Shown in pieces: positions 1 to 64,000 of a DNA stretch of 64,000 bases. The translations under genes were made by a program, and so were the position numbers. Numbering within the stretch: position 1 is the first letter of the stretch; every line of letters begins with the position of its first letter. Where the stretch lies: assembly GCA_004022145.1 (NCBI GenBank), contig RCNU01000007.1; one strand, 5' to 3'. This stretch comes from Paecilomyces variotii. Its lineage: Eukaryota. The notes under the pieces are model-generated. The model was not told the DNA's origin. It saw only the letters and a program-made list of their open reading frames with translations, and searched no databases.

Positions 1-1056
1 GCCTCCAACGACCTCTAACCCCCAAAGCGGCTAGCGCAGCGGAGAGGGACGGAGACGGTATCGATACGACACAGTACGATACCGGTAATTTCAGCAGATC
101 GCAGAGAGCAACAAGAGCGCCGTCGATTGCCGTAGGATGGCCCTTTTTTCACGCTGGAGATGTCTGTAGAGACTGCACTGTCTGTCTGGATCTCGTCCGC
201 ACGAATGCATGATGAGGATGCTGTGGCCAGCACGGAAACGGCCAGTAGAGTAGGAGTAACGAACAGCAGGATCTACTCTAGTAACGGAGCGGGAGGCGGC
301 TCGTCCTCCTTCGTCTTCGCGCTCCAGTTCCGCGACTCTCTTCTTCTCTCTTTCCAGAGCGCCGCAAGCCAACCAGGAAACGAGAAGCCACCCGCCAACT
401 CCAGGGATTAATTACTACATATACTATAGTTACTTACTATAGTGATAGTTAATTATTTTCTCTCCTGTTTTCTGATCAAATCCCAGCGGCCAGATCGGCC
501 CGTTCGGCGCTTCGGCAGATCCTGCGCGTGCCTCGCGGGAAAAGCGATCGAGCCCCAACCAGCCCAGGACAGGACAAGACAAGACCAGACCAGACCAGAC
601 CCCGACCCATCCACTCAGTCGTCCTGCCTGGAACCCTCTGAGTCTCCCGGACTGTTCGACCGCTGGCCATCGGCTGGCTTGCGTTGCTGGCTTTGGTATG
701 TCTTCTTTGTGATCGCTGTCGCTGGCCTTCTGCCCCTGTTGTCCTTTCGTCTGTCGTTGCGCCCGCCCGGATGGCGATGGCTTTTGCTCAGGCGCAACAT
801 GCGCCCGTCGCGATGACCTCCCCTCGCCCCCCCCAAACAAGTTCCTGTGCATTGCTTTCCTGCCCCGATCATGTCATGATGCGAGCTTGTCGCGATGGGA
901 TCGCGTTCGATGGAGCTCCCAACCTGGCTGACCTTGATGCGCTGTCTCCCCAGGCCCTTCCAATGATGCTATCGTAGCATTCGCCTCGCCATATTTGTGC
1001 CCACCAACGTGTCTCCGTGTGAGCAGACACGCATAACTATCTCCTAGAAAGAAACA

Positions 1057-3647
1057 ATGTCATCCGCGGACCTTCCCGCAGGGACTTCTTCGAATCCGGA
1101 ATCCTCTTCGCAGGACCCCCAGCCGGATGGAGTCCAGAATGGCTCCAGCTCCGCCGTCGTAGACGCCAACGCAGAGAGCTCGAACCCGGCTGCGGACCAG
1201 GGTGCCAACGGGACCTCCCAGGACGCGATCGTGGAAGGGAAACAGAACGCGAAGGCGGTTCTGGCAGCGTCAGGGGTCTCTGTCGGAGAGTCTCAATCGG
1301 ATGAGAACCAGCGGTCCGCATCTCCCCAGTCGAATGGCGCGAATGGCACGGCGTCGAGTAGGAAACGGTCGCGTTCCGGCTCTGCGGTGCAGTCCTCTTC
1401 GCCTACAGAAAGCTTACCAGTGCGCGTTCGTGAAACGCCAACAGACAAGATCCTCCTGGAGCAGTATGTCTACCGGGAGTTCCACCACTCCGCCCTGGAA
1501 GCGTGGCATAATCCCAGCCAAGAGATTCTCCAGCAGAAACGGGCAGAGCGCGATTATTATCTGGCGTTGCGGCGGGATAACCAGACCAACCCTGCGGCTC
1601 TCTATGGCGCTGGCTACGAAGGGTATGGCAATGCGCGGACGGATCTGAGGAATCAGCATCCGCAATTACTCTATCCGTCCAACCGCCGTCGTCCGGGGGG
1701 CAGAAAGTCTAGAGAGTTACGGATATCCCGTAAGGACATGAAGGTTCAGAACGAGCAGATCGAAGACCTCGTCCCTATTCGGTTGGATATCGACTGGGAC
1801 AAGATCAAGATCCGAGATACATTTACTTGGAACCTGCATGATCGAGTGACGTCTCCCGATCTCTTCGCAGAGAAGTTCGTTGAGGACCTAGGTCTCCCTC
1901 TTGAAACATGCGTCCCGCTCGTACGCCAGATATCCCAGGCGATCCAGGAGCAGATTGTGGACTACTATCCGCAAGTGTACGTCGAGGATGATCCCCTAGA
2001 TCCTCACCTACCGTATTATGCGTACAAAAACGACGAAATGCGCATTTTGATAAAGCTGAATATAACCATTGGACAGCATACGTTGGTTGATCAGTTCGAA
2101 TGGGAGATGAACAATCCCTACAACTCTCCCGAGGAGTTTGCGCTGCAGATGACAAACGATCTCTCTCTGTCGGGAGAGTTCACCACCGCCATCGCTCATT
2201 CCATTCGCGAACAGGTGCAGCTATTCACCAAGTCCCTCTACATCCTTTCACATCCCTTCGATGGCCGTCCCATCGAGGACCCCGACCTCAAAACCGCATT
2301 CCTCCCGACACCCCTCTCCACGCCATTCCGGCCATTCCAGGCCGCCAAGGAATTCACTCCTTATCTGTACGAGCTCAATGAAGCCGAGCTGGAGCGTACA
2401 GAGGTCTCCATCTCCAGAGAGCAGCGACGGCAGAAACGGTCAGTTAACCGTCGTGGTGGACCGGCTCTGCCAGATCTCAAGGACCGCCAGCGCACCATTC
2501 GAACGATGGTTGTGTCGTCTGTTATACCAAACTCTGCTTCCTCAGTAGAGGAGAGCCACCTCTTCAAGCGGTCAGGTTCAGGTCGCAGTAGGCGCTCTGT
2601 GCCCGGCCAGCGCGATGGAGGCGACGAGACGGACGAGTCTGACAGTGAGGATTCCTCTGCGGGTTCTCCTGCCATTGGCACCCATCTCGCTCAAGGCACG
2701 GCTCGGACAAGAGGCATGAGAGGTGCTGCTTCGGCTGCACAGGCGGCCCTTCGGTCCAACCTTGGCCATTCTACGACGCCTGAACCGTCGTTGCACCACC
2801 ACGAAACGAGAGTCTCTGCCCGAAGACGTGATTACCGAGAAGAGAGCATGGACGAGCCGGATAAGCTCATCGTCAAGCTCAAGATCAACAGAGAGCGGTT
2901 GCGCCAATTGCTTCGAGACATGAAGAACAGGAATAGACCCCAGTCAGCCTCTAGTGTCACTGGCCCTACGGCGGCTCCTCAGACGTCCCAGAACAGCACC
3001 CCAAGCGCTGCACCAGCAGGCTCAATGCCGCCACCGCAATCCCAGCTTCAGCAGCCCGGCGTAGCTAGACCAGCCAATCTCAGTCCAGGCGCACAACAAC
3101 AGGGCCCGGCTCAGCAGATCGGTGCCATCGATGCTCCTCATCCTCCACAGCCAGGCGTTCCGGGGGTAAGTTGAAAACAGAAAGAGAAGACATATTGAAG
3201 CTCGGGCAACATCATCATCAGATTCCCAATCATGTCCATCCACTCCTACACCCGACGAAGATGAGAGAGGGCTTCGAAGTGTATATATTGGGGACTGTGC
3301 ACTGACGTGTCGAATAGCCTCCGCCGCCCACCTGGCTCATGTCTGGTCTTGCTCAGCTCAACCGCAACTACCCGAACGACTCGTTTGAAGGCGTGATGCG
3401 CTACTCTGCCGTCGATACTGCCACCATGCTGCCTGTCGCGAATGCAAACGCTACGCATCCGGGCCAGAAGTTGAAATACCAGTACCTTCCACGTATCCGA
3501 TGTCACGACTGTCCTGGAAAGCTGTACACACCTGGCCCCGGCACGACAGTCGATAATTTCGAAGTGCACCTGCGGAACCGACAGCACAAGGAGCGTGTTG
3601 AGGAGAGATTGGCGAGAATGGCAGGATCGAACGCTTCTGCATCGTAG
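1057..3647 (+). CDS. SNF5: SWI/SNF chromatin-remodelling complex subunit Snf5 (2 exons: 1057-3165, 3318-3647)
   Basis: SNF5 repeat motifs LVPIRLDIDWDKIKIRDTFTWN and IKLNITIGQHTLVDQFEW...EFTTAIAHSIREQ. GTAAGT...AATAG intron joins in frame to a C-terminal RIRCHDCPGKLY...FEVHLRN exon. Confidence 0.95.
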
Positions 3648-4713
3648 CTGTACTCTACTAGGGCTGAGCTGGAGTATTAAGGAGGGGGAGGGGGATTACA
3701 TGGATCTAGCAGGCGTGTTCTTACTTTTTTTTTTTTTGAACGTTTTCTTTTGTCGAAGGCATCTATCTGCCCGACATGGTACATAGGATATAGGAGCTGT
3801 GGGCTATCAGTCCGTCGTTGTTTTTTTTTAAAGCATCTCCCTATTTTCCCTCAGGGCTGTCCTCATGTATTAGCTGATCTACTCAATTCTTGGTGGCGCA
3901 AGTTAAGTTCCAATTGGGGAATCTGAGTCTTTTGCCTCCCATATCTGCATGGGAGATTGAAATCCATGAAGATGTTATATTGAGATGAGAACGAGAACGA
4001 TTTGTTTTTGTTACACTTGAGTTGTAAGCCTTGTGGATAACTAGTTCAAGGTAGTTAATATAGAGACAGATGACTTATAATAATATAATACAGTAACTAC
4101 CAATCCAAGCATCGTATCCCACCACGGGTAAGATAATTAACATGTCTATTTTTATTATCTCTATCCTTAGAATCTCTACAACGATCAGCCCAAGCAAGGA
4201 AAGAAAGAAGGAAAGAAATCTTTCTAATTTTATTCTCCAATTCTCATTCCCATTCAGACACATAATCCACATAATCCACATCATCATCATCATTCTTCTG
4301 TTCGTCCCCCCTACTACAACTAGTAATGAGACATTAACTCATATTCGACACATAAATCGATGATGATGATAATAAACCACCCAGAAAAAAAAAATCAATC
4401 AAACAAACAAACAAAAAAACAAAGAGGTATATACGGCATCAATAGACCATAGATAGTATAGATAGCATGGGCATGGCATCAGCCAGGATAAATAAATAAT
4501 AGGGGGAAATGTGAAACGCAAAAACGCCAAATGTAACCCACGAAACCAGCATATACATGTATGTGTGTGTATATATATAGATATATATCGAGAGCTTTGG
4601 GGGCTTGCGCATTCATCAAGTCTATATGCTTATGCTGATGCCTTTCTTTCTTTTGGAGGAATAAATGATAATCATGAGCGTTACCGAAGGATTTTCCTTC
4701 GGAAGAGGGGCGC

Positions 4714-4736
4714 GGGGGGGGGGGGGGGGGGGGGGG
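4714..4736 (+). repeat. G23 homopolymer downstream of the MFS gene
   Basis: Direct reading. Confidence 0.9.
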
Positions 4737-4800
4737 CGAGGATTATGTATGATTAATGAGAGGAAGAAGGGGGGAAAAAAAGGTTGGGATCTTTTTTTCT

Positions 4801-6620
4801 TTAAAACTTCGGCGAGAACTTGCTCAAAGAGCGAATCTTCTTTCCGTAGAAGAAGAACAAGATCGGAATCGGGATCATCGCGACGGTGATAAAGCCCAAC
4901 ACGCTAGACGCCCAGTTCACGCCGAGATTGTGATACATCTGCACAGCGAAGAGGGGGAAGCCACCACCAACGCAACTCCGGACGAGCGTGTTGGCGGCAA
5001 TGGCGGAGTTTGCGAACATGAGGTATACGTCGATGATGTAGTTGAGGCCCTGCATGAAGATGACGAGGATGCCGCATCCGATGGGCACGCCGGCGAGAAC
5101 TTGTGGGAACCAGTGGACGTGAGGGCTGGATGTCCATCCGAACCAGAACAGACCGGCGGGGAGGATGACGGAGGCGATCATCATGGGGACGAGACGTTCT
5201 TCGGGGACGACGCGGCCGTGTTTCTCGAGTTTGCGCGCGAAACGGGTCTTGGTGATGATGGAGATTAAGGCGACGCCGATGAAGACTCCGATTAGGATGC
5301 CGAGGAATGGCAGTGCGGCTACACCGGGGTGTTTCCAGCCGCGGACTTCCTGGAAAGAGACGGGGTAGGCTTCGAAGAAGAGGTAGAGGATACCGTAGAT
5401 CAGGGCGAGGTAGATGGTGATGCAGACTAGGATGGGTTCGAGGAACAGCATCTGGAACGGCCGCAGGATGTATTTCCAGAGGATATCTTTGAAGGTTGGA
5501 CGGTGCTCGTCCAGGAAGGAGTGGTAGGCCCAGTTCTTTGTCTCATGGCGAAGACGAGCGGCGCGGCGCTGAAGCAGGATTGGTGCGTAGGTCTCTGGCA
5601 CGATGATCAAGGCGATGAGGCCGAAGAAAGCAGATGCGATGAGGGTGATCCAGGCTGTCCATCGCCATCCTAGGTGGGAGCTCACGATGAAACCACCCCT
5701 GTTCCACTGTTTAGTTATCTGTTCCAAGAGGGAGGATGAAAGACAAGATAGAATAACGGTGAAAGATAACTTACACTATAGGACCGGCCGTAGGGCCTCC
5801 AAAAGTGGCTGCTGAGAAGAAGGCAACAGCAACACCTCGGTCAACTGGGTCCCAGAAATCCGCGAGAGCACCTCCAATGACTGCCAGCGGTGCACAGCCA
5901 AAGACTCCCACGAAGAATCGACACACCATGATCGTCTGGAGGTTCTGAGCGACGGCAACGGGAATCTGGAAGATGGCGAAGACAGCATATCCGAAGAACA
6001 GTGGTGGCATACGCCCGTACAGCTCAGACATAGGACCCCAGATCAGAGGACCGACGGCAAATCCCTGTTGAGAATTAATTAGTTCGTATTCTAGGTCTGA
6101 ATCATGATATCAATCAAAGCCATTGTTGAACTGTATCACTTACAAACACCACCAGACTCGTTCCCAGCGTCGTGACTTCGGTGGACACACCGAATTCCTC
6201 CGCCGTCACCAGGGTTGCTTCACTGAACACACTACTGGCGAACGTGATCCAGACGGTCAACGACGACAGCGTCATGGTGTAGACCCATTTCTTCCACTTG
6301 GGCCAATTCTGCGGGTTCTCGGGGTCGTCTGGACCATCCCATTCCACCAGGTTTGGATCCTTCTTGGGGGCATTCTCATCCTCCAGGGGCGCTTCTCCTC
6401 CGCGCTCGATATCTTCCTCTTCCTTTTCGATATCGCCAACCTCGTCTCGGGCTACCCGCTCCTCCGGTTGCGGGCTCTCCATGGCGCGCAGCTCGTTCGT
6501 CTTCTCTTCTTGCAGGGTATCACCGGACGACGGATGGTGAGGGACTCTCTCATGATCGATGCTCAGTCGTGTTGGTGTGGTCGCGTTTGAATCGAATGTG
6601 GTCTGCTTGTCTGGGTCCAT
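4801..6620 (-). CDS. MFS drug:H+ antiporter (DHA1 family, Tpo/Flr1-like), 4 exons
   Basis: WDGPDDPENPQNW N-terminal motif, SELYGR, WRW, PETY, PEERL and ASAIAANTLVRS motifs across ORFs 6114-6641, 5771-6031 and 4801-5727. ATG at 6620. Confidence 0.92.
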
Positions 6621-9349
6621 GCTGTCGCGCGTTTGACGCAATGCGCCGGGGAGCCTCGGCCGGTCAGGACGGATGACGGGGTGACTAGAGTATAATCGAT
6701 ACTCTCAAAAGTCTCTAAACAAGCTGTGGCTTCTTCCCAGTGACGCAATTTACACTGAACACGGGCTCGGATATAGACGTTCCTGGAAGCGTTACTGGGA
6801 TCGCCGGGACAGTTCGACCTTGGAAGTTCCAGCAGCCTACGAGATGAGATCTTCTACACCTGATATATAGGATCTGAAAAAACGGACTTTAGCGCAGTGG
6901 ATCCGATCCATTCTGTTATCTCCATGCGTACGACCAAAAAGTTTTCCACATCGAGGAGGCCCAGCTGAGAGCTCTGTTGCTCTAGGCCTCTAGGCCAATG
7001 GGCCCGTGGAGAAGCCGGCAACGGCGCCATGAGCCAGGCACATAAGACGGAGGATCATGACAAGAAGCGCCGAAGGGGGGGGATCATTGACCATCAGGAT
7101 TTCTAAGCGTAACTATGCTTTATGCTCTCTTTTGGGAGCATATCTAGTAGTTGAACGCAGATGGCGCCATCACTGAACACTAGGATCGCCGCGGTTAGAA
7201 CCTAAAGTCCGACATCCTCCGTCCTGTCATCATTGGCGACTGCACGACGGTTGCGTTCGCCAGACATCGTTCTTTAGGGCTTCACGGCGACGCTCGCAGA
7301 CGGCCCGCTGCAAGTGGTACTTGGACCACTTGGTACGTACTCTTAAGTCGAGAGTCTACAGACGCCACCATATCCCCACTTGGTGCTGATTCCTCAATAG
7401 GCCAAAGTACGACTTACGTGCTCTACTCCGTAGTCTCTATGAGGATAACAAGACTGTCATTCCCTATGATTATATCAGGTAAGTAGTTTGCTTTTCAGCA
7501 ACCATCAGGGACTCCGGAACCCAGAAGCAGCATCCTCGCTAACCATCACTTTCTACCATAGTTCTATCTAGTATTCTAGAATCTACAGAGTTTTTGCTGC
7601 AAGCGGTGACGGAAGCTTGGGCCAACTGGCAGCCCGAGGAATGGAAGAGACCAACACCAACAAGGATTGACGATAGTAATAACAATCCCAGATCTCCCGC
7701 TCGGAGTGCGCGAAGCCGAGTATTTCTCCGTCCGACTGGTCAGAATCCATGGCACTGGTCTCGGCCAAGAAATTGAGTCTTCGCGTCGGGGTCGGTGGTC
7801 GGCACTTGTGCTGCTCTCGGACTCCGAGGTACCGGAAGTAGATCATTATGGCATTATTATTATTATTATAGAGCGAAGACAGGATCTGATCTGATCTGAT
7901 CTGATATTTGGGTATCTATTATTATTACCAGGATGACTGAGACTTTTCGTCCTTTCGTCGCTCGCGTGGCAAATGAGCAGGATCTCCCCGAGTCAGTTGA
8001 GTCATTGCATGCCCGGATGACATGTTTGATAGGTCATAGGATTGCCTGGTCATCTTCTCCTCTGAGACATGATCTGAATAATATGGTAGTTGAGTAATAA
8101 TGATGAATAACGAATATATTAAATAATAACTAATAATAATATTATTACTATTTTATTATTTTATTTTCATCGTCTTTTTTTCCTGTTTCTGGCGTCATTA
8201 ATATTCTTCTTCCATGCTTTTCCCTCGGTCGATCGGCGCCTCGAATGTTCCGAGACCCACTTTTTCGCTCTTGGGAACCTCCGGGGACCGCTAACCGTAT
8301 CAGGTATGGCACCAACACGTGGTCATGGCCATATTCTAGAATCTAGAGTATCTTAGGTACCAGGTAGGTATGTAAGTGGTCTAGAGTAAGTTGCGAACGG
8401 TATCATACTCTATTATAGTAGTCAGTATCCTTGTGGATACTCGCGATTAGGCATGTGGAGTAGATACTAACTATCTATCTATCTCGTAGCGGATTACAGA
8501 ATACTCACGTGCATACAGGATCTTGAAGAGAAGGAATATGGTAGTCAAGTTAATTATTATGCAGATCGGCTGAACTGATCCGGATATATATCGGGAGAAT
8601 TTCCGCCTTCCTGCTTGAGCGATTCATTATAGCATACTCTACTTATTAATATTACTTTGCTGATTCTAGGGTTGTGTTACAGGCGATGAACGTAATCGCT
8701 TGCTGCGGTCCCATGTCTTTTGGTTTAGAGTAGGGCGACTTGAGCAATAATGAATCGTGGGGTTCCTTTTTTGGTGTAACTAGCCCCTAGATAAATCTAT
8801 GGAGGTCAGGACATTATTGAGAAAGGTAGTTTTAGGTGCCTGGAGGAGCCTTGCTAATTCAGTGAAGTATATAAACAAAGGAGTTAGCCATGTCTGTATA
8901 AGAGTCAACAAAATAGAAAAGCCTAAAGTTATTTATTATTAACTAATTGACGAAGTATGCAGTTGCAAGAGACCTTTAATCACGCAGCGTAAAACAGAAG
9001 ATGCATGTTACTTACAGACTTGAATGCGTACCATAAATATTCTGCTCTATCAAAAAGTTTCTGCCTGAGGCGCCCGCACAACACGCCCGACGCGTCGACG
9101 GGCGGCAGTTCAGTGGGCGGTAAGCGCCCGCGCTTGATTCGAATCGATTATTGCTCGTGCCTCCAACTCCCCATTTATCTTCATCTTCGGTCGCCGTCGT
9201 GACTTTCATCCCAATTCCAATCTCCCTTGGCGCGCAGCTTCTTCCACGGCCTCAATTCCTTCACGCATCGCCACCGCCTGCGCCCCAACATCGAGCATCT
9301 CATGCTGTGCTGATCTGGTCCACGTTCACTTCCCCGCCCTTCTCCCACG

Positions 9350-12300
9350 ATGCCTGCGCGCACTCGGCAAGCTCCCTCCGCCGCGACGGAGACCGTGGAG
9401 CCGGAGGAGGAGCAAGGCGGTTTTCAGAAATTAAGATTCAATGAACCGCTTTCATGGCGCGTCGGAAAACCCGCCATTCCTGTTGCAGATCTGCTCCAGC
9501 GTCTGCAGAAGCTAGGCCAGGAGCTCCGCAAGCTTGAGCAGGAGGAGACGGACAAAGACTCTTTGCGGAAGGTTTCGCAGGAACTTGCTAGCGCCCAGTT
9601 ATTGGCGCATAGAGATAAAGGTGTCAGGGCGTGGACGGCGTGCTGTATTGTGGATGTTTTGCGCCTCTGCGCTCCCGACGCGCCTTTTACGGGAAATCAA
9701 CTAAAGGTTCGAACATGGCGTTGACGTAGACGCGTTGGAGAGGAATTCTTTGCTGACCGACTGAGGACAGGATATATTTACTTGCATCATCACAACTATT
9801 ATACCCGCACTGGCCGATCCGTCCAATGCATACAATTCGCAACATATCTACGTGCTCAACTCGCTCGCGGAAGTCAAGAGTATTGTACTCTTGACGGATA
9901 TCGACTCTGCAGATGCTCTGATGCTACCGCTTTTCACATCGTGTTTTGACATCGTCTCGGGATCATCGAAGGCTTCAACCGGTGAAGAGGTGGCCAAAAA
10001 TGTGGAATACGATATGACCCGCCTGTTAGTGACGGTAATCGACGAGGCACCAACTCTGGCGCCAGAGGTGGTCGACATTATCGTTGCGCAATTTCTACGA
10101 GTCGATCCGCGTGTCATCGAACCCCCTACAAAGAAGGGAAAGAAAGCAGAGGCCATTGATAGCAACCAAGACACTCTCCTGCTGAAGGACTACCCTCCTG
10201 CATATAATATGGCGAAGGCGATCTGTCAGGCGTGTCCAGAGAAGATGACCAGTCATATCAGCCAGTATTTTAACAACGTCATCATCGATGCCTCAGCCGC
10301 TTCGAAGATGGACGGCCCTTCGAGACACAACCGAAAGGTGAACCTGGATGATTCTGACGATGAGAGGGAGGATGTCAAGGAACTGAGCAAGGCACATCGC
10401 TTGATCCGCGAACTATGGCGAGCCTGTCCAGATGTGCTGCAGAATGTCATCCCCCAATTGGAGGCGGAGTTATCGGCGGAGTCAGTCTCTCTGCGTTTGT
10501 TGGCAACACAAACAATCGGTGATCTCGTAGCAGGAATCGGCGTTGCCGGTCCACCACCACCTCCGCCGATGAACCCTGCGGCATATCCCCCGGTCACATT
10601 AATAGGCTATTCTGAGTCCGTACCTCAGCCGAATGTCCTGCTCAGTCCCCTGGCGCCGAAGCCGTTCTCCCAGGCTCATTCCACAGCATACGAGAGTTTC
10701 TTGAGTCGTCGCCAGGACAAGTCTGCTTCTATTCGGGCTGCCTGGGCTACAGCAGTAGGGCGCATCGTTCTAACTGCTGCTGGTGGTTCCGGCCTAAGTG
10801 AAAGCGAGGAACAAAGCCTGGTGACTGGCCTTACAAACACGCTTCGTGATGCCGACGAAAAAGTTCGTTTAGCAGCTGTGGATGTCCTGGGCTTATTTGG
10901 CTTTTCCGATATTATAAAGAAACTGGCCGTGACTGGTGGCCTCTCTACTCCGGACTCTACGCTCTCTGTGCTCGCGGAACGTGTCAAGGACCGGAAACCG
11001 CAGGTACGGGAGCTGGCCATGAAGATCCTGGCCCGGATATGGGCGGTTGCGGCTGGAGAAATACAGAAAAACAATGAGTTGGTGGTTCCTCTTCTCAAGG
11101 ATGCGCCTTCCAAGATATTCGATGCCTACTATACGAATGACCCGGATATTCATGCGCTGATTGACCGCGTTCTGTTTGAAGTTCTCCTTCCCTTGGGCTA
11201 CCCGCCCATCAAGTCAAAGCCTTCCAAGGGAGGACTTTCAACTCCCTCGAAGAGGCTGAGGGGCTCTCAGAATATCGATCCCGAGGCTGAAGAAGACGCA
11301 GACAAGATCCGTGTATTGCGTATTCTGACCCTCCTGCGATGCTTGGATGACAAAGCAAAGAAAGTATTCTTTGCCTTCCAAGCAAGACAACTAACCATGA
11401 GGAGTGCGATGACAATATACTTACAGGCGTGTGAAGAGTACAACGTAAGAATCTTGCAACTCCCCTAATGCCGAACTTACTGACTAGAGGGTTAGGGTGG
11501 TGTCATCGATAAGGATGAGGAGCGCGTCAAGGCGCAGCTTACGAGAGTAGTTGATGGTGTAGCGAAGACTCTCCCTGACTCTAACCGAGTATCTGCAGAT
11601 CTATGGAAATTCGCCAAGATGCACGACAGACGGAGCTACCAGCTCATGCGGTTTGCGATGGCTGCTGTTAGCGACTACCGGACTGTGACGAAAGCTTTGA
11701 AGGAGCTCGCCAAGAGGATACAGAGCGGTAACAGCCCCTCCGTATTGGATACTATCACGCCGCTCTTGTATAGGTGTAGCTCTCTTGTCTTCAATCGGAG
11801 TCATATTCCCGCGATAATCCAGCTCTCGCGGTCCGAGGACAAGGAGCTGGCGAACACTGCACACGAGATGTTGAAGCAGATTTCCTCTCGCAATCCAGAA
11901 GTTCTCGAAGCTCAGGTCCAAGAGATGTGCAGGGACCTGGAAGCACAGGCGCCAACGTCTAACTCAGCCGATGATGCTGGCACTGAGGAGATTCTCAAGG
12001 CCTGCTCTGGATTTGCTAAGAAGCTCCCGTCGAAACTCCCCAAGGAGCGCAAATTCTTACAGGCCTTGGTGAACTACGCCTTGTACAGCTCGTCGCCCCA
12101 TTCCGCTAAACATGCCGTATCTATTATCATGGCGGCTGCAGACAAGAAGGAAATGTATGCAAAGGATCTGGTGCAGAAATGTCTCAAAAACTGGGGATAT
12201 GGAGGTGATCATTTCCTCACACGACTTGCCGCTATTTCCCAATTGAACTTGCTCGCCCCGAGGGAAGCAGATGAGGAAAGCGACCTCATTGTCTCTATCG

Positions 12301-14192
12301 CCGTCAACCAGATTCTACTGACAAACCGTTCCCCGCAACCCGATTCCGGATATAAGTGGTCTGATGACGAAGACGAAGAAACTATCGCGAAGCAATGGGC
12401 TCTCAAGACGATCGTCAATCGACTTCGTGCGAAAGAGGGCTCGGATAATGATGACGATTTCCGCGCTCATGCGGAGCCCGTTTATAGCACTTTGAACAAG
12501 CTGGTCACTGGCGAAGGGGAGCTCTCAAAGAAGAAAGACACGCCCGCGAGCCAAAAGCCCCGGCTACGTCTTCTAGCAGCTAAGCTACTTATCAAGCTCT
12601 GCGCGTCCCGGGGTCTCTGTGACCAGCTCCTGACTCCCAAGGACTTCAACTCTCTAGCCTTGGTTACCCAGGACCCTCTGCTAGCCGTGAGAGCTGAATT
12701 TATCAGCTATCTGAAAAAGAAGCTGGTGCAGAAGACTCATCTCAGCGCTCGCTGGTATACCATACCTTGTCTCCTCGCGTTCGAGCCGTATGCCGATTTG
12801 AAAGATAGCACTCTAACATGGCTACGATCTCGCGCGAATTTCTTCTCAAGGCAAAGCGTGGTGAATGGGAAGAGATCCGAAGAGCAGACTGTGATGGAGT
12901 CCATCTTCTCGCGCCTTCTGTCTCTTCTCGCATATCACCCTGATTATCCTCCTCCAGATACCGACGAGTCTACCCGAGTCGCGGATCTGGCGGACTTCTC
13001 ACGCTATATCCTCTTCTATCTCTCCGCCATCGCGAACGAAAACAATTTGTCCCTGATATTCCACATCGCGCAGCGTGTCAAGCAGACTAAAGATGGTATT
13101 GCGAAGACCGAAGAGATGACCACGCGTCTTCATACATTGTCGGATCTCGCACAAGCAACCATTCGTCGGTTCGCTGATATATACTCTTATCAGCATAAAT
13201 TTGCTGGAGCGACCGGCGGCAGCACGAATCTCCTTCAGACGTATCCAGGCAAGATGAGACTGCCAAGCGCACTCTTTGCTTCCATGTTAAGCCACCAGGA
13301 GGCGCAGGATGCGGCAGAAAAGAACTACCTCCCCGAGGATATCGAAGACGTCCTAGACCGCATTGTCCGTTCATGGATGAAGCCAAGAAACACGTCCACA
13401 GCGCAGCAGAATCAGGCGAAGAAGAGAAAGAGCGATTTCAATGGAAACGCCGAAACCAGCGCCACAAAGAAAGCCAAGAAAACCAAGGGAAGATCTCTTC
13501 CCATCCGAAGGTCTTCTGCAGCAGGTAACCCGAAGCTGCCCAGGAAGAAGGCCGACGAAGATAGCTGGGTGTCTGATGATGCCGCAGAAGTCACCTCCAG
13601 CGCTCGACGGCGGAGCAGCAGAGGCGCTGGCAGAAAGAATGTCAGTTATGTCGATCGAGACAGCGATGAAGATGACCTTGAGATGGACAAAGAAGGTGAC
13701 GAGGAGCAGGACGGAGAAGAGGAAGAAGAAGAACAAAATTCCGAAGAAAGCGCCGCTGAGGAAGAAGATGAGCCAAAAGAACAGGAAAAAGAAGACGAGG
13801 AGCAACAGTCTGACGATGAAAAGAATGGCGATGACGAAGATGAGGAGATGGAAAATGCTGAAGAACCTCCAGCCCCTCCAGCAAAGAAGAATACTCGATC
13901 AAAGAGAACGTCTACTACTCCTGCCAAAGCAAAAGTATCGAAGGCGTCTGAAAACGAAAAGGACGGTAATGGCGAAGAGCAGGAAGACGATGCCGAGATG
14001 GAGGATGCCGAAACTTCACCTCCAGCAGTGAAAAGCACCCGATCAAAGAGAAAGTCAACCACCCCCGCCAAAACAAAAGCTACAAATGTAACCGTCTCTG
14101 TCTCTGTCCCCAAACGCAAGTCCGAGGTGACAGATACTTCGAGCAAGAAGACCCGAGAACTACCCACGAGGCGATCAACCAGACGGGGTTAG
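9350..14192 (+). CDS. PDS5: Sister chromatid cohesion protein Pds5 (BimD/Spo76), 3 exons
   Basis: HRDKGVRAWTACCIVDVLRLCAPDAPF, VIPQLEAEL and RLLSLLAYHPD motifs; HEAT-like body with acidic/basic low-complexity tail; introns about 9707-9770 and 11445-11495. Confidence 0.95.
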
Positions 14193-15240
14193 AAGAAAGA
14201 AAGAAAGAACCAGTGGAAAAAAATGAAAATGGCATAAATATATCTATTCCTTCTCACTCGTCCTCTTTCTTCAAAAAACCGACATAACCACAAATTGATT
14301 GATTCTCGCGCTTTTTCTTTCTTCTTCTTCTTCTTCTATATTCCATCATCATCATCATCACCGTCCTGCATTTCACGAGAGAATTTGCAAAATACCCATT
14401 TCCAGTTTCAATGTGAATACCTTTTTCCTTCATCACCAACAGTCTAACTTGCGTAGTTAGTTCTCTTCTCTTCTCTTCTTATCTTGTCTTGTCTTGCCCT
14501 GCTTTGCTTTGACTTTGACTTTGACTTTAACCCACCGATCTGAAATATGCATGACGTTTAGGATACAAATGCCCTGTTTCCTTTTTTTTTTTCCCATTCT
14601 TTTTTTTCTCTTTTCGTGCCCTGTTCATTCATCATGTCATTTATGTATGTACGTACCGAAGTTACCCTAGTTTGTCGTTGTGGAAATTTGACATGGTCTC
14701 AATCCCGCTACAGGTAACCAACCCGTTTTCTCTTGTTCTCGTTATAAGTTTGTTTTCCTCGAGCCCCGCGGGTTCATGTGCTATGGAATGTATGTGTAGG
14801 GTAGGTACATAAGCAAAACAATGAGATGTGTTAACAGTGCTCTTTACGTATCGCAATGGTCAATCTACTAGTTGGAACTGGGAGAACGTAGGTGAGAAAA
14901 TTAAAAGGCTTTGATCCGCTAATACGAATCTAAAAAAGCCCTATGTCGATTATTATTGTCGACATGCCCAGAGATAGCTAGCTCTATTAATTTATATATA
15001 AGACAATAGAAGATCAGAATACCACGCTGTGCTGGTACAGGCAATAAAAAGCCCACGAGGGTATCGGATATATCCACCATCCAAATCCGTCACATAAACT
15101 CCAGCCAAGGGATGCCTAACCGGATGTTCCCGTGTCCCTGCCCCAAAAAAATGAAGCCCAAACCGGTGGGCAAGATGGAAGATTTAGAATATGCGCCAAA
15201 CTCGACAGAACGCCATCACATATGCAGGGACTAAAGTAGA

Positions 15241-17234
15241 TCATGAAGAAGGTTCATTGTCGCTACTCGCTTTTTCCTTCTCTTTCCCTTGTTTCAAGGC
15301 CTCAATGGCCTTCTTGACTTCGTGATTGGCGATGGTTTCCCATTTGACCTTGGCATCGTGGTCAAGCGATTCGACATCGCCAACACGGTCGTAGAGCATT
15401 CGAGAAATGGTTCGGTTGATGTCGGTGTATTCATCTTTGGATACCACCTTTCTGCGGTAGAAGGGTTTTAGAGCCCCGCCAACAAGCTTTTGGATGTCGG
15501 ACTTGACCTCTAAAGAGAGGCCGCCGCGTGTAGGGGAATTCTCGTTTGACCTTGCGGTTCCTGGACGAGACGACCTGCCTACGGTACTCGAGCCAAGTCT
15601 GCGTGCGCTTGGGCGACTCCGCTCGATCTCCACAGCATCATTGGTGTTTCCCTGAGTAGGAGAGACTGATGGAGAGAAATCAGCGTAGGATGGAGAGGTT
15701 ACCTCGACAGGTGAGGAAAGCTGGATAGGAGAGATAGGCCGTGCTCTGAGGTTGGGAGGAGGTGTCGATGAGGTGAGGTGGGGAGAAGAGCGATTCGAAG
15801 GTACAGGTGATAATGACGGTGATGATAGAGCGGGTGTATTAAGGTCCATAGGGGCGGTTGATGAGTGAACAGAAGGGCCATAGGAACTGCTGCGCTCAGG
15901 CCTTGAGGAATCTTCTACTTCTTTCAGAAGCGATTGCAGGAAGCTGGGTCCCGCGGTGGTCTCCGCGTTCAATCGGGCAGAGGCCTGTTCCCTTGCCGTC
16001 CTGGACGACTCGCCATTTTGCATGGCAAGAGCCGCTAGGTCTTCGGGTCTCCGCGTCCGCGGTCGTTTCAGTTTACGCTGCGGTTCAGTGGGTTCTGGTG
16101 AAGGCGATAAGGTAGGTTCTTTCCGTTTCCGTGACGCACTTGGGTCGTTTTCCAGTTCGCGCGCTCTCTCAAAGGCGTTCCACGCTCTCATCTCTTCCAG
16201 AGACTCAGGCTCAGGGGTTGGGGCCCTCGGGACTCTTGGCCGGGATGGTCTAGGTGCATCGATATCGAGAAGAGTTGCAGTGTCTCTAAAGCTCCGGGCG
16301 CCCCCCTGCCTTTCAGCCACTTGGAATCGACGTTGCCATGCTCGAAACTCTCGTTGGTTTGCTGCCTCCCGCCGCTGCTGCTGGATAACGCGATCCGCGG
16401 CCCGCTCATCGTCAAAAGGAAAGTCGAGGTCCAGGTTGAGACGGTCCCAGACAGACTGCCACACTCGAGCCCAGTGAAGGGAGTTGACCTGGTTCCGGCT
16501 CCTCACTCTCCTCTGTTGAGCTCGCGTGCGACGCTCCGGGCGGTTTCGTGCCCGCAGTGACCTAATGGGAGAATCGGCGACTGAGTTAACAGCTCGTTGC
16601 ATTTCACACTGCTCGCAATACCATGACCCTGAAGGCACGTCATCGAGTCCAGTGCAGTAGGTGTGGATCGGAACATCGCAGCCATCGCAGAGAAGGAGTA
16701 CCTCCTCATTGTCTGCATATCCGCAGATAGGACATGGTTGAGTGTCATCCTCATCGTCGATCTCTTCTATGATCATCGATGGATCGATTTCAGCGACCTG
16801 AACTTTGTCTTGTACGACGTAGGACGATAATACGGGGCCTGGGAAGGAGAGAAATATTAGCATCGGACTCAATCCCACAGAAGGATTTCCTTGTGAATCA
16901 CTAAGGAGAGGATGGACTACTCACCCCCGATCATATCAGTTAGCTCTACCACATTGAAGCTCTGGCGGCAAATGGGGCAGCTGTTCGCCCTTTCTACCCA
17001 GGGCTTGAGGCAGTTGTTGTGCAGGTTATGACCGCAGGGGATCAAATGAGCAATCCATCCCGAGTCTTCATCTTCGTTATCGATGGCCACCGGGGCTTTG
17101 CTATTGTTACGTGCAGTTCCTGGAGCTCCATCCTCGCCATCCTCAAGTCTTGGCGTCGACTCGGCGGCAACGGCAACAGGGTCGCTGGCGCTTTCGCCAA
17201 GGTCTCCTAAGCAAACAATACAGGTGTCCGACAT
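15241..17234 (-). CDS. RING + PHD finger protein (Asr1/PHRF1-like), 2 exons
   Basis: Split RING (CIVC...[25 protein letters not shown]), PHD (CPIC...[15 protein letters not shown]...WYCEQC) and C-terminal LKPFY...[10 protein letters not shown] domain. Confidence 0.88.
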
Positions 17235-17479
17235 CAGCCGCGGGATACGTGACCAAATTGTCTGCAAGAAGGCTAGTAGAAGGCATGAAGAGCAAGTTGG
17301 AGAAACAAGAGGCACTGATGGGAGTGAGTAGTAGGGAACAATGTGGGGAGAGAGCGCCTTTTGAAGGTGGACCAGCCCGGTCTAACGCGAAACAGATTGG
17401 CCGCCAACGTGACCGCCGCCAGCCAGTCACAGCGCGCGGCGGACGCTTGCACGAGAATGCAGGTAAAATAATCATAATA

Positions 17480-17519
17480 ATACCATCAGACTAATAATAC
17501 ACCATCAGACTAATAATAT
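17480..17519. repeat. Short tandem duplication (ACCATCAGACTAATAATA x2) upstream of the RING-PHD gene
   Basis: Direct reading. Confidence 0.8.
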
Positions 17520-18669
17520 TAATATTAAAACCAGTCACAATCTCATGCCTTGCGCACTAAGCACCGCTTAGTGCTACTCGGCCGCCTGCAAGGTGCTGGC
17601 TTCTGGCTCTGCGGCAGACTCACCCGGAGCGAGAGGGGAACTGAAAACCCCCTACCTAGCTCCTCCGGCAACCTCCCCAGCTATACCAAGTCCAGGAGAT
17701 GGGATGGATAGATCGACAGAGGAACACGGTCTACCTTCGAGACCTTCATTACCGTGAGAGTTCTTGGTGGTCTTGCAGTGCCGCCCGCACAAGCTGTAAT
17801 ACGCGATCGTATGTCTTGTCCAGCGGGATCCAGTCAGCTGGACGCCTGTCTCACTTTGAACTGGAAGCCTCTGATTCTCTGGTGGGTCAACACTGATTGT
17901 AGTAGTCTTCAGCTGATGGAGCCGAGCCCGTTGAGAGCAATGTTCATCCACAGCCTAGGTTATCAAAAGGCAGTGTTAAGAGGGTCTGAGACGATCTCGA
18001 TTCATATCTATCTGGTAGGCTTCGATCCGCGAGACCACAATCTCGATACGGAATAAGCGGTATGTCTGTAATAGCAGGTCCGACGGTCTCGATTTGGATC
18101 TCATCTATTTAATCACATTTTCTGGCCTGACAACGCAGAGGAAGCAATCTTGAAACATTAGCATAGCCGTGGATACTGACCATGAACCTTGTTCATGACC
18201 TAGGCGGTGTAAACCACCTGAGCTGTGGCCACCACGTGGAACCAGTGGCATCTGCTTCTCTGCTTTCTCTCTCGTGTCGCATCTTTGATATGCTATCAAC
18301 TGGCCGGCAGTCTGGATGCTCAAGTTATCTGGGAGTTCACGATGAGGGAGTTCGTTGTTATTATTGACGGAACTGCGGAGCCGCTTCTCGGAGGTCTTGG
18401 CAATGGCATATCACGTGAATACATCTCGGTTTCACGTGCATGATATCGTTTCGGATCATCGATGGTTACCTAAGTTATATCATCAGTCAAGAGTGCTAGA
18501 CGCCACCTAGGGACAAGGTAGCCTTTCATTTATTCAGGTAGAGTATCTTCCTGGATCTACACATCTATTTGAACCGGATTCATTGAAACACCCTTCGATT
18601 GCCATTGGTGATTCGCTACAACGTCACATGCGTTCTGCCTCCGTCTTGTCTCTGACTGGATTGTGAACG

Positions 18670-20131
18670 ATGGCTTCTGAAAACATGTTCGATTTCGTAC
18701 TTCTCGGCCCTACCGGGTATACGGGAAGACTGTGTGCAGAGCATATTGTGCAGCATCTGCCAACTGATATCAAATGGGCCCTGGCAGGCCGCTCGGCTGG
18801 GAAACTAGAAGCTGTGGCCAGGGAACTTCGAGATTTGAATCCAGACCGAATCCAACCTGGTAATTAAGACACGTACGAGGGCGCATTAATAGCATATGCT
18901 GACAGGAACAAGAGATATTGACCGTTCAGCTCGTCGAGACAGAGTTGAGACCCTTGGCACAGAAGACACGGCTGATCATCAATTGCGTTGGCCCGTATCA
19001 TCTGTACTCGACTCCTGTGGTGCAAGTCTGTGCTGAAACCGGTACTCATTATGTGGATGTGTAAGGAATCTGCAGGCAGTTGAAATCTCACGTAACTAAA
19101 TCTGAAAAGTACTGGAGAAACGCCATGGATCCGACAGCTCATTCCAAAGTACCACGAACCAGCAAGGTTGAATGGTGCCATTGTTCGTCGATCCCATTTA
19201 TTCTGGTACTTTCAAACATTATCCTACTCACAATATCTCAGATTATCCCATCACTGGGCATTGAGAGTACGCCTCCCGATATTCTCACCTGGTCTCTAGT
19301 GAAGACCATTCGAGAACAGCTATCCACAGGAACAAAGGAAGCCATTTCTTGCGTCCATGAAGTCAAGTATGAACGATTATGCAAACCCTGCACAAGTTCC
19401 CGCTCTAATATCTCCGCCACAGGAGCTCCGGCCCTAGCGGTGGCACTCTTGCTACAATCCTCACCACCCTCGAGACAACCAACATCACGGATCTCATCAA
19501 GTCGGCGGACCCCTTCGCACTAGCTGCTTCCGAACCACCAAAACAAACACCTAGACGCTCATTATCAGAGCTAGTGTCGGGAGTCACCTCCGTCTCAGAC
19601 CTAGGAACTCTAACCACATCTCCGTCCGGCATGGCCGATACAGCCATCGTGCACCGCAGCAGCACACTGATGCGCGAATTCTACGGCCCACGATTCTACT
19701 TCCGACACTACGCACACGTCAGAAATGCATTCGTGGGCGTCGTCTTCCACTACGCCTTCCTGGTCGGGATAGTACTCCTTACCCTCTCTCCGGTCCGATG
19801 GCTCGTGAGCAAATTCGTCTACGCTCCGGGTCAAGGTCCCCGCAAAGAAGACTGCGCCAGGGACATGGTCGAGTACCGAGCTGTTGCCATACCTGATGTA
19901 GATACGCCCAAGCCGAAGCGTGCGTTGGGTCGACTGATCTACAATGGCGATATGTATACTCTCACGGCTGTTTTTCTGGCCGAGGCAGCTATGGTGATCT
20001 TGTATCATGAAGCGAAGATCAAGAAGGTTTCTCGTGGTGGAATGGTCACCCCGGCTACTTTGGGTCAGGAGTTTGTGGATCGACTTGATAAAGTCGGATG
20101 TCATATTGAGACTAGACTCGTTGACAACTGA
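18670..20131 (+). CDS. Saccharopine dehydrogenase-like (SCCPDH) NAD(P)-binding oxidoreductase, multi-exon
   Basis: LLGPTGYTG Rossmann motif, WALAGRS, INCVGPY, HYVD and C-terminal GGMVTPATLG. Confidence 0.85.
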
Positions 20132-20313
20132 GCTGATATTGTACGTACGTACGTACTATACATGGTTAGTCAGTTAGACTTACGTATAACTACTTAGAGG
20201 TCTCCTCAGCTAGAAGACACATAATATAATATCATCTCTCATCCCTTCGAGTATCACAGCTAATTAAACCCCCGTCAAGAAAATTCGCTGGTCCAGAACA
20301 GATCTTCACCTAC

Positions 20314-20824
20314 CTACAACTTCCCACCCCCCAACGCAGGCACAGAGAAAACCACATCCTTAAACCACATTTCCAAAATCGCATTAACCTCACCCGGCTT
20401 CTCCCACAACGCCCAATGTGAAGTATCAACCTGCTCAACAATCAAGTTGGGAACGAACTTGCCCATTCCCTGACCCATATGGGGCGGCAAGGCAGTATCT
20501 CTAAGGGCCTGGATCATGAGGACTGGGATGTCGATCTGCGGGTTGGAGATGGAGAGTTCATCTTTGTAGTTCACGTCGCGGGTGCGGTACCAGTTTACTG
20601 TTGTTGAAGGATTTAGCGAGGGAATGGAAGGACGGGTTCATTTCAAAATAAAAATAGAAATCTGCGAATTGGAAATATTATATGGTAAGGGGAGAAAAGG
20701 AAAGGAAGAAAAGGAAAGGAAGAAAACTCGAAACTCACAAGGTCCATGGATTCCATTCCTTGAAAACTCATCCACGTAATAATTCAATTCCTTACGCACA
20801 TAGTTAGCAAAACTCAACATATCC

Positions 20825-20860
<36 letters not shown>

Positions 20861-22100
20861 AGCAAAGACCCTTCACTAGCACCGCGTATACATCCACATA
20901 TACATACCTCATCCTCAAGCAACTTCGACGAACCCAACCTCCCCAACCTATCAAACAAGATTCCCTTCTCCGTACTAAATCCCCACTGTCCATCCTCTGT
21001 CCTACCCCCATACAGCGCGAGGAGGAACTGCTTGATTTCTTCCTTGGTCTTGACTGCTTTTTCGACCTCTCCGCTCTTGAATTGGAGCTGGTAGGCGAAA
21101 TTCGGGAGACGGGTCCGCACGAGGTCTTCGTGGGAGATGTATTGTGGCATTGGAGGGATGTAGGGCACGCAGACGGCGAAGAGGTGCGTGACTAGGTCGC
21201 GGTGGTATAGGGCGATGCGGTAGACGAGTGCGGCGCCCCTGTGGAGAGTGTAAGTGTGAGTTGTTATCCTTTTCTCTCTTTCTTTCTTATTTTGTGTGTG
21301 TGTGTGTGTGTGTGTCTGTATGTGTGTATGTAAGGTAGGGAAAAAGCAATGATCAATATAAGAGAAAGGAGTTTGAGAACGATAGCTCCTGGAAATATAG
21401 CTAAGCAGATTGTATGTATGTAGCAAACATACCAATCATGTCCACCAAGGATTATCTTCTCTGATCCCAACTGCTTCGCTAGCTCCTTGATATCGTCTGC
21501 GAGCTTTCTAAATCCATAGAGTCGTTCATTCTCTGGTGTCCATTGCGGGGCATCCTGGTAAAAAAAGAATGGCGAAAAAGAGTTAATAAATCTCATCCCG
21601 TCTTCATGTTATGCATATATTTGTGCAAGGAAAATGCTTTTTTTTAGAAAGAAGGGAATCATACAGTCCGTCCGTATCCCAAACAGTCAGGAACGACGAC
21701 TCGCAGACCAAAGGAGATCAGGAGTGGGATTTGATATCGCCATCCCATCGATAGGTCAGGGAAGCCATGGAGCTGTGAGTACACTGTCAGCTACGAAGGA
21801 ATGACTCTTGGTTCCAGACATTCTTGGGTCCATATAACATCCAGAAAGAACGACAGTGACGAACCAGAAAGATGGTGTCCTTATACTGGCCATTTTCAGG
21901 CTGAGCGAGGAGATATCCTGGTGTAGTCAGTTAACGACCATACGTGAGGCAGCATTTTGTATATTATCTGCGCGCAAATACGAAACATGAGTTCTAGCAA
22001 AAGGAGATTATTGGCGCATACCGTATGTCTTGCCATTGACTTGCGCCGTGAGACGCTGGACCCTCGGGTCATTGTGGACGTTGATCTTATCGATAGCCAT
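20314..22100 (-). CDS. Soluble epoxide hydrolase (alpha/beta hydrolase), many introns
   Basis: HGFPD oxyanion motif (about 21755-21770), DCLGYG, GGHDW|G nucleophile elbow, NWYR, and SHW catalytic His near the C terminus. Confidence 0.9.
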
Positions 22101-22704
22101 TCTAAATAGACCCCTCTTTTCTCGTTCGATCAGAAAACCTGGTGGGGAAGAATTGAAGGAGAGACCACTGATTATTCTGACAAGAGTCTATGTCGAGATA
22201 TCATGCAACTTATATGCCTTGTCTTACGTTACATTGTGCTTGGGTAATCTCGACTTTTGCCTAGGTAAATCGCAAGCTCACTACTACTAACTAAACGGAA
22301 CTCCACCTTTCGGATTCGCTAGAACAGGGATGCCCTGCGAACTGCCGTTTTGGATCATGTGACGAGACAGAACAGGGACATTAATTAAGTATATACTATG
22401 ATTAGGTACCAGTAATGATATTTTACATATCTTGAACCGGGATTATAGGGTGCTGGTATGTTCGAGATGACATAGCTTTTTTTTTCTGTTTCTGGTTTCA
22501 CTTGAGCGTTGCTTTTTCATGTCTGCATGAATCCTTCGCCACGAAAAGATAATGATGAACCGGAAGCGAAGATGTCGCGTAAAAGTGCCGTACTCGTCAG
22601 ATTCTCGTACGGAAATGAACTTGGTACAATCCTTGGCCTAGCAGAACCCTGCTGGGCGGTTGGGGTATATTAGAAAAAGGAAAAAAGGACCGTACTGCGT
22701 GCGC

Positions 22705-23855
22705 CTAGTAAATAACCGTATCCTCCTTATCTTCCTCCACAACCTCACCTCCATCGTCCTCATGTCCTCTGGGAGGCTCTGGGGCAGGGGCCGATTCTGG
22801 GGCTGGAGCCTCCTCGGTGGAAGGGGGGTTGTCATTAGTAGGGGCAGTATCAGTCTTCGATTGTTGGACAGTTGCGTCCTGGTTAGTATCAGAACCCACC
22901 GTGTCGGGTGCAGGCGCTCCTGCTTCATCAGGCTCTTTGAGTTCTTTCTCCTCAGTATGCTCGGGCTGTTTTTCTCCTTCCTTTTCTGGCTTCTCGCCTT
23001 CGGGTTTGCGGTCTTCCTCTACTGGCGGGTATCGATCGTTGAACTCTGCTTCTTCCCTTGCAATCGTAGCTTTGGCTTCCTCGATCTGTCTATCTATGGT
23101 TTCCTCGTCTTCCTGTCGTAGCAGCCATGGCTTGTAGTACTATATTCGTACGGCAGTTAGCAGTGAGCCAGACAACTATACACTGGACTCAGACATACCA
23201 GTACAGGTTCCGTTTTCGTTTTCAGGAAATGTGCCATAGCCAACATATTCGAGTGACGAAGCCGCATCTGCGAAGATACTGCATCAGTATAGTTCCACAT
23301 ATCTACAATCTTCACATGTGCAGAAGATGGCCAACTTACCGATTCCCTGTCATAGACCCTCTGCTCCTTTCTCCGTATCTGCGTCAACTCTTCGTGCTTC
23401 TTCCGCTTTTGCTCGCCGTACTCTTCATCCTGCAGCTTCAGCTTGTCCTGCTGCCTCTTCTCAATATCCGCGCGTCGCTTCTGCGCCGCTGTGGATGAGC
23501 TTTGTGACAAGGTGCCCAGCAATGCGCCGAATAATCTCTGCCCACGCTTGCGCTCTTCAGCTCCGCTGTTCTGACGACCCTGTCGGCGTTCCGGTCTGCG
23601 CTCCGCCGCTGGAGGAGACGACCGCCGTCGGTCCTGGGGAGATCGGGAGGCGTCATCTTGGCCACTCAGTCGGCGTCTTTTCGAGTCGGTCTCTGAGGTT
23701 GATGACTGTCTTCGTTTCAGCCCGCTCTCTGGAGATGTCGCAGCATTGTCCGGCTCGGGCAACGCAACTGCGGATGCGATAGACCTGGGAGGCGGGATTA
23801 GCTTGCTTTTGCTTGGGCAGCGGAGTGATGATCAAAACACGTACCCTTCTGCCAT
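22705..23855 (-). CDS. Pinin/SDK/memA-domain splicing-associated protein
   Basis: EERKRGQRLFGALLGTLSQ, HFLKTKTEPVL|YYKPW and C-terminal EEDKEDTVIY. Short first exon ATGGCAGAAGG followed by GTACGT donor. Confidence 0.85.
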
Positions 23856-24245
23856 TTTGATTGGGCTGCCCAGCTGGCACAGCAGAAAAGGCAATAGAAA
23901 AAGACAGAGATGTGACAGCGTTCGAAGGAGAGATGCCACGGACACTACTTAGAGTCGGCGTTGCTCGAGATCTCAGTATGCGCTGCGGGTGGCGCACGGA
24001 CCACATGACCGGATTATCTGAACGCCAGAGAGGGAAACCTTTCCAGCTTCTTCGATCGAAGCTTCCTCGTCGACTTTCGTCCTGGACCACCAACCTTTGA
24101 CTCCCTTCACATAAATCGAGACGGCCTGCCTTTTCTTGTCATTTCTTTCTGCATTGCGATACTCAACTGTGCTGCTGTCCATACCCTCATTCGTGAAATA
24201 CGCGTCTCGAAGATCTCACTACTCTAATCTCGTCTCATCGCAACC

Positions 24246-24572
24246 ATGTCCCGCCACCACCCCGATCTCGTTATGTGCCGCAAGCAGCCCGGTATTTCCA
24301 TCGGGAGACTCTGCGATAAATGCGATGGCAAATGCCCCGTGTGCGATTCCTACGTGCGTCCAACGACTCTCGTGCGCATCTGCGACGAGTGTTCCTTCGG
24401 TAACTACCAGAACAAGTGCATCGTGTGCGGTGGCGAAGGGATCAGTGATGCCTTTTACTGCTTCGAATGCACGCGATTGGAAAAAGATAGGGATGGATGT
24501 CCTAAGATCATCAACCTGGGAAGTTCGAGGACGGATCTATTCTACCAGAAAAAGAATTTTCGGAATCAGTGA
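24246..24572 (+). CDS. RDS3: SF3b subunit PHF5A/Rds3/Ini1 (triquetra zinc knot), intronless
   Basis: [39 protein letters not shown]...[14 protein letters not shown], the highly conserved PHF5 sequence. Confidence 0.97.
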
Positions 24573-24818
24573 TGGACGACGTCGCGTCTGCTGTCAAGAT
24601 GGGAGAAGATGGCCTGCTGTCCTGCCTGCTGTCCTGTCTAGCAGTGCTGGTGCGTTGAGGGACTGCATAACAGGTGCCTAGAGTCTATATACCGCAAGAC
24701 GTCGGCTTTGGGTGCTCCGATCTCAAAGGATATACAATAAAAGATGACAATCTATGGGATATGTCGTGTATCTTACTAAACGACAAGGCATTCTCTACCA
24801 GGCGTCTGACCCGGGAAT

Positions 24819-26213
24819 TCACCTGCCGGGGCGTCTAGGTCTGGCGAAACCTCTCCTTGGACCGTCGTCCTGTGGAGGATGGACCTCTTCGTGAAGTCTG
24901 GCTTCGGTGATCTCGTCTGGAGAAGATCCCTCGATCTGTGAACGGAAAACTGTCAGTCCAGAGACAGCATTTACAATAAAAATCGCTCATATACGAGTCA
25001 TACCTTCTTCGCCACGTTCAAACCTTCCGCCTCCGCTATGTCGATAGCCACTCTCCGAGTGCTGGCATACAACATGCGTTCCTTGATGGATGAACCCGAA
25101 GGGCAGGTGTAGATGAAGATGATGGCATCGGAGTCGGGGTAGTGATAGAGGGTGTACCGCGGCGAAGACTCGGGCAAGCGTCCGGACAGGGAAGCAGGAG
25201 AGACGCTGGAGTCTGAGTCCGCGAGCTTGATGGTCTCCGTGGGAATGTCAATAGCCTGTATTGCAAGATTAGTTATCATCCAAAATGCAAGATACCCCTC
25301 TGTTCGCAAGGCATAATCAATTCCGCTGATCTCAGCGTAGACAACCCCCAACACATACCAGCTGCACCATTCCACCCTGCTGTAGACTCTTCAACGCAGC
25401 CTTGGCTTCCTCATCAACCGGCATCTTCACATTCATCCCTCCCGTTGCCCCTCCACCACTCGCAGCCAGCGAGCCACCAATACCAACATCCCTCCCGATC
25501 GTACCATGTCTCGCCTCCTCCTCTGCTCTCCGCACAGCTTCCAACTCCCTCTCCTTCTCATCCATCAAATCCTCCCTCCTAAACCTCCCATTACCACCAT
25601 TACTCTTCCCGCTCTTCTCCGCATCCCTCTCCCTCCACGCCTCCTCACCAATAACCTCCTCCTCATCCGTCGCGAAAATCGACTCGGAAAACTTCTCACT
25701 ACCCAACTCCCTCACGAACGTCGCTCTCGTCGACGCAAATAGCGTCTTTGCGCGCACACCCGCATTCGACGGGATATACGTCAGGGCCGCTAAACTCGCG
25801 CCCTCGCCCTCACCTTCAGTGTCCGGACGGCGGAAAATCAAATATAGAGGGGTCTTGGGCTGGAGGACGGACGAGAGCTGTGGGAGGGATGGATAGAACG
25901 CGTTTGGGGATGAGAAGGGGATTGCGGGGAGAGGGGTCAGGCTCTCGGATGTGATTGTGATAGGGAGGCAGAAGAGAGAGGAGTCGGATGTGAATGCGTT
26001 GAATGCATCGTGGAGTTCGGATGAGACTGTTTGATTTTTGTTTTGTTGGTTAGTGAGATGTTGGTTTGTTTTGTTTTGTTAAATGTAGGTAGGTGGTTCT
26101 TGGGCAAGTAGCCAGCTGGTTACTAAATACGGGGGGGAGCAATGGGTAGTTATGCAGAGAGTTGAATATTATAGAATGAATGAATGGAACGTACCTGCGA
26201 TTCCCGACTGCAT
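24819..26213 (-). CDS. Twinfilin-like actin monomer-binding protein (two ADF-H domains)
   Basis: MQSGI start exon; VRAKTLFASTRATFVRELG; SIKERMLYAST; C-terminal GFARPRRPGR tail. Confidence 0.85.
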
Positions 26214-26993
26214 GGTGAGTTTGAGATGGTTGTGCAACGGGGTAAAAAAAAAACAAAAAGGAAAAAAAAGATGGTCGTTGTGTTGTCCTCGTGTTGACGG
26301 GGATAGAGATGGATGGCGGTCAGGAACAACTGGCGATCTCTCGGAGGGGGAAGAAAGTCAGTCGGAGAGTTTGGCGGGGGCAGATTGACTTCCCCCACGT
26401 TTCAGACCGTGGCCTATGAAATGGGACGAGGCCAACTCATGTTCAATGTCGATATACCACCGATAGTAAGGGCAGAAATAAGAGTAGATAAATGCATTAT
26501 GTTGAAATTCAATACGGTCTGTTTCTATTCATCGTAATCCCGTTTTGTGATTTCCTACTGCGGTTTTTACGAGTTCTGTAAGTAATTATTGGGTCTATCT
26601 ACTGAATGCATGACGACAAGCCCGGCGGAAGGTCGGAATTTCCCCCGCATAGAAAACGAAGACGGCCAGTCTTTTTGAAATAGCTCAATTCATCTTTTGA
26701 TCGATACCTGACATGGTATAAAAAATTCCAAAAAAAGAGAAAAAACTTCGATGCATATATATACAGATATAAAAAAAAAAGGATGTTTAATGTACTCCCA
26801 GTCATCAACCAAATCAATCGACGTTCTTGTCTGTATCCAGACCCGTGTCTTAACAAGTATCCCCGGCAAGTCGGGGTAAATGTGACGATGATGCAATGGA
26901 GACGCCACCATGCTTTTGTGGTATCAAACGCTCCCAACACATACTCAAGAGACCAGAGAGACCCACGGAAATCGTAACTTGAACCAAAAAGAT

Positions 26994-28159
26994 TTACTCT
27001 TCGAACTTGCCTCCGCCAACGATGCTGTACTTGGACTTCTCAAGCTTCTCCTTCAGGAACTCGTACACGGTGAAGGTCACGGCCTGACCGGGAGCGACAC
27101 GCATCACACGAGGCGTGATACCCTTGTAGAAAGCGCGAGCACCCTCCTGCTTGAACATCTCGGAAGCGATGGCAGTGATACGGGACAGGGCAGACTGGCC
27201 GGGCTCGGCCTTGGTCTTCTGCAGACGGGTCTTGATCGTGTCAATAGGAGCGTTCGAGAAGGGACCCATAGCACCGGAGATGAGACCGATCAGGGTGGTC
27301 TGGTACGAGGGCAGCTGCTTGTCGGCGAACTCAGGCTGGGCTCTCTGGAGGAAAGCCTTCAGTTCCGTGTAGGCAGTGAAGTTGGCGGCCTGGTTGGTAC
27401 CCTGGCGCAGGGCAGTCAGGGAGACACCACGGTAGAGAGTGCTGAATCCTTCTTCCCGGATAACGGTGAACAGAGCGTGAGGGGCACTTCGGTACTTCGG
27501 GGCATCGAGGGGGTCGGCGAGAGAGTGGTGCTGAGCTTGTAGACGGATCTTAACGACCTCCATGGGGTTCACAACGGCGACGGCCTCGGTCACACCAGCA
27601 GCGAGACCAGCTGAAAATCAAGCGGTCAGCCCCAGATCTCACAATCATGCCAGGTCCTGTGTACACAGGGAATACATACCAAGGAAGGTAGCCTTGCTAG
27701 TGACGACACCAGTCTCCTTGTCCGCTAGGAGCTGCTTGTACCACTCATACGAGGTGAATCGAATAGCCATCTTAGGAATGATACCACCCAACACAGCTCC
27801 AAGACCCTTGTACAGACCCAGGGCAGTCTCCTTCTTGACGATCTCAACACCAGTGGCGACGAAACCACGGGGTTTCACCTGAAAGGAACAGTCAGTTACC
27901 GCACGGGGTCTGGCTTTCGGACGGAGCAATCACTTACACCAGGCGCTCTGGCTCGTCGGGAAAGCTGCATTCGGACCTTGATTGTGTCCAGGGGGTGGCA
28001 GACGAGGGCCTCCATCATACCAGCACCTCCTCCAGCTACTCATAGTTAGCGACTAACAAGATCAGATAGTCCACGTTCGTTGGAAACCATACCGATCAAG
28101 TTGGTGGCGGCCGAGGCAGGCTTCTTGCCGCCGGGGCCCTGTGCAGTCTTTGCGGACAT
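26994..28159 (-). CDS. SFC1: Mitochondrial succinate/fumarate carrier (Sfc1/Acr1/AcuL)
   Basis: Three carrier repeats (HPLDTIKVRMQL, NPMEVVKIRLQAQ, APIDTIKTRLQK) with subfamily motifs GIIPKMAIRF, RQGTNQAANF and RVMRVAPGQA. Confidence 0.92.
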
Positions 28160-30570
28160 ATTTAAAAGTTTAGTCTTTCAATTGCTGTAGATTCCAATAT
28201 CGCTGCTCGAACGGTCGAGCTGGACGTTCAATTGCAATGGAGATTCGCGCTTGGCAGATTCTCGAGGAATTTTCCTTCTTTATAGCCGGGTGAGTTTTTA
28301 AGCACCGGCAGTTTGGACCAATGGACCGAGTAGAGCTTGTCGAGTATACAAGTACGGCCTCGGGAGCAACACAAGGGGGAACAGCACCAGGCTTCAGAGA
28401 ATCCGACGTCACAAACAGAAAGTGAAGGCGGATGGGATTTGGGGTCTCCAATGGTTATAACTGGGGGAGCCCGGAGCGAGGATCTTTACCTTGGTTAAGG
28501 TGGCGGCCCAAGACCAGCGACGAGAGAAGCTATGACGGGGAAGCGGAGAGAGCTGTCTGGACGAGCGGAAAGATGGAGAACCACCTCGACCACGGAGATA
28601 ACTCGCACAAATTTGGGAGAGGATCAAGAACCACGAATGCTCTCCCCACGACCTGGAGGAGACGCACTTTTTGTACTCCATGATCCATATAGATCACATC
28701 TCTCTCTCTTAACTCCGAGGCATATGCTTAGAGCCCGTGACCTGTCCTGTAATTTAATCAATTATTACTTTTAACCCTGCGCAGGGCTGGTCGAGCTCCC
28801 AGACGTCCCGAGAGGCCTCGGAAGTTCACACAGAATCGATCCATCTGCATCCGTCAAATGAGCTGGGTTCTTTTACCGCTAGGGGGGGGGTTCCCTTAGA
28901 AGTTAGGGGTAAAGTGGTTCTCCAGACGATATCGGTGCCAATAAACGATGGAGACATGCCTATTTCACGCCGTTCCTGGCACTCCACGGGAGATCCGACG
29001 TCGTCATGGACTTCATCGGCGTCCACTGTGCTGGGTCACAAGTGGTAACTATGGTAAGTTATTATTAAACTGGTAGTTAGAGGATTGGTAATATTGGTAA
29101 TAATCCTCGTCGTCCTCTCTGCCAGCCGTTATCGGCTCGACCGTTTGCGGGTAAAGCCGGTAATATTCCGGGTTTTGTCATGAAGTCCTAAGCCGAGGTT
29201 GCCCCAGCTTTTGGCCGCCGAAGCTCGGAATGAAGCATTCATAGCGGCTAGTAATATATAGATAATCGATATTGCACCTAACTAGGTCCTCTCCAGACCA
29301 AAAGAAAAAGAGCTCTCTTTCGGTGGTCCCTGCTGGAGAGTTACCCCATCTCCCCGGGACGCTGTTGATCGTTGTCACTCCTTGATCTTGATCTTCTTAC
29401 GATGGAACCGTTGCCCAGAGCGTTCAGGTTCAGTTGCTGGTACGGAGGAATACCATTTCCCCGTTCTCGGCTCGAAGCTCAGGAATATTCTCGGGTTACC
29501 GGAAACCCACGCTGAGGGCACGCCGTGATCCATGCCGGAGTTCGAGGCCAGGGTGTATTATCAAGCAAACCCATAAAAACAACTAGATAGTTTATAATCG
29601 TATTTCTTTTCAGTAGACGACGGAGACGGCGGAGTTATGTCTTCCAAAGACCGGTATAATCATGAAATTGTTTGTAATAATATCGATATTTGACGGCAGT
29701 GAGGTGATTCCCTGCCGCTATCCGAGCCCGATACTGTATACAAATTACCATACCTTTCAGTGGCACGAAATTATATACTTATGAGTTCCATCTTCTCGGG
29801 CCGTCAATTAGCTTCTGGGTGATCTTTCACGCGGTTGAGGACCGGACTTCTCTGCTCCGGTACATGAATAACGCTTTTCCACGTCCTTGATCGAACCATA
29901 GATATCTATGTTATATCTAATTTTGCCGCTGGGTTCTCACAAGCATCCTAATCAGATGGCACGTGCTCATTGTAATCGACTGGACGTGTTTTAGGGCGCG
30001 ATCACAAGCTGACGGTTGACCTGTGTTAGAACGTGTTTAGTCTAAACAGTTCTCTTTCACATGTGAAGACACTCATCTGAGTACTCAGGTTGGATTCTTG
30101 TCGATATACTTTTGTCGAAGATGTTCAATGACGAACTCCTAAGCTGTTATTTGATAGCACCAACCAGCTGACCAAATTGAAAGTAGGAGAAAAAATGTTG
30201 ATGTGAACACACGACCTCAAAGACTGTACCACTGAAACCTTCTGTCATTAGCACTGCAATGTATAAACGACCAGAGTCTGTGGTTGATGGTGCCAGTGAA
30301 GATCGGATAATATTCCAGCGATGGCTGCGGGGGAAAAAGATGTACCTAGCGGACTCCCTCCGATGATCCACCACTAAGATGTAGGCTTATCAGTCGGCTG
30401 CTTCACCGATCTCGTCGGACTGCTATTGCGATCGCAATGGAGAGGACAGCTCATCATACTCATTAATTCTCCATGGTGCTCTGGTCCAGATTGGCGCGGT
30501 GGACGGAGAACGGACCTTTCGAGCGTGGCTGTTGTGCACATGTCGTTTCCGCATTTTTTTCCGAATCAAG

Positions 30571-31957
30571 ATGGCCAATGGCGGTGAAGTCGCCGGTGCT
30601 CATAATGAGAAAAGGAAATCAAAGAAGACGAGAGGAGTTGCTGTCGTGAAGAAGGTACTGTTATTCCTTCTACACCAGTGGCTCCTCATTGGTATGGGTG
30701 TGGTTTGCGTACTGGCGTACTTCTTCCCAAATGTTGCAAAGCAAGGCGGCATAATCAGGACCGAATACAGCATTCTATATGGCGCCGTGGCATTGATCTT
30801 CCTGATATCGGGCCTCAGCATCCCGCGCCAGAAGCTTTTCAAGCATATGCTTAATTGGAGACTCCACGTGCTGGTCCAAGTCACTTCGTTTCTGTTCATT
30901 CCTGCGCTGGTGCTCGCCATTGTACATATAGTGTTGGCCGGTGACCCCTGGGGACATATCGATCGAGCGGTCCTGGCGGGCTATATCCTGGTCGCATGTA
31001 TCCCGACAACGATCGCTTCGAACGTGGTCATGACCAGAGCTGCCGGTGGGGATGATGCCGCAGCGCTGGTGGAGGTTCTGGTTGCGAATGTCCTAGGTCC
31101 GTTCGTGACTGCAGGATGGACGGTCACTCTGATACCCAATACACCTGAGTTCTCAGCATGGAAACATGGGGAAGGTGCACTCAACCAGATGTATCGAGAT
31201 GTCTTTAAGCAGTTAGGTCTAGCTGTACTCATCCCGCTGGCGGTGGGACAACTGATCCGATGGACCTGGTCAGATCAGACCGCATGGGTCCTTCAGAAGT
31301 TCAAGGTAGCGAAGGTTGGCACCTTTTGTCTGTTACTACTCATATGGTATGTGTTGCCGCGATTCTGGAAGGAGCGAAATGCAGTGGATATACCTAAAGC
31401 AACAATTATATGCTAACGAGGCCATTTCCAGGACCACATTCTCAACCTGCTTCGCTACAGACGCTCTCGAATCGCTCTCCGCCCAGAGCATCGTCTTTGT
31501 AGTCCTATTCAACATCGCCCTATACCTCTTTCTCACAGTGGTCTGCTTCGTCATCTCCCGTCCACCAAAGTGCTTATCTACTCTGCCGTGGGGCCGACGC
31601 ATTTTTAAAAGAGTCGACCCCGAAGAGACGATTGCTATCTGCTTCTGCGGCCCTGCTAAAACAACCGCGTTGGGAATCCCACTACTGTATGCCATGTGGT
31701 CCTCTGTTGACCTGTTTACGAAGGCGAAAACGTCCGTCCCAGTCCTGCTCTACACCACAGAGCAGGTCTGCGTGGCGCATTTCATGGTCTATATATTCCG
31801 CAGATGGCATAGCAGACTGCAAAAGAAGCAAGATATGGAGAGTATTGGTGAACCTGAGAGTCATACTGGGACCACGGATGGTCCTGATGACGCATCTCCT
31901 TTGGACTCGAAGGAGGTCGGTAGTGAACCGGATCGTCGGGCTACTGAGATAGAATAG
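30571..31957 (+). CDS. Sodium/bile acid symporter-like (SBF-like, SLC10A7/Rch1-type) membrane protein, 2 exons
   Basis: GAVALIFLISGLSI, PTTIASNVVMTRAAGG and FCGPAKTTALGIPL motifs. Confidence 0.88.
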
Positions 31958-32277
31958 TGTCGTGTAAAGGTATACCTGATGGTAGATTGCGATTTAATGA
32001 TAAATAATAATACGTAGCACTTCCTCGGAAAGCCAGCACTGCGATGAAAGAAGTGTCAAGCTTGCTTTATATGATAGCAGTACAATGATTTTCAATTTCA
32101 GATCCAAGCCGACCTAAATCAAGTTCCGTCTCTACCAGACTGTATCCCTATTTATCTATTTACAGTGGAAGGTGTAAGTATACACGTAAGCATGTGAGAG
32201 AAAAATATCCTAAGTCATCCGTCAAGCCCTATGAGTCGACGTGGTGTGGACCAGCAACATGCATCAGCAGCTCTTGA

Positions 32278-33700
32278 TCAGATGTAGCTGACCTTCACAC
32301 CCGCACCCACAGTTCCTCGAACCTTTTGCCAGCTCGTATTCATGATCCTGCGCACACGTTCTCGGACATCTTGTCTACTAACCGCCATGATGATGCCCAG
32401 CATGAACAGAAGCATGCGTAGAAGAGCCATCGGGTTGCCGGTCACATTTCGTGCTAGAGTGAGCAGAAGATTGTGAAGTGCAGTTGCCAAGGCGCGCGCC
32501 TGTCGTACCATGGGTGGAGATTTGGGCGTCTTTTTGACATTCTTCGACGACTCAGGGGGCGGCGAGAAGGTGGCCCGGCCCGAAGGATCAGTCGTCTTAT
32601 TGCTTGCAGACTTCTCCGTTGACTTGTTGCCACGGCTTTTGGATATCCCATTGGGATGGCTTTCAATGCCATAGTCAACCTCGCTGCCAGTTCGTTTGTG
32701 TCCGTTCTGCTGGGCGCGTGCGGCAGCCGCAGCTTCCTCTGCCCTTCTTCGCTCTTCCTCTGCTCTTCTTCGCTCTTCCTCTCGCGCCTGGCGTTCGAGT
32801 TCAGCTTCCCTTTCTCGTTGCAGCTCTGCAGCGCGCAGGCTGCCTCTCTCTTTTTCTTCCTTCAGGCCTTCGAGCGTCAGAAAGAAAGCCTCTTTCCTTT
32901 CTTCATCCAACACTTCGCTGAACTGGATAAACTCTCTAGCATAGTCCCATTCCTCGTTTCTCGGCAGAACGTGGAGGGTGAACAGTTCGAGTATCCTCAC
33001 TCTAGCCTCCAAGTCCTTTGGAGTATCTGTTCCGCTAGCAGCATGTGCGTGGCGGCGTCGTGATCCATGTTGAGACATCTCCATGTGGGCTGCAACGTCC
33101 AGATTTGGCTGTCCGTAGGACGACAGGTAGGTCTCAAGTCGCTGTTGGTTGAGAGTCTGCGACGGAGAGTGATTCAACAACAACGTAGCTCTGTAGGACG
33201 ATGGTTAGAGAAAGAACACTATAGCCAGTAGGGTATCTGACTGACAAGTTATACACGACTTCCGCATCTACTGAGCCCTCTCGTCCTCTGTAACCGGTCT
33301 GTACTATATACTCCCAGACGTCCCCATCTCGGACTTTGGAGACAAGAGCCTTCCATTCTTTCTGTCCAAATGTGCTCTTCCCCTCCTCAGGCCCAAGCTC
33401 CACAATGGCGCTAAGGAGTGTGATATATAGGTTCCACACCTTAATCCTTAGATTACTCGACGCGGTCGCGATTGGCGCAAGAGAAGACGCAGCATTATCG
33501 CCATTGATGTACTGTTCATCTTTGGGCGGCGCGTTGACAATTGGTTCGAGAGCTGTCAAAGCTTCTTGCAATCGACGCGTTAGGAAAAGCTGAGATGCCT
33601 TCTTGTAGGTTTGCGAACACAGCTTCGAGGTTGAAGGCGGAGAGGATGTGGGAAGTAATTGCGAATGCGAAGAGGATAGGTATGAGCTATCGTCGGCCAT
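32278..33700 (-). CDS. PEX26: Peroxin Pex26, tail-anchored
   Basis: YKKASQLFLTRRLQEAL, ELFTLHVLPRNEEWDYAREFI, coiled coil, C-terminal TM helix and KVRGTVGAGVKVSYI tail typical of filamentous-fungal Pex26. Confidence 0.85.
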
Positions 33701-34291
33701 TGTCGGAAGCTCAGGATCCGAAGATCTCGGCCTAATAACGGCTTTTATGGGTAAATACTGAAACAGGACAAGATGTAGGTTCTTTGTCGAGACCTGATGC
33801 GCTTTGAGTGACCGAAGACAGGGTTGGAGTTGGAGAGCTTCACTTTACCCTCGGCACGCGTCGCCTGGGGTGCGGGAAGGCTGATGTCACGGGATGGAGA
33901 TCTGGATCTGGAGAAACCGGCGCCAAACAGGACGCTTAAGCGAAGCCACCCGTCAGTCAAGCGGCACCATCTAGATGCTCTGCTTTGCTTGCTAGCATAG
34001 TTACATTGTGGCTGCTTCTACATATTTCCTCCATATTCCTTCTGAGCAGCTGCCTTATTTGCCATTGACATATTGCACGGTGGGGCCGGGGAGATCCCGC
34101 TATTCATTATCATGCTTGTAACCGCGCTATGGAAAGCATGATGAGATAGATGAATGAATGCTGAACTGCTCGGATTCAATTACTATGCTAGGATTCTATT
34201 GTGTTCTTCGTGTCCCCTCTTGATTATCCTACGACTCTGGACTTCTCACGTCTTCACCCTCATCTGGACGAGAAAGCCCCCTGGGGTAAAT

Positions 34292-36314
34292 ATGGATGTC
34301 ACCTCCCAGTCATTCTATTATCACCTCCCAAGGATTTTAGATAGCATTGCAACATGCTGTTTTGTATCGCTGGATCTTGAGTTTTCTGGGATCGCTACAA
34401 ATCCAGTGGGATTGACCGGTGCCCGAAGACAAACACTTCAGGAACGCTATGCTGAAGCCAAAGAAGCCGCAGACAAGTATCAGATCTTGCAAATTGGCCT
34501 CACGATCGGACTTGAAGATGCTAAGACAGGCTAGGACGGCTATTGATTGCTTATCATTGGTACTATGCTAACATTCAGTAGGAACTTACACACTCAAACC
34601 GTACAATTTCTATCTCAGTCCGATCATTGAACAGAGACTGGAAGTCGAGAGAATCTGGTCATACCAGAGTAGCGGTACAATCTCATTCGTATCTTTGTTT
34701 GGATGATATATAGACTAATGCCTTCTAGCTGTGGAGTTTCTGGTGGGGAATAAATTTCGCATGGAAGCTCCTTTCACCGAAGGTGTTCCTTATCTGTCTC
34801 GAGACGAAGAAAGGATAGCGCTCAGCAAAGCTCACGAACGGAGAGACCGGCCCCGAGAAACTGGTGCAATTGATGTGAAGGAGACAGACACTGAATCTTT
34901 GCAATTTTTAAAGCTTGTTCGACAGGGAATCGAAGCTTGGCTCGCTCTAGGTGAAGTAGGTTTCAATATTCTCTTTCGGTTCACCCGACTTATTTAGATA
35001 TCAGACGAGAGCAGGCTATCTCAATATCCCGCCACCAAGTCATATCGGTGCTGTCAGTGGTCCGAATGCCCTTCCAACAATACTCAACAGGTTCCAGAAA
35101 AGACTAGTCCATCGATTGATTGAAGCGGAATACCCGGAATTGAGATCCATCGGAAAGCCTACATTCGTACAGATTATCCCCTATGATGAAGCGCGAGAGA
35201 GAGACGTCGCCAATGAAAGAGTGAGGCGAACGGATGAACGCATCTTAAGACAAACAGGCATGAGATGGATCGCTGAGGCCTTGGCCGGGGGAGATTTGAC
35301 AAGGCTTGACCCAGGATACTTCATGGGCATCATGGCAAACTCAGCCTCTGTTGAGGGCAAGTATTCGTTGAAAGAGTTCGCTGACAGGCTTAAGCTTCGG
35401 TTACTGGCAAACAGGCCGGTCCTAGTCGGTCATAATCTTTTCACAGACGTAATCTATTTTTGCAGCTGCTTTTTCGGAAGTTTGCCTGAACGTGTGGAAG
35501 AGTTTCAGGAACTGGTTCATGGCCTTTTCCCCGTTCTTATTGATACGAAATACATGGCCACGCACGAGTGTGGTTCAATCAACCCTGCCTCGTCGCTTTC
35601 GGAAATCAATGATAGTCTGAAGGACGTGAAGAAACCAAGCATCGGTTGGTAGCTCTTCTCATATATACTGATTTTGTTGCTAACGGGGCGTCGCTAGTCG
35701 TGGACCCAACCCATAACAAATACGAAGGCCAGAAACTACATCATGAAGCAGGGTACGACAGTCTGCTCACAGCCCAAGTATTCATCAAGTTGTCTTCCCA
35801 GCTACGCAATGGAGGCATACCTATGGATCCACGAGCAAAATCATTCGTCCCAAAGCGGGATATCTATACCGAGATGAGTGAACTCAGCCTGGACAGTTCA
35901 GCATCTTGTGCATCGAGTACATCGGGGAACAGCTCTGTCGAGATGACCGGCAAAACTTCTAGAAAAGACCGACCTGCCCAGAAACCGGTCGACTGGCAGC
36001 AACGAGAAGAGGTTACTAGGATCCGCTCAGCCTTTGCACATCGGACCAAATATGATCTTCTGACAGACCTGGCTGAAGAGATAGAAGATGTCCCTGAGAG
36101 CGAGATACCGGTGAGTGCCAATCCGTTGGCTGGTCCTACAGAGCCTCAGCTCCTGGCCTTCGAGGACGAAGAAGCGATAGCGCAAAAAGTCAAGGATGGA
36201 GAGCTCATCCCTCGTTTCGGGGCGTCATTCTGGAAGGTCTATGGAAACAAACTCCGCGTATTTGGAACGGAGGAACGAGTCTGCGTCTTAGGCAAGGTGA
36301 AAAGTCAAAGATAA
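34292..36314 (+). CDS. CAF1-family DEDD ribonuclease (PARN-like), 5 exons
   Basis: SLDLEFSGI, YQILQIGLT, LVGHNLFTD, IDTKYMA and HEAGYDS exonuclease motifs. Confidence 0.88.
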
Positions 36315-36842
36315 GACTTTCGGCCTCTTTGCTGCTCTGCCCCAGTACACGACCACTTGGTCCTGCACAGATGCCATCCATGGGCTTAGAATACCCTGGA
36401 CTACGTAGTCTTAGAAGAAGATGAAATGTCTAACATAATCACCAACTAGGTGCCAACTAGAGCTCAAAAAGAGATTCTCTTTCGGCTCAGCATGGGTCAG
36501 AATTATGTATGCAGAGTCTATCTAACCGTACGCCTTGATTGAGAAGGTACCGCTAGCGAAAATTGACTGCATATCGCTCTGAGCACCGCTAAATGATCGA
36601 CTGGTCGTGGAGTAACAGAACGCAGTGATGATAAGGATGGGTGCTGTAGAGAAGAAAAATTGCGAAAATAGAGCAACAAGCGGCGGTTTTGAGTAGCCCG
36701 GTCTGGTCACGCGGAGGCTAACCCGTCTGGGGACTAGCGCGTCTTCGGAGGCTCGCAGCGCTCTCAGGCGGATGGACAACCGTGAACTTTTCTTGGAGAG
36801 ACCGGAATCCACGAGCGCCCAATATCCAGCACTGTCGGGGAG

Positions 36843-38041
36843 ATGGCTGCAGGATCCAATGGTGCCAGGCGCATAGCGACGCTATTGCGTATGTTGTTTC
36901 CCGGCCTTCAATCAATGTGTGGGGTGCGCTGTTGCTGATGTCTCTTTTCTCACAGGGCCTTCTGTCTTCGACTCCGCGGTGTGCAGAAGCTGTCAAGAAA
37001 CACTCGTCCGCCGCAACTATGCTACTGCTGCCGCAGCAACTGCAGAAAGCCAGTCTGAACCTGCTCCTCCGTCCGTGGGTTCATCGAAACCAGATACCGC
37101 TGCTACTCATCCGGTCCTGAAACCTACCTATGTCATTAATGCCGGAGTTCTGCTCTCTCGGCCTCCGCAGATCACCCGCGACCTGACGCCGTTTGAAAAA
37201 GCATACTATTTCTACCAGAAGCGATTAAACGAGCGTCTTGCTCTTCCTTTCACCAGATACTTCTACTTCAAGCGAGGTACGCCCGCCGACGAAGATTGGA
37301 AGCGCAAGTACCGGGAGCGCCAGACTCCTTCCCGCGATATCGGAAAATACAATGCCTATTCCCCGGACGCATGGAATGATGAGCTGCTAGTTGGTGCAGT
37401 CGAATCCGAGCCAGAGCACCAGATTGAGATGCTTGTGCGCGATGCGGAGAGTACCACCACCGGCACTCAGGAAGGAACCAAGAAGGAGGAGGTTCCGCGG
37501 CCGTTCCCTCGTGTGACAGAGGCAGACCAGAAGAATGACCAGAAGAGCCTGAACCGCGCTCTGCAACGTACACTCTACCTACTTGTCCAGACCAAGGAAG
37601 GATACTGGAAGTTCCCGAGCTCACCCGTGGAGGAGGGCGAGAATCTTCGATCGGTGAGTACTCTAACGTGATATATTTCTATCCTGCCTATGATTATCAG
37701 CCAGAGTACAGAAACTGACCATGTTTCTGCTATCCTAGGCTGCTGAACGAACCCTCGCCCAGTCTGCTGGTATCAACATGAACACCTGGATGGTCGGCTA
37801 CCACCCTGTTGGCCACCACGTTTACAACAACCGGAAGCCCAAGGTGGATGAGAAGACTGGAGTCGAGCTTCTGGGCGAGAAGACTTTCTTCATGAAAGGC
37901 CGCATCATGGCCGGCCAAGCTGATCTCAAGGCCAACAACCAGGGTCTCCAGGACTTCAAGTGGCTGGCCAAGGATGAGATTCAGTCTCTGGTCCTGCCCC
38001 AGTACTTCAGCCACATCCGGAACATGCTGGCGGAGAGGTAA
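36843..38041 (+). CDS. MRPL17: Mitochondrial large-subunit ribosomal protein mL46 (yeast MrpL17), 3 exons
   Basis: LSRPPQITRDLTPFEKAYY, RVTEADQKNDQKSLNRALQRTLYLLV, MNTWMVGYHPVGH and EKTFFMKGRIMAGQ. Confidence 0.9.
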
Positions 38042-38429
38042 ATGGTGAGGCGAAGAGTTATGAGAGGAGGCTTGTACGATGGTGGATTCGCCGAGACGAA
38101 AGCAACTACGAGTGCATATCCGTTCGATGGTCTCTTTCTTCCCCTCTCCTGCATTGTGAAGGCCAGTTGGCGTCTTGCTTATATCCGTCTGTAGCGTAAA
38201 TGGGGATTTTCACAGAAGAGCATATACTTTGAAATGTATAACTAGATACTATTATCAGTTCGCAAAATGATTTTCAAGTTTCTCCATTCCCATTGAGCGC
38301 TCCTATAAGTAACTCCTAAAACTCCCAATCATAATACCCAATCTCTTGGACAATGCCATCAAGAAACAATATTACCACAAATATGAAATAAATCATCACC
38401 ACAACAGCATATCACAAGATCACCCCATC

Positions 38430-39173
38430 CTACTTCAAATTAAACTTCTGCCCCTGTACAACCGGCTGGGTTGTCGAGGTCTTTGAACTCAAACTCTTTC
38501 CACACATCGGACATGCTAGATTGATCATTAGCAACGGACGTGTACCCGGAACCAAACGAGAGCCAGAGAAGATAACAACCAATCAGACTGAAGAGGAAAA
38601 GGAGGAAGGAGACAATTCATTGATGCACGTACCATTCTTTTTATACGCACATGTCTGACAGTATTTGCGGCCCTGCTCGACCTTGGTTTTGCATTGGTCG
38701 CATGAAGATGCGTATGCAGCGTAGGGGTTCTTTGCCTTTGCACTCAAGAGTTTGTTCTGTTGGCGGTTGTTAGTTATGTACTGCTATGTGTGATCGGCGG
38801 GAATTTGGATAATGAGATGATAGATAGATGAAAAAGAGGAATGATATCAGATATTCGAAACCAATCAAAGAGAGGGACGGGTTCCGTAACTAATCTTAAC
38901 TTCATCCATAGAAAGAACAGGACACGACACACAATATCACAACTTGACATGGGATATTCATGAATAAAGCACGTAAACCCAGAAAAGAACCACAATCTCA
39001 ATACAACTCACCTTACTGATCCCCGTATTCCCCAAAGTCGGCTTAGACTTGGCATCTCCGCCGCCACCTAACGTAGTAGACGGAGAGCCGTAGTACATAT
39101 CATTCTTCCGCTTCACGCCCGGAGTAGCCAGCTCAGTCTTCTGGAGCTTCTTCTGGCATTTACCGCAGACCAT
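38430..39173 (-). CDS. CRIPT: CRIPT-family cysteine-rich protein, 3 exons
   Basis: MVCGKCQKKL...LATP start; NKLLSAKAKNPYAAY...CTNAKP/YCQTCAYKKN exon (about 38630-38760); ACPMCGK final exon. Confidence 0.82.
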
Positions 39174-42100
39174 GACGGGCGACACGACTCGTTGTCTGGC
39201 CGGTGGCGCACGAGCTGATCGGACAGATAATACGGGACGGAGCCCGTGTGGCGTCACGTGTACTTGAGAATCAAGTCAAGGATGTTGAGGTCTGAAAAGG
39301 TACTCTTTGCTGTGGATTCGATGCTTTACTAGAGCGTACTGTCAAGTTGATGCAGGTTGATGAAGTAATGGTAAATAGGTACTTTCGATTGAAATAGAGG
39401 CGATATGTATCCGTTAGATATGGACGCACCGCCACCTGTATGGCGGGACTCGGAAACGCCAAGGCTTTCCATCGAATAGCATTGCCGTCCTTGGGTGTTT
39501 GCCTGAGGCATTACTGATGGTTTGTATGTATACATGTGTCCGACCTGTGACAGGGAGTTTTGTAGGAACAATCAGATATATTGAGTTTCACTATATCGAG
39601 GATTTTGAGCTCCAACAGGAAAATTATGATAATTGATCTGTCTCTATCAAATACGGACATGTAACGTTTAGCCAGGTACCTAGTAGTTGAGTCGGAAGAT
39701 GCTACCCCGTTCCTAGATACGGTTCCCCGAGGTGATAATAAAAGTCTGTGAATAGGATGCATGAATACTTTTGGGTCTGATTTTGAATGTTTGGTATCCC
39801 ACATATCATACATATGAAATCTGTCCACGGCTCTCACAGGAAGATGTACTTTCGACTAGCGGTGGATAGGGCAATTCCTGACCCTGAAGCGTAAAGGGAA
39901 CCTGATTGGCTGGTTTTCATATTTAAGGCATATTCGAGTTCGTTATAGAGAGCATTCGAACTAACAGAGCTACCTAGGAGCTTCCTCAAGGAAGCAGTCC
40001 ATCCCAGGAGATGAGAGTTGATTGTTTCTGGGAATATTCAATGCCGTATGAGCATGTCCAGCATCAATTAACGCTATCTGTCGGATTGATCTTGCGTTCA
40101 TATTGTCAATCCACATCAATGCAGTGCACTTATATCTCGATAGCATTGGTCAGGTCGATGAGAAACAGCATATACTAATGTAGACTAATAAATCCGGCTC
40201 TCTGGATATGTACGCATGATATTGTTCTAAGAAATATGGGGAAGTATCACATCCAACGAAGCAGACTAAAACAGCTTATGAATCTGTGTTTGAAGTAGGC
40301 GGCATGTAACCTCGTGACCGGGGACGGTGACCTTAGAGGACTCCGCGCTTTCTTTCTCCAGAGTTCAATTGACATCCACACCTGTCAGAAATACTACCTC
40401 AAAAACGCTCCTTCATGCTCTCCCACCAATTCCGTTCGATAAGAAGTATGGCGATGTTTTCTTGGCTTAATATTACAGGCATACAGCATGACCAGACAGA
40501 ATGAGTTCTCCTGTGAGCAACAGACGAGCGGAAGTCCCAAGTCGACTTCTTCTACTAGCAGCAGAAGGCAGAATTGCTGTCTCCATAAAAATCCGTCAGT
40601 CCCAAATACAATTCGATTAAGCACAGGGAAATGGTCCACGAACCACCCCTATGCAGACCCTCACTCGATCACTGATTCTTGCTTACAAGCCAATACAGGC
40701 CATACTTTATCCTTATCAAGCCTCATAGGACGAACGAGATTCTCCAATAATATATGTAATTCTACCATCAGTGAAACAGATTGGAAGTTCACATGATAGG
40801 GGACAACTTAACATCGATTTCCATAACGATCTGATTATATTTTCGACTTGGAATGCGAAATTCTCATGTAATGGTTACAAGCGGGGAATGACATGGACAT
40901 ACTACCTAACGAGTCTGCAACTATCGAGTTACATCGTCGGCTCTCTCATCTAATACTGCGCAAATATTCTTCTCCCTGCAACTTGACGATATGAAACAAC
41001 ATCGAGTCGGAGGTGAGTTGATGTCCTCCCTCAGGATGTATGTCTGACACCTCATGGGACATCAGATAATTCTCGAATTAAGTTGCAAATCTAGACCGTG
41101 TCGGAGTGGCCGATGGGGCGAAAAGGACCACTCTCGTCTGAAAGCGAGCAAGGGTCGACAGGGGGCAGGGCAGCCGGCGCCGACCTTGAGAAGTGAACTT
41201 AAGCTTCTTTTCTCCTGCGCTGCCTGGGGACGAATGAGGATCAAAAGACCAAGAAACCGCGAATAGCGGTCAAACAAGGATTTGCATACTATGATTTCAT
41301 AGAATGCCACTCACTCCTTTATCGCTGTACTGGGGGTCAGCCTTAGTGACAGTGACCGAGGACTGCCAGGTGGGCGAAAATATTGAGAACACCGTCTATA
41401 GAATGCTTGGTACTACTGTCTGGTCCTGCAGGTGTTCGGGGTATGCGAACAGAATGCGACCAATGGTTCCCGGAAACTCCGAGGCTTCTGCAACTTGACA
41501 GTATCTGGCCTATCACAGAACAATGCCAAAAGCACCAGCAAATGTTTCGATCGCGCATGGCGATCAGGTACCGATCACGGATGCAACAGTCAAACGGAAC
41601 GTGAGCGGCTGAACATCGTGGCTCCGCCGTCTCCAGCTGGCGTCACGATTAGAGCAAATATCATTTGATCTCGAACCCAACAACGACGCCGCCTGTGCCT
41701 CAAAGAGCACTGTCGAATCTAGCAGGGACAGGCTGAGAATGGCACGGTAGACAAGGATTACGAATCTTTCCTGCATTCAACTTCACAGCCACACAGTCCC
41801 CAACGTCCAACAGATCTCAGACAATAATAATGGAGGCGATCCAGCAAGATACAGCAGCCATGATTGCGTTGTGGACCACTAGCTGGAGAGCTAGGTCGGA
41901 CAGTGTTCCACGGGGCGGCAAGCGAACAGAGCAAGATGGCTAGAACAGCCGCGGTAGTTGGTTGCATGCCCGTGCTGCTGACACAAACAATATGGTGTCT
42001 TCTTTGTTTTATTCGATGCATCGAAGAAGCGATCGCAGTCCTTGGATGGCCATACAGAAGATAGCCCTTGGTTGCCATCTCCGGATTCGCGGGTCGCCCC

Positions 42101-43199
42101 GAAAGGCCCGTGGCGAACCAAGATCAAACAGATCCGATCGCTCCTTCTGGTCATCGACTAGATACGAGCATTAATTTACTAGTAACGCGGCCACACCTCC
42201 AGAGAGGCGGATCCTGCATATTTCAGCTGGCTCCTGTCAAACTTTGCCCGCCGCGATGTCTTTGCCAGGGAACTTTGTCTTGTCTTTGTCCCGTACTTTA
42301 ATGGACGCTACTTCTCCCGACTGACATCACAGAGCGCGTCTGCGTGATATGCGCGCGCCACTCGTTGACCTGTGAGCAAGGCCATCTCCCTAATCCAGGA
42401 CAGACATGGAGGCAAAAGAACGGTGTAAAAGGTCGAGACAAACGAGTATGGCGTGCCAGGAACTGTCCCTGGCCGCCCCATTTTCTAAGGGGATCCAGGG
42501 CACTAATGCCTTCTCTATAAAGACAGGCTATCAGAACGCACGGTACCACCTTGGGACGGTAAAAAATCAAGTGGTGTTGCCTATAGTTTATGTCTTTCCG
42601 TGAGATCTCAAGTCATCTTCTCCCGGCCCCCCTTTTTTGCACTCGCTCTCGTTGTCTCTTTCGGCTCCAGGACAACCGCATTCGGCCTCCCTGAACTGCG
42701 CCACGGCGGCTTTTCCCTGCCTTTTCTTCCGCGTGCAACAACCGCGGCTTTAGGCGTGAATGAATTGATATAGAGTTCGAGGTATACATTAACTACCCCC
42801 GAGAGACTTAGTCTTGGACTCAGATGACCCCAGCGTGACTGTCTGGTGTCCGAGCTCTCTCTCGTGTCGAAACTTCCCGCCTCGTCTGGTTCGTCCCTTG
42901 CCAGCCTCATTTTACAACGGACAGCACCAGAGGTCGAAACTTTCTATCACGGGGTCGTAGGGCTTACGGTCCCTGCGAGCCCGACACAGTCGGCGTGTCA
43001 TTTTTTCGTGCTGACTTGGGCGCAGCGCCGCCTGCAAGCCATCTTACCTTCGCCTGTCTGGCAGGGCTAGTGTCTTAGACGCGTGGGTTCCCGCGAACTG
43101 GCTAAACGGCCATCATATCCCTCGTGCATAGCAGCAAGGCGTATCGTGAGCATATCAAGCACTAGATTTCCAAGAACACAAAAGGGATCCGCATTCAAC

Positions 43200-43985
43200 A
43201 TGCCGCCAGATCGATCATCTTTCACGGCGTTGAATCTGCCCTCGACGTTTTCTCTGCCCGAATGTATGGAATATTTCACACTCCCTGCCGGCCCTAACAC
43301 AGACCTCTGGAGAAAACCACCGAATGGCGACACTTCGACGGCTCCGATAGTGTATACTTCTTTACGGCACCCGTTCGTGGTCGCTGAAGTCACGGTCAGC
43401 GCTGATTGGGAAATGGAATGGGACCAAGGCGGACTCGTCATTTTCGCCGGTGCAGCGCCCGGGGAGTCATTGCCATCAGATTCTCAAACGCCTTCCGGAG
43501 GCCGTACCGGACGACCCGGCTGGAACCACGCATCTCGATCGTGTAAATGGGTGAAGGCAGGCATGGAGTTTTGTTCCGGCACTGTCAACGCGTCTTCAGT
43601 AAGTGCAACTGCTGACGGAGCAGACTGGTGCCTGTCACCACTTGCACTGCCAAACCTTCCGACTGCTGTCACCTCGTTGCGCATCAAACTGGAGAGGATA
43701 GGCCATTCCCTCTGGATCTGGTACCAGATCCCTTCAGTGTCTCCTTACGCTTTATCCCCAGGCGCAGTCGGCAACACTTGGAAGAAACTGAGGGAAGTGA
43801 CGTGGTTTTTCTATGGAGTGGAGGACAAGTTCGTCCATGTCGGTGTCTACGCCAGTCGACCGACAAGTGTATCGAGAGGCGACACAATGTGGGAGACAAT
43901 GAATGCTTCTCGATCAGCGACCTCGGCAGCGGATAACGATTCAGATCGACTGGTGGTCGAGTTCGAAGATCTGGAAATATTTTAA
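43200..43985 (+). CDS. DUF1349 / concanavalin-A-like fold protein, intronless
   Basis: TDLWRKPP, WDQGGLVIF, KWVKAGMEF, ADWCLSP, KKLREVTW and VGVYASRP motifs; first ATG at 43200. Confidence 0.78.
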   Translation: MPPDRSSFTALNLPSTFSLPECMEYFTLPAGPNTDLWRKPPNGDTSTAPIVYTSLRHPFVVAEVTVSADWEMEWDQGGLVIFAGAAPGESLPSDSQTPSGGRTGRPGWNHASRSCKWVKAGMEFCSGTVNASSVSATADGADWCLSPLALPNLPTAVTSLRIKLERIGHSLWIWYQIPSVSPYALSPGAVGNTWKKLREVTWFFYGVEDKFVHVGVYASRPTSVSRGDTMWETMNASRSATSAADNDSDRLVVEFEDLEIF

Positions 43986-45955
43986 GCGTGTTTATGTCTG
44001 GGAACGCTTTGGTTGATAGAGAAAACGGATAGTTTGGCGTTTCCCTGTTGCCTGTCTTTTACTATTTTCTTTCACATTGCTACGACCATTTAAGCCAGTG
44101 TCTTAATTCTTTTTTTTTTTCCTGTGATTTTTCCTTGGCTTACTCAACATCCAATATTTGGCGTCGGTTTAGAGGTTCTATCAGCATAACCAAGATTGCG
44201 GAGAGTTGTGCATCCGATTTTTGTCTTTTGGAAAGGTCCATTTGCTCTTGTACTATGGTCACGAGCTCTATCCTATTCATATGCTTCTGGGCCTTATTGC
44301 CCCCCACTGTGGTTTTTTATCATAAGACTACCTAATTGATCCATGAACCATATCTGAACCTTCGCCTTAGATCAAGTCTGATAGCTTTCACCTTCCTCTT
44401 CAGTTGGAACATAGGGGGCACACGATGGTACGGTAAACAAATCTTTGGGAGGGTATTGTCCTTGCTGGGCCCGGAAAGTATCACTATTTCCTCAGTCGAG
44501 GCACCAACTGGGAACCTTGCATTAGCCTGCAGACTTCTCATAGGACAGAACGATCGTGGCTGAACATATGAACTTCATCCAATGGGTCGGGTCGTTACCC
44601 ACAGTGATAGTCTCCCAGCTCAGCCTCAGTGCAGTTCTGAAGATCTAGATCTCTGTAGTACAACTTCTAATTCTTTGTGGCGAAGTACATACTTAACAGT
44701 TTGCAGTAATGCGCGACCACGTCACCATACACACACAATGCATGAACTCGCCGATAAGGTACGCGCAGCTGAACGATCTAAAGTAGTTCGTGTAACAGGT
44801 AGCATATGGCAAACTTCTTCGAAGCCGATCTACTACTTATGTCGTCAGCTTCTAATAAACTATAGGAATAAGTGCCGGGATTAGCCGCCAAGCCAAGCCC
44901 AAACTACGTGATGGAGTCGTTGTGCTGTATGTGCTCGGAAAGTCATAGAGCCCTATCAGAAAATAATAAATGGAAGTGTAATCAGGATGTCAGCTGAAAA
45001 AAAAAAAATAACGCTAACAGGGGGGGATGTGCGGAGAATTTGTGTCTGGCAGCAGCTCTCCACGAACCGATTGTCTACTGCAGACGCAGTTGATGTCTTG
45101 ACTCCTGAAGAGAAAATAGATCAGGTAGTATTCAATAGAGTGTGTGTGTGTGAATACACCAAGCTTCAGAGCCCGGCGAGAGGATGTATTAAGATTCGGA
45201 GAAATCAAAAATTATCAGCGCTTGCGTTGTGCATGGACTGGGATAGTTTTTAGCGCAGGTATTCGCTTAGACACCAAACATCATTTCGACGACAACTAAG
45301 TAGAGTAATCTCTACTGTGGAATGACACGGCACAAGCAAACACTGTGCGAAGAACAAGTCGCTAAACCTTACCAATAATAATAAGACATTGCTTGTTAGG
45401 CCAGAGTTTCCCCTATCAATAATTGATCCCTCCACCTATACAAATTCGAGATAGAAGATTCAGAAATTGTGCGGGGTCCCTGAAGTGGGGAAACTTGTCA
45501 TCAAGCACCATCAGCTGTCCAGGATACGATCTAAATATAGAGCCGCATTTTACCCTAGTAATATACCCTGTTTAGGCTCATTTGCTGGTATCATCTGTGC
45601 TTCTGTTAGTTGAGGGCAGTGGAGGGGGGGGAATTAATCTATGGTATTTAGTTACTCTCCATCACGGCCCCACATACTGATGGAGAAGCTGTCACTCTTT
45701 GTGAATCACGAGTCTTTTCTACTGCGCCATATTCCGGTAATTATTGGTGTTACCATGTCCTCTGGGTAGGTAGTTAATGATACCGAGGATCATCGAGCTG
45801 GTGGGGGGTCTATGGGTACCCCGCATGCTAATGGGAGGGAGTAGATAGATATAACCTTTCTGCTCTATACGATCTTATGCATTTAGGACCTCATGTGAAA
45901 AGTGATATTCAACAGATGATATTCCGCTTACTGAGTTAATGTCAAGCGGCTAACT

Positions 45956-47345
45956 ATGCATTCCCAGCCATCCGTCATCGTTGTATGTACATTTCCTAAC
46001 TAATCGCGAGGCTAACGGATCGGAATCATACCAATTAACCATTTCCACAGGTTGGCGCAGGTCCCGTTGGCCTTCTTGTCGGACTGCGCCTCGCAAAAGC
46101 AGGAATCCACACCACCATATTAGAACGTCTGCCTGCAATCGAAAATTCGCCTCGCGCAGCAGTGTATCAGCCAGTAGCAGTGCAAGAGCTCGATAGGGCA
46201 GGTATCCTAGAAGCGTGCCGCGCAATCGGAACGACGGGGAGTAAATTGGCTTTCAGAAAACAGACAGGTGAAGTAATTCTCGAAGTCTCTCGGGTGCCTA
46301 CTCCAGAGGAGCCATACGAGAACCTAGTTCTGGGACAGCATGAACTGGCGCGTGTTATTCTGGATAATTTCGAACAGTGCGGGACTGCTCAAGTGCTCTT
46401 CGAGCATTTTGTCGTTGGCATCGACCAAGATGACACGGGAGTCACAGCTACTGTAGAGACGCCGGATGGGACCAAGAAGCTAACAGCGTCCTATCTTGTT
46501 GGAGCGGATGGTGGAAGGAGCTCCGTACGGCAGTTGGTCAATGTTCCTTTCGAAGGTTTTACATGGCCGCAGCAAATTGTCGCTACTAATGTTGTATATC
46601 CATTTGATAAGTATGGATATGCACCGGGGAATATGATCGTGTTAGTGCAATGTTCCAATTCCTTGCATTATATATAGCCAGGATACTGATCTGACCACTG
46701 CGCAGGCATAAAGACAACTACGCCGTCATCGCAAAGCTGAACAAACAGGGACTATGGAGAGTATCCTATGGCGAGTTGGGCGGTCTTTCGGAGAGAGAGC
46801 TCCGGGATAGACTACCTATGAAATACGACGCGCTCCTTCCAGGACCAAGGCCCCTGCGCTATGACTTGAGGATGTTTTCTCCGTATCGAATTCATCAAAA
46901 ATGTGCGAAAACATTTCGCATCGGCCGCGTCCTCCTGGCGGGAGATGCTGCTCATCTGTGCAATCCGTTTGGGGGGTGAGTTGATCCCAGAAATAGCTTC
47001 GAACCAGCGAGCGACGTTAGTTACGGTCTAATGCACCTGGGGATATAGTCTGGGTCTAACAGGGGGGCTTCTCGATGCCGGAGCTCTGGGTGATGCTCTT
47101 AGTGCCACCATTAACGACAAAGCGCCGGATAGTATACTCGACAGATACTCTGAGGTTAGAAGGGGCATCTTTCTCAAAGTCATTGATCCGGCATCCCAGG
47201 CGAACATTCGTCGGTTGTACGAGAACGACCCAGAGGGTATATAAGGACAGATCCTTTGCTACGAGCCGTCCACAGCGCCGATGAGAAGGAGAAAGAGAAA
47301 ATGCGAGGCATGCAAACGTTGCGCGTGGAGCTGCTGCCAAATTGA
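45956..47345 (+). pseudogene. FAD-dependent aromatic monooxygenase (FAD_binding_3, PHBH-like) with C-terminal frameshift
   Basis: VIV|VGAGPVGL (GxGxxG), LVGADGGRS and VLLAGDAAH motifs. The final exon hits TAA at 47242-47244, while a protein-like continuation runs in another frame to TGA at 47343-47345. Confidence 0.75.
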
Positions 47346-47883
47346 AACTGCAACGAACAGTTAGCTTATATTCATGGTAAGGCACATTCATTAGCCGCAG
47401 AATACTCCGTAATATCCTTGTCCGTGACGAATAGTAATAAAGCAAAAGATGGCACTTCTGATTTTATCCTAGATTGGTTACACGAATACCAAGCCTTCCC
47501 CGGGAACAACATGCCTTGCATAACTGGCGGTTGGCGGGGAGCTAGTGAAGTTACTTGATCTACAGACAGGAAGACGACTCCCAAAGGACATTCTCGTCAC
47601 ATCCCATCCAGACAAAAACAGAAAGAGAATGATTAATAAAGAAAGATTCATATAATTTATTTCCAAGCCCTTACATGTCTTACACACGCGGTTAACTGGT
47701 GACACGTGGTTGGCCCGTCGTACCCACTCTAAGTCCGGAAAAGCCGGTCCGCCTGGCAACAACTAAGTTGCTCTTGTCCTCGGTCCTCCGCCATCCTTTC
47801 CATTCTCCAGCATCAAATCAGCATTTATACGTCGCAGTTAACTTTGGATTGATTGAATCTTTACGCTCGTTACTTTGGAGGAT

Positions 47884-49146
47884 ATGGGAGTCCAGGATGT
47901 TACCCCGTTTTGGGGAGAGCAGACGTCCTATCTGAAGTAAGACCCGTAGTCCAAAGATTGCGCCCCTTCCGTCCGGATGGATGGGATCCTTCTCGTTTGA
48001 GAAAGAGAGAGAGAGAGAGAGAGAACAGTAGTGCTAACCGGTGTCTGGCAGCTTTTGCGAAGAGGTGAACTTTACATCAGTTCTAGATCCTGTCACGATG
48101 AACGGGTCTGACATGAGTGAAAAATCGTAGGACTATGCTATCACGAGATATATCGCAGAGTTCATTAATACTCTGTCAAGTCTTATTTACAGTAAGTCCC
48201 ATGGCTAAGGCAATTGATCTCCCCTGGTTCTGAAGACGGGCAATTCTAGTTGTCTATGGTATATATGGCTTGCGTAAAGTTTCCGGCAAGCCTGGAGCCG
48301 GACTGCGTTCTCTCGTTTATTACGGATTGATGGGAGTCGGTGTCTGCTCGGGAGCGTACCATTTGAGTTTGAAATATCACACGCAAATGTGTAAGTGACG
48401 CTCTTGTCGTGGTTGTTTCTTCTATGCGTGAGATTTCTGATAACCATGACCAGCCGACGAATTGTCTATGCACCTGACGACAGCGCCTCTTTTGCACCGT
48501 GTCCTGACCTTTGGTAAGAGTCAGCGGTACACGAATGTCCTTGGTGCGATTATGTCAGTTGCTTGGCTGGTGGGATTTATTATTCATGCCACCATGGACG
48601 AGTTTTTGCTCCATGCTGTCAGTTTTGCTGTCTCGGTCTATATAATCGGTATCAAGACAAGCCGGCTGTTATCTGAACGAGTCCGGAATCCTGTATATCG
48701 AGCAAAGGCCCAAGGAATGGCTCGGTTTGGTGTCTGTAAGTGTGCTACTGCGGAGTTCCAAAGAAAGCTATTCGTGCGCAGTGTATTGATGATGCAAACC
48801 AGTGGCTGCCTCTTGTGGTTACATTGTCTGGCTGATCGATCGTTGGGTCTGCGACAGCCTGATCAAGATGAGAGGGGTTGTTGGCCTCCCCTTGGCTTTC
48901 CTATTCGAGCTACATGGATGGTATGATCTTGCAACTCTTCATTGACGGTGCCGTTTCGCGCTCATGGCTAAATCTAACCACAGGTGGCACGTTCTTACTT
49001 GCATTGGTGCATACACCTTTATCGCGCTCGTTGACTATATTACGACCGAAGACGTGGACAAAGATCCCGTCGAGCTTCTTGCCTGGCCTTCTTCCTGGGC
49101 TGCAGAATCGGTCTTTGCTCCGAAGAAGCATCTCAAAGACCTGTAG
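47884..49146 (+). CDS. Alkaline (phyto)ceramidase, CREST family, multi-exon
   Basis: FWGEQTSYL|NFCEE|DYAITRYIAEFINTLSS, GVCSGAYH, DELSM and LELHGW|WHVLTCIGAY motifs. Confidence 0.88.
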
Positions 49147-49588
49147 GCAAAGGTAACAATGAGCAGCACAGTTTTTGAGATCACGGCGGCTGGATAACAT
49201 CCATTTTTTTTTTTATGCGACGGCGATATATACCTCGTCGTTAGAGCGAAACACCGAACACGAACCATAAAATCATGTGTAGTACACGCAGGGGATATTG
49301 TTAGATACACGTCTATGAGGTTACTTGGGTCAATGGCATCAAAAGGTTATTATATCAAAATTCTCTGTAGGGATGAAAGAGTATTACGCCCTACGACATG
49401 TCCGAAAGTTATGGTGGCCAGATTGAGTTAAGTAAGCCAGTGGAGAACTCCTCCCCGCACATGGGTTCCAACTTGACCGATTCGGCTCGAGATAGATTCC
49501 ATCCTCTGTCGTTTCAATTCGAGGATTTCATCTGTATTCTGCATTATAAAACAGAAAATCACTCCAAGAATCCCTGCTGCAGCCTGGA

Positions 49589-49870
49589 ATGGATTTCGAG
49601 CTTCGAGAAAATCATCTCACCGCTGCCGCGGCTACTGCATCCACATACCATTTGACTCATCGATATGATGCTCAGGATGGAATATCGAATGAAACGCTAA
49701 CTGCTAGGCAAGAAGAGAATGATACAAACGAACAGAGCCATGGAATCAGCTACGACAACAATGAACGGACTCTCAATGATTCCTATTTCCAGCAAAGTGA
49801 CCATACCAGCCAACAACAACGACAGCTTCCTCGAGCGGATGGGGGGAAAGATGCCTGGTTATTTCTCGCA
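49589..49870 (+). pseudogene. 5' fragment of an MFS monocarboxylate transporter (Mch/MCT-like), truncated
   Basis: Hydrophilic N terminus then LPRADGGKDAWLFLA, the motif preceding TM1 of fungal MCT-like MFS proteins. Similarity is lost immediately and a stop follows at 49892-49894; no remainder recognised in the window. Confidence 0.72.
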
Positions 49871-49896
49871 TATGCCATCTCCCCGGTGACTTAAAT

Positions 49897-50445
49897 CTAA
49901 ACGCGAATGAGAATCGGTAAAATCTGCTGGATATCCGTACTCCCGTCAGCTGAGAGCTGACGCAGGGATTCCCGGTCTTCAAGAATGTGATCGATTGTTT
50001 CCGCCCTGCCGGAGGCATGGTAGATTTGAGCTATCGCCGCGTGGGTCTCGAGGAGAACACGACTAGGCAGCTGAGTCCTATTGCCGTGCGGCTTAGAAAA
50101 ACGAACATATTCTGCGCGGCCATGGGAACGCTTTCTGAGGGCGTTCCGCGGGAAACGAGGGTACGTCTTGATCTTGTAGGTGTGCTCTTCATTCTGGTTT
50201 AGTGAGCAGAAATTCTTTTTGTATAATTTTAGGTTTATACTAACCGTGCTTTCAAAAGCCAGCTTCAGTTTGCCCCATAGCTCGTTGAGAATGGGGATCA
50301 TAATCATCGTATTTGTCGGTTCGTTGATCAGATCTGGTTTTATGACGTCCTCGAGGTCGGGAAACAAGGCAGAAAGCGTAGTCCATATATTAACGACATC
50401 GTTTTCCTGAGTATTAAGATTAGAAAGTTTGGAATAATAAGAGAT

Positions 50446-50525
<80 letters not shown>

Positions 50526-51194
50526 AAAGAAGACGTACCTGCTCACGGGTCTCGTACACTCCAAGGGCAAATGGTATTATATGAGATAGGTTGGTAGGAT
50601 ACATGCCATCATCGTACTCCTCGTCCGAGATGTCGGGGAACTTATCCCGGCACTCTGCCGCGTAATGATCAGTAACAACACAGCGATAATTGTCTCTTTC
50701 AAGACAGATCTTTTTTAAGTTCTGCTGATCGTTCTGAGAAGAAGATTCTACCATTTCTTGGGCGACATCGTCTGGGCGTCCAAAAGGAGAGGGTGTTACA
50801 GTCTGGTTCTGACCTCCGCAGGCTCTCACTAGAATTTTTCAGTGTTAGCCATATTATAGAATTATATGTGAACAATAATTACTATAAAATAAAGGATGAA
50901 CTTACTTGGAGCTAGAACCGCGGTAAAAAGATGGTGTGATAGCTCCTTAAGAGAAGTCATCTCAGGATGCTCGATGATGTATTGACATATTGTCCGTTTT
51001 CCAAGAGCCGGCAAGAAATCGATAAAGCTTTGGATGGTCTTCGCAGTGCAGTCTGTACCATAAGAAAGACAATACTGAGAAAGGATCTCGCGTGCTTCTT
51101 TTTCTTCTTCGCAGACACTGGCTGGATCCGATGATAGAGAGGAGATGGAATCGCTTAAATCACTTAGTTCTTGTGTTAGCTGAGACAAAGTCAT
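49897..51194 (-). CDS. Fungal HNH-family endonuclease (HNH_2-like); exons 51194-50906, 50828-50539, 50406-50245, 50193-49897
   Basis: LKKICLERDNYRCVVT...LSHIIPFAL...INEPTNTMIM...KLAFE...LPSRVLLETHAAIAQIYHASG. Three GT-AG introns splice into one open frame. Confidence 0.85.
50446..50527. repeat. (AAAG)n tetranucleotide microsatellite in HNH intron 2
   Basis: About 20 perfect AAAG units read directly. Confidence 0.95.
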
Positions 51195-51404
51195 CGTGAA
51201 GGCTTGGCTGCAGATAGAGAATAGGGTCTGATGGTTCTAATTGATCGAAAAGCTAGTTGTCGAAGCGAGGCTGGATGAGTTAGTTGGAATAAAGGCAGTT
51301 AAGAGTGTCCAAGGCGAGAACTTTGGTGAGGTCAGAGAGAAGTGTTCCGCGATCCCGTTCTTGCTTACCTATTTAGGTAGCTACCATACCGGTCCTTGGT
51401 TGGG

Positions 51405-51845
51405 ACTTTAAATGGTAAGAACTCGGTCGAAAATCGGTAATTCAACAAAAAGGGTATACTACGAAGTCGACATGTTTAACAGAAGTATTTAAAGAACATT
51501 AAAATTATTTAACGTTGTGTACTTCTAACGTTAGTTATGTAAAAGGTATACGAATCGTCTTATAATTGAAAGGTAAACGAATTCGGAACGTTACCAAAAG
51601 GTTCCTAACGGTTCAGCAAATTCAATGTTCGGACTAGTTTTCGAACGTTTAATCTGTTGCTTAATGGTTTATTCTGTAAACGTTACTACTTCAAAAGGTA
51701 TTTGGAAGGTTAAGAAACTGTTATAAACGTTTTGCATTAGTAACATTAATTTTGCTAACCGTCGAAGAATCGATTTAAATTGTCAACGCTGCTAATAGAA
51801 AACGGTATACGGTCGGAAACGCTAGACAGATTATTACGTAAAAAC
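51405..51845. repeat. Degenerate array of AACGTT/AAAGGT/AACGGT motifs (putative transposon subterminal region)
   Basis: Over 20 related hexamers, e.g. 51511, 51527, 51542, 51569, 51587, 51597, 51607, 51644, 51663, 51679, 51694, 51726, 51801. Confidence 0.6.
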
Positions 51846-52091
51846 CGAGGAATGTCAATATTTAAACATGCTCTCCAGGTCAAACCATTGCAGGATCGCA
51901 CGTTCATCTTGTATCATATTCAGATAACCATACATCTCTAAGATATAACGTCCCATTGTCCTATTCGAATGTTGCATCATTATGTGACATTCGACCCGTC
52001 ATCCTATGTAATTCGCGCCACTATCGTCATTAGCTCGAAGTCTCAAGATATTTCCACTATGCACTTACCTTATTGACAGTGCGTGTCCTAT

Positions 52092-52163
52092 GTACCTCTC
52101 GCGTACCTCTCGCGTACCTATCGCGTACCTATCGCGTACCTATCGCGTACCTATCGCGTACCT
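52092..52163. repeat. 11-bp tandem repeat GTACCT(C/A)TCGC x6.5
   Basis: Two GTACCTCTCGC, four GTACCTATCGC and a partial GTACCT, read directly. Confidence 0.97.
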
Positions 52164-53598
52164 TGTTAAAGCCGAGTTAATTCCCAAAAAAAGTAATAGA
52201 TCTATATCTTATGGTGTTGAGAAATTGAGCGACTAAGGGTTGGCCTTAGCAAAACATTAAGGTTACTTAGTCTGTATAGTACTTTAAGTTAGTTAGAGGT
52301 AGTCCGGCAATGTGCGTGCGTAAGAATTTCCTTAAAAGATAGGTATATATAACTTATAGTCGGCAAGTTAAATATTGTTTATATTCATAACATTTTGCGA
52401 GTATTAAAACATATATTAAGCTAATATTATTTATCTTATAGTTTAAAATTATATTATTAGAAGTGTAATTATTATTAAGGTTAAGTATCCTAATGCCGCA
52501 ACTAGTTAGTTATATACCTAGGTATCTTAATATTATAACTAGTTATTATAATAGGTAGGATATTAATATAACTCTTAAAAAATCAAAGGGGAAACTTAGG
52601 ATTATATATACTCTCTAATTTATCTTAGGAGCTAGTAATCTTTAATATCTCTAATATAGGGTCAGTGTTTCTATCTATAAGGGATACCTCTAAAAAAGCT
52701 ATTTAGTATTATATTTATTACTAATATCTAGATTAAATAGCGCTTAATTTAAAAAGCTATATATATTAGCCTATTATTAGAGATATATAGCCTATCTTTT
52801 ATAATCTATTTGCTTTAAATAAGTTTAGCATATAATTATTAGATTAACTTTAAAGACTAACTTTAAGGATTAATTTTTAATATACTTATCTTAAGACTTC
52901 TATAATTCTAGATAGTAAGTATTATTATCTCTTTAATTTACCTTTTTAATAAAACGGGAATATATTTATATCTTTTATCTAGGATCCTTTTATTATTATT
53001 TTAGTATTAGTATTTAATCTATATTAAATAATTAATTAATACTTATTTTATATAATCTGTATCTTATAATAAGACTTTAACTTATATTTATAGGTATTAT
53101 TACTATTATTATATAAAAATTAAGTAAAAGAAGAGAGAGCACGCAATTTTAATATATTTTTAAGGAGATAATATATTTTTAAAGAAGTAATATCCTTTTA
53201 ATAAAGGAATAGCAGTTATTATCTTATATTAAAATAAAGGGAAGATAGATAAAATAGAATTAGTTACTTAAAGTATTTAAATAACTATATAATATTAGAT
53301 AGATAAGAGAAAAAAAAAAGCTATATTAAGATAAAGAAAAGAGACTAAAAAGAAGGGCTTAGAGAGTAAATTATAAGAGATAAAGAACTGCTATAGAGTA
53401 AGATAAAACCTTATTTATTTAATACTTTATATTATATAGTATTTATTATAAAAATATAAATATTAATAGCTAGCTAAGAGTCTCCCCTTTAATCTTATTA
53501 TTTATATATATAAATTAGTAAGACTATTAATACTACTATAAAAGTCTAATATATTAAATCTAATATATTCTAATTCTTAATATAACTCTATATAACTG

Positions 53599-56500
53599 CT
53601 AAAAAAAGTCTATTTCTTATATATAATTTAATAATTTATCTCTATTAAGCCTAAGAATATTAATTTTATATCCTTAATATTATAATACTTAAGTAATAGG
53701 AATTATATATAGCCTTATTATTTTTATAAAAGCGAGCCCTATAATATCTATATCCTTATTATCTATATTATAGATAGATAAGGCTAGAAGCTTATTTATT
53801 ATAGGATAAGAGGTTTTAAGATATATTATTCTAAAAAAGATCTTTAGGTATTTTTCTTATAGTTTATATATAAATATCTTATCTATTCTCTTAATTCTCT
53901 TTTCTTAAAATCTAATATAATTACTATAAGATAAATATATTTAGAATAAATTATCTCTATAATAAACTTTTTAATTAGATATTATTCTTAATTAAACTTA
54001 AAAACTATAATAAACTTATTTAGGGAAATAATTAATCTTTTAAAACTATTTTAATAGAACTAATTTGCGTTCTATAATTATATAATTCCTATAATTTAAG
54101 CTATATATACTATAAAGAGCCTTTAAAAATAGATTAAGAATAGGGAGAAGAGATAAATAAAAAAAGATACCTATCTCTTTAAAGATAAGCTTTAAGGGGA
54201 TTAAATTCTAGATTTATACTATTTTGTATTTTACTATATCTAAATTAAACATATTAATATTATCTCTATTCTCTTTAACTAGATATATTTATAAAAGATT
54301 TATAAAGAATTATAGATAATTATTATAAAGATTTATTATATACTAAATAAGCTTAGATTTAATATTATTATATATCTTTTAAAGAAGTAAAAGTAATATT
54401 CTTTAAAAACTTTCTTATTATAATAATATCTTTTTAATATCGCAGTAATTTATTTAACGCATAAGCTATTTATAAAACCTAAGGAATTAAATTAGATTAA
54501 TTTATATATATATATTAATTCGGAGTTATTAATAGGCTATTTACCTATGTTTATCTTCGCTAATTAATACATTACAGTTATTAGGGACAGCATATTCCTT
54601 TGCTTAATTAACATAATGTAATCTAATGTGTATATTTGGCCGACACTTAATAGCGTAATATTCTTGGCTTTTCTTTATTTCCTATAGGCGACTTATCCAA
54701 ATAGAAACCTCTAAGCCGGCAGGTAATGGGCTTCGTGATATTCGTAAGACAGAATTAGATCGCGATTTAGCCGGGCGAATTTCTTCTGCAGCAACAGCTG
54801 CGATCTCAAGTAGTGTTTATATCCCCTTACGCCCTTCAATGATAATTTCTCTTAGTTTGTGTCTATCGTACTTACTCATCGATCGCTATGCAAGCACTGA
54901 ATTACTCTTGGCTATCGACGCGAAAATACCAGTGACGAGGCTAACGGGCGAATGAAGTAGATATATCTTGTCGATAAACTGCTTTAATGCTTTTAAGTAA
55001 GAAGAGTCAAACTAGTTTTTATTAAGACAACAATGAAGAAGCAAAGGAATAATAATCGATGCGCGTGCATGTTCTTGTAGTTGATAGCTCTCGAGATAGG
55101 TTACCGGAGATTATAAGCGACCCTATCCTGAAGGAAACTAGAACTTTCGAAGAGCAGACAAATATTCGATTTTCCTATTTGGTGATAATATTGTATTAAC
55201 TAAAAGAGAATGTGCTGTCTTTAATATCCCTGCATATTCTGAATAACACAGGTCTAATAGGAAATAAGTTATAAGATTAAGACTGGGTGCTATCTGCAAT
55301 AATAGCGATTTTTACTTTGCGATACTATATTTAGATAATAGCTTCTTATAAGCAATTAAACTACACATTTCTGTAATTATTTAAATATTAATAGTTTAAT
55401 AGTAATAGCGACTAAAAAGCGTAGTGTTATAGTCTAAGTTTAAGCAATCTTTCTCAGTCGCAAGATATTAACAATATCTACAATTTGCTGTCTGTCTTTT
55501 AATACCGGCATTATCCTATTACTGTAGCATATCCCTAAGAAATATATGCACATATACTACTAGCTTAGTCTTTTCTCCGCGTATCTTAGTCTTAATACTA
55601 TAATCTAATTGTAAAAGCCTTTTTAGGGATAATATTATATTAGTAAAATTACTTCTATGCGGTCCTAATATAATAGAATAGATATTATTATATTTAGCCC
55701 TTTCTACTGCATTGAGATAAGCTAGGATTATATAGATTCTTATTAGACTTTAGTATATATTGCGGTATAATCTAAAGCTATTAATAAAGAGCTAATATAG
55801 AAAAGATAAACATTTCCTAGCAAAAAAGGTATCTACTAGTTGCTTCCTTCTATAGGTTGCAATCTCTAGTTCGTCGCGTAGAGGTGTCGTTAGACAAAGA
55901 GGGCGAACTGAGGTAATATCTTGATTAACTACTTGTCGAATAAGATATCTATTAGTTAGTTTAATAATACGACTCGAAAACCCATTTTAGAATTAATAGT
56001 CGAAAAGGACTATTTTTTCCCGATAGAGAATATCTAATTCCGATAAATACAGGTATCTATTCTCATAGATTATTAATTTATTTTCCTTAAATAGTAGACC
56101 CGTGCTTTTAAGTAATATATGTAAATAATTAGTTATAGCCTTATAGTTAATAAGTTTCTGAAGCTGTAATTTTATACTCCCCTTGCAATTAGTATTAGAC
56201 CTATAATCTTTTCCCGCAGCTATAATACGCCTAATATAAGCTTATAAGTTAGACGATTAGCACTTAAGTCTACAGGTTATATTAGAATATTTATAGCGAA
56301 CGATATTAGAAGAAAATATTAGTTAGTTATTAGCAGAATATCTACTAAATTCGCCTAATATTAATTATATAGATCCTGCCTATAATAAAGACTCCTATAA
56401 TTCTGCAGAATAATCTATAAAGTAAGCTATTTTTATATATATCTTTAAGAGATCTTAAGACTTAATAAAAGCGATAAAAAGCGCAATAAAGTCTAAAAAA

Positions 56501-57300
56501 ATATATCTATTATATTAAAGTTTTTATAAGTTATTTTTTTATAGTTAATAATATAGAAAGTTATATAAATATAATTATAATTTTTATTTTCCTTACTAAT
56601 AAAAAAGGGAATTACCCTTTAATATAAACTTTTAGAATTATTAGGGACTTTAAAAGTCTATTAATCTTAAATATATCTTATAGTATATTTAGAATTTCTA
56701 GGAGAGTAATATATTAATAATATAAGATACCTATATTCTTATATTATAAATTAAGAAATAATATAAAACTCTGTAATATTTCTTAAAACTAAATTTATAG
56801 AATTTCTTTAAAACTATCGAGATCTTCTCTAATTAAAGATAGACCTAGTAAGGGTAATATAAATAATAATATATCTAATACTTGCTTAAAAGCAGGCTTA
56901 GGTTTAATAGAATTCTTTAATTATTTATCCTTAAAAGCAATATCTATTATAGTATTATTAAGCAAATATAATAAATTTTTATAAGATAAATTTATATTAA
57001 TATTCTATATATCTTTATATATATTTAAATTGCCAGCCTATAGATTAGTTAGTTTTTATTATTTACTTAAATAGCTATAAGGTATAATAGATATTAATCT
57101 TATTATTAAAAGATTTTTCTAATTATACTAATATTATTCTGCTTATTTTTATAGACTATTCCCTTTCTATTAAAAATATTAGCTTATCTTTATATATTCT
57201 TTACTAATAATATAATCTATCTAATACTGGACTTAGATCTAGATACTCTTAGTCTTATATTCTACTGCTAGCAGTATATTACATATACTTTTTTAAAGAG
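53599..57300 (-). mobile_element. RIP-inactivated large DDE transposase gene, CACTA/EnSpm (CMC)-like; 5' end approximate
   Basis: Reverse-strand translation with TAG/TAA read as W/Q/R and C>T/G>A reversal gives LWxExxGISR (about 56720), ELWxSxSWAGSVRSTSGEF (about 56380), LFIDGFGLYRNMYxSLMGIY...TLGPHGSNF (55790-55650), GDMPQQQDNAGIKRQTANCGCRxC (55536-55465), FPSGWGRLQSP (about 55120), RPNxHIGLHY...NCNVLIGEDKHR (54645-54548, then a GT intron) and a C-terminal CTWEIDFF-stop at 53599. Confidence 0.75.
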
Positions 57301-60300
57301 TAAAATCTATACCTAGATATTTTAAACTTAAGGAAATAAATATTAAAAATAAAATATTGCTAATAATCTATAGAATATATTAATCTAATAAAAAATATTA
57401 TTAATTATATAAGCGAATATTTAGTAAGACTTAAAGTAAAATAATCTTATATTCTAATAAGGTAAAAGTATAAAAGTAAGGTTATACTATGTTATAAAAT
57501 AGCAGTTAGGACTAGCAGTTTCTTATATAACTAAGATTTTGCTCTGAGGAAATCTTTAAGAATAATTTTATTATAGTAAAATTAGGCGGCTTAAAAAAAC
57601 TACTTCCTAGGCCTTTATAAAAAAAAACTATTGCCTTAACTAAGAATATATAAATATACTTTATATTTATTATATGTGCCAATATTTTTTTTCTTTAAAT
57701 ATTATTAGCCTTTTAAGCTATTAGATTAGTCTAAGAATTTTATTTAAACCTATTCTTTTTAATTAGTTATAAGCCTAGGTTTATAGTAACTTAGGAGAAA
57801 TAGCTATATAGCAAAAATTATTTTATTTTAAATATTTAAGTTTAAACTAATAATAATAAGCTATCCTTATATAAGAGGACCTATAATAAAACTGCTCTAG
57901 TATTATATTAGATATTAAACCTAATAGAAGTTAGATTTTATTAAAGATTAGAAAATTAATTTATTATTATTATATCCTTAATAAAAGATAAGAATAGTAA
58001 GAGGGGTAAATTAATTTTTATTTTTTTAAGGGAGAATTATAAGATATAGTTTTTATATATAAAAAAGTAGCTCTTTAATAAGAATTGCTAGAATACTATT
58101 AAATTATTTAAAAAAAAAAGCTAAGATAAGAAAATGTTTAGAAAGACTAATATAATTATATAATATTAAATTATTAAATGCCTCTTAAATAGTAATTAGG
58201 AGAATTTTATAGATTTATCTAGTATAGAGAATTTATAGAAGGGATTATAAATAAAATATAAATAATCTCTTTTTACCTAGAAATATTAGCTTATTTAATA
58301 ATATATATAATTTTAAATAACCCCCGGACAGATAATTTTAAATACTTAGGAATAACTAGACTTAATAGGGAAGAAAATTAAGATATATAATAAAAATATA
58401 TCTTCTTTAGCTGAATTTAAAGCTAAGATTTAATAATTATTTTTAGCCTTATTTAAAAAATATGCTATTACTAGAATAGTAATTAATATATAAATAAGCC
58501 TAAATATAGATAAAATCTTAAGTATTTTAGAGGAGGTAAAAGCCTAACTTTAAATAAAGCTAATTATTATATTCTTTATTAAAAATAAATAAACCTTAAT
58601 TAAATATTATATCTGTAAGAAAGATTATTATATTAAAGACTGCCTATTTTTACCTATTATTTAGAAAAATATAAGAGATAGCTAAAGATAAAGAAAAGAG
58701 TTTTTTAAATAAATATTTAATAGTCCTATTATCTAAGATAAGAAGATAATAGACTTAATTATTAAAATCTATAAAAAGGTTTAATCCTTAAAGAATAAAA
58801 GATTAAAGGATAGAAAGTATAAGGTATATAAAATAAAAGAAATTTTAGACTCTAAGAAGAGCTAATCTTAATTAAAATCTTTAACTTTAGTTATTTTTAA
58901 TAATTAAGTCTTATATAAGATTATCTATTTTTTAAAAGATATTATTAATAAGAATTTATCTTAATAATATATAAATAATAATATTAGTTTATATATAATT
59001 AATAAGAGCTATTGCTTTAAAGAACTATTAATTTAGATTTAATAAAGATATATTTATATAGGTAGAGAGATCTTATATTTAGAATATATAAAAATAGCTA
59101 TTTTAAGAAATAAGAATAAGAAGGGGTTAGACCTAGAAAATATACTATTTATACTAAATCTTAGGGTAAATCTTTTATTAATTAAGATATTCTACTAATA
59201 ATTAAATATATACAGGTATTTTAATAAAAGAATAATATTTATATTAAATAAGTTAGATAAGGTTATAATTTAAGGTATTATTAAATATAGAGTCTATATT
59301 ATTAAGAGGGTCTTCTTAGACTAAATGCTAAAGTTATAATATATGCCTATTGTATTATTATTTATTAAAAATGCCTTTAATACTATAATTATAAACTAAG
59401 AAAAAAGATTTTTTTAAAATAAAATTATTCCTTTATTTTATTAAAATAAAATTAAGAAGAAGTATTAACTATAGTATAGGAGAATTAGCTATCTTAGATT
59501 TAAAAAGGTTAGAAATTTATATAACTTAATTATATTAAAGAAATCTATTAAAGTAATAATAGATTATTAGTATATAATATATATTATAGCTAATATTAGA
59601 AATAAAAAAGAGACTATTAATATATAAAAGGCTGGCATTCTTAAACTTATCTATATAGATATATATAGTTAAATGCTAAAGTTTAAAGATAAATATATCT
59701 ACTTTTTAATAATTATAGATAACTTCTTAAGAAAAATATAGGTATTTCTAATAAAAGCTAAATCTAATACTGCCCTTATCTTAAATAAATAAAAAAGGGA
59801 GATTAAGATAATAATAGGTCTCTAAATTCTTAGTATATAATTAGATAATATATTAAAATTTAAGAATCTTTTTAAGACTTAAAGGAAATAGTTTAGTATT
59901 TACTATAAATTAATAGTTTTATATATATTAATATAAAATAAAGCTATAGAATAAGTATATTAGACTATTAAAAAAAAATAAGAGCTATACTTAAAAATTT
60001 AAACCTTCTAGTTAAATTATAGGTAGAGATAGTTTAAACTAATATATATATTAGAAATAGAGTATTAAATAGACTAATAGTTAATAGGATTTAAATATTT
60101 TTAGAAGAAGCCTTTATTAGAGCTAAGCTGTTAATTAATTACTTAAAAATATAAAGATATTAAATAGTATTATATATAAACCTAGAATCTTTACTATAAA
60201 ATATATAAAGGGATAAATTAATAGATTAAAGTAGAATCTATATTTTTATAAAATATATTAAAAAAATAGATAAATAATAAAAAGTTTAGGCTTTAAATAT

Positions 60301-61436
60301 AAAAAAGATTATTAAGACTTATTAAGCTAAATTTTTTAAGAATAAACTAAGAGGAGATTTAAACCTTAAGATTCCCTAAAGATTATTATCAAATATAATA
60401 TTAATAAAAAACTTAAGGAGTTAATTAGCAATCTAATATATTATTTTAAGTATATATATATTCTTAAATAAAAAGAAAAATAATATTAATAATTAGGAGG
60501 AGAGCTATAAGAAAGTTTTAGTTTTTCCTTAAAAAGAAAAAGAAGTTTTTTATTAAAAAAAAATTAAAATATTTTATTATAATAAAATTATAGAATAAAA
60601 AGAGATACTTAATTATTCTTACTTTAATAATCTAAATAATTATAAAGATTTATAGATAAATCCCTTATTCTTATTAAGTAGATAAGTTATATCTTATATA
60701 GAGATCTTCTATATAGCAAAGTATAAAAAAAAAGAAATTAAGTTATTAGATAATAAATAAGATACTAAAAAATTATATTAAGTAATATTTATATTAAATC
60801 TTCTATCTTTAGATATTAATATAGATTAGGAGAAATATATAAAATAAGTATTAAATACTATAATAGCAATATATATAGTAAAAAAATATATTCTAATCTT
60901 AAACTTATATTATGCTATAATTAATAATCCTATTTAAGATAAATTATAGCGGAGTATATTTAAAGCTAAAATAGATATACTCTAAATAAATAAAATTTTT
61001 AAAGTAATTATATTATTATTAGGAGCTAATATTATAATTAGCTATTAGATATTAGCTATAAAGTATAATTTAAATAGTTCTTTTTAAAAGCTTAAGATAT
61101 ATTTTATTATCTAAGGGTTTACTTAAAAATATAGTATTAATTTTAAGTATATCTTTACTTCTATCTTATAATATAATATATTATAAGTATTTCTAGCTAT
61201 TATTATAATAAAAGATTATAAATATTATATTATAGATATTAATAATACCTTTATAAAATTAATATTAAAGGAGAAGATTTATATAATACTTTTATTAGGA
61301 ATAAATATATTATTAGAAATAGTATTAAAAGTTCTTTAATCTTTATATAGTTTAAAGCAGGCTATAAGAGATTAGAATTAAACTTATATAAAAATATTCT
61401 AAAAAATAGGTTTTATATAAACTAATATTAATCTAT

Positions 61437-61773
61437 TATTATAGGAAGATGTATTAAAACTTAATATAGAGTCTTTAAGCAAGTAAGTATTAAGAAGGAA
61501 AAGAAAGATATTTAGCTTTAGAGCTTAGAATAGAGCTAGAGGAAAAGCTCTAGCTATAAACTAATATAATAAACCAATAATAATCTAATACTAAACTAAT
61601 ACTAAATAATAATAAAAAAGAAAAGCTAATTATTTTATTTTAAATAACTAAAAAATATCTCCTTACTACTTCTTCTCTTCTCTTACTTTACTTATAAACT
61701 TTTTAAAAACTTTAAATAAAAGTATATAATCTCTTAATTAATTACATTCTTTATACTAATTCTTCTTACTATA
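61437..61773 (-). repeat. 3' LTR (337 bp) of nested element
   Basis: Colinear with 63625-63959; differences mostly G/A and C/T transitions. Confidence 0.9.
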
Positions 61774-63624
61774 TAGCCTCCCCTTTTTTAAGAATAAATA
61801 CCTCTATTTACCTTCCTTAATTATTATAGTCTATACTATCTCCTCCTTTTAATATTATAAATTATTCTTAAAGTAAGAATGCTCTAGTTTCTAATATTAT
61901 ATATATCTTAAAACCCCTAACTTATAAAGCTAAATTCCTTTCCTTTATAAATAATCTTAGACTAATAATATATCTTACTTTAATATAAAATATAACTCTA
62001 CTTTAATTTCTAAATAATCTTAGTTTAACTAATTAAATATTGCTCTATTTATAACTATAACTCTATTTACTTAAATATTAAAAGGCCTAGATTCTTCTTA
62101 GTTAAATCTTATCTTATCTTATTCCTTATAATTAAAATAGCAGATATTATTAAAATTTATTCTCTAATTCTCTAATATTAGCTAATATAAATTATTAATA
62201 AAGATTATTTTTCCCTATTTAAATATAATATCTCTTAAGCTTATAATTTCCTTAAACTTATCTCTAATAATTAGTCTAATCCTTAAGATTATAAAACTCT
62301 AGCCTATTTCTCTCTTAAGGATTATAATCTCTATATTTAATACTCTTAGCTTATATTCCCTAAAATATTAGACCTATAATCTATATTTATTATAACTATA
62401 TAGTACTAACTAGATTAAATAAACCTAGATATTTTATGCAATAACCTTCTAAAAAATATTTTTAAATAAGTTCTTAAGCTCTATTAATCTTTTACTTTCT
62501 TTTTTATAATAAAGGGCTATTTTTACTTCTATAATAATATATTATAGCATCTCTTCTACTAGTTTCTTTTTAAAGGATATAATTTAAAAAACCCTATTTA
62601 CTTTCTAATAGTTAAAATTCTCCCTTATTATAATATCTAACTAGATATATTAGTCCTATATCTTATTTAAAGTAAAGTCTTCTTTACTTAGATTAAAATA
62701 TTTTCTGTCTTTATATTTAGATTTAGGATTCTAATATAGCTTAATATTCTTAATTATACTCCTTTAAGTCCTTAAAGCTATTATATTTTATATTTTTAAA
62801 CCTTTCTAGCTATTAGATATTATATTTCCTTTAATACTTATTATAATAAATATACTCTTATTTAATTGCTTCTGCCAGTTTTAAGTAATTCTTTTCTTTA
62901 TATTTAAGTTAAATATTTATCTATAATAATATTAATAGACTATAATAATCTATAAACTATTTAATTTTTTTCTCTTCTAGGAGTTAATTTATCTTATATA
63001 GCCTTTTAAAAAGCCTTAAATAATAAGTAATATTATTCTCTTTAAAATATAGTGCCTTAAGATTTCTAGGCATTAGCATCTATAAAGCTAATATAACCTA
63101 GATTAGCTATACTATTAGTAGTCCTATATTTTTAAATACCTAAGTTATTTATATCTTTAGACCTAATAATATTAAAAAACTAAGAGTCCTTCTATTTTAA
63201 CTAATATTAAAAAAATTAGTGCTTTTCTCTATATTTTTTTAAAAGAATAGTAATAAAGATAATAATAAAAAATTCTTCTACTTTTTAATAAATAATTCTT
63301 ATTTAATAATTTTTTATTTTTTTTAAATTTTTACTTCTCTTTTATACTTGCTAAGCTTTTCCTTATATTTAATAGTCTTTTCTTTTTCTTATTATTAATA
63401 TATATTTTTACCTTATATTATATTTACTGTCTCTGCTAATTTAAAAAATATATTTATCTCTTTCTATTTATAGTAGTAATCTTCCTTAATTATTTTATTT
63501 ATTTTTTTATTACTTCTTATCCCTTTTTTTAACTTTAGCCTTAACCTTAGTTTTTAATTCTCCTTTCTCCTTTCTCCCTTATTTCTATTTAATATTTTAA
63601 TACCCCCTATATTTAGCTCTAATT

Positions 63625-63959
63625 TATTATAAGAAAATATATTAAAACTTAATATAGAGTCTTTAAGTGAGTAAATATTAAAAAAGAAGAGAAAGATATT
63701 TAGCTTTAGAGCTTAAAGTAGAGCTAAAAAAAAAGCTTTAGCTATAAACTAATATAATAAACTAATAATAATTTAATACTAAACTAATACTAAATAATAA
63801 TAAAAAAAAAGCTAATTATTTTATTCTGAATAATTAAAAGGTATCTCCTTACTACTTCTCCCCCTCTCTTGCTTTACTTATAGACTTTTTAAAGACTTTA
63901 AATAAAAGTACATAACCTCTTAACTAATTACATTCTTTATACTAATTCTCCCTACTATA
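63625..63959 (-). repeat. 5' LTR (335 bp) of nested element
   Basis: Colinear with 61437-61773; termini TATTA...TATA consistent with RIPed TG...CA. Confidence 0.9.
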
Positions 63960-64000
63960 CTATACTTATTATAATATTTAAAAAAAGAGATCTTATTTTT

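What the first reader, a model, noticed from the sequence alone, without database searches (positions are those of the whole stretch)
49870..57490. Candidate large CACTA/CMC-like DNA transposon associated with an HNH nuclease (non-Starship cargo element?)
Seen: a host transporter gene cut at about 49870, then in co-oriented minus-strand order a large DDE transposase, a RIPed segment, two motif arrays and an intact HNH nuclease gene ending next to the cut. Known: large cargo-carrying fungal elements are mostly described as Starships with a tyrosine-recombinase captain, and none is recognisable here; CACTA elements have subterminal repeat arrays and capture genes. Inference: the block may be the left arm of a cargo-bearing DDE element whose nuclease could act in drive, toxicity or homing. 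Alternative: the element ends at about 51385-51400 and the HNH gene arrived separately.
Basis: partly seen in the sequence, partly recalled or inferred. Interest (0 to 1): 0.8.

Follow-up and report, generated by a model that had tools for sequence, protein, structure and literature searches.

The report
Dead transposon beside an HNH gene
A transporter gene of the mould Paecilomyces variotii is split by an old insertion that holds one intact HNH-type gene next to a mutation-killed DNA transposon, and the transposon appears to end before the HNH gene, so this is ordinary rather than a new cargo-carrying element.

Summary
An MFS monocarboxylate-transporter gene stops at 49870 (residue 89 of 483). 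It is followed on the minus strand by an intact four-exon HNH_2-like gene (49897-51194), an AACGTT cluster, an 11-bp tandem array and a RIP-wrecked transposase of about 1100 aa (53659-56785; 53 in-frame stops, one frame).

The cargo reading is not supported. Two intact metagenomic relatives of the transposase are ordinary 4.9 and 6.6 kb elements with termini CTACCAT...ATGGTAG. The same terminus (10 of 11 bases) sits at 51381 in the right orientation, 186 bp upstream of the HNH start codon. The motif arrays therefore lie in the transposon's own 3' subterminal region, and HNH lies outside it. None of 49 relative loci carries an HNH homologue, though only 5 have enough flank to show one.

HNH does belong to the same strain-polymorphic insertion. 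HNH and a 5'-truncated transporter have adjacent accession numbers in 10 of 11 records, and 6 records have an intact transporter with no HNH record adjacent by accession. Joint arrival by flank transduction is therefore not excluded. The right junction lies beyond the window.

Verdict: a new member of known kinds, of low to moderate interest.

The parts
49589..49870 (+). 5' fragment of the host MFS monocarboxylate-transporter gene (residues 1-89 of 483-488). The frame runs on into foreign DNA for 7 codons and then stops.
   Evidence: tblastn of P0157, 93% identity, E 3e-51. The rest of the protein is absent from the window. Intact 483-488 aa forms are seen in other strains.
49870..49871 (.). 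Left junction of the strain-polymorphic insertion.
   Evidence: Homology to the intact transporter ends at 49870. Contigs of runs X17, X19 and X3 bridge this point unchanged.
49897..51194 (-). Intact HNH_2-like gene of 345 aa. Exons: 51194-50906, 50828-50539, 50406-50245, 50193-49897.
   Evidence: The spliced product equals P0158 exactly. HNH_2 scores 18.4 bits against a cut-off of 21, while relatives pass. The C-terminus is conserved in distant relatives, and the last His of the motif is Asn. There is no RIP signature.
50446..50527 (.). (AAGA)20.5 microsatellite inside intron 2 of the HNH gene.
   Evidence: Contigs of all four laid runs break here. A shorter form is implied by the read-through protein P0002.
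51195..51380 (-). 186-bp upstream region of the HNH gene, lying between its ATG and the transposon terminus.
   Evidence: Coordinates.
51381..51426 (-). 3' terminus (terminal inverted repeat) of the RIPed transposon. It begins CTACCATACCG on the + strand.
   Evidence: 10 of 11 bases match the 46-nt TIR terminus of relative L013, and 7 of 7 match the L008 terminus. The orientation is right for a minus-strand element. RIP indices shift at about 51400.
51511..51731 (.). Subterminal cluster of six AACGTT sites (first motif array).
   Evidence: 6 of the window's 9 sites lie here. The 3' subterminal regions of L013 and L008 are also enriched in AACGT, at 10-15 per kb against 1 per kb in host DNA.
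52092..52163 (.). 11-bp tandem array, 6.5 copies (second motif array), inside the transposon's 3' region.
   Evidence: One unit fewer in run X20.
52250..53658 (-). Heavily RIPed 3' non-coding part of the transposon (GC about 18%).
   Evidence: No Pfam family in any frame read with X.
53659..56785 (-). RIP-inactivated transposase remnant. It has 53 in-frame stops (40 TAA, 13 TAG) in 949 codons of a single frame. The first catalytic-block Asp is now Asn.
   Evidence: (914 hits).
56786..57502 (-). Presumed N-terminal coding and 5' end region of the transposon. The right end is only approximate (57490-57520).
   Evidence: The N-terminal residues of relatives project to about 56930-57200. The X19 contig departs from the window at 57490, the X17 contig ends at 57517, and depth rises 10-100 fold beyond that point. 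The RIP-tolerant match to the terminus at 57493-57502 is weak (and reading).
57503..64000 (.). Further RIPed, high-copy repeat DNA. It is not part of the transposon and runs off the window.
   Evidence: Summed contig depth is 170-7400 against 33-36 for host DNA. GC is 14-21%. There are 0 Pfam families in six frames.

Best explanation
The block is the left part of an old, gene-poor insertion that splits the monocarboxylate-transporter gene in some Paecilomyces variotii strains. It holds two separate things.

(a) A compact 1.5-kb module with one intact gene for a divergent fungal HNH_2-family protein.

(b) Directly upstream of that gene, a roughly 6.1-kb cut-and-paste DNA transposon of the CACTA/EnSpm-Plavaka (CMCT) clade, at 51381 to about 57500 on the minus strand.

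The transposon has its own CTACCAT terminus, AACGTT-rich subterminal repeats and a transposase of about 1100 aa. Repeat-induced point mutation has destroyed that transposase. Further RIPed repeats follow to the end of the window.

The HNH gene lies outside the transposon's terminal repeat, so it is a neighbour and not internal cargo.

Shown here: the cut, the gene model, the transposase homology, the RIP signature, the terminus match, and the presence/absence polymorphism.

Inferred: that the AACGTT sites are transposase-binding subterminal repeats; that the transposon landed next to, or in the upstream region of, an HNH-bearing segment that was already there; and that RIP leaks from the transposon into the HNH alleles of some strains.
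For: Terminus:
- L013 has a 46-nt TIR (85-130 and 4960-5005) bounding a 4921-bp element. L008 has a CTACCATAAA TIR bounding 6.6 kb around an intact 1190-aa ORF.
- Window 51381 reads CTACCATACCG in the orientation expected for the 3' end of the minus-strand transposase.

Subterminal motifs:
- 6 of 9 AACGTT sites lie just inside that end.
- The 3' subterminal regions of the relatives show the same enrichment.

RIP:
- RIP indices change at about 51400. For 49897-51194, TpA/ApT is 0.80 and (CpA+TpG)/(ApC+GpT) is 1.11. For 51400-51860 they are 1.44 and 0.49.
- The transposase has 53 TAA/TAG stops and no frameshift across 949 codons.
- RIP with a CpA bias is experimentally active in this species (PMC6300479, passages read).

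Linkage elsewhere: the HNH profile hits 0 of 49 loci that encode relatives of the transposase. The positive control on the window gave 6e-126.

Polymorphism:
- 10 of 11 HNH accessions are numerically adjacent to a 5'-truncated transporter.
- The 6 accessions with an intact 483-488 aa transporter have no adjacent HNH.

HNH alleles: amino-acid differences from the window allele are mostly single G>A or C>T changes. The counts are 12 of 17 for P0004, 5 of 5 for P0005 and 8 of 17 for P0003, with 0-2 transversions.
Against: - The 10-mer CTACCATRCC also occurs once by chance inside HNH exon 4 (50014-50023, coding the conserved IYHA). A chance match at 51381 is therefore not negligible.
- Outside the first 11 bases, the window terminus and the L013 TIR are only about 65% alike. 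blastn finds no longer similarity.
- The partner terminus near 57.5 kb cannot be shown through the RIP damage.
- No clear target-site duplication is seen, either here or in L013 and L008.
- Only 5 of the 49 loci have at least 3.8 kb of downstream flank, so the no-linkage test is weak.
- The HNH-transposon junction is identical in all 3 runs that cover it. HNH is found only in insertion-bearing strains. Joint arrival is therefore not excluded.
Confidence: 0.6

Rival explanations
1. Flank transduction or a composite element. The transposon once sat beside the HNH gene elsewhere. An aberrant transposition used its 5' end and a pseudo-terminus beyond HNH, and carried HNH into the transporter gene as one unit (49871 to about 57500, or larger).
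For: - HNH is co-oriented with the transposon and lies immediately downstream of its 3' end, 186 bp away.
- HNH occurs only with the insertion: 10 of 11 accessions are adjacent to the truncated transporter, and none is adjacent to the 6 intact ones.
- The HNH-transposon junction is the same in 3 of 3 runs that cover it.
- ATGCCAT at 49872-49878 matches CTACCAT at 5 of 7 bases, one base inside the cut. This is my reading, and by my estimate such a match would arise by chance at a few percent.
Against: - The HNH module shows no RIP although the transposon is heavily RIPed, so the copies that triggered RIP did not include HNH.
- 0 of 49 related loci link the two genes.
- No inverted partner of the 49871 end exists in the window.
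- The X19 contig runs on for 6449 bases beyond 57490. The longest Logan contig on record that holds the transporter's 3' ORF is 7056 bases, so that 13.4-kb contig probably does not reach the transporter. This inference is weak.
Confidence: 0.17
2. The HNH module is itself the invader. A free-standing, homing-endonuclease-like or otherwise selfish HNH gene inserted into the transporter exon, and transposons later piled up in its upstream region.
For: - The module is compact: a 186-bp upstream region, and a stop codon 26 bp from the junction.
- Distribution is patchy. Only 8 proteins were found at E<=1e-5 by the word-indexed search. They are 4 forms of this gene, one 44% paralogue in P. variotii, and proteins from Histoplasma (2) and Elaphomyces. 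An Aspergillus fumigatus relative appeared.
- The gene is strictly associated with the disrupted allele.
Against: - The gene occurs at one locus only in P. variotii records. Its paralogue is only 44% identical.
- The last metal-ligand His of the HNH motif is Asn here, and the Pfam score is below the cut-off.
- Allele differences look like unconstrained RIP-type drift.
- Fungal HNH_2 proteins form large ordinary families with no shown mobility.
Confidence: 0.08
3. A degenerate remnant of a giant element (a Starship or similar). Its captain and other cargo were destroyed by RIP, and HNH is the last surviving gene.
For: - The insertion is larger than 14.1 kb and runs off the window.
- P. variotii is known to carry Starships (PMC10104507, seen in the search listing and abstract start only).
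- The structure to the right of 57490 differs between strains.
Against: - No Pfam family, including no tyrosine-recombinase captain, was found in six frames of 57490-64000 or of 51195-54500. RIP may, however, hide such domains.
- HNH and the transporter's 3' part are consecutive annotated genes in 10 records, so no other intact gene lies between them.
- The DNA beyond 57.5 kb is a high-copy repeat.
Confidence: 0.08

Closest known systems
[quoted passage not shown]
   Same: - A large DDE-type transposase with a C-x2-C motif between the second Asp block and the Glu block.
- Sub-threshold Plavaka PF18759 hits in 3 of 8 relatives.
- Short terminal inverted repeats, subterminal short-motif arrays, and an element size of 5-7 kb.
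- The clade's features were taken from passages of PMC12730594.
   Different: - The termini are CTACCAT...ATGGTAG. They are not CACTA/CAC..GTG, nor the PlavakaA TGT..ACA or PlavakaB CATCA..TGATG termini given in PMC12730594.
- No Pfam model reaches its cut-off.
- A 2-5 bp target duplication could not be shown.
- This copy is dead (RIP).
DNA transposons with accessory or captured genes (TET/JBP-bearing KDZ, Plavaka and EnSpm elements of fungi; gene capture by plant CACTA elements)
   Same: A non-transposase gene lies co-oriented next to a CMCT-type transposase. Accessory genes inside such elements are documented for TET/JBP (PMC12730594, passages). Capture by plant CACTA elements is from my recall.
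   Different: Here the extra gene lies outside the terminal repeat. It is absent from the 49 related loci and escaped the RIP that hit the element.
Starship giant transposons
   Same: A strain-polymorphic insertion that interrupts a host gene, in a species known for Starships (search listing).
   Different: No tyrosine-recombinase captain was detected. Only one intact gene lies in the insertion, and the rest is RIPed repeat DNA.
Fungal HNH_2 (PF13391) domain proteins
   Same: - Relatives at 29-44% identity pass the HNH_2 cut-off.
- The ESM Atlas feature and structure neighbours are HNH_2 clusters of Asco- and Basidiomycota (score 0.97, TM 0.73).
- The Cys, His-Ile-Ile-Pro and Asn...Asn positions are invariant.
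   Different: The window protein scores 18.4 bits, under the cut-off of 21. It has Asn in place of the last His of the motif. No member of the family has a tested function that I saw.

Membership tests
CACTA/EnSpm (CMC) superfamily | DDE transposase with the conserved Asp, Asp and Glu blocks. | tested here: inconclusive
   The family consensus shows FIDGFGLY, GDMPQQQ and D-x-AHSE blocks with invariant D and E columns. The window copy reads FINSFRLY, RDMLQ-stop-stop and DLCYSEYAG. That these are the catalytic residues is inferred by analogy and was not tested.
CACTA/EnSpm (CMC) superfamily | [quoted passage not shown] | tested here: inconclusive
   C-R-x-C is invariant in relatives and is CRYC in the window. 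I could not identify an H(3-4)H motif with confidence.
CACTA/EnSpm (CMC) superfamily | Termini 5'-CACTA / CAC..GTG-3' (CA..TG in most of the CMCT clade). | tested here: not met
   The L013 and L008 termini and window 51381 all read CTACCAT...ATGGTAG.
CACTA/EnSpm (CMC) superfamily | 2-5 bp target-site duplication. | tested here: inconclusive
   The flanks of L013 (GTA/ACT) and L008 (AGT/AGC) do not match. In the window, TAG sits left of 51381 and CAG right of 57502. These would agree only if one copy was RIPed and if 57502 is the true end (my reading).
CACTA/EnSpm (CMC) superfamily | Subterminal arrays of short repeats. | tested here: met
   Six AACGTT sites lie in 221 bp just inside the terminus. 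The 3' ends of the relatives show similar enrichment.
Plavaka (Pfam PF18759) | Score at or above the Pfam gathering cut-off (26.3 bits). | tested here: not met
   The window remnant gave 0 families. Relatives gave 19.9-23.1 bits in 3 of 8 and nothing in 5 of 8.
Starship | Tyrosine-recombinase captain (DUF3435) at one end. | tested here: not met
   No Pfam family in any frame of 51195-54500, 56400-57600 or 57490-64000. No annotated gene lies between HNH and the transporter's 3' part in 10 records. The far end of the insertion is outside the window.
Starship | A large element bounded by defined direct or inverted repeats at a target site. | not testable with these tools
   The right junction lies beyond 64000, and no whole genome is held.
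HNH_2 (Pfam PF13391) / His-Me finger nucleases | Pfam score at or above 21 bits. | tested here: not met
   P0158 scores 18.4 bits (E 0.002). Relatives P0174, P0175, P0177 and P0006 score 28.7-38.4 bits.
HNH_2 (Pfam PF13391) / His-Me finger nucleases | Catalytic His, structural Asn, and a second metal-ligand His or Asn. | tested here: inconclusive
   H179, N221 and N225 are invariant. The last position is His in 4 relatives, and Asn in the three P. variotii alleles and in Elaphomyces. That H-N-N variants can be active is my recall. Activity was not tested.
RIP-mutated repeat | TpA/ApT above about 0.89, (CpA+TpG)/(ApC+GpT) below about 1.03, and C>T/G>A stops. The thresholds are recalled. | tested here: met
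   52250-64000 gives 1.2-1.6 and 0.0-0.5. All 53 stops are TAA or TAG. Strain differences are almost all transitions. RIP is active in this species (PMC6300479).

The most novel reading that the evidence does not exclude
The HNH_2 gene entered the transporter gene together with the CMCT-clade transposon, as a transduced 3' flank or as part of a composite unit. That would be a natural case of whole-gene capture and relocation by a fungal CACTA-like DDE element. Less likely, the HNH protein itself promoted the insertion.
Probability: 0.17. Interest if true: 0.6.

Novelty: new member of a known kind. Interest (0 to 1): 0.3.

Why it matters
- The finding removes a candidate non-Starship cargo element. 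What looked like one large cargo-bearing transposon is better read as an ordinary RIP-killed DNA transposon sitting beside a lineage-restricted HNH_2 gene.
- The 369-376 aa "monocarboxylate transporter" proteins annotated in several P. variotii genomes are 5'-truncated remnants of a gene that is intact (483-488 aa) in other strains.
- A large Pezizomycotina transposase family has no Pfam model above threshold. It gave 914 representative proteins at E<=1e-3. It has CTACCAT termini and AACGTT-rich subterminal repeats.
- The HNH alleles show G>A/C>T-biased changes. This may be a small natural example of RIP leaking from a transposon into a neighbouring single-copy gene.

Tried and rejected
- No whole genome is held for the window. 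The right junction, the target duplication and other genomic copies could therefore not be examined.
- The search of earlier findings returned nothing in four look-ups, by place, by sequence (twice) and by words.
- The first HNH search used an intron-containing reading. Low-complexity words from the microsatellite crowded the candidate list. I repeated it with the spliced protein.
- Pfam on X-read frames found 0 families for the transposase remnant, for 51195-54500 and 56400-57600, and for 57490-64000. The identity of the high-copy repeats remains unknown.
- I first read the AACGTT cluster as a mere RIP residue, because CpG observed/expected was 2.2. I gave this up when intact relatives showed the same enrichment.
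- A search for an inverted partner of the 49871 end found only chance-level matches. So did RIP-tolerant searches for the partner of the 51381 terminus.
- blastn-short of 51200-52400 against the 49 loci gave only 13-16-mers.
- The AlphaFold2 model of the HNH protein, from an 8-row alignment, was poor (mean pLDDT 41.3, pTM 0.32). I made no fold search.
- Limits of the read laying:
  - None of the four runs showed an empty site.
  - X20 had no cover left of 50470, and X3 had thin cover right of 50837. Neither is used as evidence.
- The N-terminal 25 aa of the truncated transporter models are not encoded in the window. By codon logic they may partly be an out-of-frame reading of transporter exon 2. 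That was too uncertain to use.
- PMC11623301 holds none of the terms monocarboxylate, HNH, CACTA or Plavaka.


Full report
**Setting**

The window is fungal. Its first 49.8 kb carries ordinary core genes, including SNF5, PDS5, pinin, cofilin, MRP-L46, CAF1, an SBF-like transporter, DUF1349, an FAD monooxygenase and a ceramidase. GC is about 50% there. From about 52250 to the end, GC falls to 14-25%, with strong RIP indices.

Proteins from the region are identical or nearly identical to named NCBI proteins of Paecilomyces variotii. RIP with a CpA bias has been shown experimentally in this species. AT-rich tracts of about 20% GC are described as a genome feature (PMC6300479, passages read).

**The cut transporter**

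The intact 483-aa MFS monocarboxylate transporter P0157 matches window 49589-49870 over residues 1-89 (93% identity, E 3e-51). It matches nowhere else in the window.

The protein cluster holds two kinds of member:
- intact 483-488 aa forms, under 6 NCBI accessions;
- 369-395 aa forms, under 11 accessions, which lack the first ~132 residues and start with a foreign peptide.

The site is therefore polymorphic, and an empty allele exists. Contigs of three other sequencing runs (X17, X19, X3) bridge position 49870 exactly as in the window.

**The HNH gene**

Four exons with GT-AG introns reproduce the 345-aa protein P0158 letter for letter. They are 51194-50906, 50828-50539, 50406-50245 and 50193-49897. 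Intron 2 holds an (AAGA)20.5 microsatellite.

The stop codon is 26 bp from the cut. The C-terminus is nevertheless complete, because relatives at 29-50% identity end at the same conserved motif.

On family membership:
- The protein scores 18.4 bits on Pfam HNH_2, under the cut-off of 21. Four relatives score 28.7-38.4 bits.
- The last His of the motif is Asn here and in Elaphomyces, but His in the other four relatives.
- ESM Atlas neighbours are fungal HNH_2 clusters (feature score 0.97, structure TM 0.73).
- My own AlphaFold model was too poor to use (pLDDT 41.3).

The word-indexed search found few relatives. Besides 4 forms of this gene, these were a 44% paralogue at another P. variotii locus, and proteins from Histoplasma (2) and Elaphomyces. 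An Aspergillus fumigatus relative appeared.

**The transposase**

Read with X at stops, the minus strand of 54403-56499 finds 914 proteins at E<=1e-3, and 172 at E<=1e-30. A profile of 37 full-length relatives aligns to 53659-56505 in a single frame (positions 228-1147 of 1149, 612 bits). It also aligns to 56579-56785.

That frame holds 53 stops, all TAA or TAG, in 949 codons, and no frameshift. This is the mark of RIP rather than of slow decay.

Pfam gives nothing above threshold. Three of 8 relatives hit Plavaka at 19.9-23.1 bits against a cut-off of 26.3. The family consensus has FIDGFGLY, GDMPQQQ, C-R-x-C and AHSE blocks. These fit the DDE plus C(2)C layout that PMC12730594 (passages) describes for the EnSpm/Plavaka/Transib (CMCT) clade.

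**Where the transposon ends**

This is the decisive point. A scan of metagenome contigs gave 49 loci (240 kb) that encode relatives of the transposase.

Two of them hold complete elements:
- L013 has a 46-nt inverted repeat, 85% complementary, bounding 4921 bp. It begins CTACCATGCC.
- L008 has the inverted terminus CTACCATAAA bounding 6.6 kb around an intact 1190-aa ORF.

In the window, CTACCATACCG starts at 51381. This matches the L013 terminus at 10 of 11 bases. It lies in the orientation expected for the 3' end of the minus-strand element, 186 bp upstream of the HNH start codon.

Three further observations agree:
- Six of the window's nine AACGTT sites lie just inside this end, at 51511-51731.
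- The 3' subterminal regions of L013 and L008 are enriched in AACGT to a similar degree, at 10-15 per kb against 1 per kb in host DNA.
- RIP indices switch at about 51400.

The 11-bp tandem array at 52092-52163 also lies inside the element. Both "motif arrays" are therefore the transposon's own subterminal furniture, and HNH lies outside the terminal repeat.

There are caveats:
- The same 10-mer occurs once by chance in HNH exon 4.
- The two termini are only about 65% alike beyond the first 11 bases.
- I could show neither a partner terminus nor a target duplication.

The right end is placed at about 57490-57520 on indirect grounds. N-terminal residues of relatives project to 56930-57200. The X19 contig departs from the window at 57490, and the X17 contig ends at 57517. 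Summed depth jumps 10-100 fold beyond that point.

**Linkage of HNH and transposon**

A profile of the HNH family hits 0 of the 49 loci at E<0.1. It finds the window's own gene at 6e-126. Only 5 loci have at least 3.8 kb of downstream flank, and 8 have at least 2.2 kb, so this is weak negative evidence.

Within the species the picture is different:
- HNH accessions sit next to the truncated transporter in 10 of 11 cases. The eleventh has no listed partner.
- None of the 6 intact-transporter accessions has an adjacent HNH.
- The HNH-transposon junction is unchanged in the 3 runs that cover it: X17, X19, and a more diverged X20 contig with a 230-bp inversion at 51487-51716.

HNH and the truncated transporter are consecutive annotated genes. 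No other intact gene therefore lies in the insertion.

HNH thus belongs to the same insertion/deletion polymorphism as the transposon. The order of events is not resolved. The HNH module shows no RIP (TpA/ApT 0.80). This means the copies that triggered RIP of the transposon did not include it.

**A side observation on the HNH alleles**

Amino-acid differences of other strains' HNH proteins from the window allele can mostly be explained by single G>A or C>T changes. The counts are 12 of 17 for P0004, 5 of 5 for P0005 and 8 of 17 (plus 6 reverse transitions) for P0003, with 0-2 transversions.

Between two records (RWQ94653/RWQ94654 and DTO166G4), the HNH proteins differ at 17 of 345 positions. 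The adjacent transporter remnants show one visible difference. This looks like RIP leaking into a neighbour, or relaxed constraint. DNA of the alleles was not available to test it.

**Verdict**

Most likely (about 0.6), this is an ordinary RIP-killed CMCT-clade DNA transposon of about 6.1 kb. It lies next to, and not around, a lineage-restricted HNH_2 gene. Both sit inside an old, otherwise gene-free insertion that disrupts the transporter gene in part of the species.

The rivals are:
- joint arrival by flank transduction (about 0.17);
- an autonomous HNH invader (about 0.08);
- a decayed giant element (about 0.08).

What is missing is the right junction and other genomic copies. Both need whole assemblies that were not available here.

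Noticed in passing
window 49897-51194, compared with proteins P0003, P0004, P0005 and P0001: Allelic amino-acid differences in the HNH gene are strongly biased to single G>A/C>T changes. The counts are 12 of 17, 5 of 5 and 8 of 17, with few transversions. This suggests RIP leakage from the adjacent transposon, or relaxed constraint.
   Followed up: partly
window 50446-50527: An (AAGA)20.5 microsatellite lies inside HNH intron 2. All laid contigs break here, and another strain's read-through protein implies a much shorter array.
   Followed up: partly
window 51487-51716: Run X20 carries this 230-bp stretch of the transposon's subterminal region in inverted orientation. It also has 16-base insertions at 51325 and 51622, and one fewer 11-bp unit at 52110.
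   Followed up: no
window 61436-61773 and 63624-63959: Two direct copies of about 340 bp, 89-90% alike and 2188 bp apart, lie in the RIPed island. They may be LTR-like or a tandem duplication. GC skew flips sign at about 61500, which suggests elements in opposite orientation.
   Followed up: no
window 57490-57520: The X19 contig continues for 6449 bases unlike the window beyond 57490. The window and X17 enter a high-copy repeat instead. The structure to the right of the transposon therefore differs between strains.
   Followed up: partly
proteins P0164, P0165, P0167 and P0168 (not in the window): The 369-376 aa "MFS monocarboxylate transporter" models annotated in several P. variotii genomes are 5'-truncated remnants of the gene split by this insertion. 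One record (P0170) has a different C-terminus and no adjacent HNH accession.
   Followed up: partly
L008:579-1826 (minus strand): The intact 6.6-kb relative holds a second, 415-aa ORF on the opposite strand, between its 5' terminus and the transposase. It is low in complexity and gives only a weak Paf1 hit. It is not an HNH.
   Followed up: partly
window 50014-50023 (minus strand): An exact copy of the transposon terminal 10-mer CTACCATGCC lies inside HNH exon 4, where it encodes the family-conserved IYHA. I judge it a chance match.
   Followed up: yes

Follow-up and report, generated by a model that had tools for sequence, protein, structure and literature searches.

At 51411-51845 of a 64-kb stretch of Paecilomyces variotii DNA (the whole of which is called the window here), short related words such as AACGTT, AACGGT and AAAGGT recur far more often than in the sequence around them. 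They sit at the border of two compartments. Positions 1-50000 hold housekeeping genes (SNF5, PDS5, cofilin and a mitochondrial carrier) at about 50% G+C, and an AT-rich block of 15-31% G+C runs from about 52300 to the window end. AT-rich blocks of P. variotii are described as RIP-mutated transposons (PMC6300479). A sequence-only reading had taken the words for a helically phased, transposase-binding array, with a structured or processed noncoding RNA as the less likely option. What, then, is this array, and to which of its two neighbours does it belong?

We conclude, with a probability of roughly 0.78, that a dead DNA transposon, related to CACTA/EnSpm elements (the CMCT clade) and resembling the Plavaka and ESTA groups, has its 3' terminal repeat and subterminal region at 51384-51845. 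A boundary, homology of the terminal repeat, remains of a transposase and arrays of this kind in intact relatives carry this conclusion, and all four are demonstrated below.

Density, orientation and spacing of the motifs

The following two features describe the array.

51411..51845, no strand assigned: subterminal motif array of AACGTT, AACGGT, AAAGGT, AATGGT, AACGCT and related words
51511..51731, no strand assigned: core cluster with six palindromic AACGTT, from motif counts

Six of the nine AACGTT copies in the window lie in the array, starting at 51511, 51527, 51587, 51644, 51679 and 51726 and thus falling within 216 bp; the other 63.5 kb contain three. When the 441 bp were shuffled with dinucleotides preserved, AACGTT appeared 1.09 times on average and at least six times in 2 of 5000 shuffles. 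To correct for the word having been chosen, all hexamers with two or more G/C were considered, and some such hexamer reached a count of six in 10 of 3000 shuffles. The wider AANG(G/T)T family numbered 18 in the 441 bp as against 4.0 ± 1.9 in shuffles, none of which (0 of 5000) reached 18, and its maximum on either strand among 3126 other segments of 441 bp, the RIP block included, was five. The recurrence of related hexamers that had been noticed by eye therefore stands far above the background set by dinucleotide-preserving shuffles. In the neighbouring 12 kb of heavier RIP DNA there was no AACGTT, and family words did not exceed five per 441 bp.

All non-palindromic words were found in one orientation, on the plus strand (AAAGGT 4:0, AACGGT 2:0 and AATGGT 2:0), and the array contains six AAGG as against no CCTT. 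ACGT occurs six times in the first 350 bp of the element and is absent from 51982-56499, and AACG is the G/C-containing 4-mer of the window with the strongest subterminal enrichment. A degenerate 26-mer of the array had no match in the metagenome collection.

The sequence-only reading had described spacings of 10-11 or 15-16 bp. Among 16 consecutive AA[C/G]G gaps, five measured 15-17 bp, as against a mean of 1.1 under a uniform null (P about 0.005). This excess arises from a three-motif module with spacing of about 16 bp, and we read the pattern as such a module, advancing in steps of about 16 bp and occurring at 51511, 51663, 51726 and 51785, and not as a higher-order tandem repeat. Only about 6 of the 16 positions in each unit are kept, and the spacers are free. 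For overall periodicity, the best spectral peak (15.25 bp) had a power of 106, whereas the 95th percentile of the null was 113.5, and the array gave no spectral signal near 10.5 bp (10-11 bp). The 15-16 bp spacing is thus borne out locally but the 10-11 bp spacing is not, and helical phasing has to be given up.

A 152-bp higher-order repeat had also been suggested. The likeness at this lag proved to be a local one of 48 bp, with 31 of 48 positions identical; over the full 152 bp only 52 positions agree (34%), and lag 152 is absent from the top autocorrelation lags. Lag 215 is stronger (z 4.5), with mismatches comprising 8 transitions versus 30 transversions. Because these are mostly transversions, a recent tandem duplication degraded by RIP was ruled out as the source of lag 215.

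A transposon end at 51383/51384

The array adjoins the following features.

51382..51383, no strand assigned: TA dinucleotide, probable target-site duplication, of which only the left copy was found
51384..51440, minus strand: terminal inverted repeat CCATACCGGTCCTTGGTTGGG..., the 3' end relative to the transposase, aligning with the termini of relatives L004, L006 and L001
51582..52282, no strand assigned: 701-bp stretch, in place of which another copy (X4 record 18) has 69 other bases

From 51382 the window reads TACCATACCGGTCCTTGGTTGGG; here, the left end of a RIP-degraded DNA transposon reads TA followed by CCATACCGG... (51382-51384), and the array lies 28-460 bp inside it. Contigs of other public runs (X4, X9, X10 and X11) that match the window gave a view of other copies. 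The match to X4 record 18 begins at 51383 and that to X9 record 21 at 51382, at about 88-90% likeness, and the left flanks of these two contigs are different and unrelated. A diverged X9 contig is alike up to 51383 and continues beyond it in unrelated sequence; it looks like an unoccupied related site with one TA. Exactly at 51383, the RIP index TA/AT jumps from 0.86 on the left to 1.53 on the right, and (CA+TG)/(AC+GT) drops from 1.26 to 0.42-0.51. Contig ends, the switch in RIP indices and terminal-repeat homology together set a transposon terminus at 51383/51384. Given the read-derived boundary and the homology to the termini of relatives, 51384 is the 3' terminus of the transposon.

The TA at 51382-51383 is probably a target duplication, with its left copy alone in the window. 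Among the relatives, L006 is flanked by TA at both ends, L004 by TA at the left end and AA at the right. Since TA is palindromic, it could equally be part of the terminal repeat; the X9 contig that resembles an empty site favours a duplication.

A search for an inverted counterpart at the other end of the element had been proposed as a check. Neither blastn nor RIP-tolerant alignment located one within the 64-kb window: blastn returned no second copy or inverted counterpart of 51300-52400 within the window, and the alignments scored at best 33.5 with the window's own terminus (null 34.6 ± 3.5) and 33 and 39 with the L006 termini (nulls 32.6 and 33.5). For the 16 nt beyond the empty-site-like X9 junction, the window has three matches, each with 3 mismatches, which is the chance level. 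The sequence at 56480-57800 is too degraded to read.

The array had further been called unlike RIP DNA in composition. Its G+C content is 34%, and its CpG observed/expected ratio is 2.1 versus 0.67 in the adjoining RIP block; in this respect the description is correct, but the indices do turn RIP-like at 51383. The transposon ends of un-RIPed relatives have a TA/AT of 0.9-1.7 and a (CA+TG)/(AC+GT) of 0.8-0.9, and are natively AT-rich (37-39% G+C), with indices that are RIP-like in part. Part of the RIP-like composition of the array is thus native to such transposon ends.

The copies differ in their interior. X4 record 18 passes from 51581 through 69 other letters to 52283-52700, which indicates that array and AT-rich block are parts of a single repeated unit, with 51582-52282 extra in the window's copy. 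This 701-bp stretch holds four of the six AACGTT, the non-RIP-like segment 51846-52090 and an 11-bp tandem repeat. The absence of this stretch, and with it of those four AACGTT, from another copy means that some of the array may have arisen later, by expansion or insertion within the element. Past 51510, substitutions separate the X9 copy from the window (three G-to-A, one C-to-T and one A-to-T), and one of them leaves the first AACGTT as AACATT. The main organism of run X11 has 51331-51570 beside the gene with 4 substitutions and differs past 51570; a low-depth X11 contig is without 51608-51806.

Two local features of this region were also recorded. The segment 51846-52090 is a 245-bp island of non-RIP composition (TA/AT 0.65, (CA+TG)/(AC+GT) 1.32) between RIP-like flanks, and it falls inside the 701 bp that are swapped for 69 bases in the other copy. 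At 52092-52163, inside the transposon, the 11-bp unit GTACCTATCGC is repeated 6.5 times in tandem (98% matches). A contig of run X11 skips 33 bp (three units) of this repeat, indicating that its copy number differs between strains.

Remains of a transposase

One feature of the AT-rich block represents the coding part of the element.

53602..56499, minus strand: RIP-wrecked Plavaka/EnSpm-like (CMCT clade) transposase, collinear with L006

For the protein search, the minus-strand frame 54472-56331 was read through with stops as X. It matched 12 proteins, the best 11 at E values of 6e-144 to 7e-103 and the 12th at 2e-83. Precomputed annotation lists PF18759 (Plavaka) for 3 of the 12, and a Pfam rescan gave Plavaka at E<0.01 in 7 of the 12, at or just under the cut-off: P0011 scored 25.3 bits against a curated cut-off of 26.3, and the L004 frame scored 21.9 bits. 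By tblastn, the window contains pieces at 56499-54544, 54480-54019 and 53961-53602, collinear with L006; the first ~250 residues of the transposase were not detected in the window. In the RIP block, Pfam scans of 21 short frames produced a single stray match (0.024), and six whole-frame read-throughs with X produced none.

In an alignment of the 12 homologues, C587/C590 and H871/H875 were invariant or nearly so. The wrecked frame of the window retains both pairs, C-x2-C as ANCRYC and H-x3-H as HIRLH. These motifs are given as signatures of the CACTA/EnSpm-Mirage-Chapaev-Transib (CMCT) clade (PMC12730594), and by these two signatures the element belongs to that clade. Behind the transposase, L006 and L004 have frames that are homologous between the two elements and also to sequence in the window. 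They matched no Pfam family, and no separate TNPA-like gene was found among them; they look like C-terminal exons of the transposase.

Arrays in relatives with intact ends

Scanning of metagenome contigs with the transposase alignment yielded 26 related loci (L001-L026), which are 34-55% identical to P0011 over their best segments. Several contigs of 5-6 kb end near the ends of the element, as expected for a multi-copy active family. Recognisable termini were present in only three loci (L001, L004 and L006), and the other 23 had none; terminus-like words in L009 and L010 extend only 10-12 nt and were treated as chance.

L004 and L006 are contigs from soil-type metagenomes. L006 is a complete 4.9-kb element with inverted termini of about 45 bp at 85 and 5005, reading CCATGCC...GGCATGG; both ends carry CTACCATGCCGC(C/G)GCTTGCTGGTTC... 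in inverted orientation, or in fuller form CCATGCCGC(C/G)GCTTGCTGGTTC.... The 5' end of L001 is the same as that of L006. L004 is a 5.3-kb element with terminal inverted repeats at both ends, and its 3' end reads TTCCATACCGGGTTTTGGTGGG.

In L006, ACGT occurs 11 times in the two 350-bp subterminal parts as against 5 times in the 4219-bp interior, a 13-fold enrichment (P 1e-6). Similarly, L004 has 9 in the two 350-bp subterminal parts as against 8 in the 4622-bp interior (7-fold, P 1e-4). Among 140 strand-symmetric 4-mers, ACGT ranks second for subterminal enrichment in L006 and third in L004. The words around this core are particular to each family: ACGTA and CACGT in L006, GACGT and TACGG in L004, and AACGTT and AACGGT in the window. 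Homologous arrays near other copies of the transposase, which the sequence-only reading had looked to, are thus present in these relatives as ACGT-core words.

The 5' subterminal ACGT array of L004 is split by a near-perfect palindrome of about 220 bp at 178-400 (arms of about 100 nt, MITE-like).

The neighbouring HNH-like gene

To the left of the terminus lies a spliced gene on the minus strand.

49897..51194, minus strand: coding part of the HNH-like gene, with introns at 50829-50905, 50406-50537 and 50194-50244
51271..51368, minus strand: 5'-UTR intron of the HNH-like gene, from the table of contig joints
51369..51390, minus strand: first known exon of the HNH-like mRNA, from a spliced X10 contig (joint 51270/51369, GT..AG)

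Contigs of X9 and X10 show GT..AG joints on the minus strand at the introns of this gene, and its mRNA therefore runs leftwards. With the start codon near 51194 and the first exon at 51369-51390, the array lies upstream of the gene. The upstream 7 nt of that exon (51384-51390) overlap the transposon terminus, so that transcription either starts inside the element or reads out of it. More tentatively, the HNH-like transcript may now take its 5' end, and possibly its promoter, from the transposon end. RNA contigs cover the array little or not at all in comparison with the contig of the gene, with depth being no measure by which parts of the locus can be ranked.

Homologues of the product are hypothetical proteins of P. 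variotii; a distant homologue in A. fumigatus carries PF13391 (HNH_2), and a Pfam scan of the gene's own frame gave no match. This is a flanking host gene outside the element, and the link once proposed between array and nuclease comes down to the adjacency of a host gene and a transposon end.

Several observations concern the gene itself. The intron at 50406-50537, built round a (GAAA)n/(GAAAGAAG)n microsatellite, keeps the reading frame and has no stop, so that a six-frame reading fuses the exons into one frame of 313 codons. In the main organism of X11, the 5'-UTR intron has at 51325 a 16-nt insertion, GTGAGGTCAGAGAGAA, which seems to duplicate the bases before it in tandem, and lacks 4 nt at 51366-51369. 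Contigs of X4, X9 and X11 contain diverged look-alikes of 50007-50175, in the 3' part of the gene, that have other flanks and differ at 24-25 positions per 117-169 nt; one of them is joined to a look-alike of 51331-51383. This suggests partial paralogues of the HNH-like gene.

Discussion

Comparison with known systems places the element near several groups. Of the features of the CMCT clade, terminal inverted repeats are present at both ends in L006 (~45 bp) and L004, and the window has one homologous end. A target-site duplication of 2-5 bp, another feature of the clade, would be represented by the probable TA duplication. The 5'-CA..TG-3' termini of the clade differ from those found here, in which CA stands at positions 2-3 of CCATGCC...GGCATGG (TACCATG with the TA). 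Plavaka is the only Pfam family matched by the transposases of intact relatives, at or just below the cut-off; C-x2-C and H-x3-H are common to both, and target duplications are short (2-3 bp), the one here being probable. By contrast, the termini described for Plavaka A (TGT..ACA) and Plavaka B (CATCA..TGATG) (PMC12730594) are unlike the CCATGCC found here.

The ESTA elements described in the same paper make TA duplications; as printed, their consensus sequences open with CACCA(C/T)GGG termini, behind which stand arrays of short CpG words particular to each family (PMC12730594). In its supplement, the printed start of ESTA-1_PCor has 5 AACGTT within about 240 nt of the terminus, counted by eye, and ESTA-11_PHord has a CAACGT array; the word 'subterminal' does not occur in the main text. 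The element in the window resembles ESTA in its TA, its terminus ((TA)CCAT(G/A)CCG(G/C) here), its CMCT-type transposase and its dense arrays of CpG words. It differs in that the leading CA of the ESTA terminus is missing, and in that ESTA is described from Pucciniales whereas the element here is in a mould of the Eurotiales. The likeness to ESTA is judged on termini, TA and arrays.

Subterminal repeats of CACTA elements are described as asymmetric, family-specific, bound by TNPA and required in cis for transposition (PMC2613891). The element shares with En/Spm the many copies of a short, family-specific motif within a few hundred bp of the ends, unevenly arranged between the two ends. En/Spm, however, ends in CACTA, duplicates 3 bp, repeats a 12-bp motif and has TNPA as a separate protein. 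The transposase of the hAT element Ac binds subterminal AAACGG hexamers. Here too, CpG-containing hexamers with an ACG core are repeated in the subterminal ~250 bp, but the hAT transposase, hAT-type termini and 8-bp duplication of Ac are not present. No hAT family was found in the 37 + 4 frames scanned (of 61 long frames at 1-52200), and the terminus does not fit YARNG.

Taken together, three lines (a density above that of shuffles, arrays in relatives and an adjoining terminus that is defined in three independent ways) sustain the sequence-only reading's view of a transposon subterminal array. On this explanation, a cut-and-paste element would have inserted at a TA beside the HNH-like gene and would later have been degraded by RIP. 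The AACGTT-type words would be the subterminal repeats of its family and, by analogy with En/Spm and Ac, multiple putative binding sites for a protein encoded by the element, which may have marked the ends and helped to bring them together for excision. That the words served as protein binding sites is the most likely interpretation by this analogy, and the single orientation, the CpG core and the ~6 kept positions per unit between free spacers fit it. Against the explanation stand the single end identified in the window, the four AACGTT missing from another copy, the divergence of X11 past 51570, the Plavaka score just under the cut-off, the metagenomic origin of L004 and L006, the recognisable termini in only three of 26 loci, and the word itself, which differs between relatives, being AACGTT here, ACGTA in L006 and GACGT in L004. 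Stops throughout the transposase make the array a fossil today, and since this copy is dead, it can act today at most on its neighbour.

The nearness of that neighbour raises another explanation, namely that the array forms part of the promoter of the HNH-like gene, as a homotypic cluster of ACGT-core sites for transcription factors (bZIP or Myb type), and that no transposon function is needed. From the furthest 5' end known for an expressed, spliced mRNA, the array does lie 20-455 bp upstream, and the main organism of X11 keeps 51331-51570 beside the gene with only those 4 substitutions. However, the sequence to the right of 51383 is found elsewhere with other flanks, the region carries a transposon terminal repeat, similar arrays flank intact transposases with no such gene nearby, and the non-palindromic motifs all face one way; among the papers listed for AACGTT in Aspergillus, none was evidently about such a site or factor. 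We regard a promoter cluster of this kind as unlikely, and a later co-option of the array as promoter is compatible with the transposon explanation. It is slightly less likely again that the array is a functionless by-product, either a decayed minisatellite of 16 or 48 bp or a set of words that survived RIP. AACGTT and AAAGGT contain no CpA/TpG and are immune to RIP, the indices are RIP-like, the 16-bp spacing recurs, and three to four units of ~50 bp are alike. Against this, dinucleotide-preserving shuffles fail to give the counts, the 12 kb of more heavily RIPed DNA alongside lack AACGTT and stay at or below five family words per 441 bp, un-RIPed relatives have arrays too, and a decayed repeat is hard to reconcile with the ~6 of 16 kept positions per unit and with 8 transitions versus 30 transversions among mismatches.

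A structured or processed noncoding RNA linked to the nuclease-like gene is the least probable of these explanations and can practically be set aside. Short, low-depth X9 contigs over 51495-51645, guessed to be RNA, are all that speaks for it, but Rfam had no match at E<=1 and folding energies were ordinary on both strands (z -0.45 and -1.21).

As an extension of the transposon explanation, the CpG-centred ACGT words might be methylation-sensitive binding sites with which a hitherto undescribed, TA-inserting, ESTA/Plavaka-like transposon lineage in moulds would sense the epigenetic state of its ends, the fossil end then having become promoter and first exon of the HNH-like gene. We put this forward as speculation, with the odds clearly against it.

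Subterminal arrays of binding sites are textbook knowledge for CACTA and hAT elements, so that the structure of this array is of an already known kind and general concepts are unchanged. What the locus provides is a concrete cis-element, an AACGTT/ACGT array with a CCATGCC repeat and a TA, for poorly described fungal transposons related to En/Spm, Plavaka and ESTA, and it shows that this group reached the Eurotiales. With the array and terminus as markers, such elements and their non-autonomous derivatives can be annotated in AT-rich, RIP-degraded blocks in which protein searches fail. The locus also offers a testable case of a dead transposon end that forms the 5' end of a host transcript.
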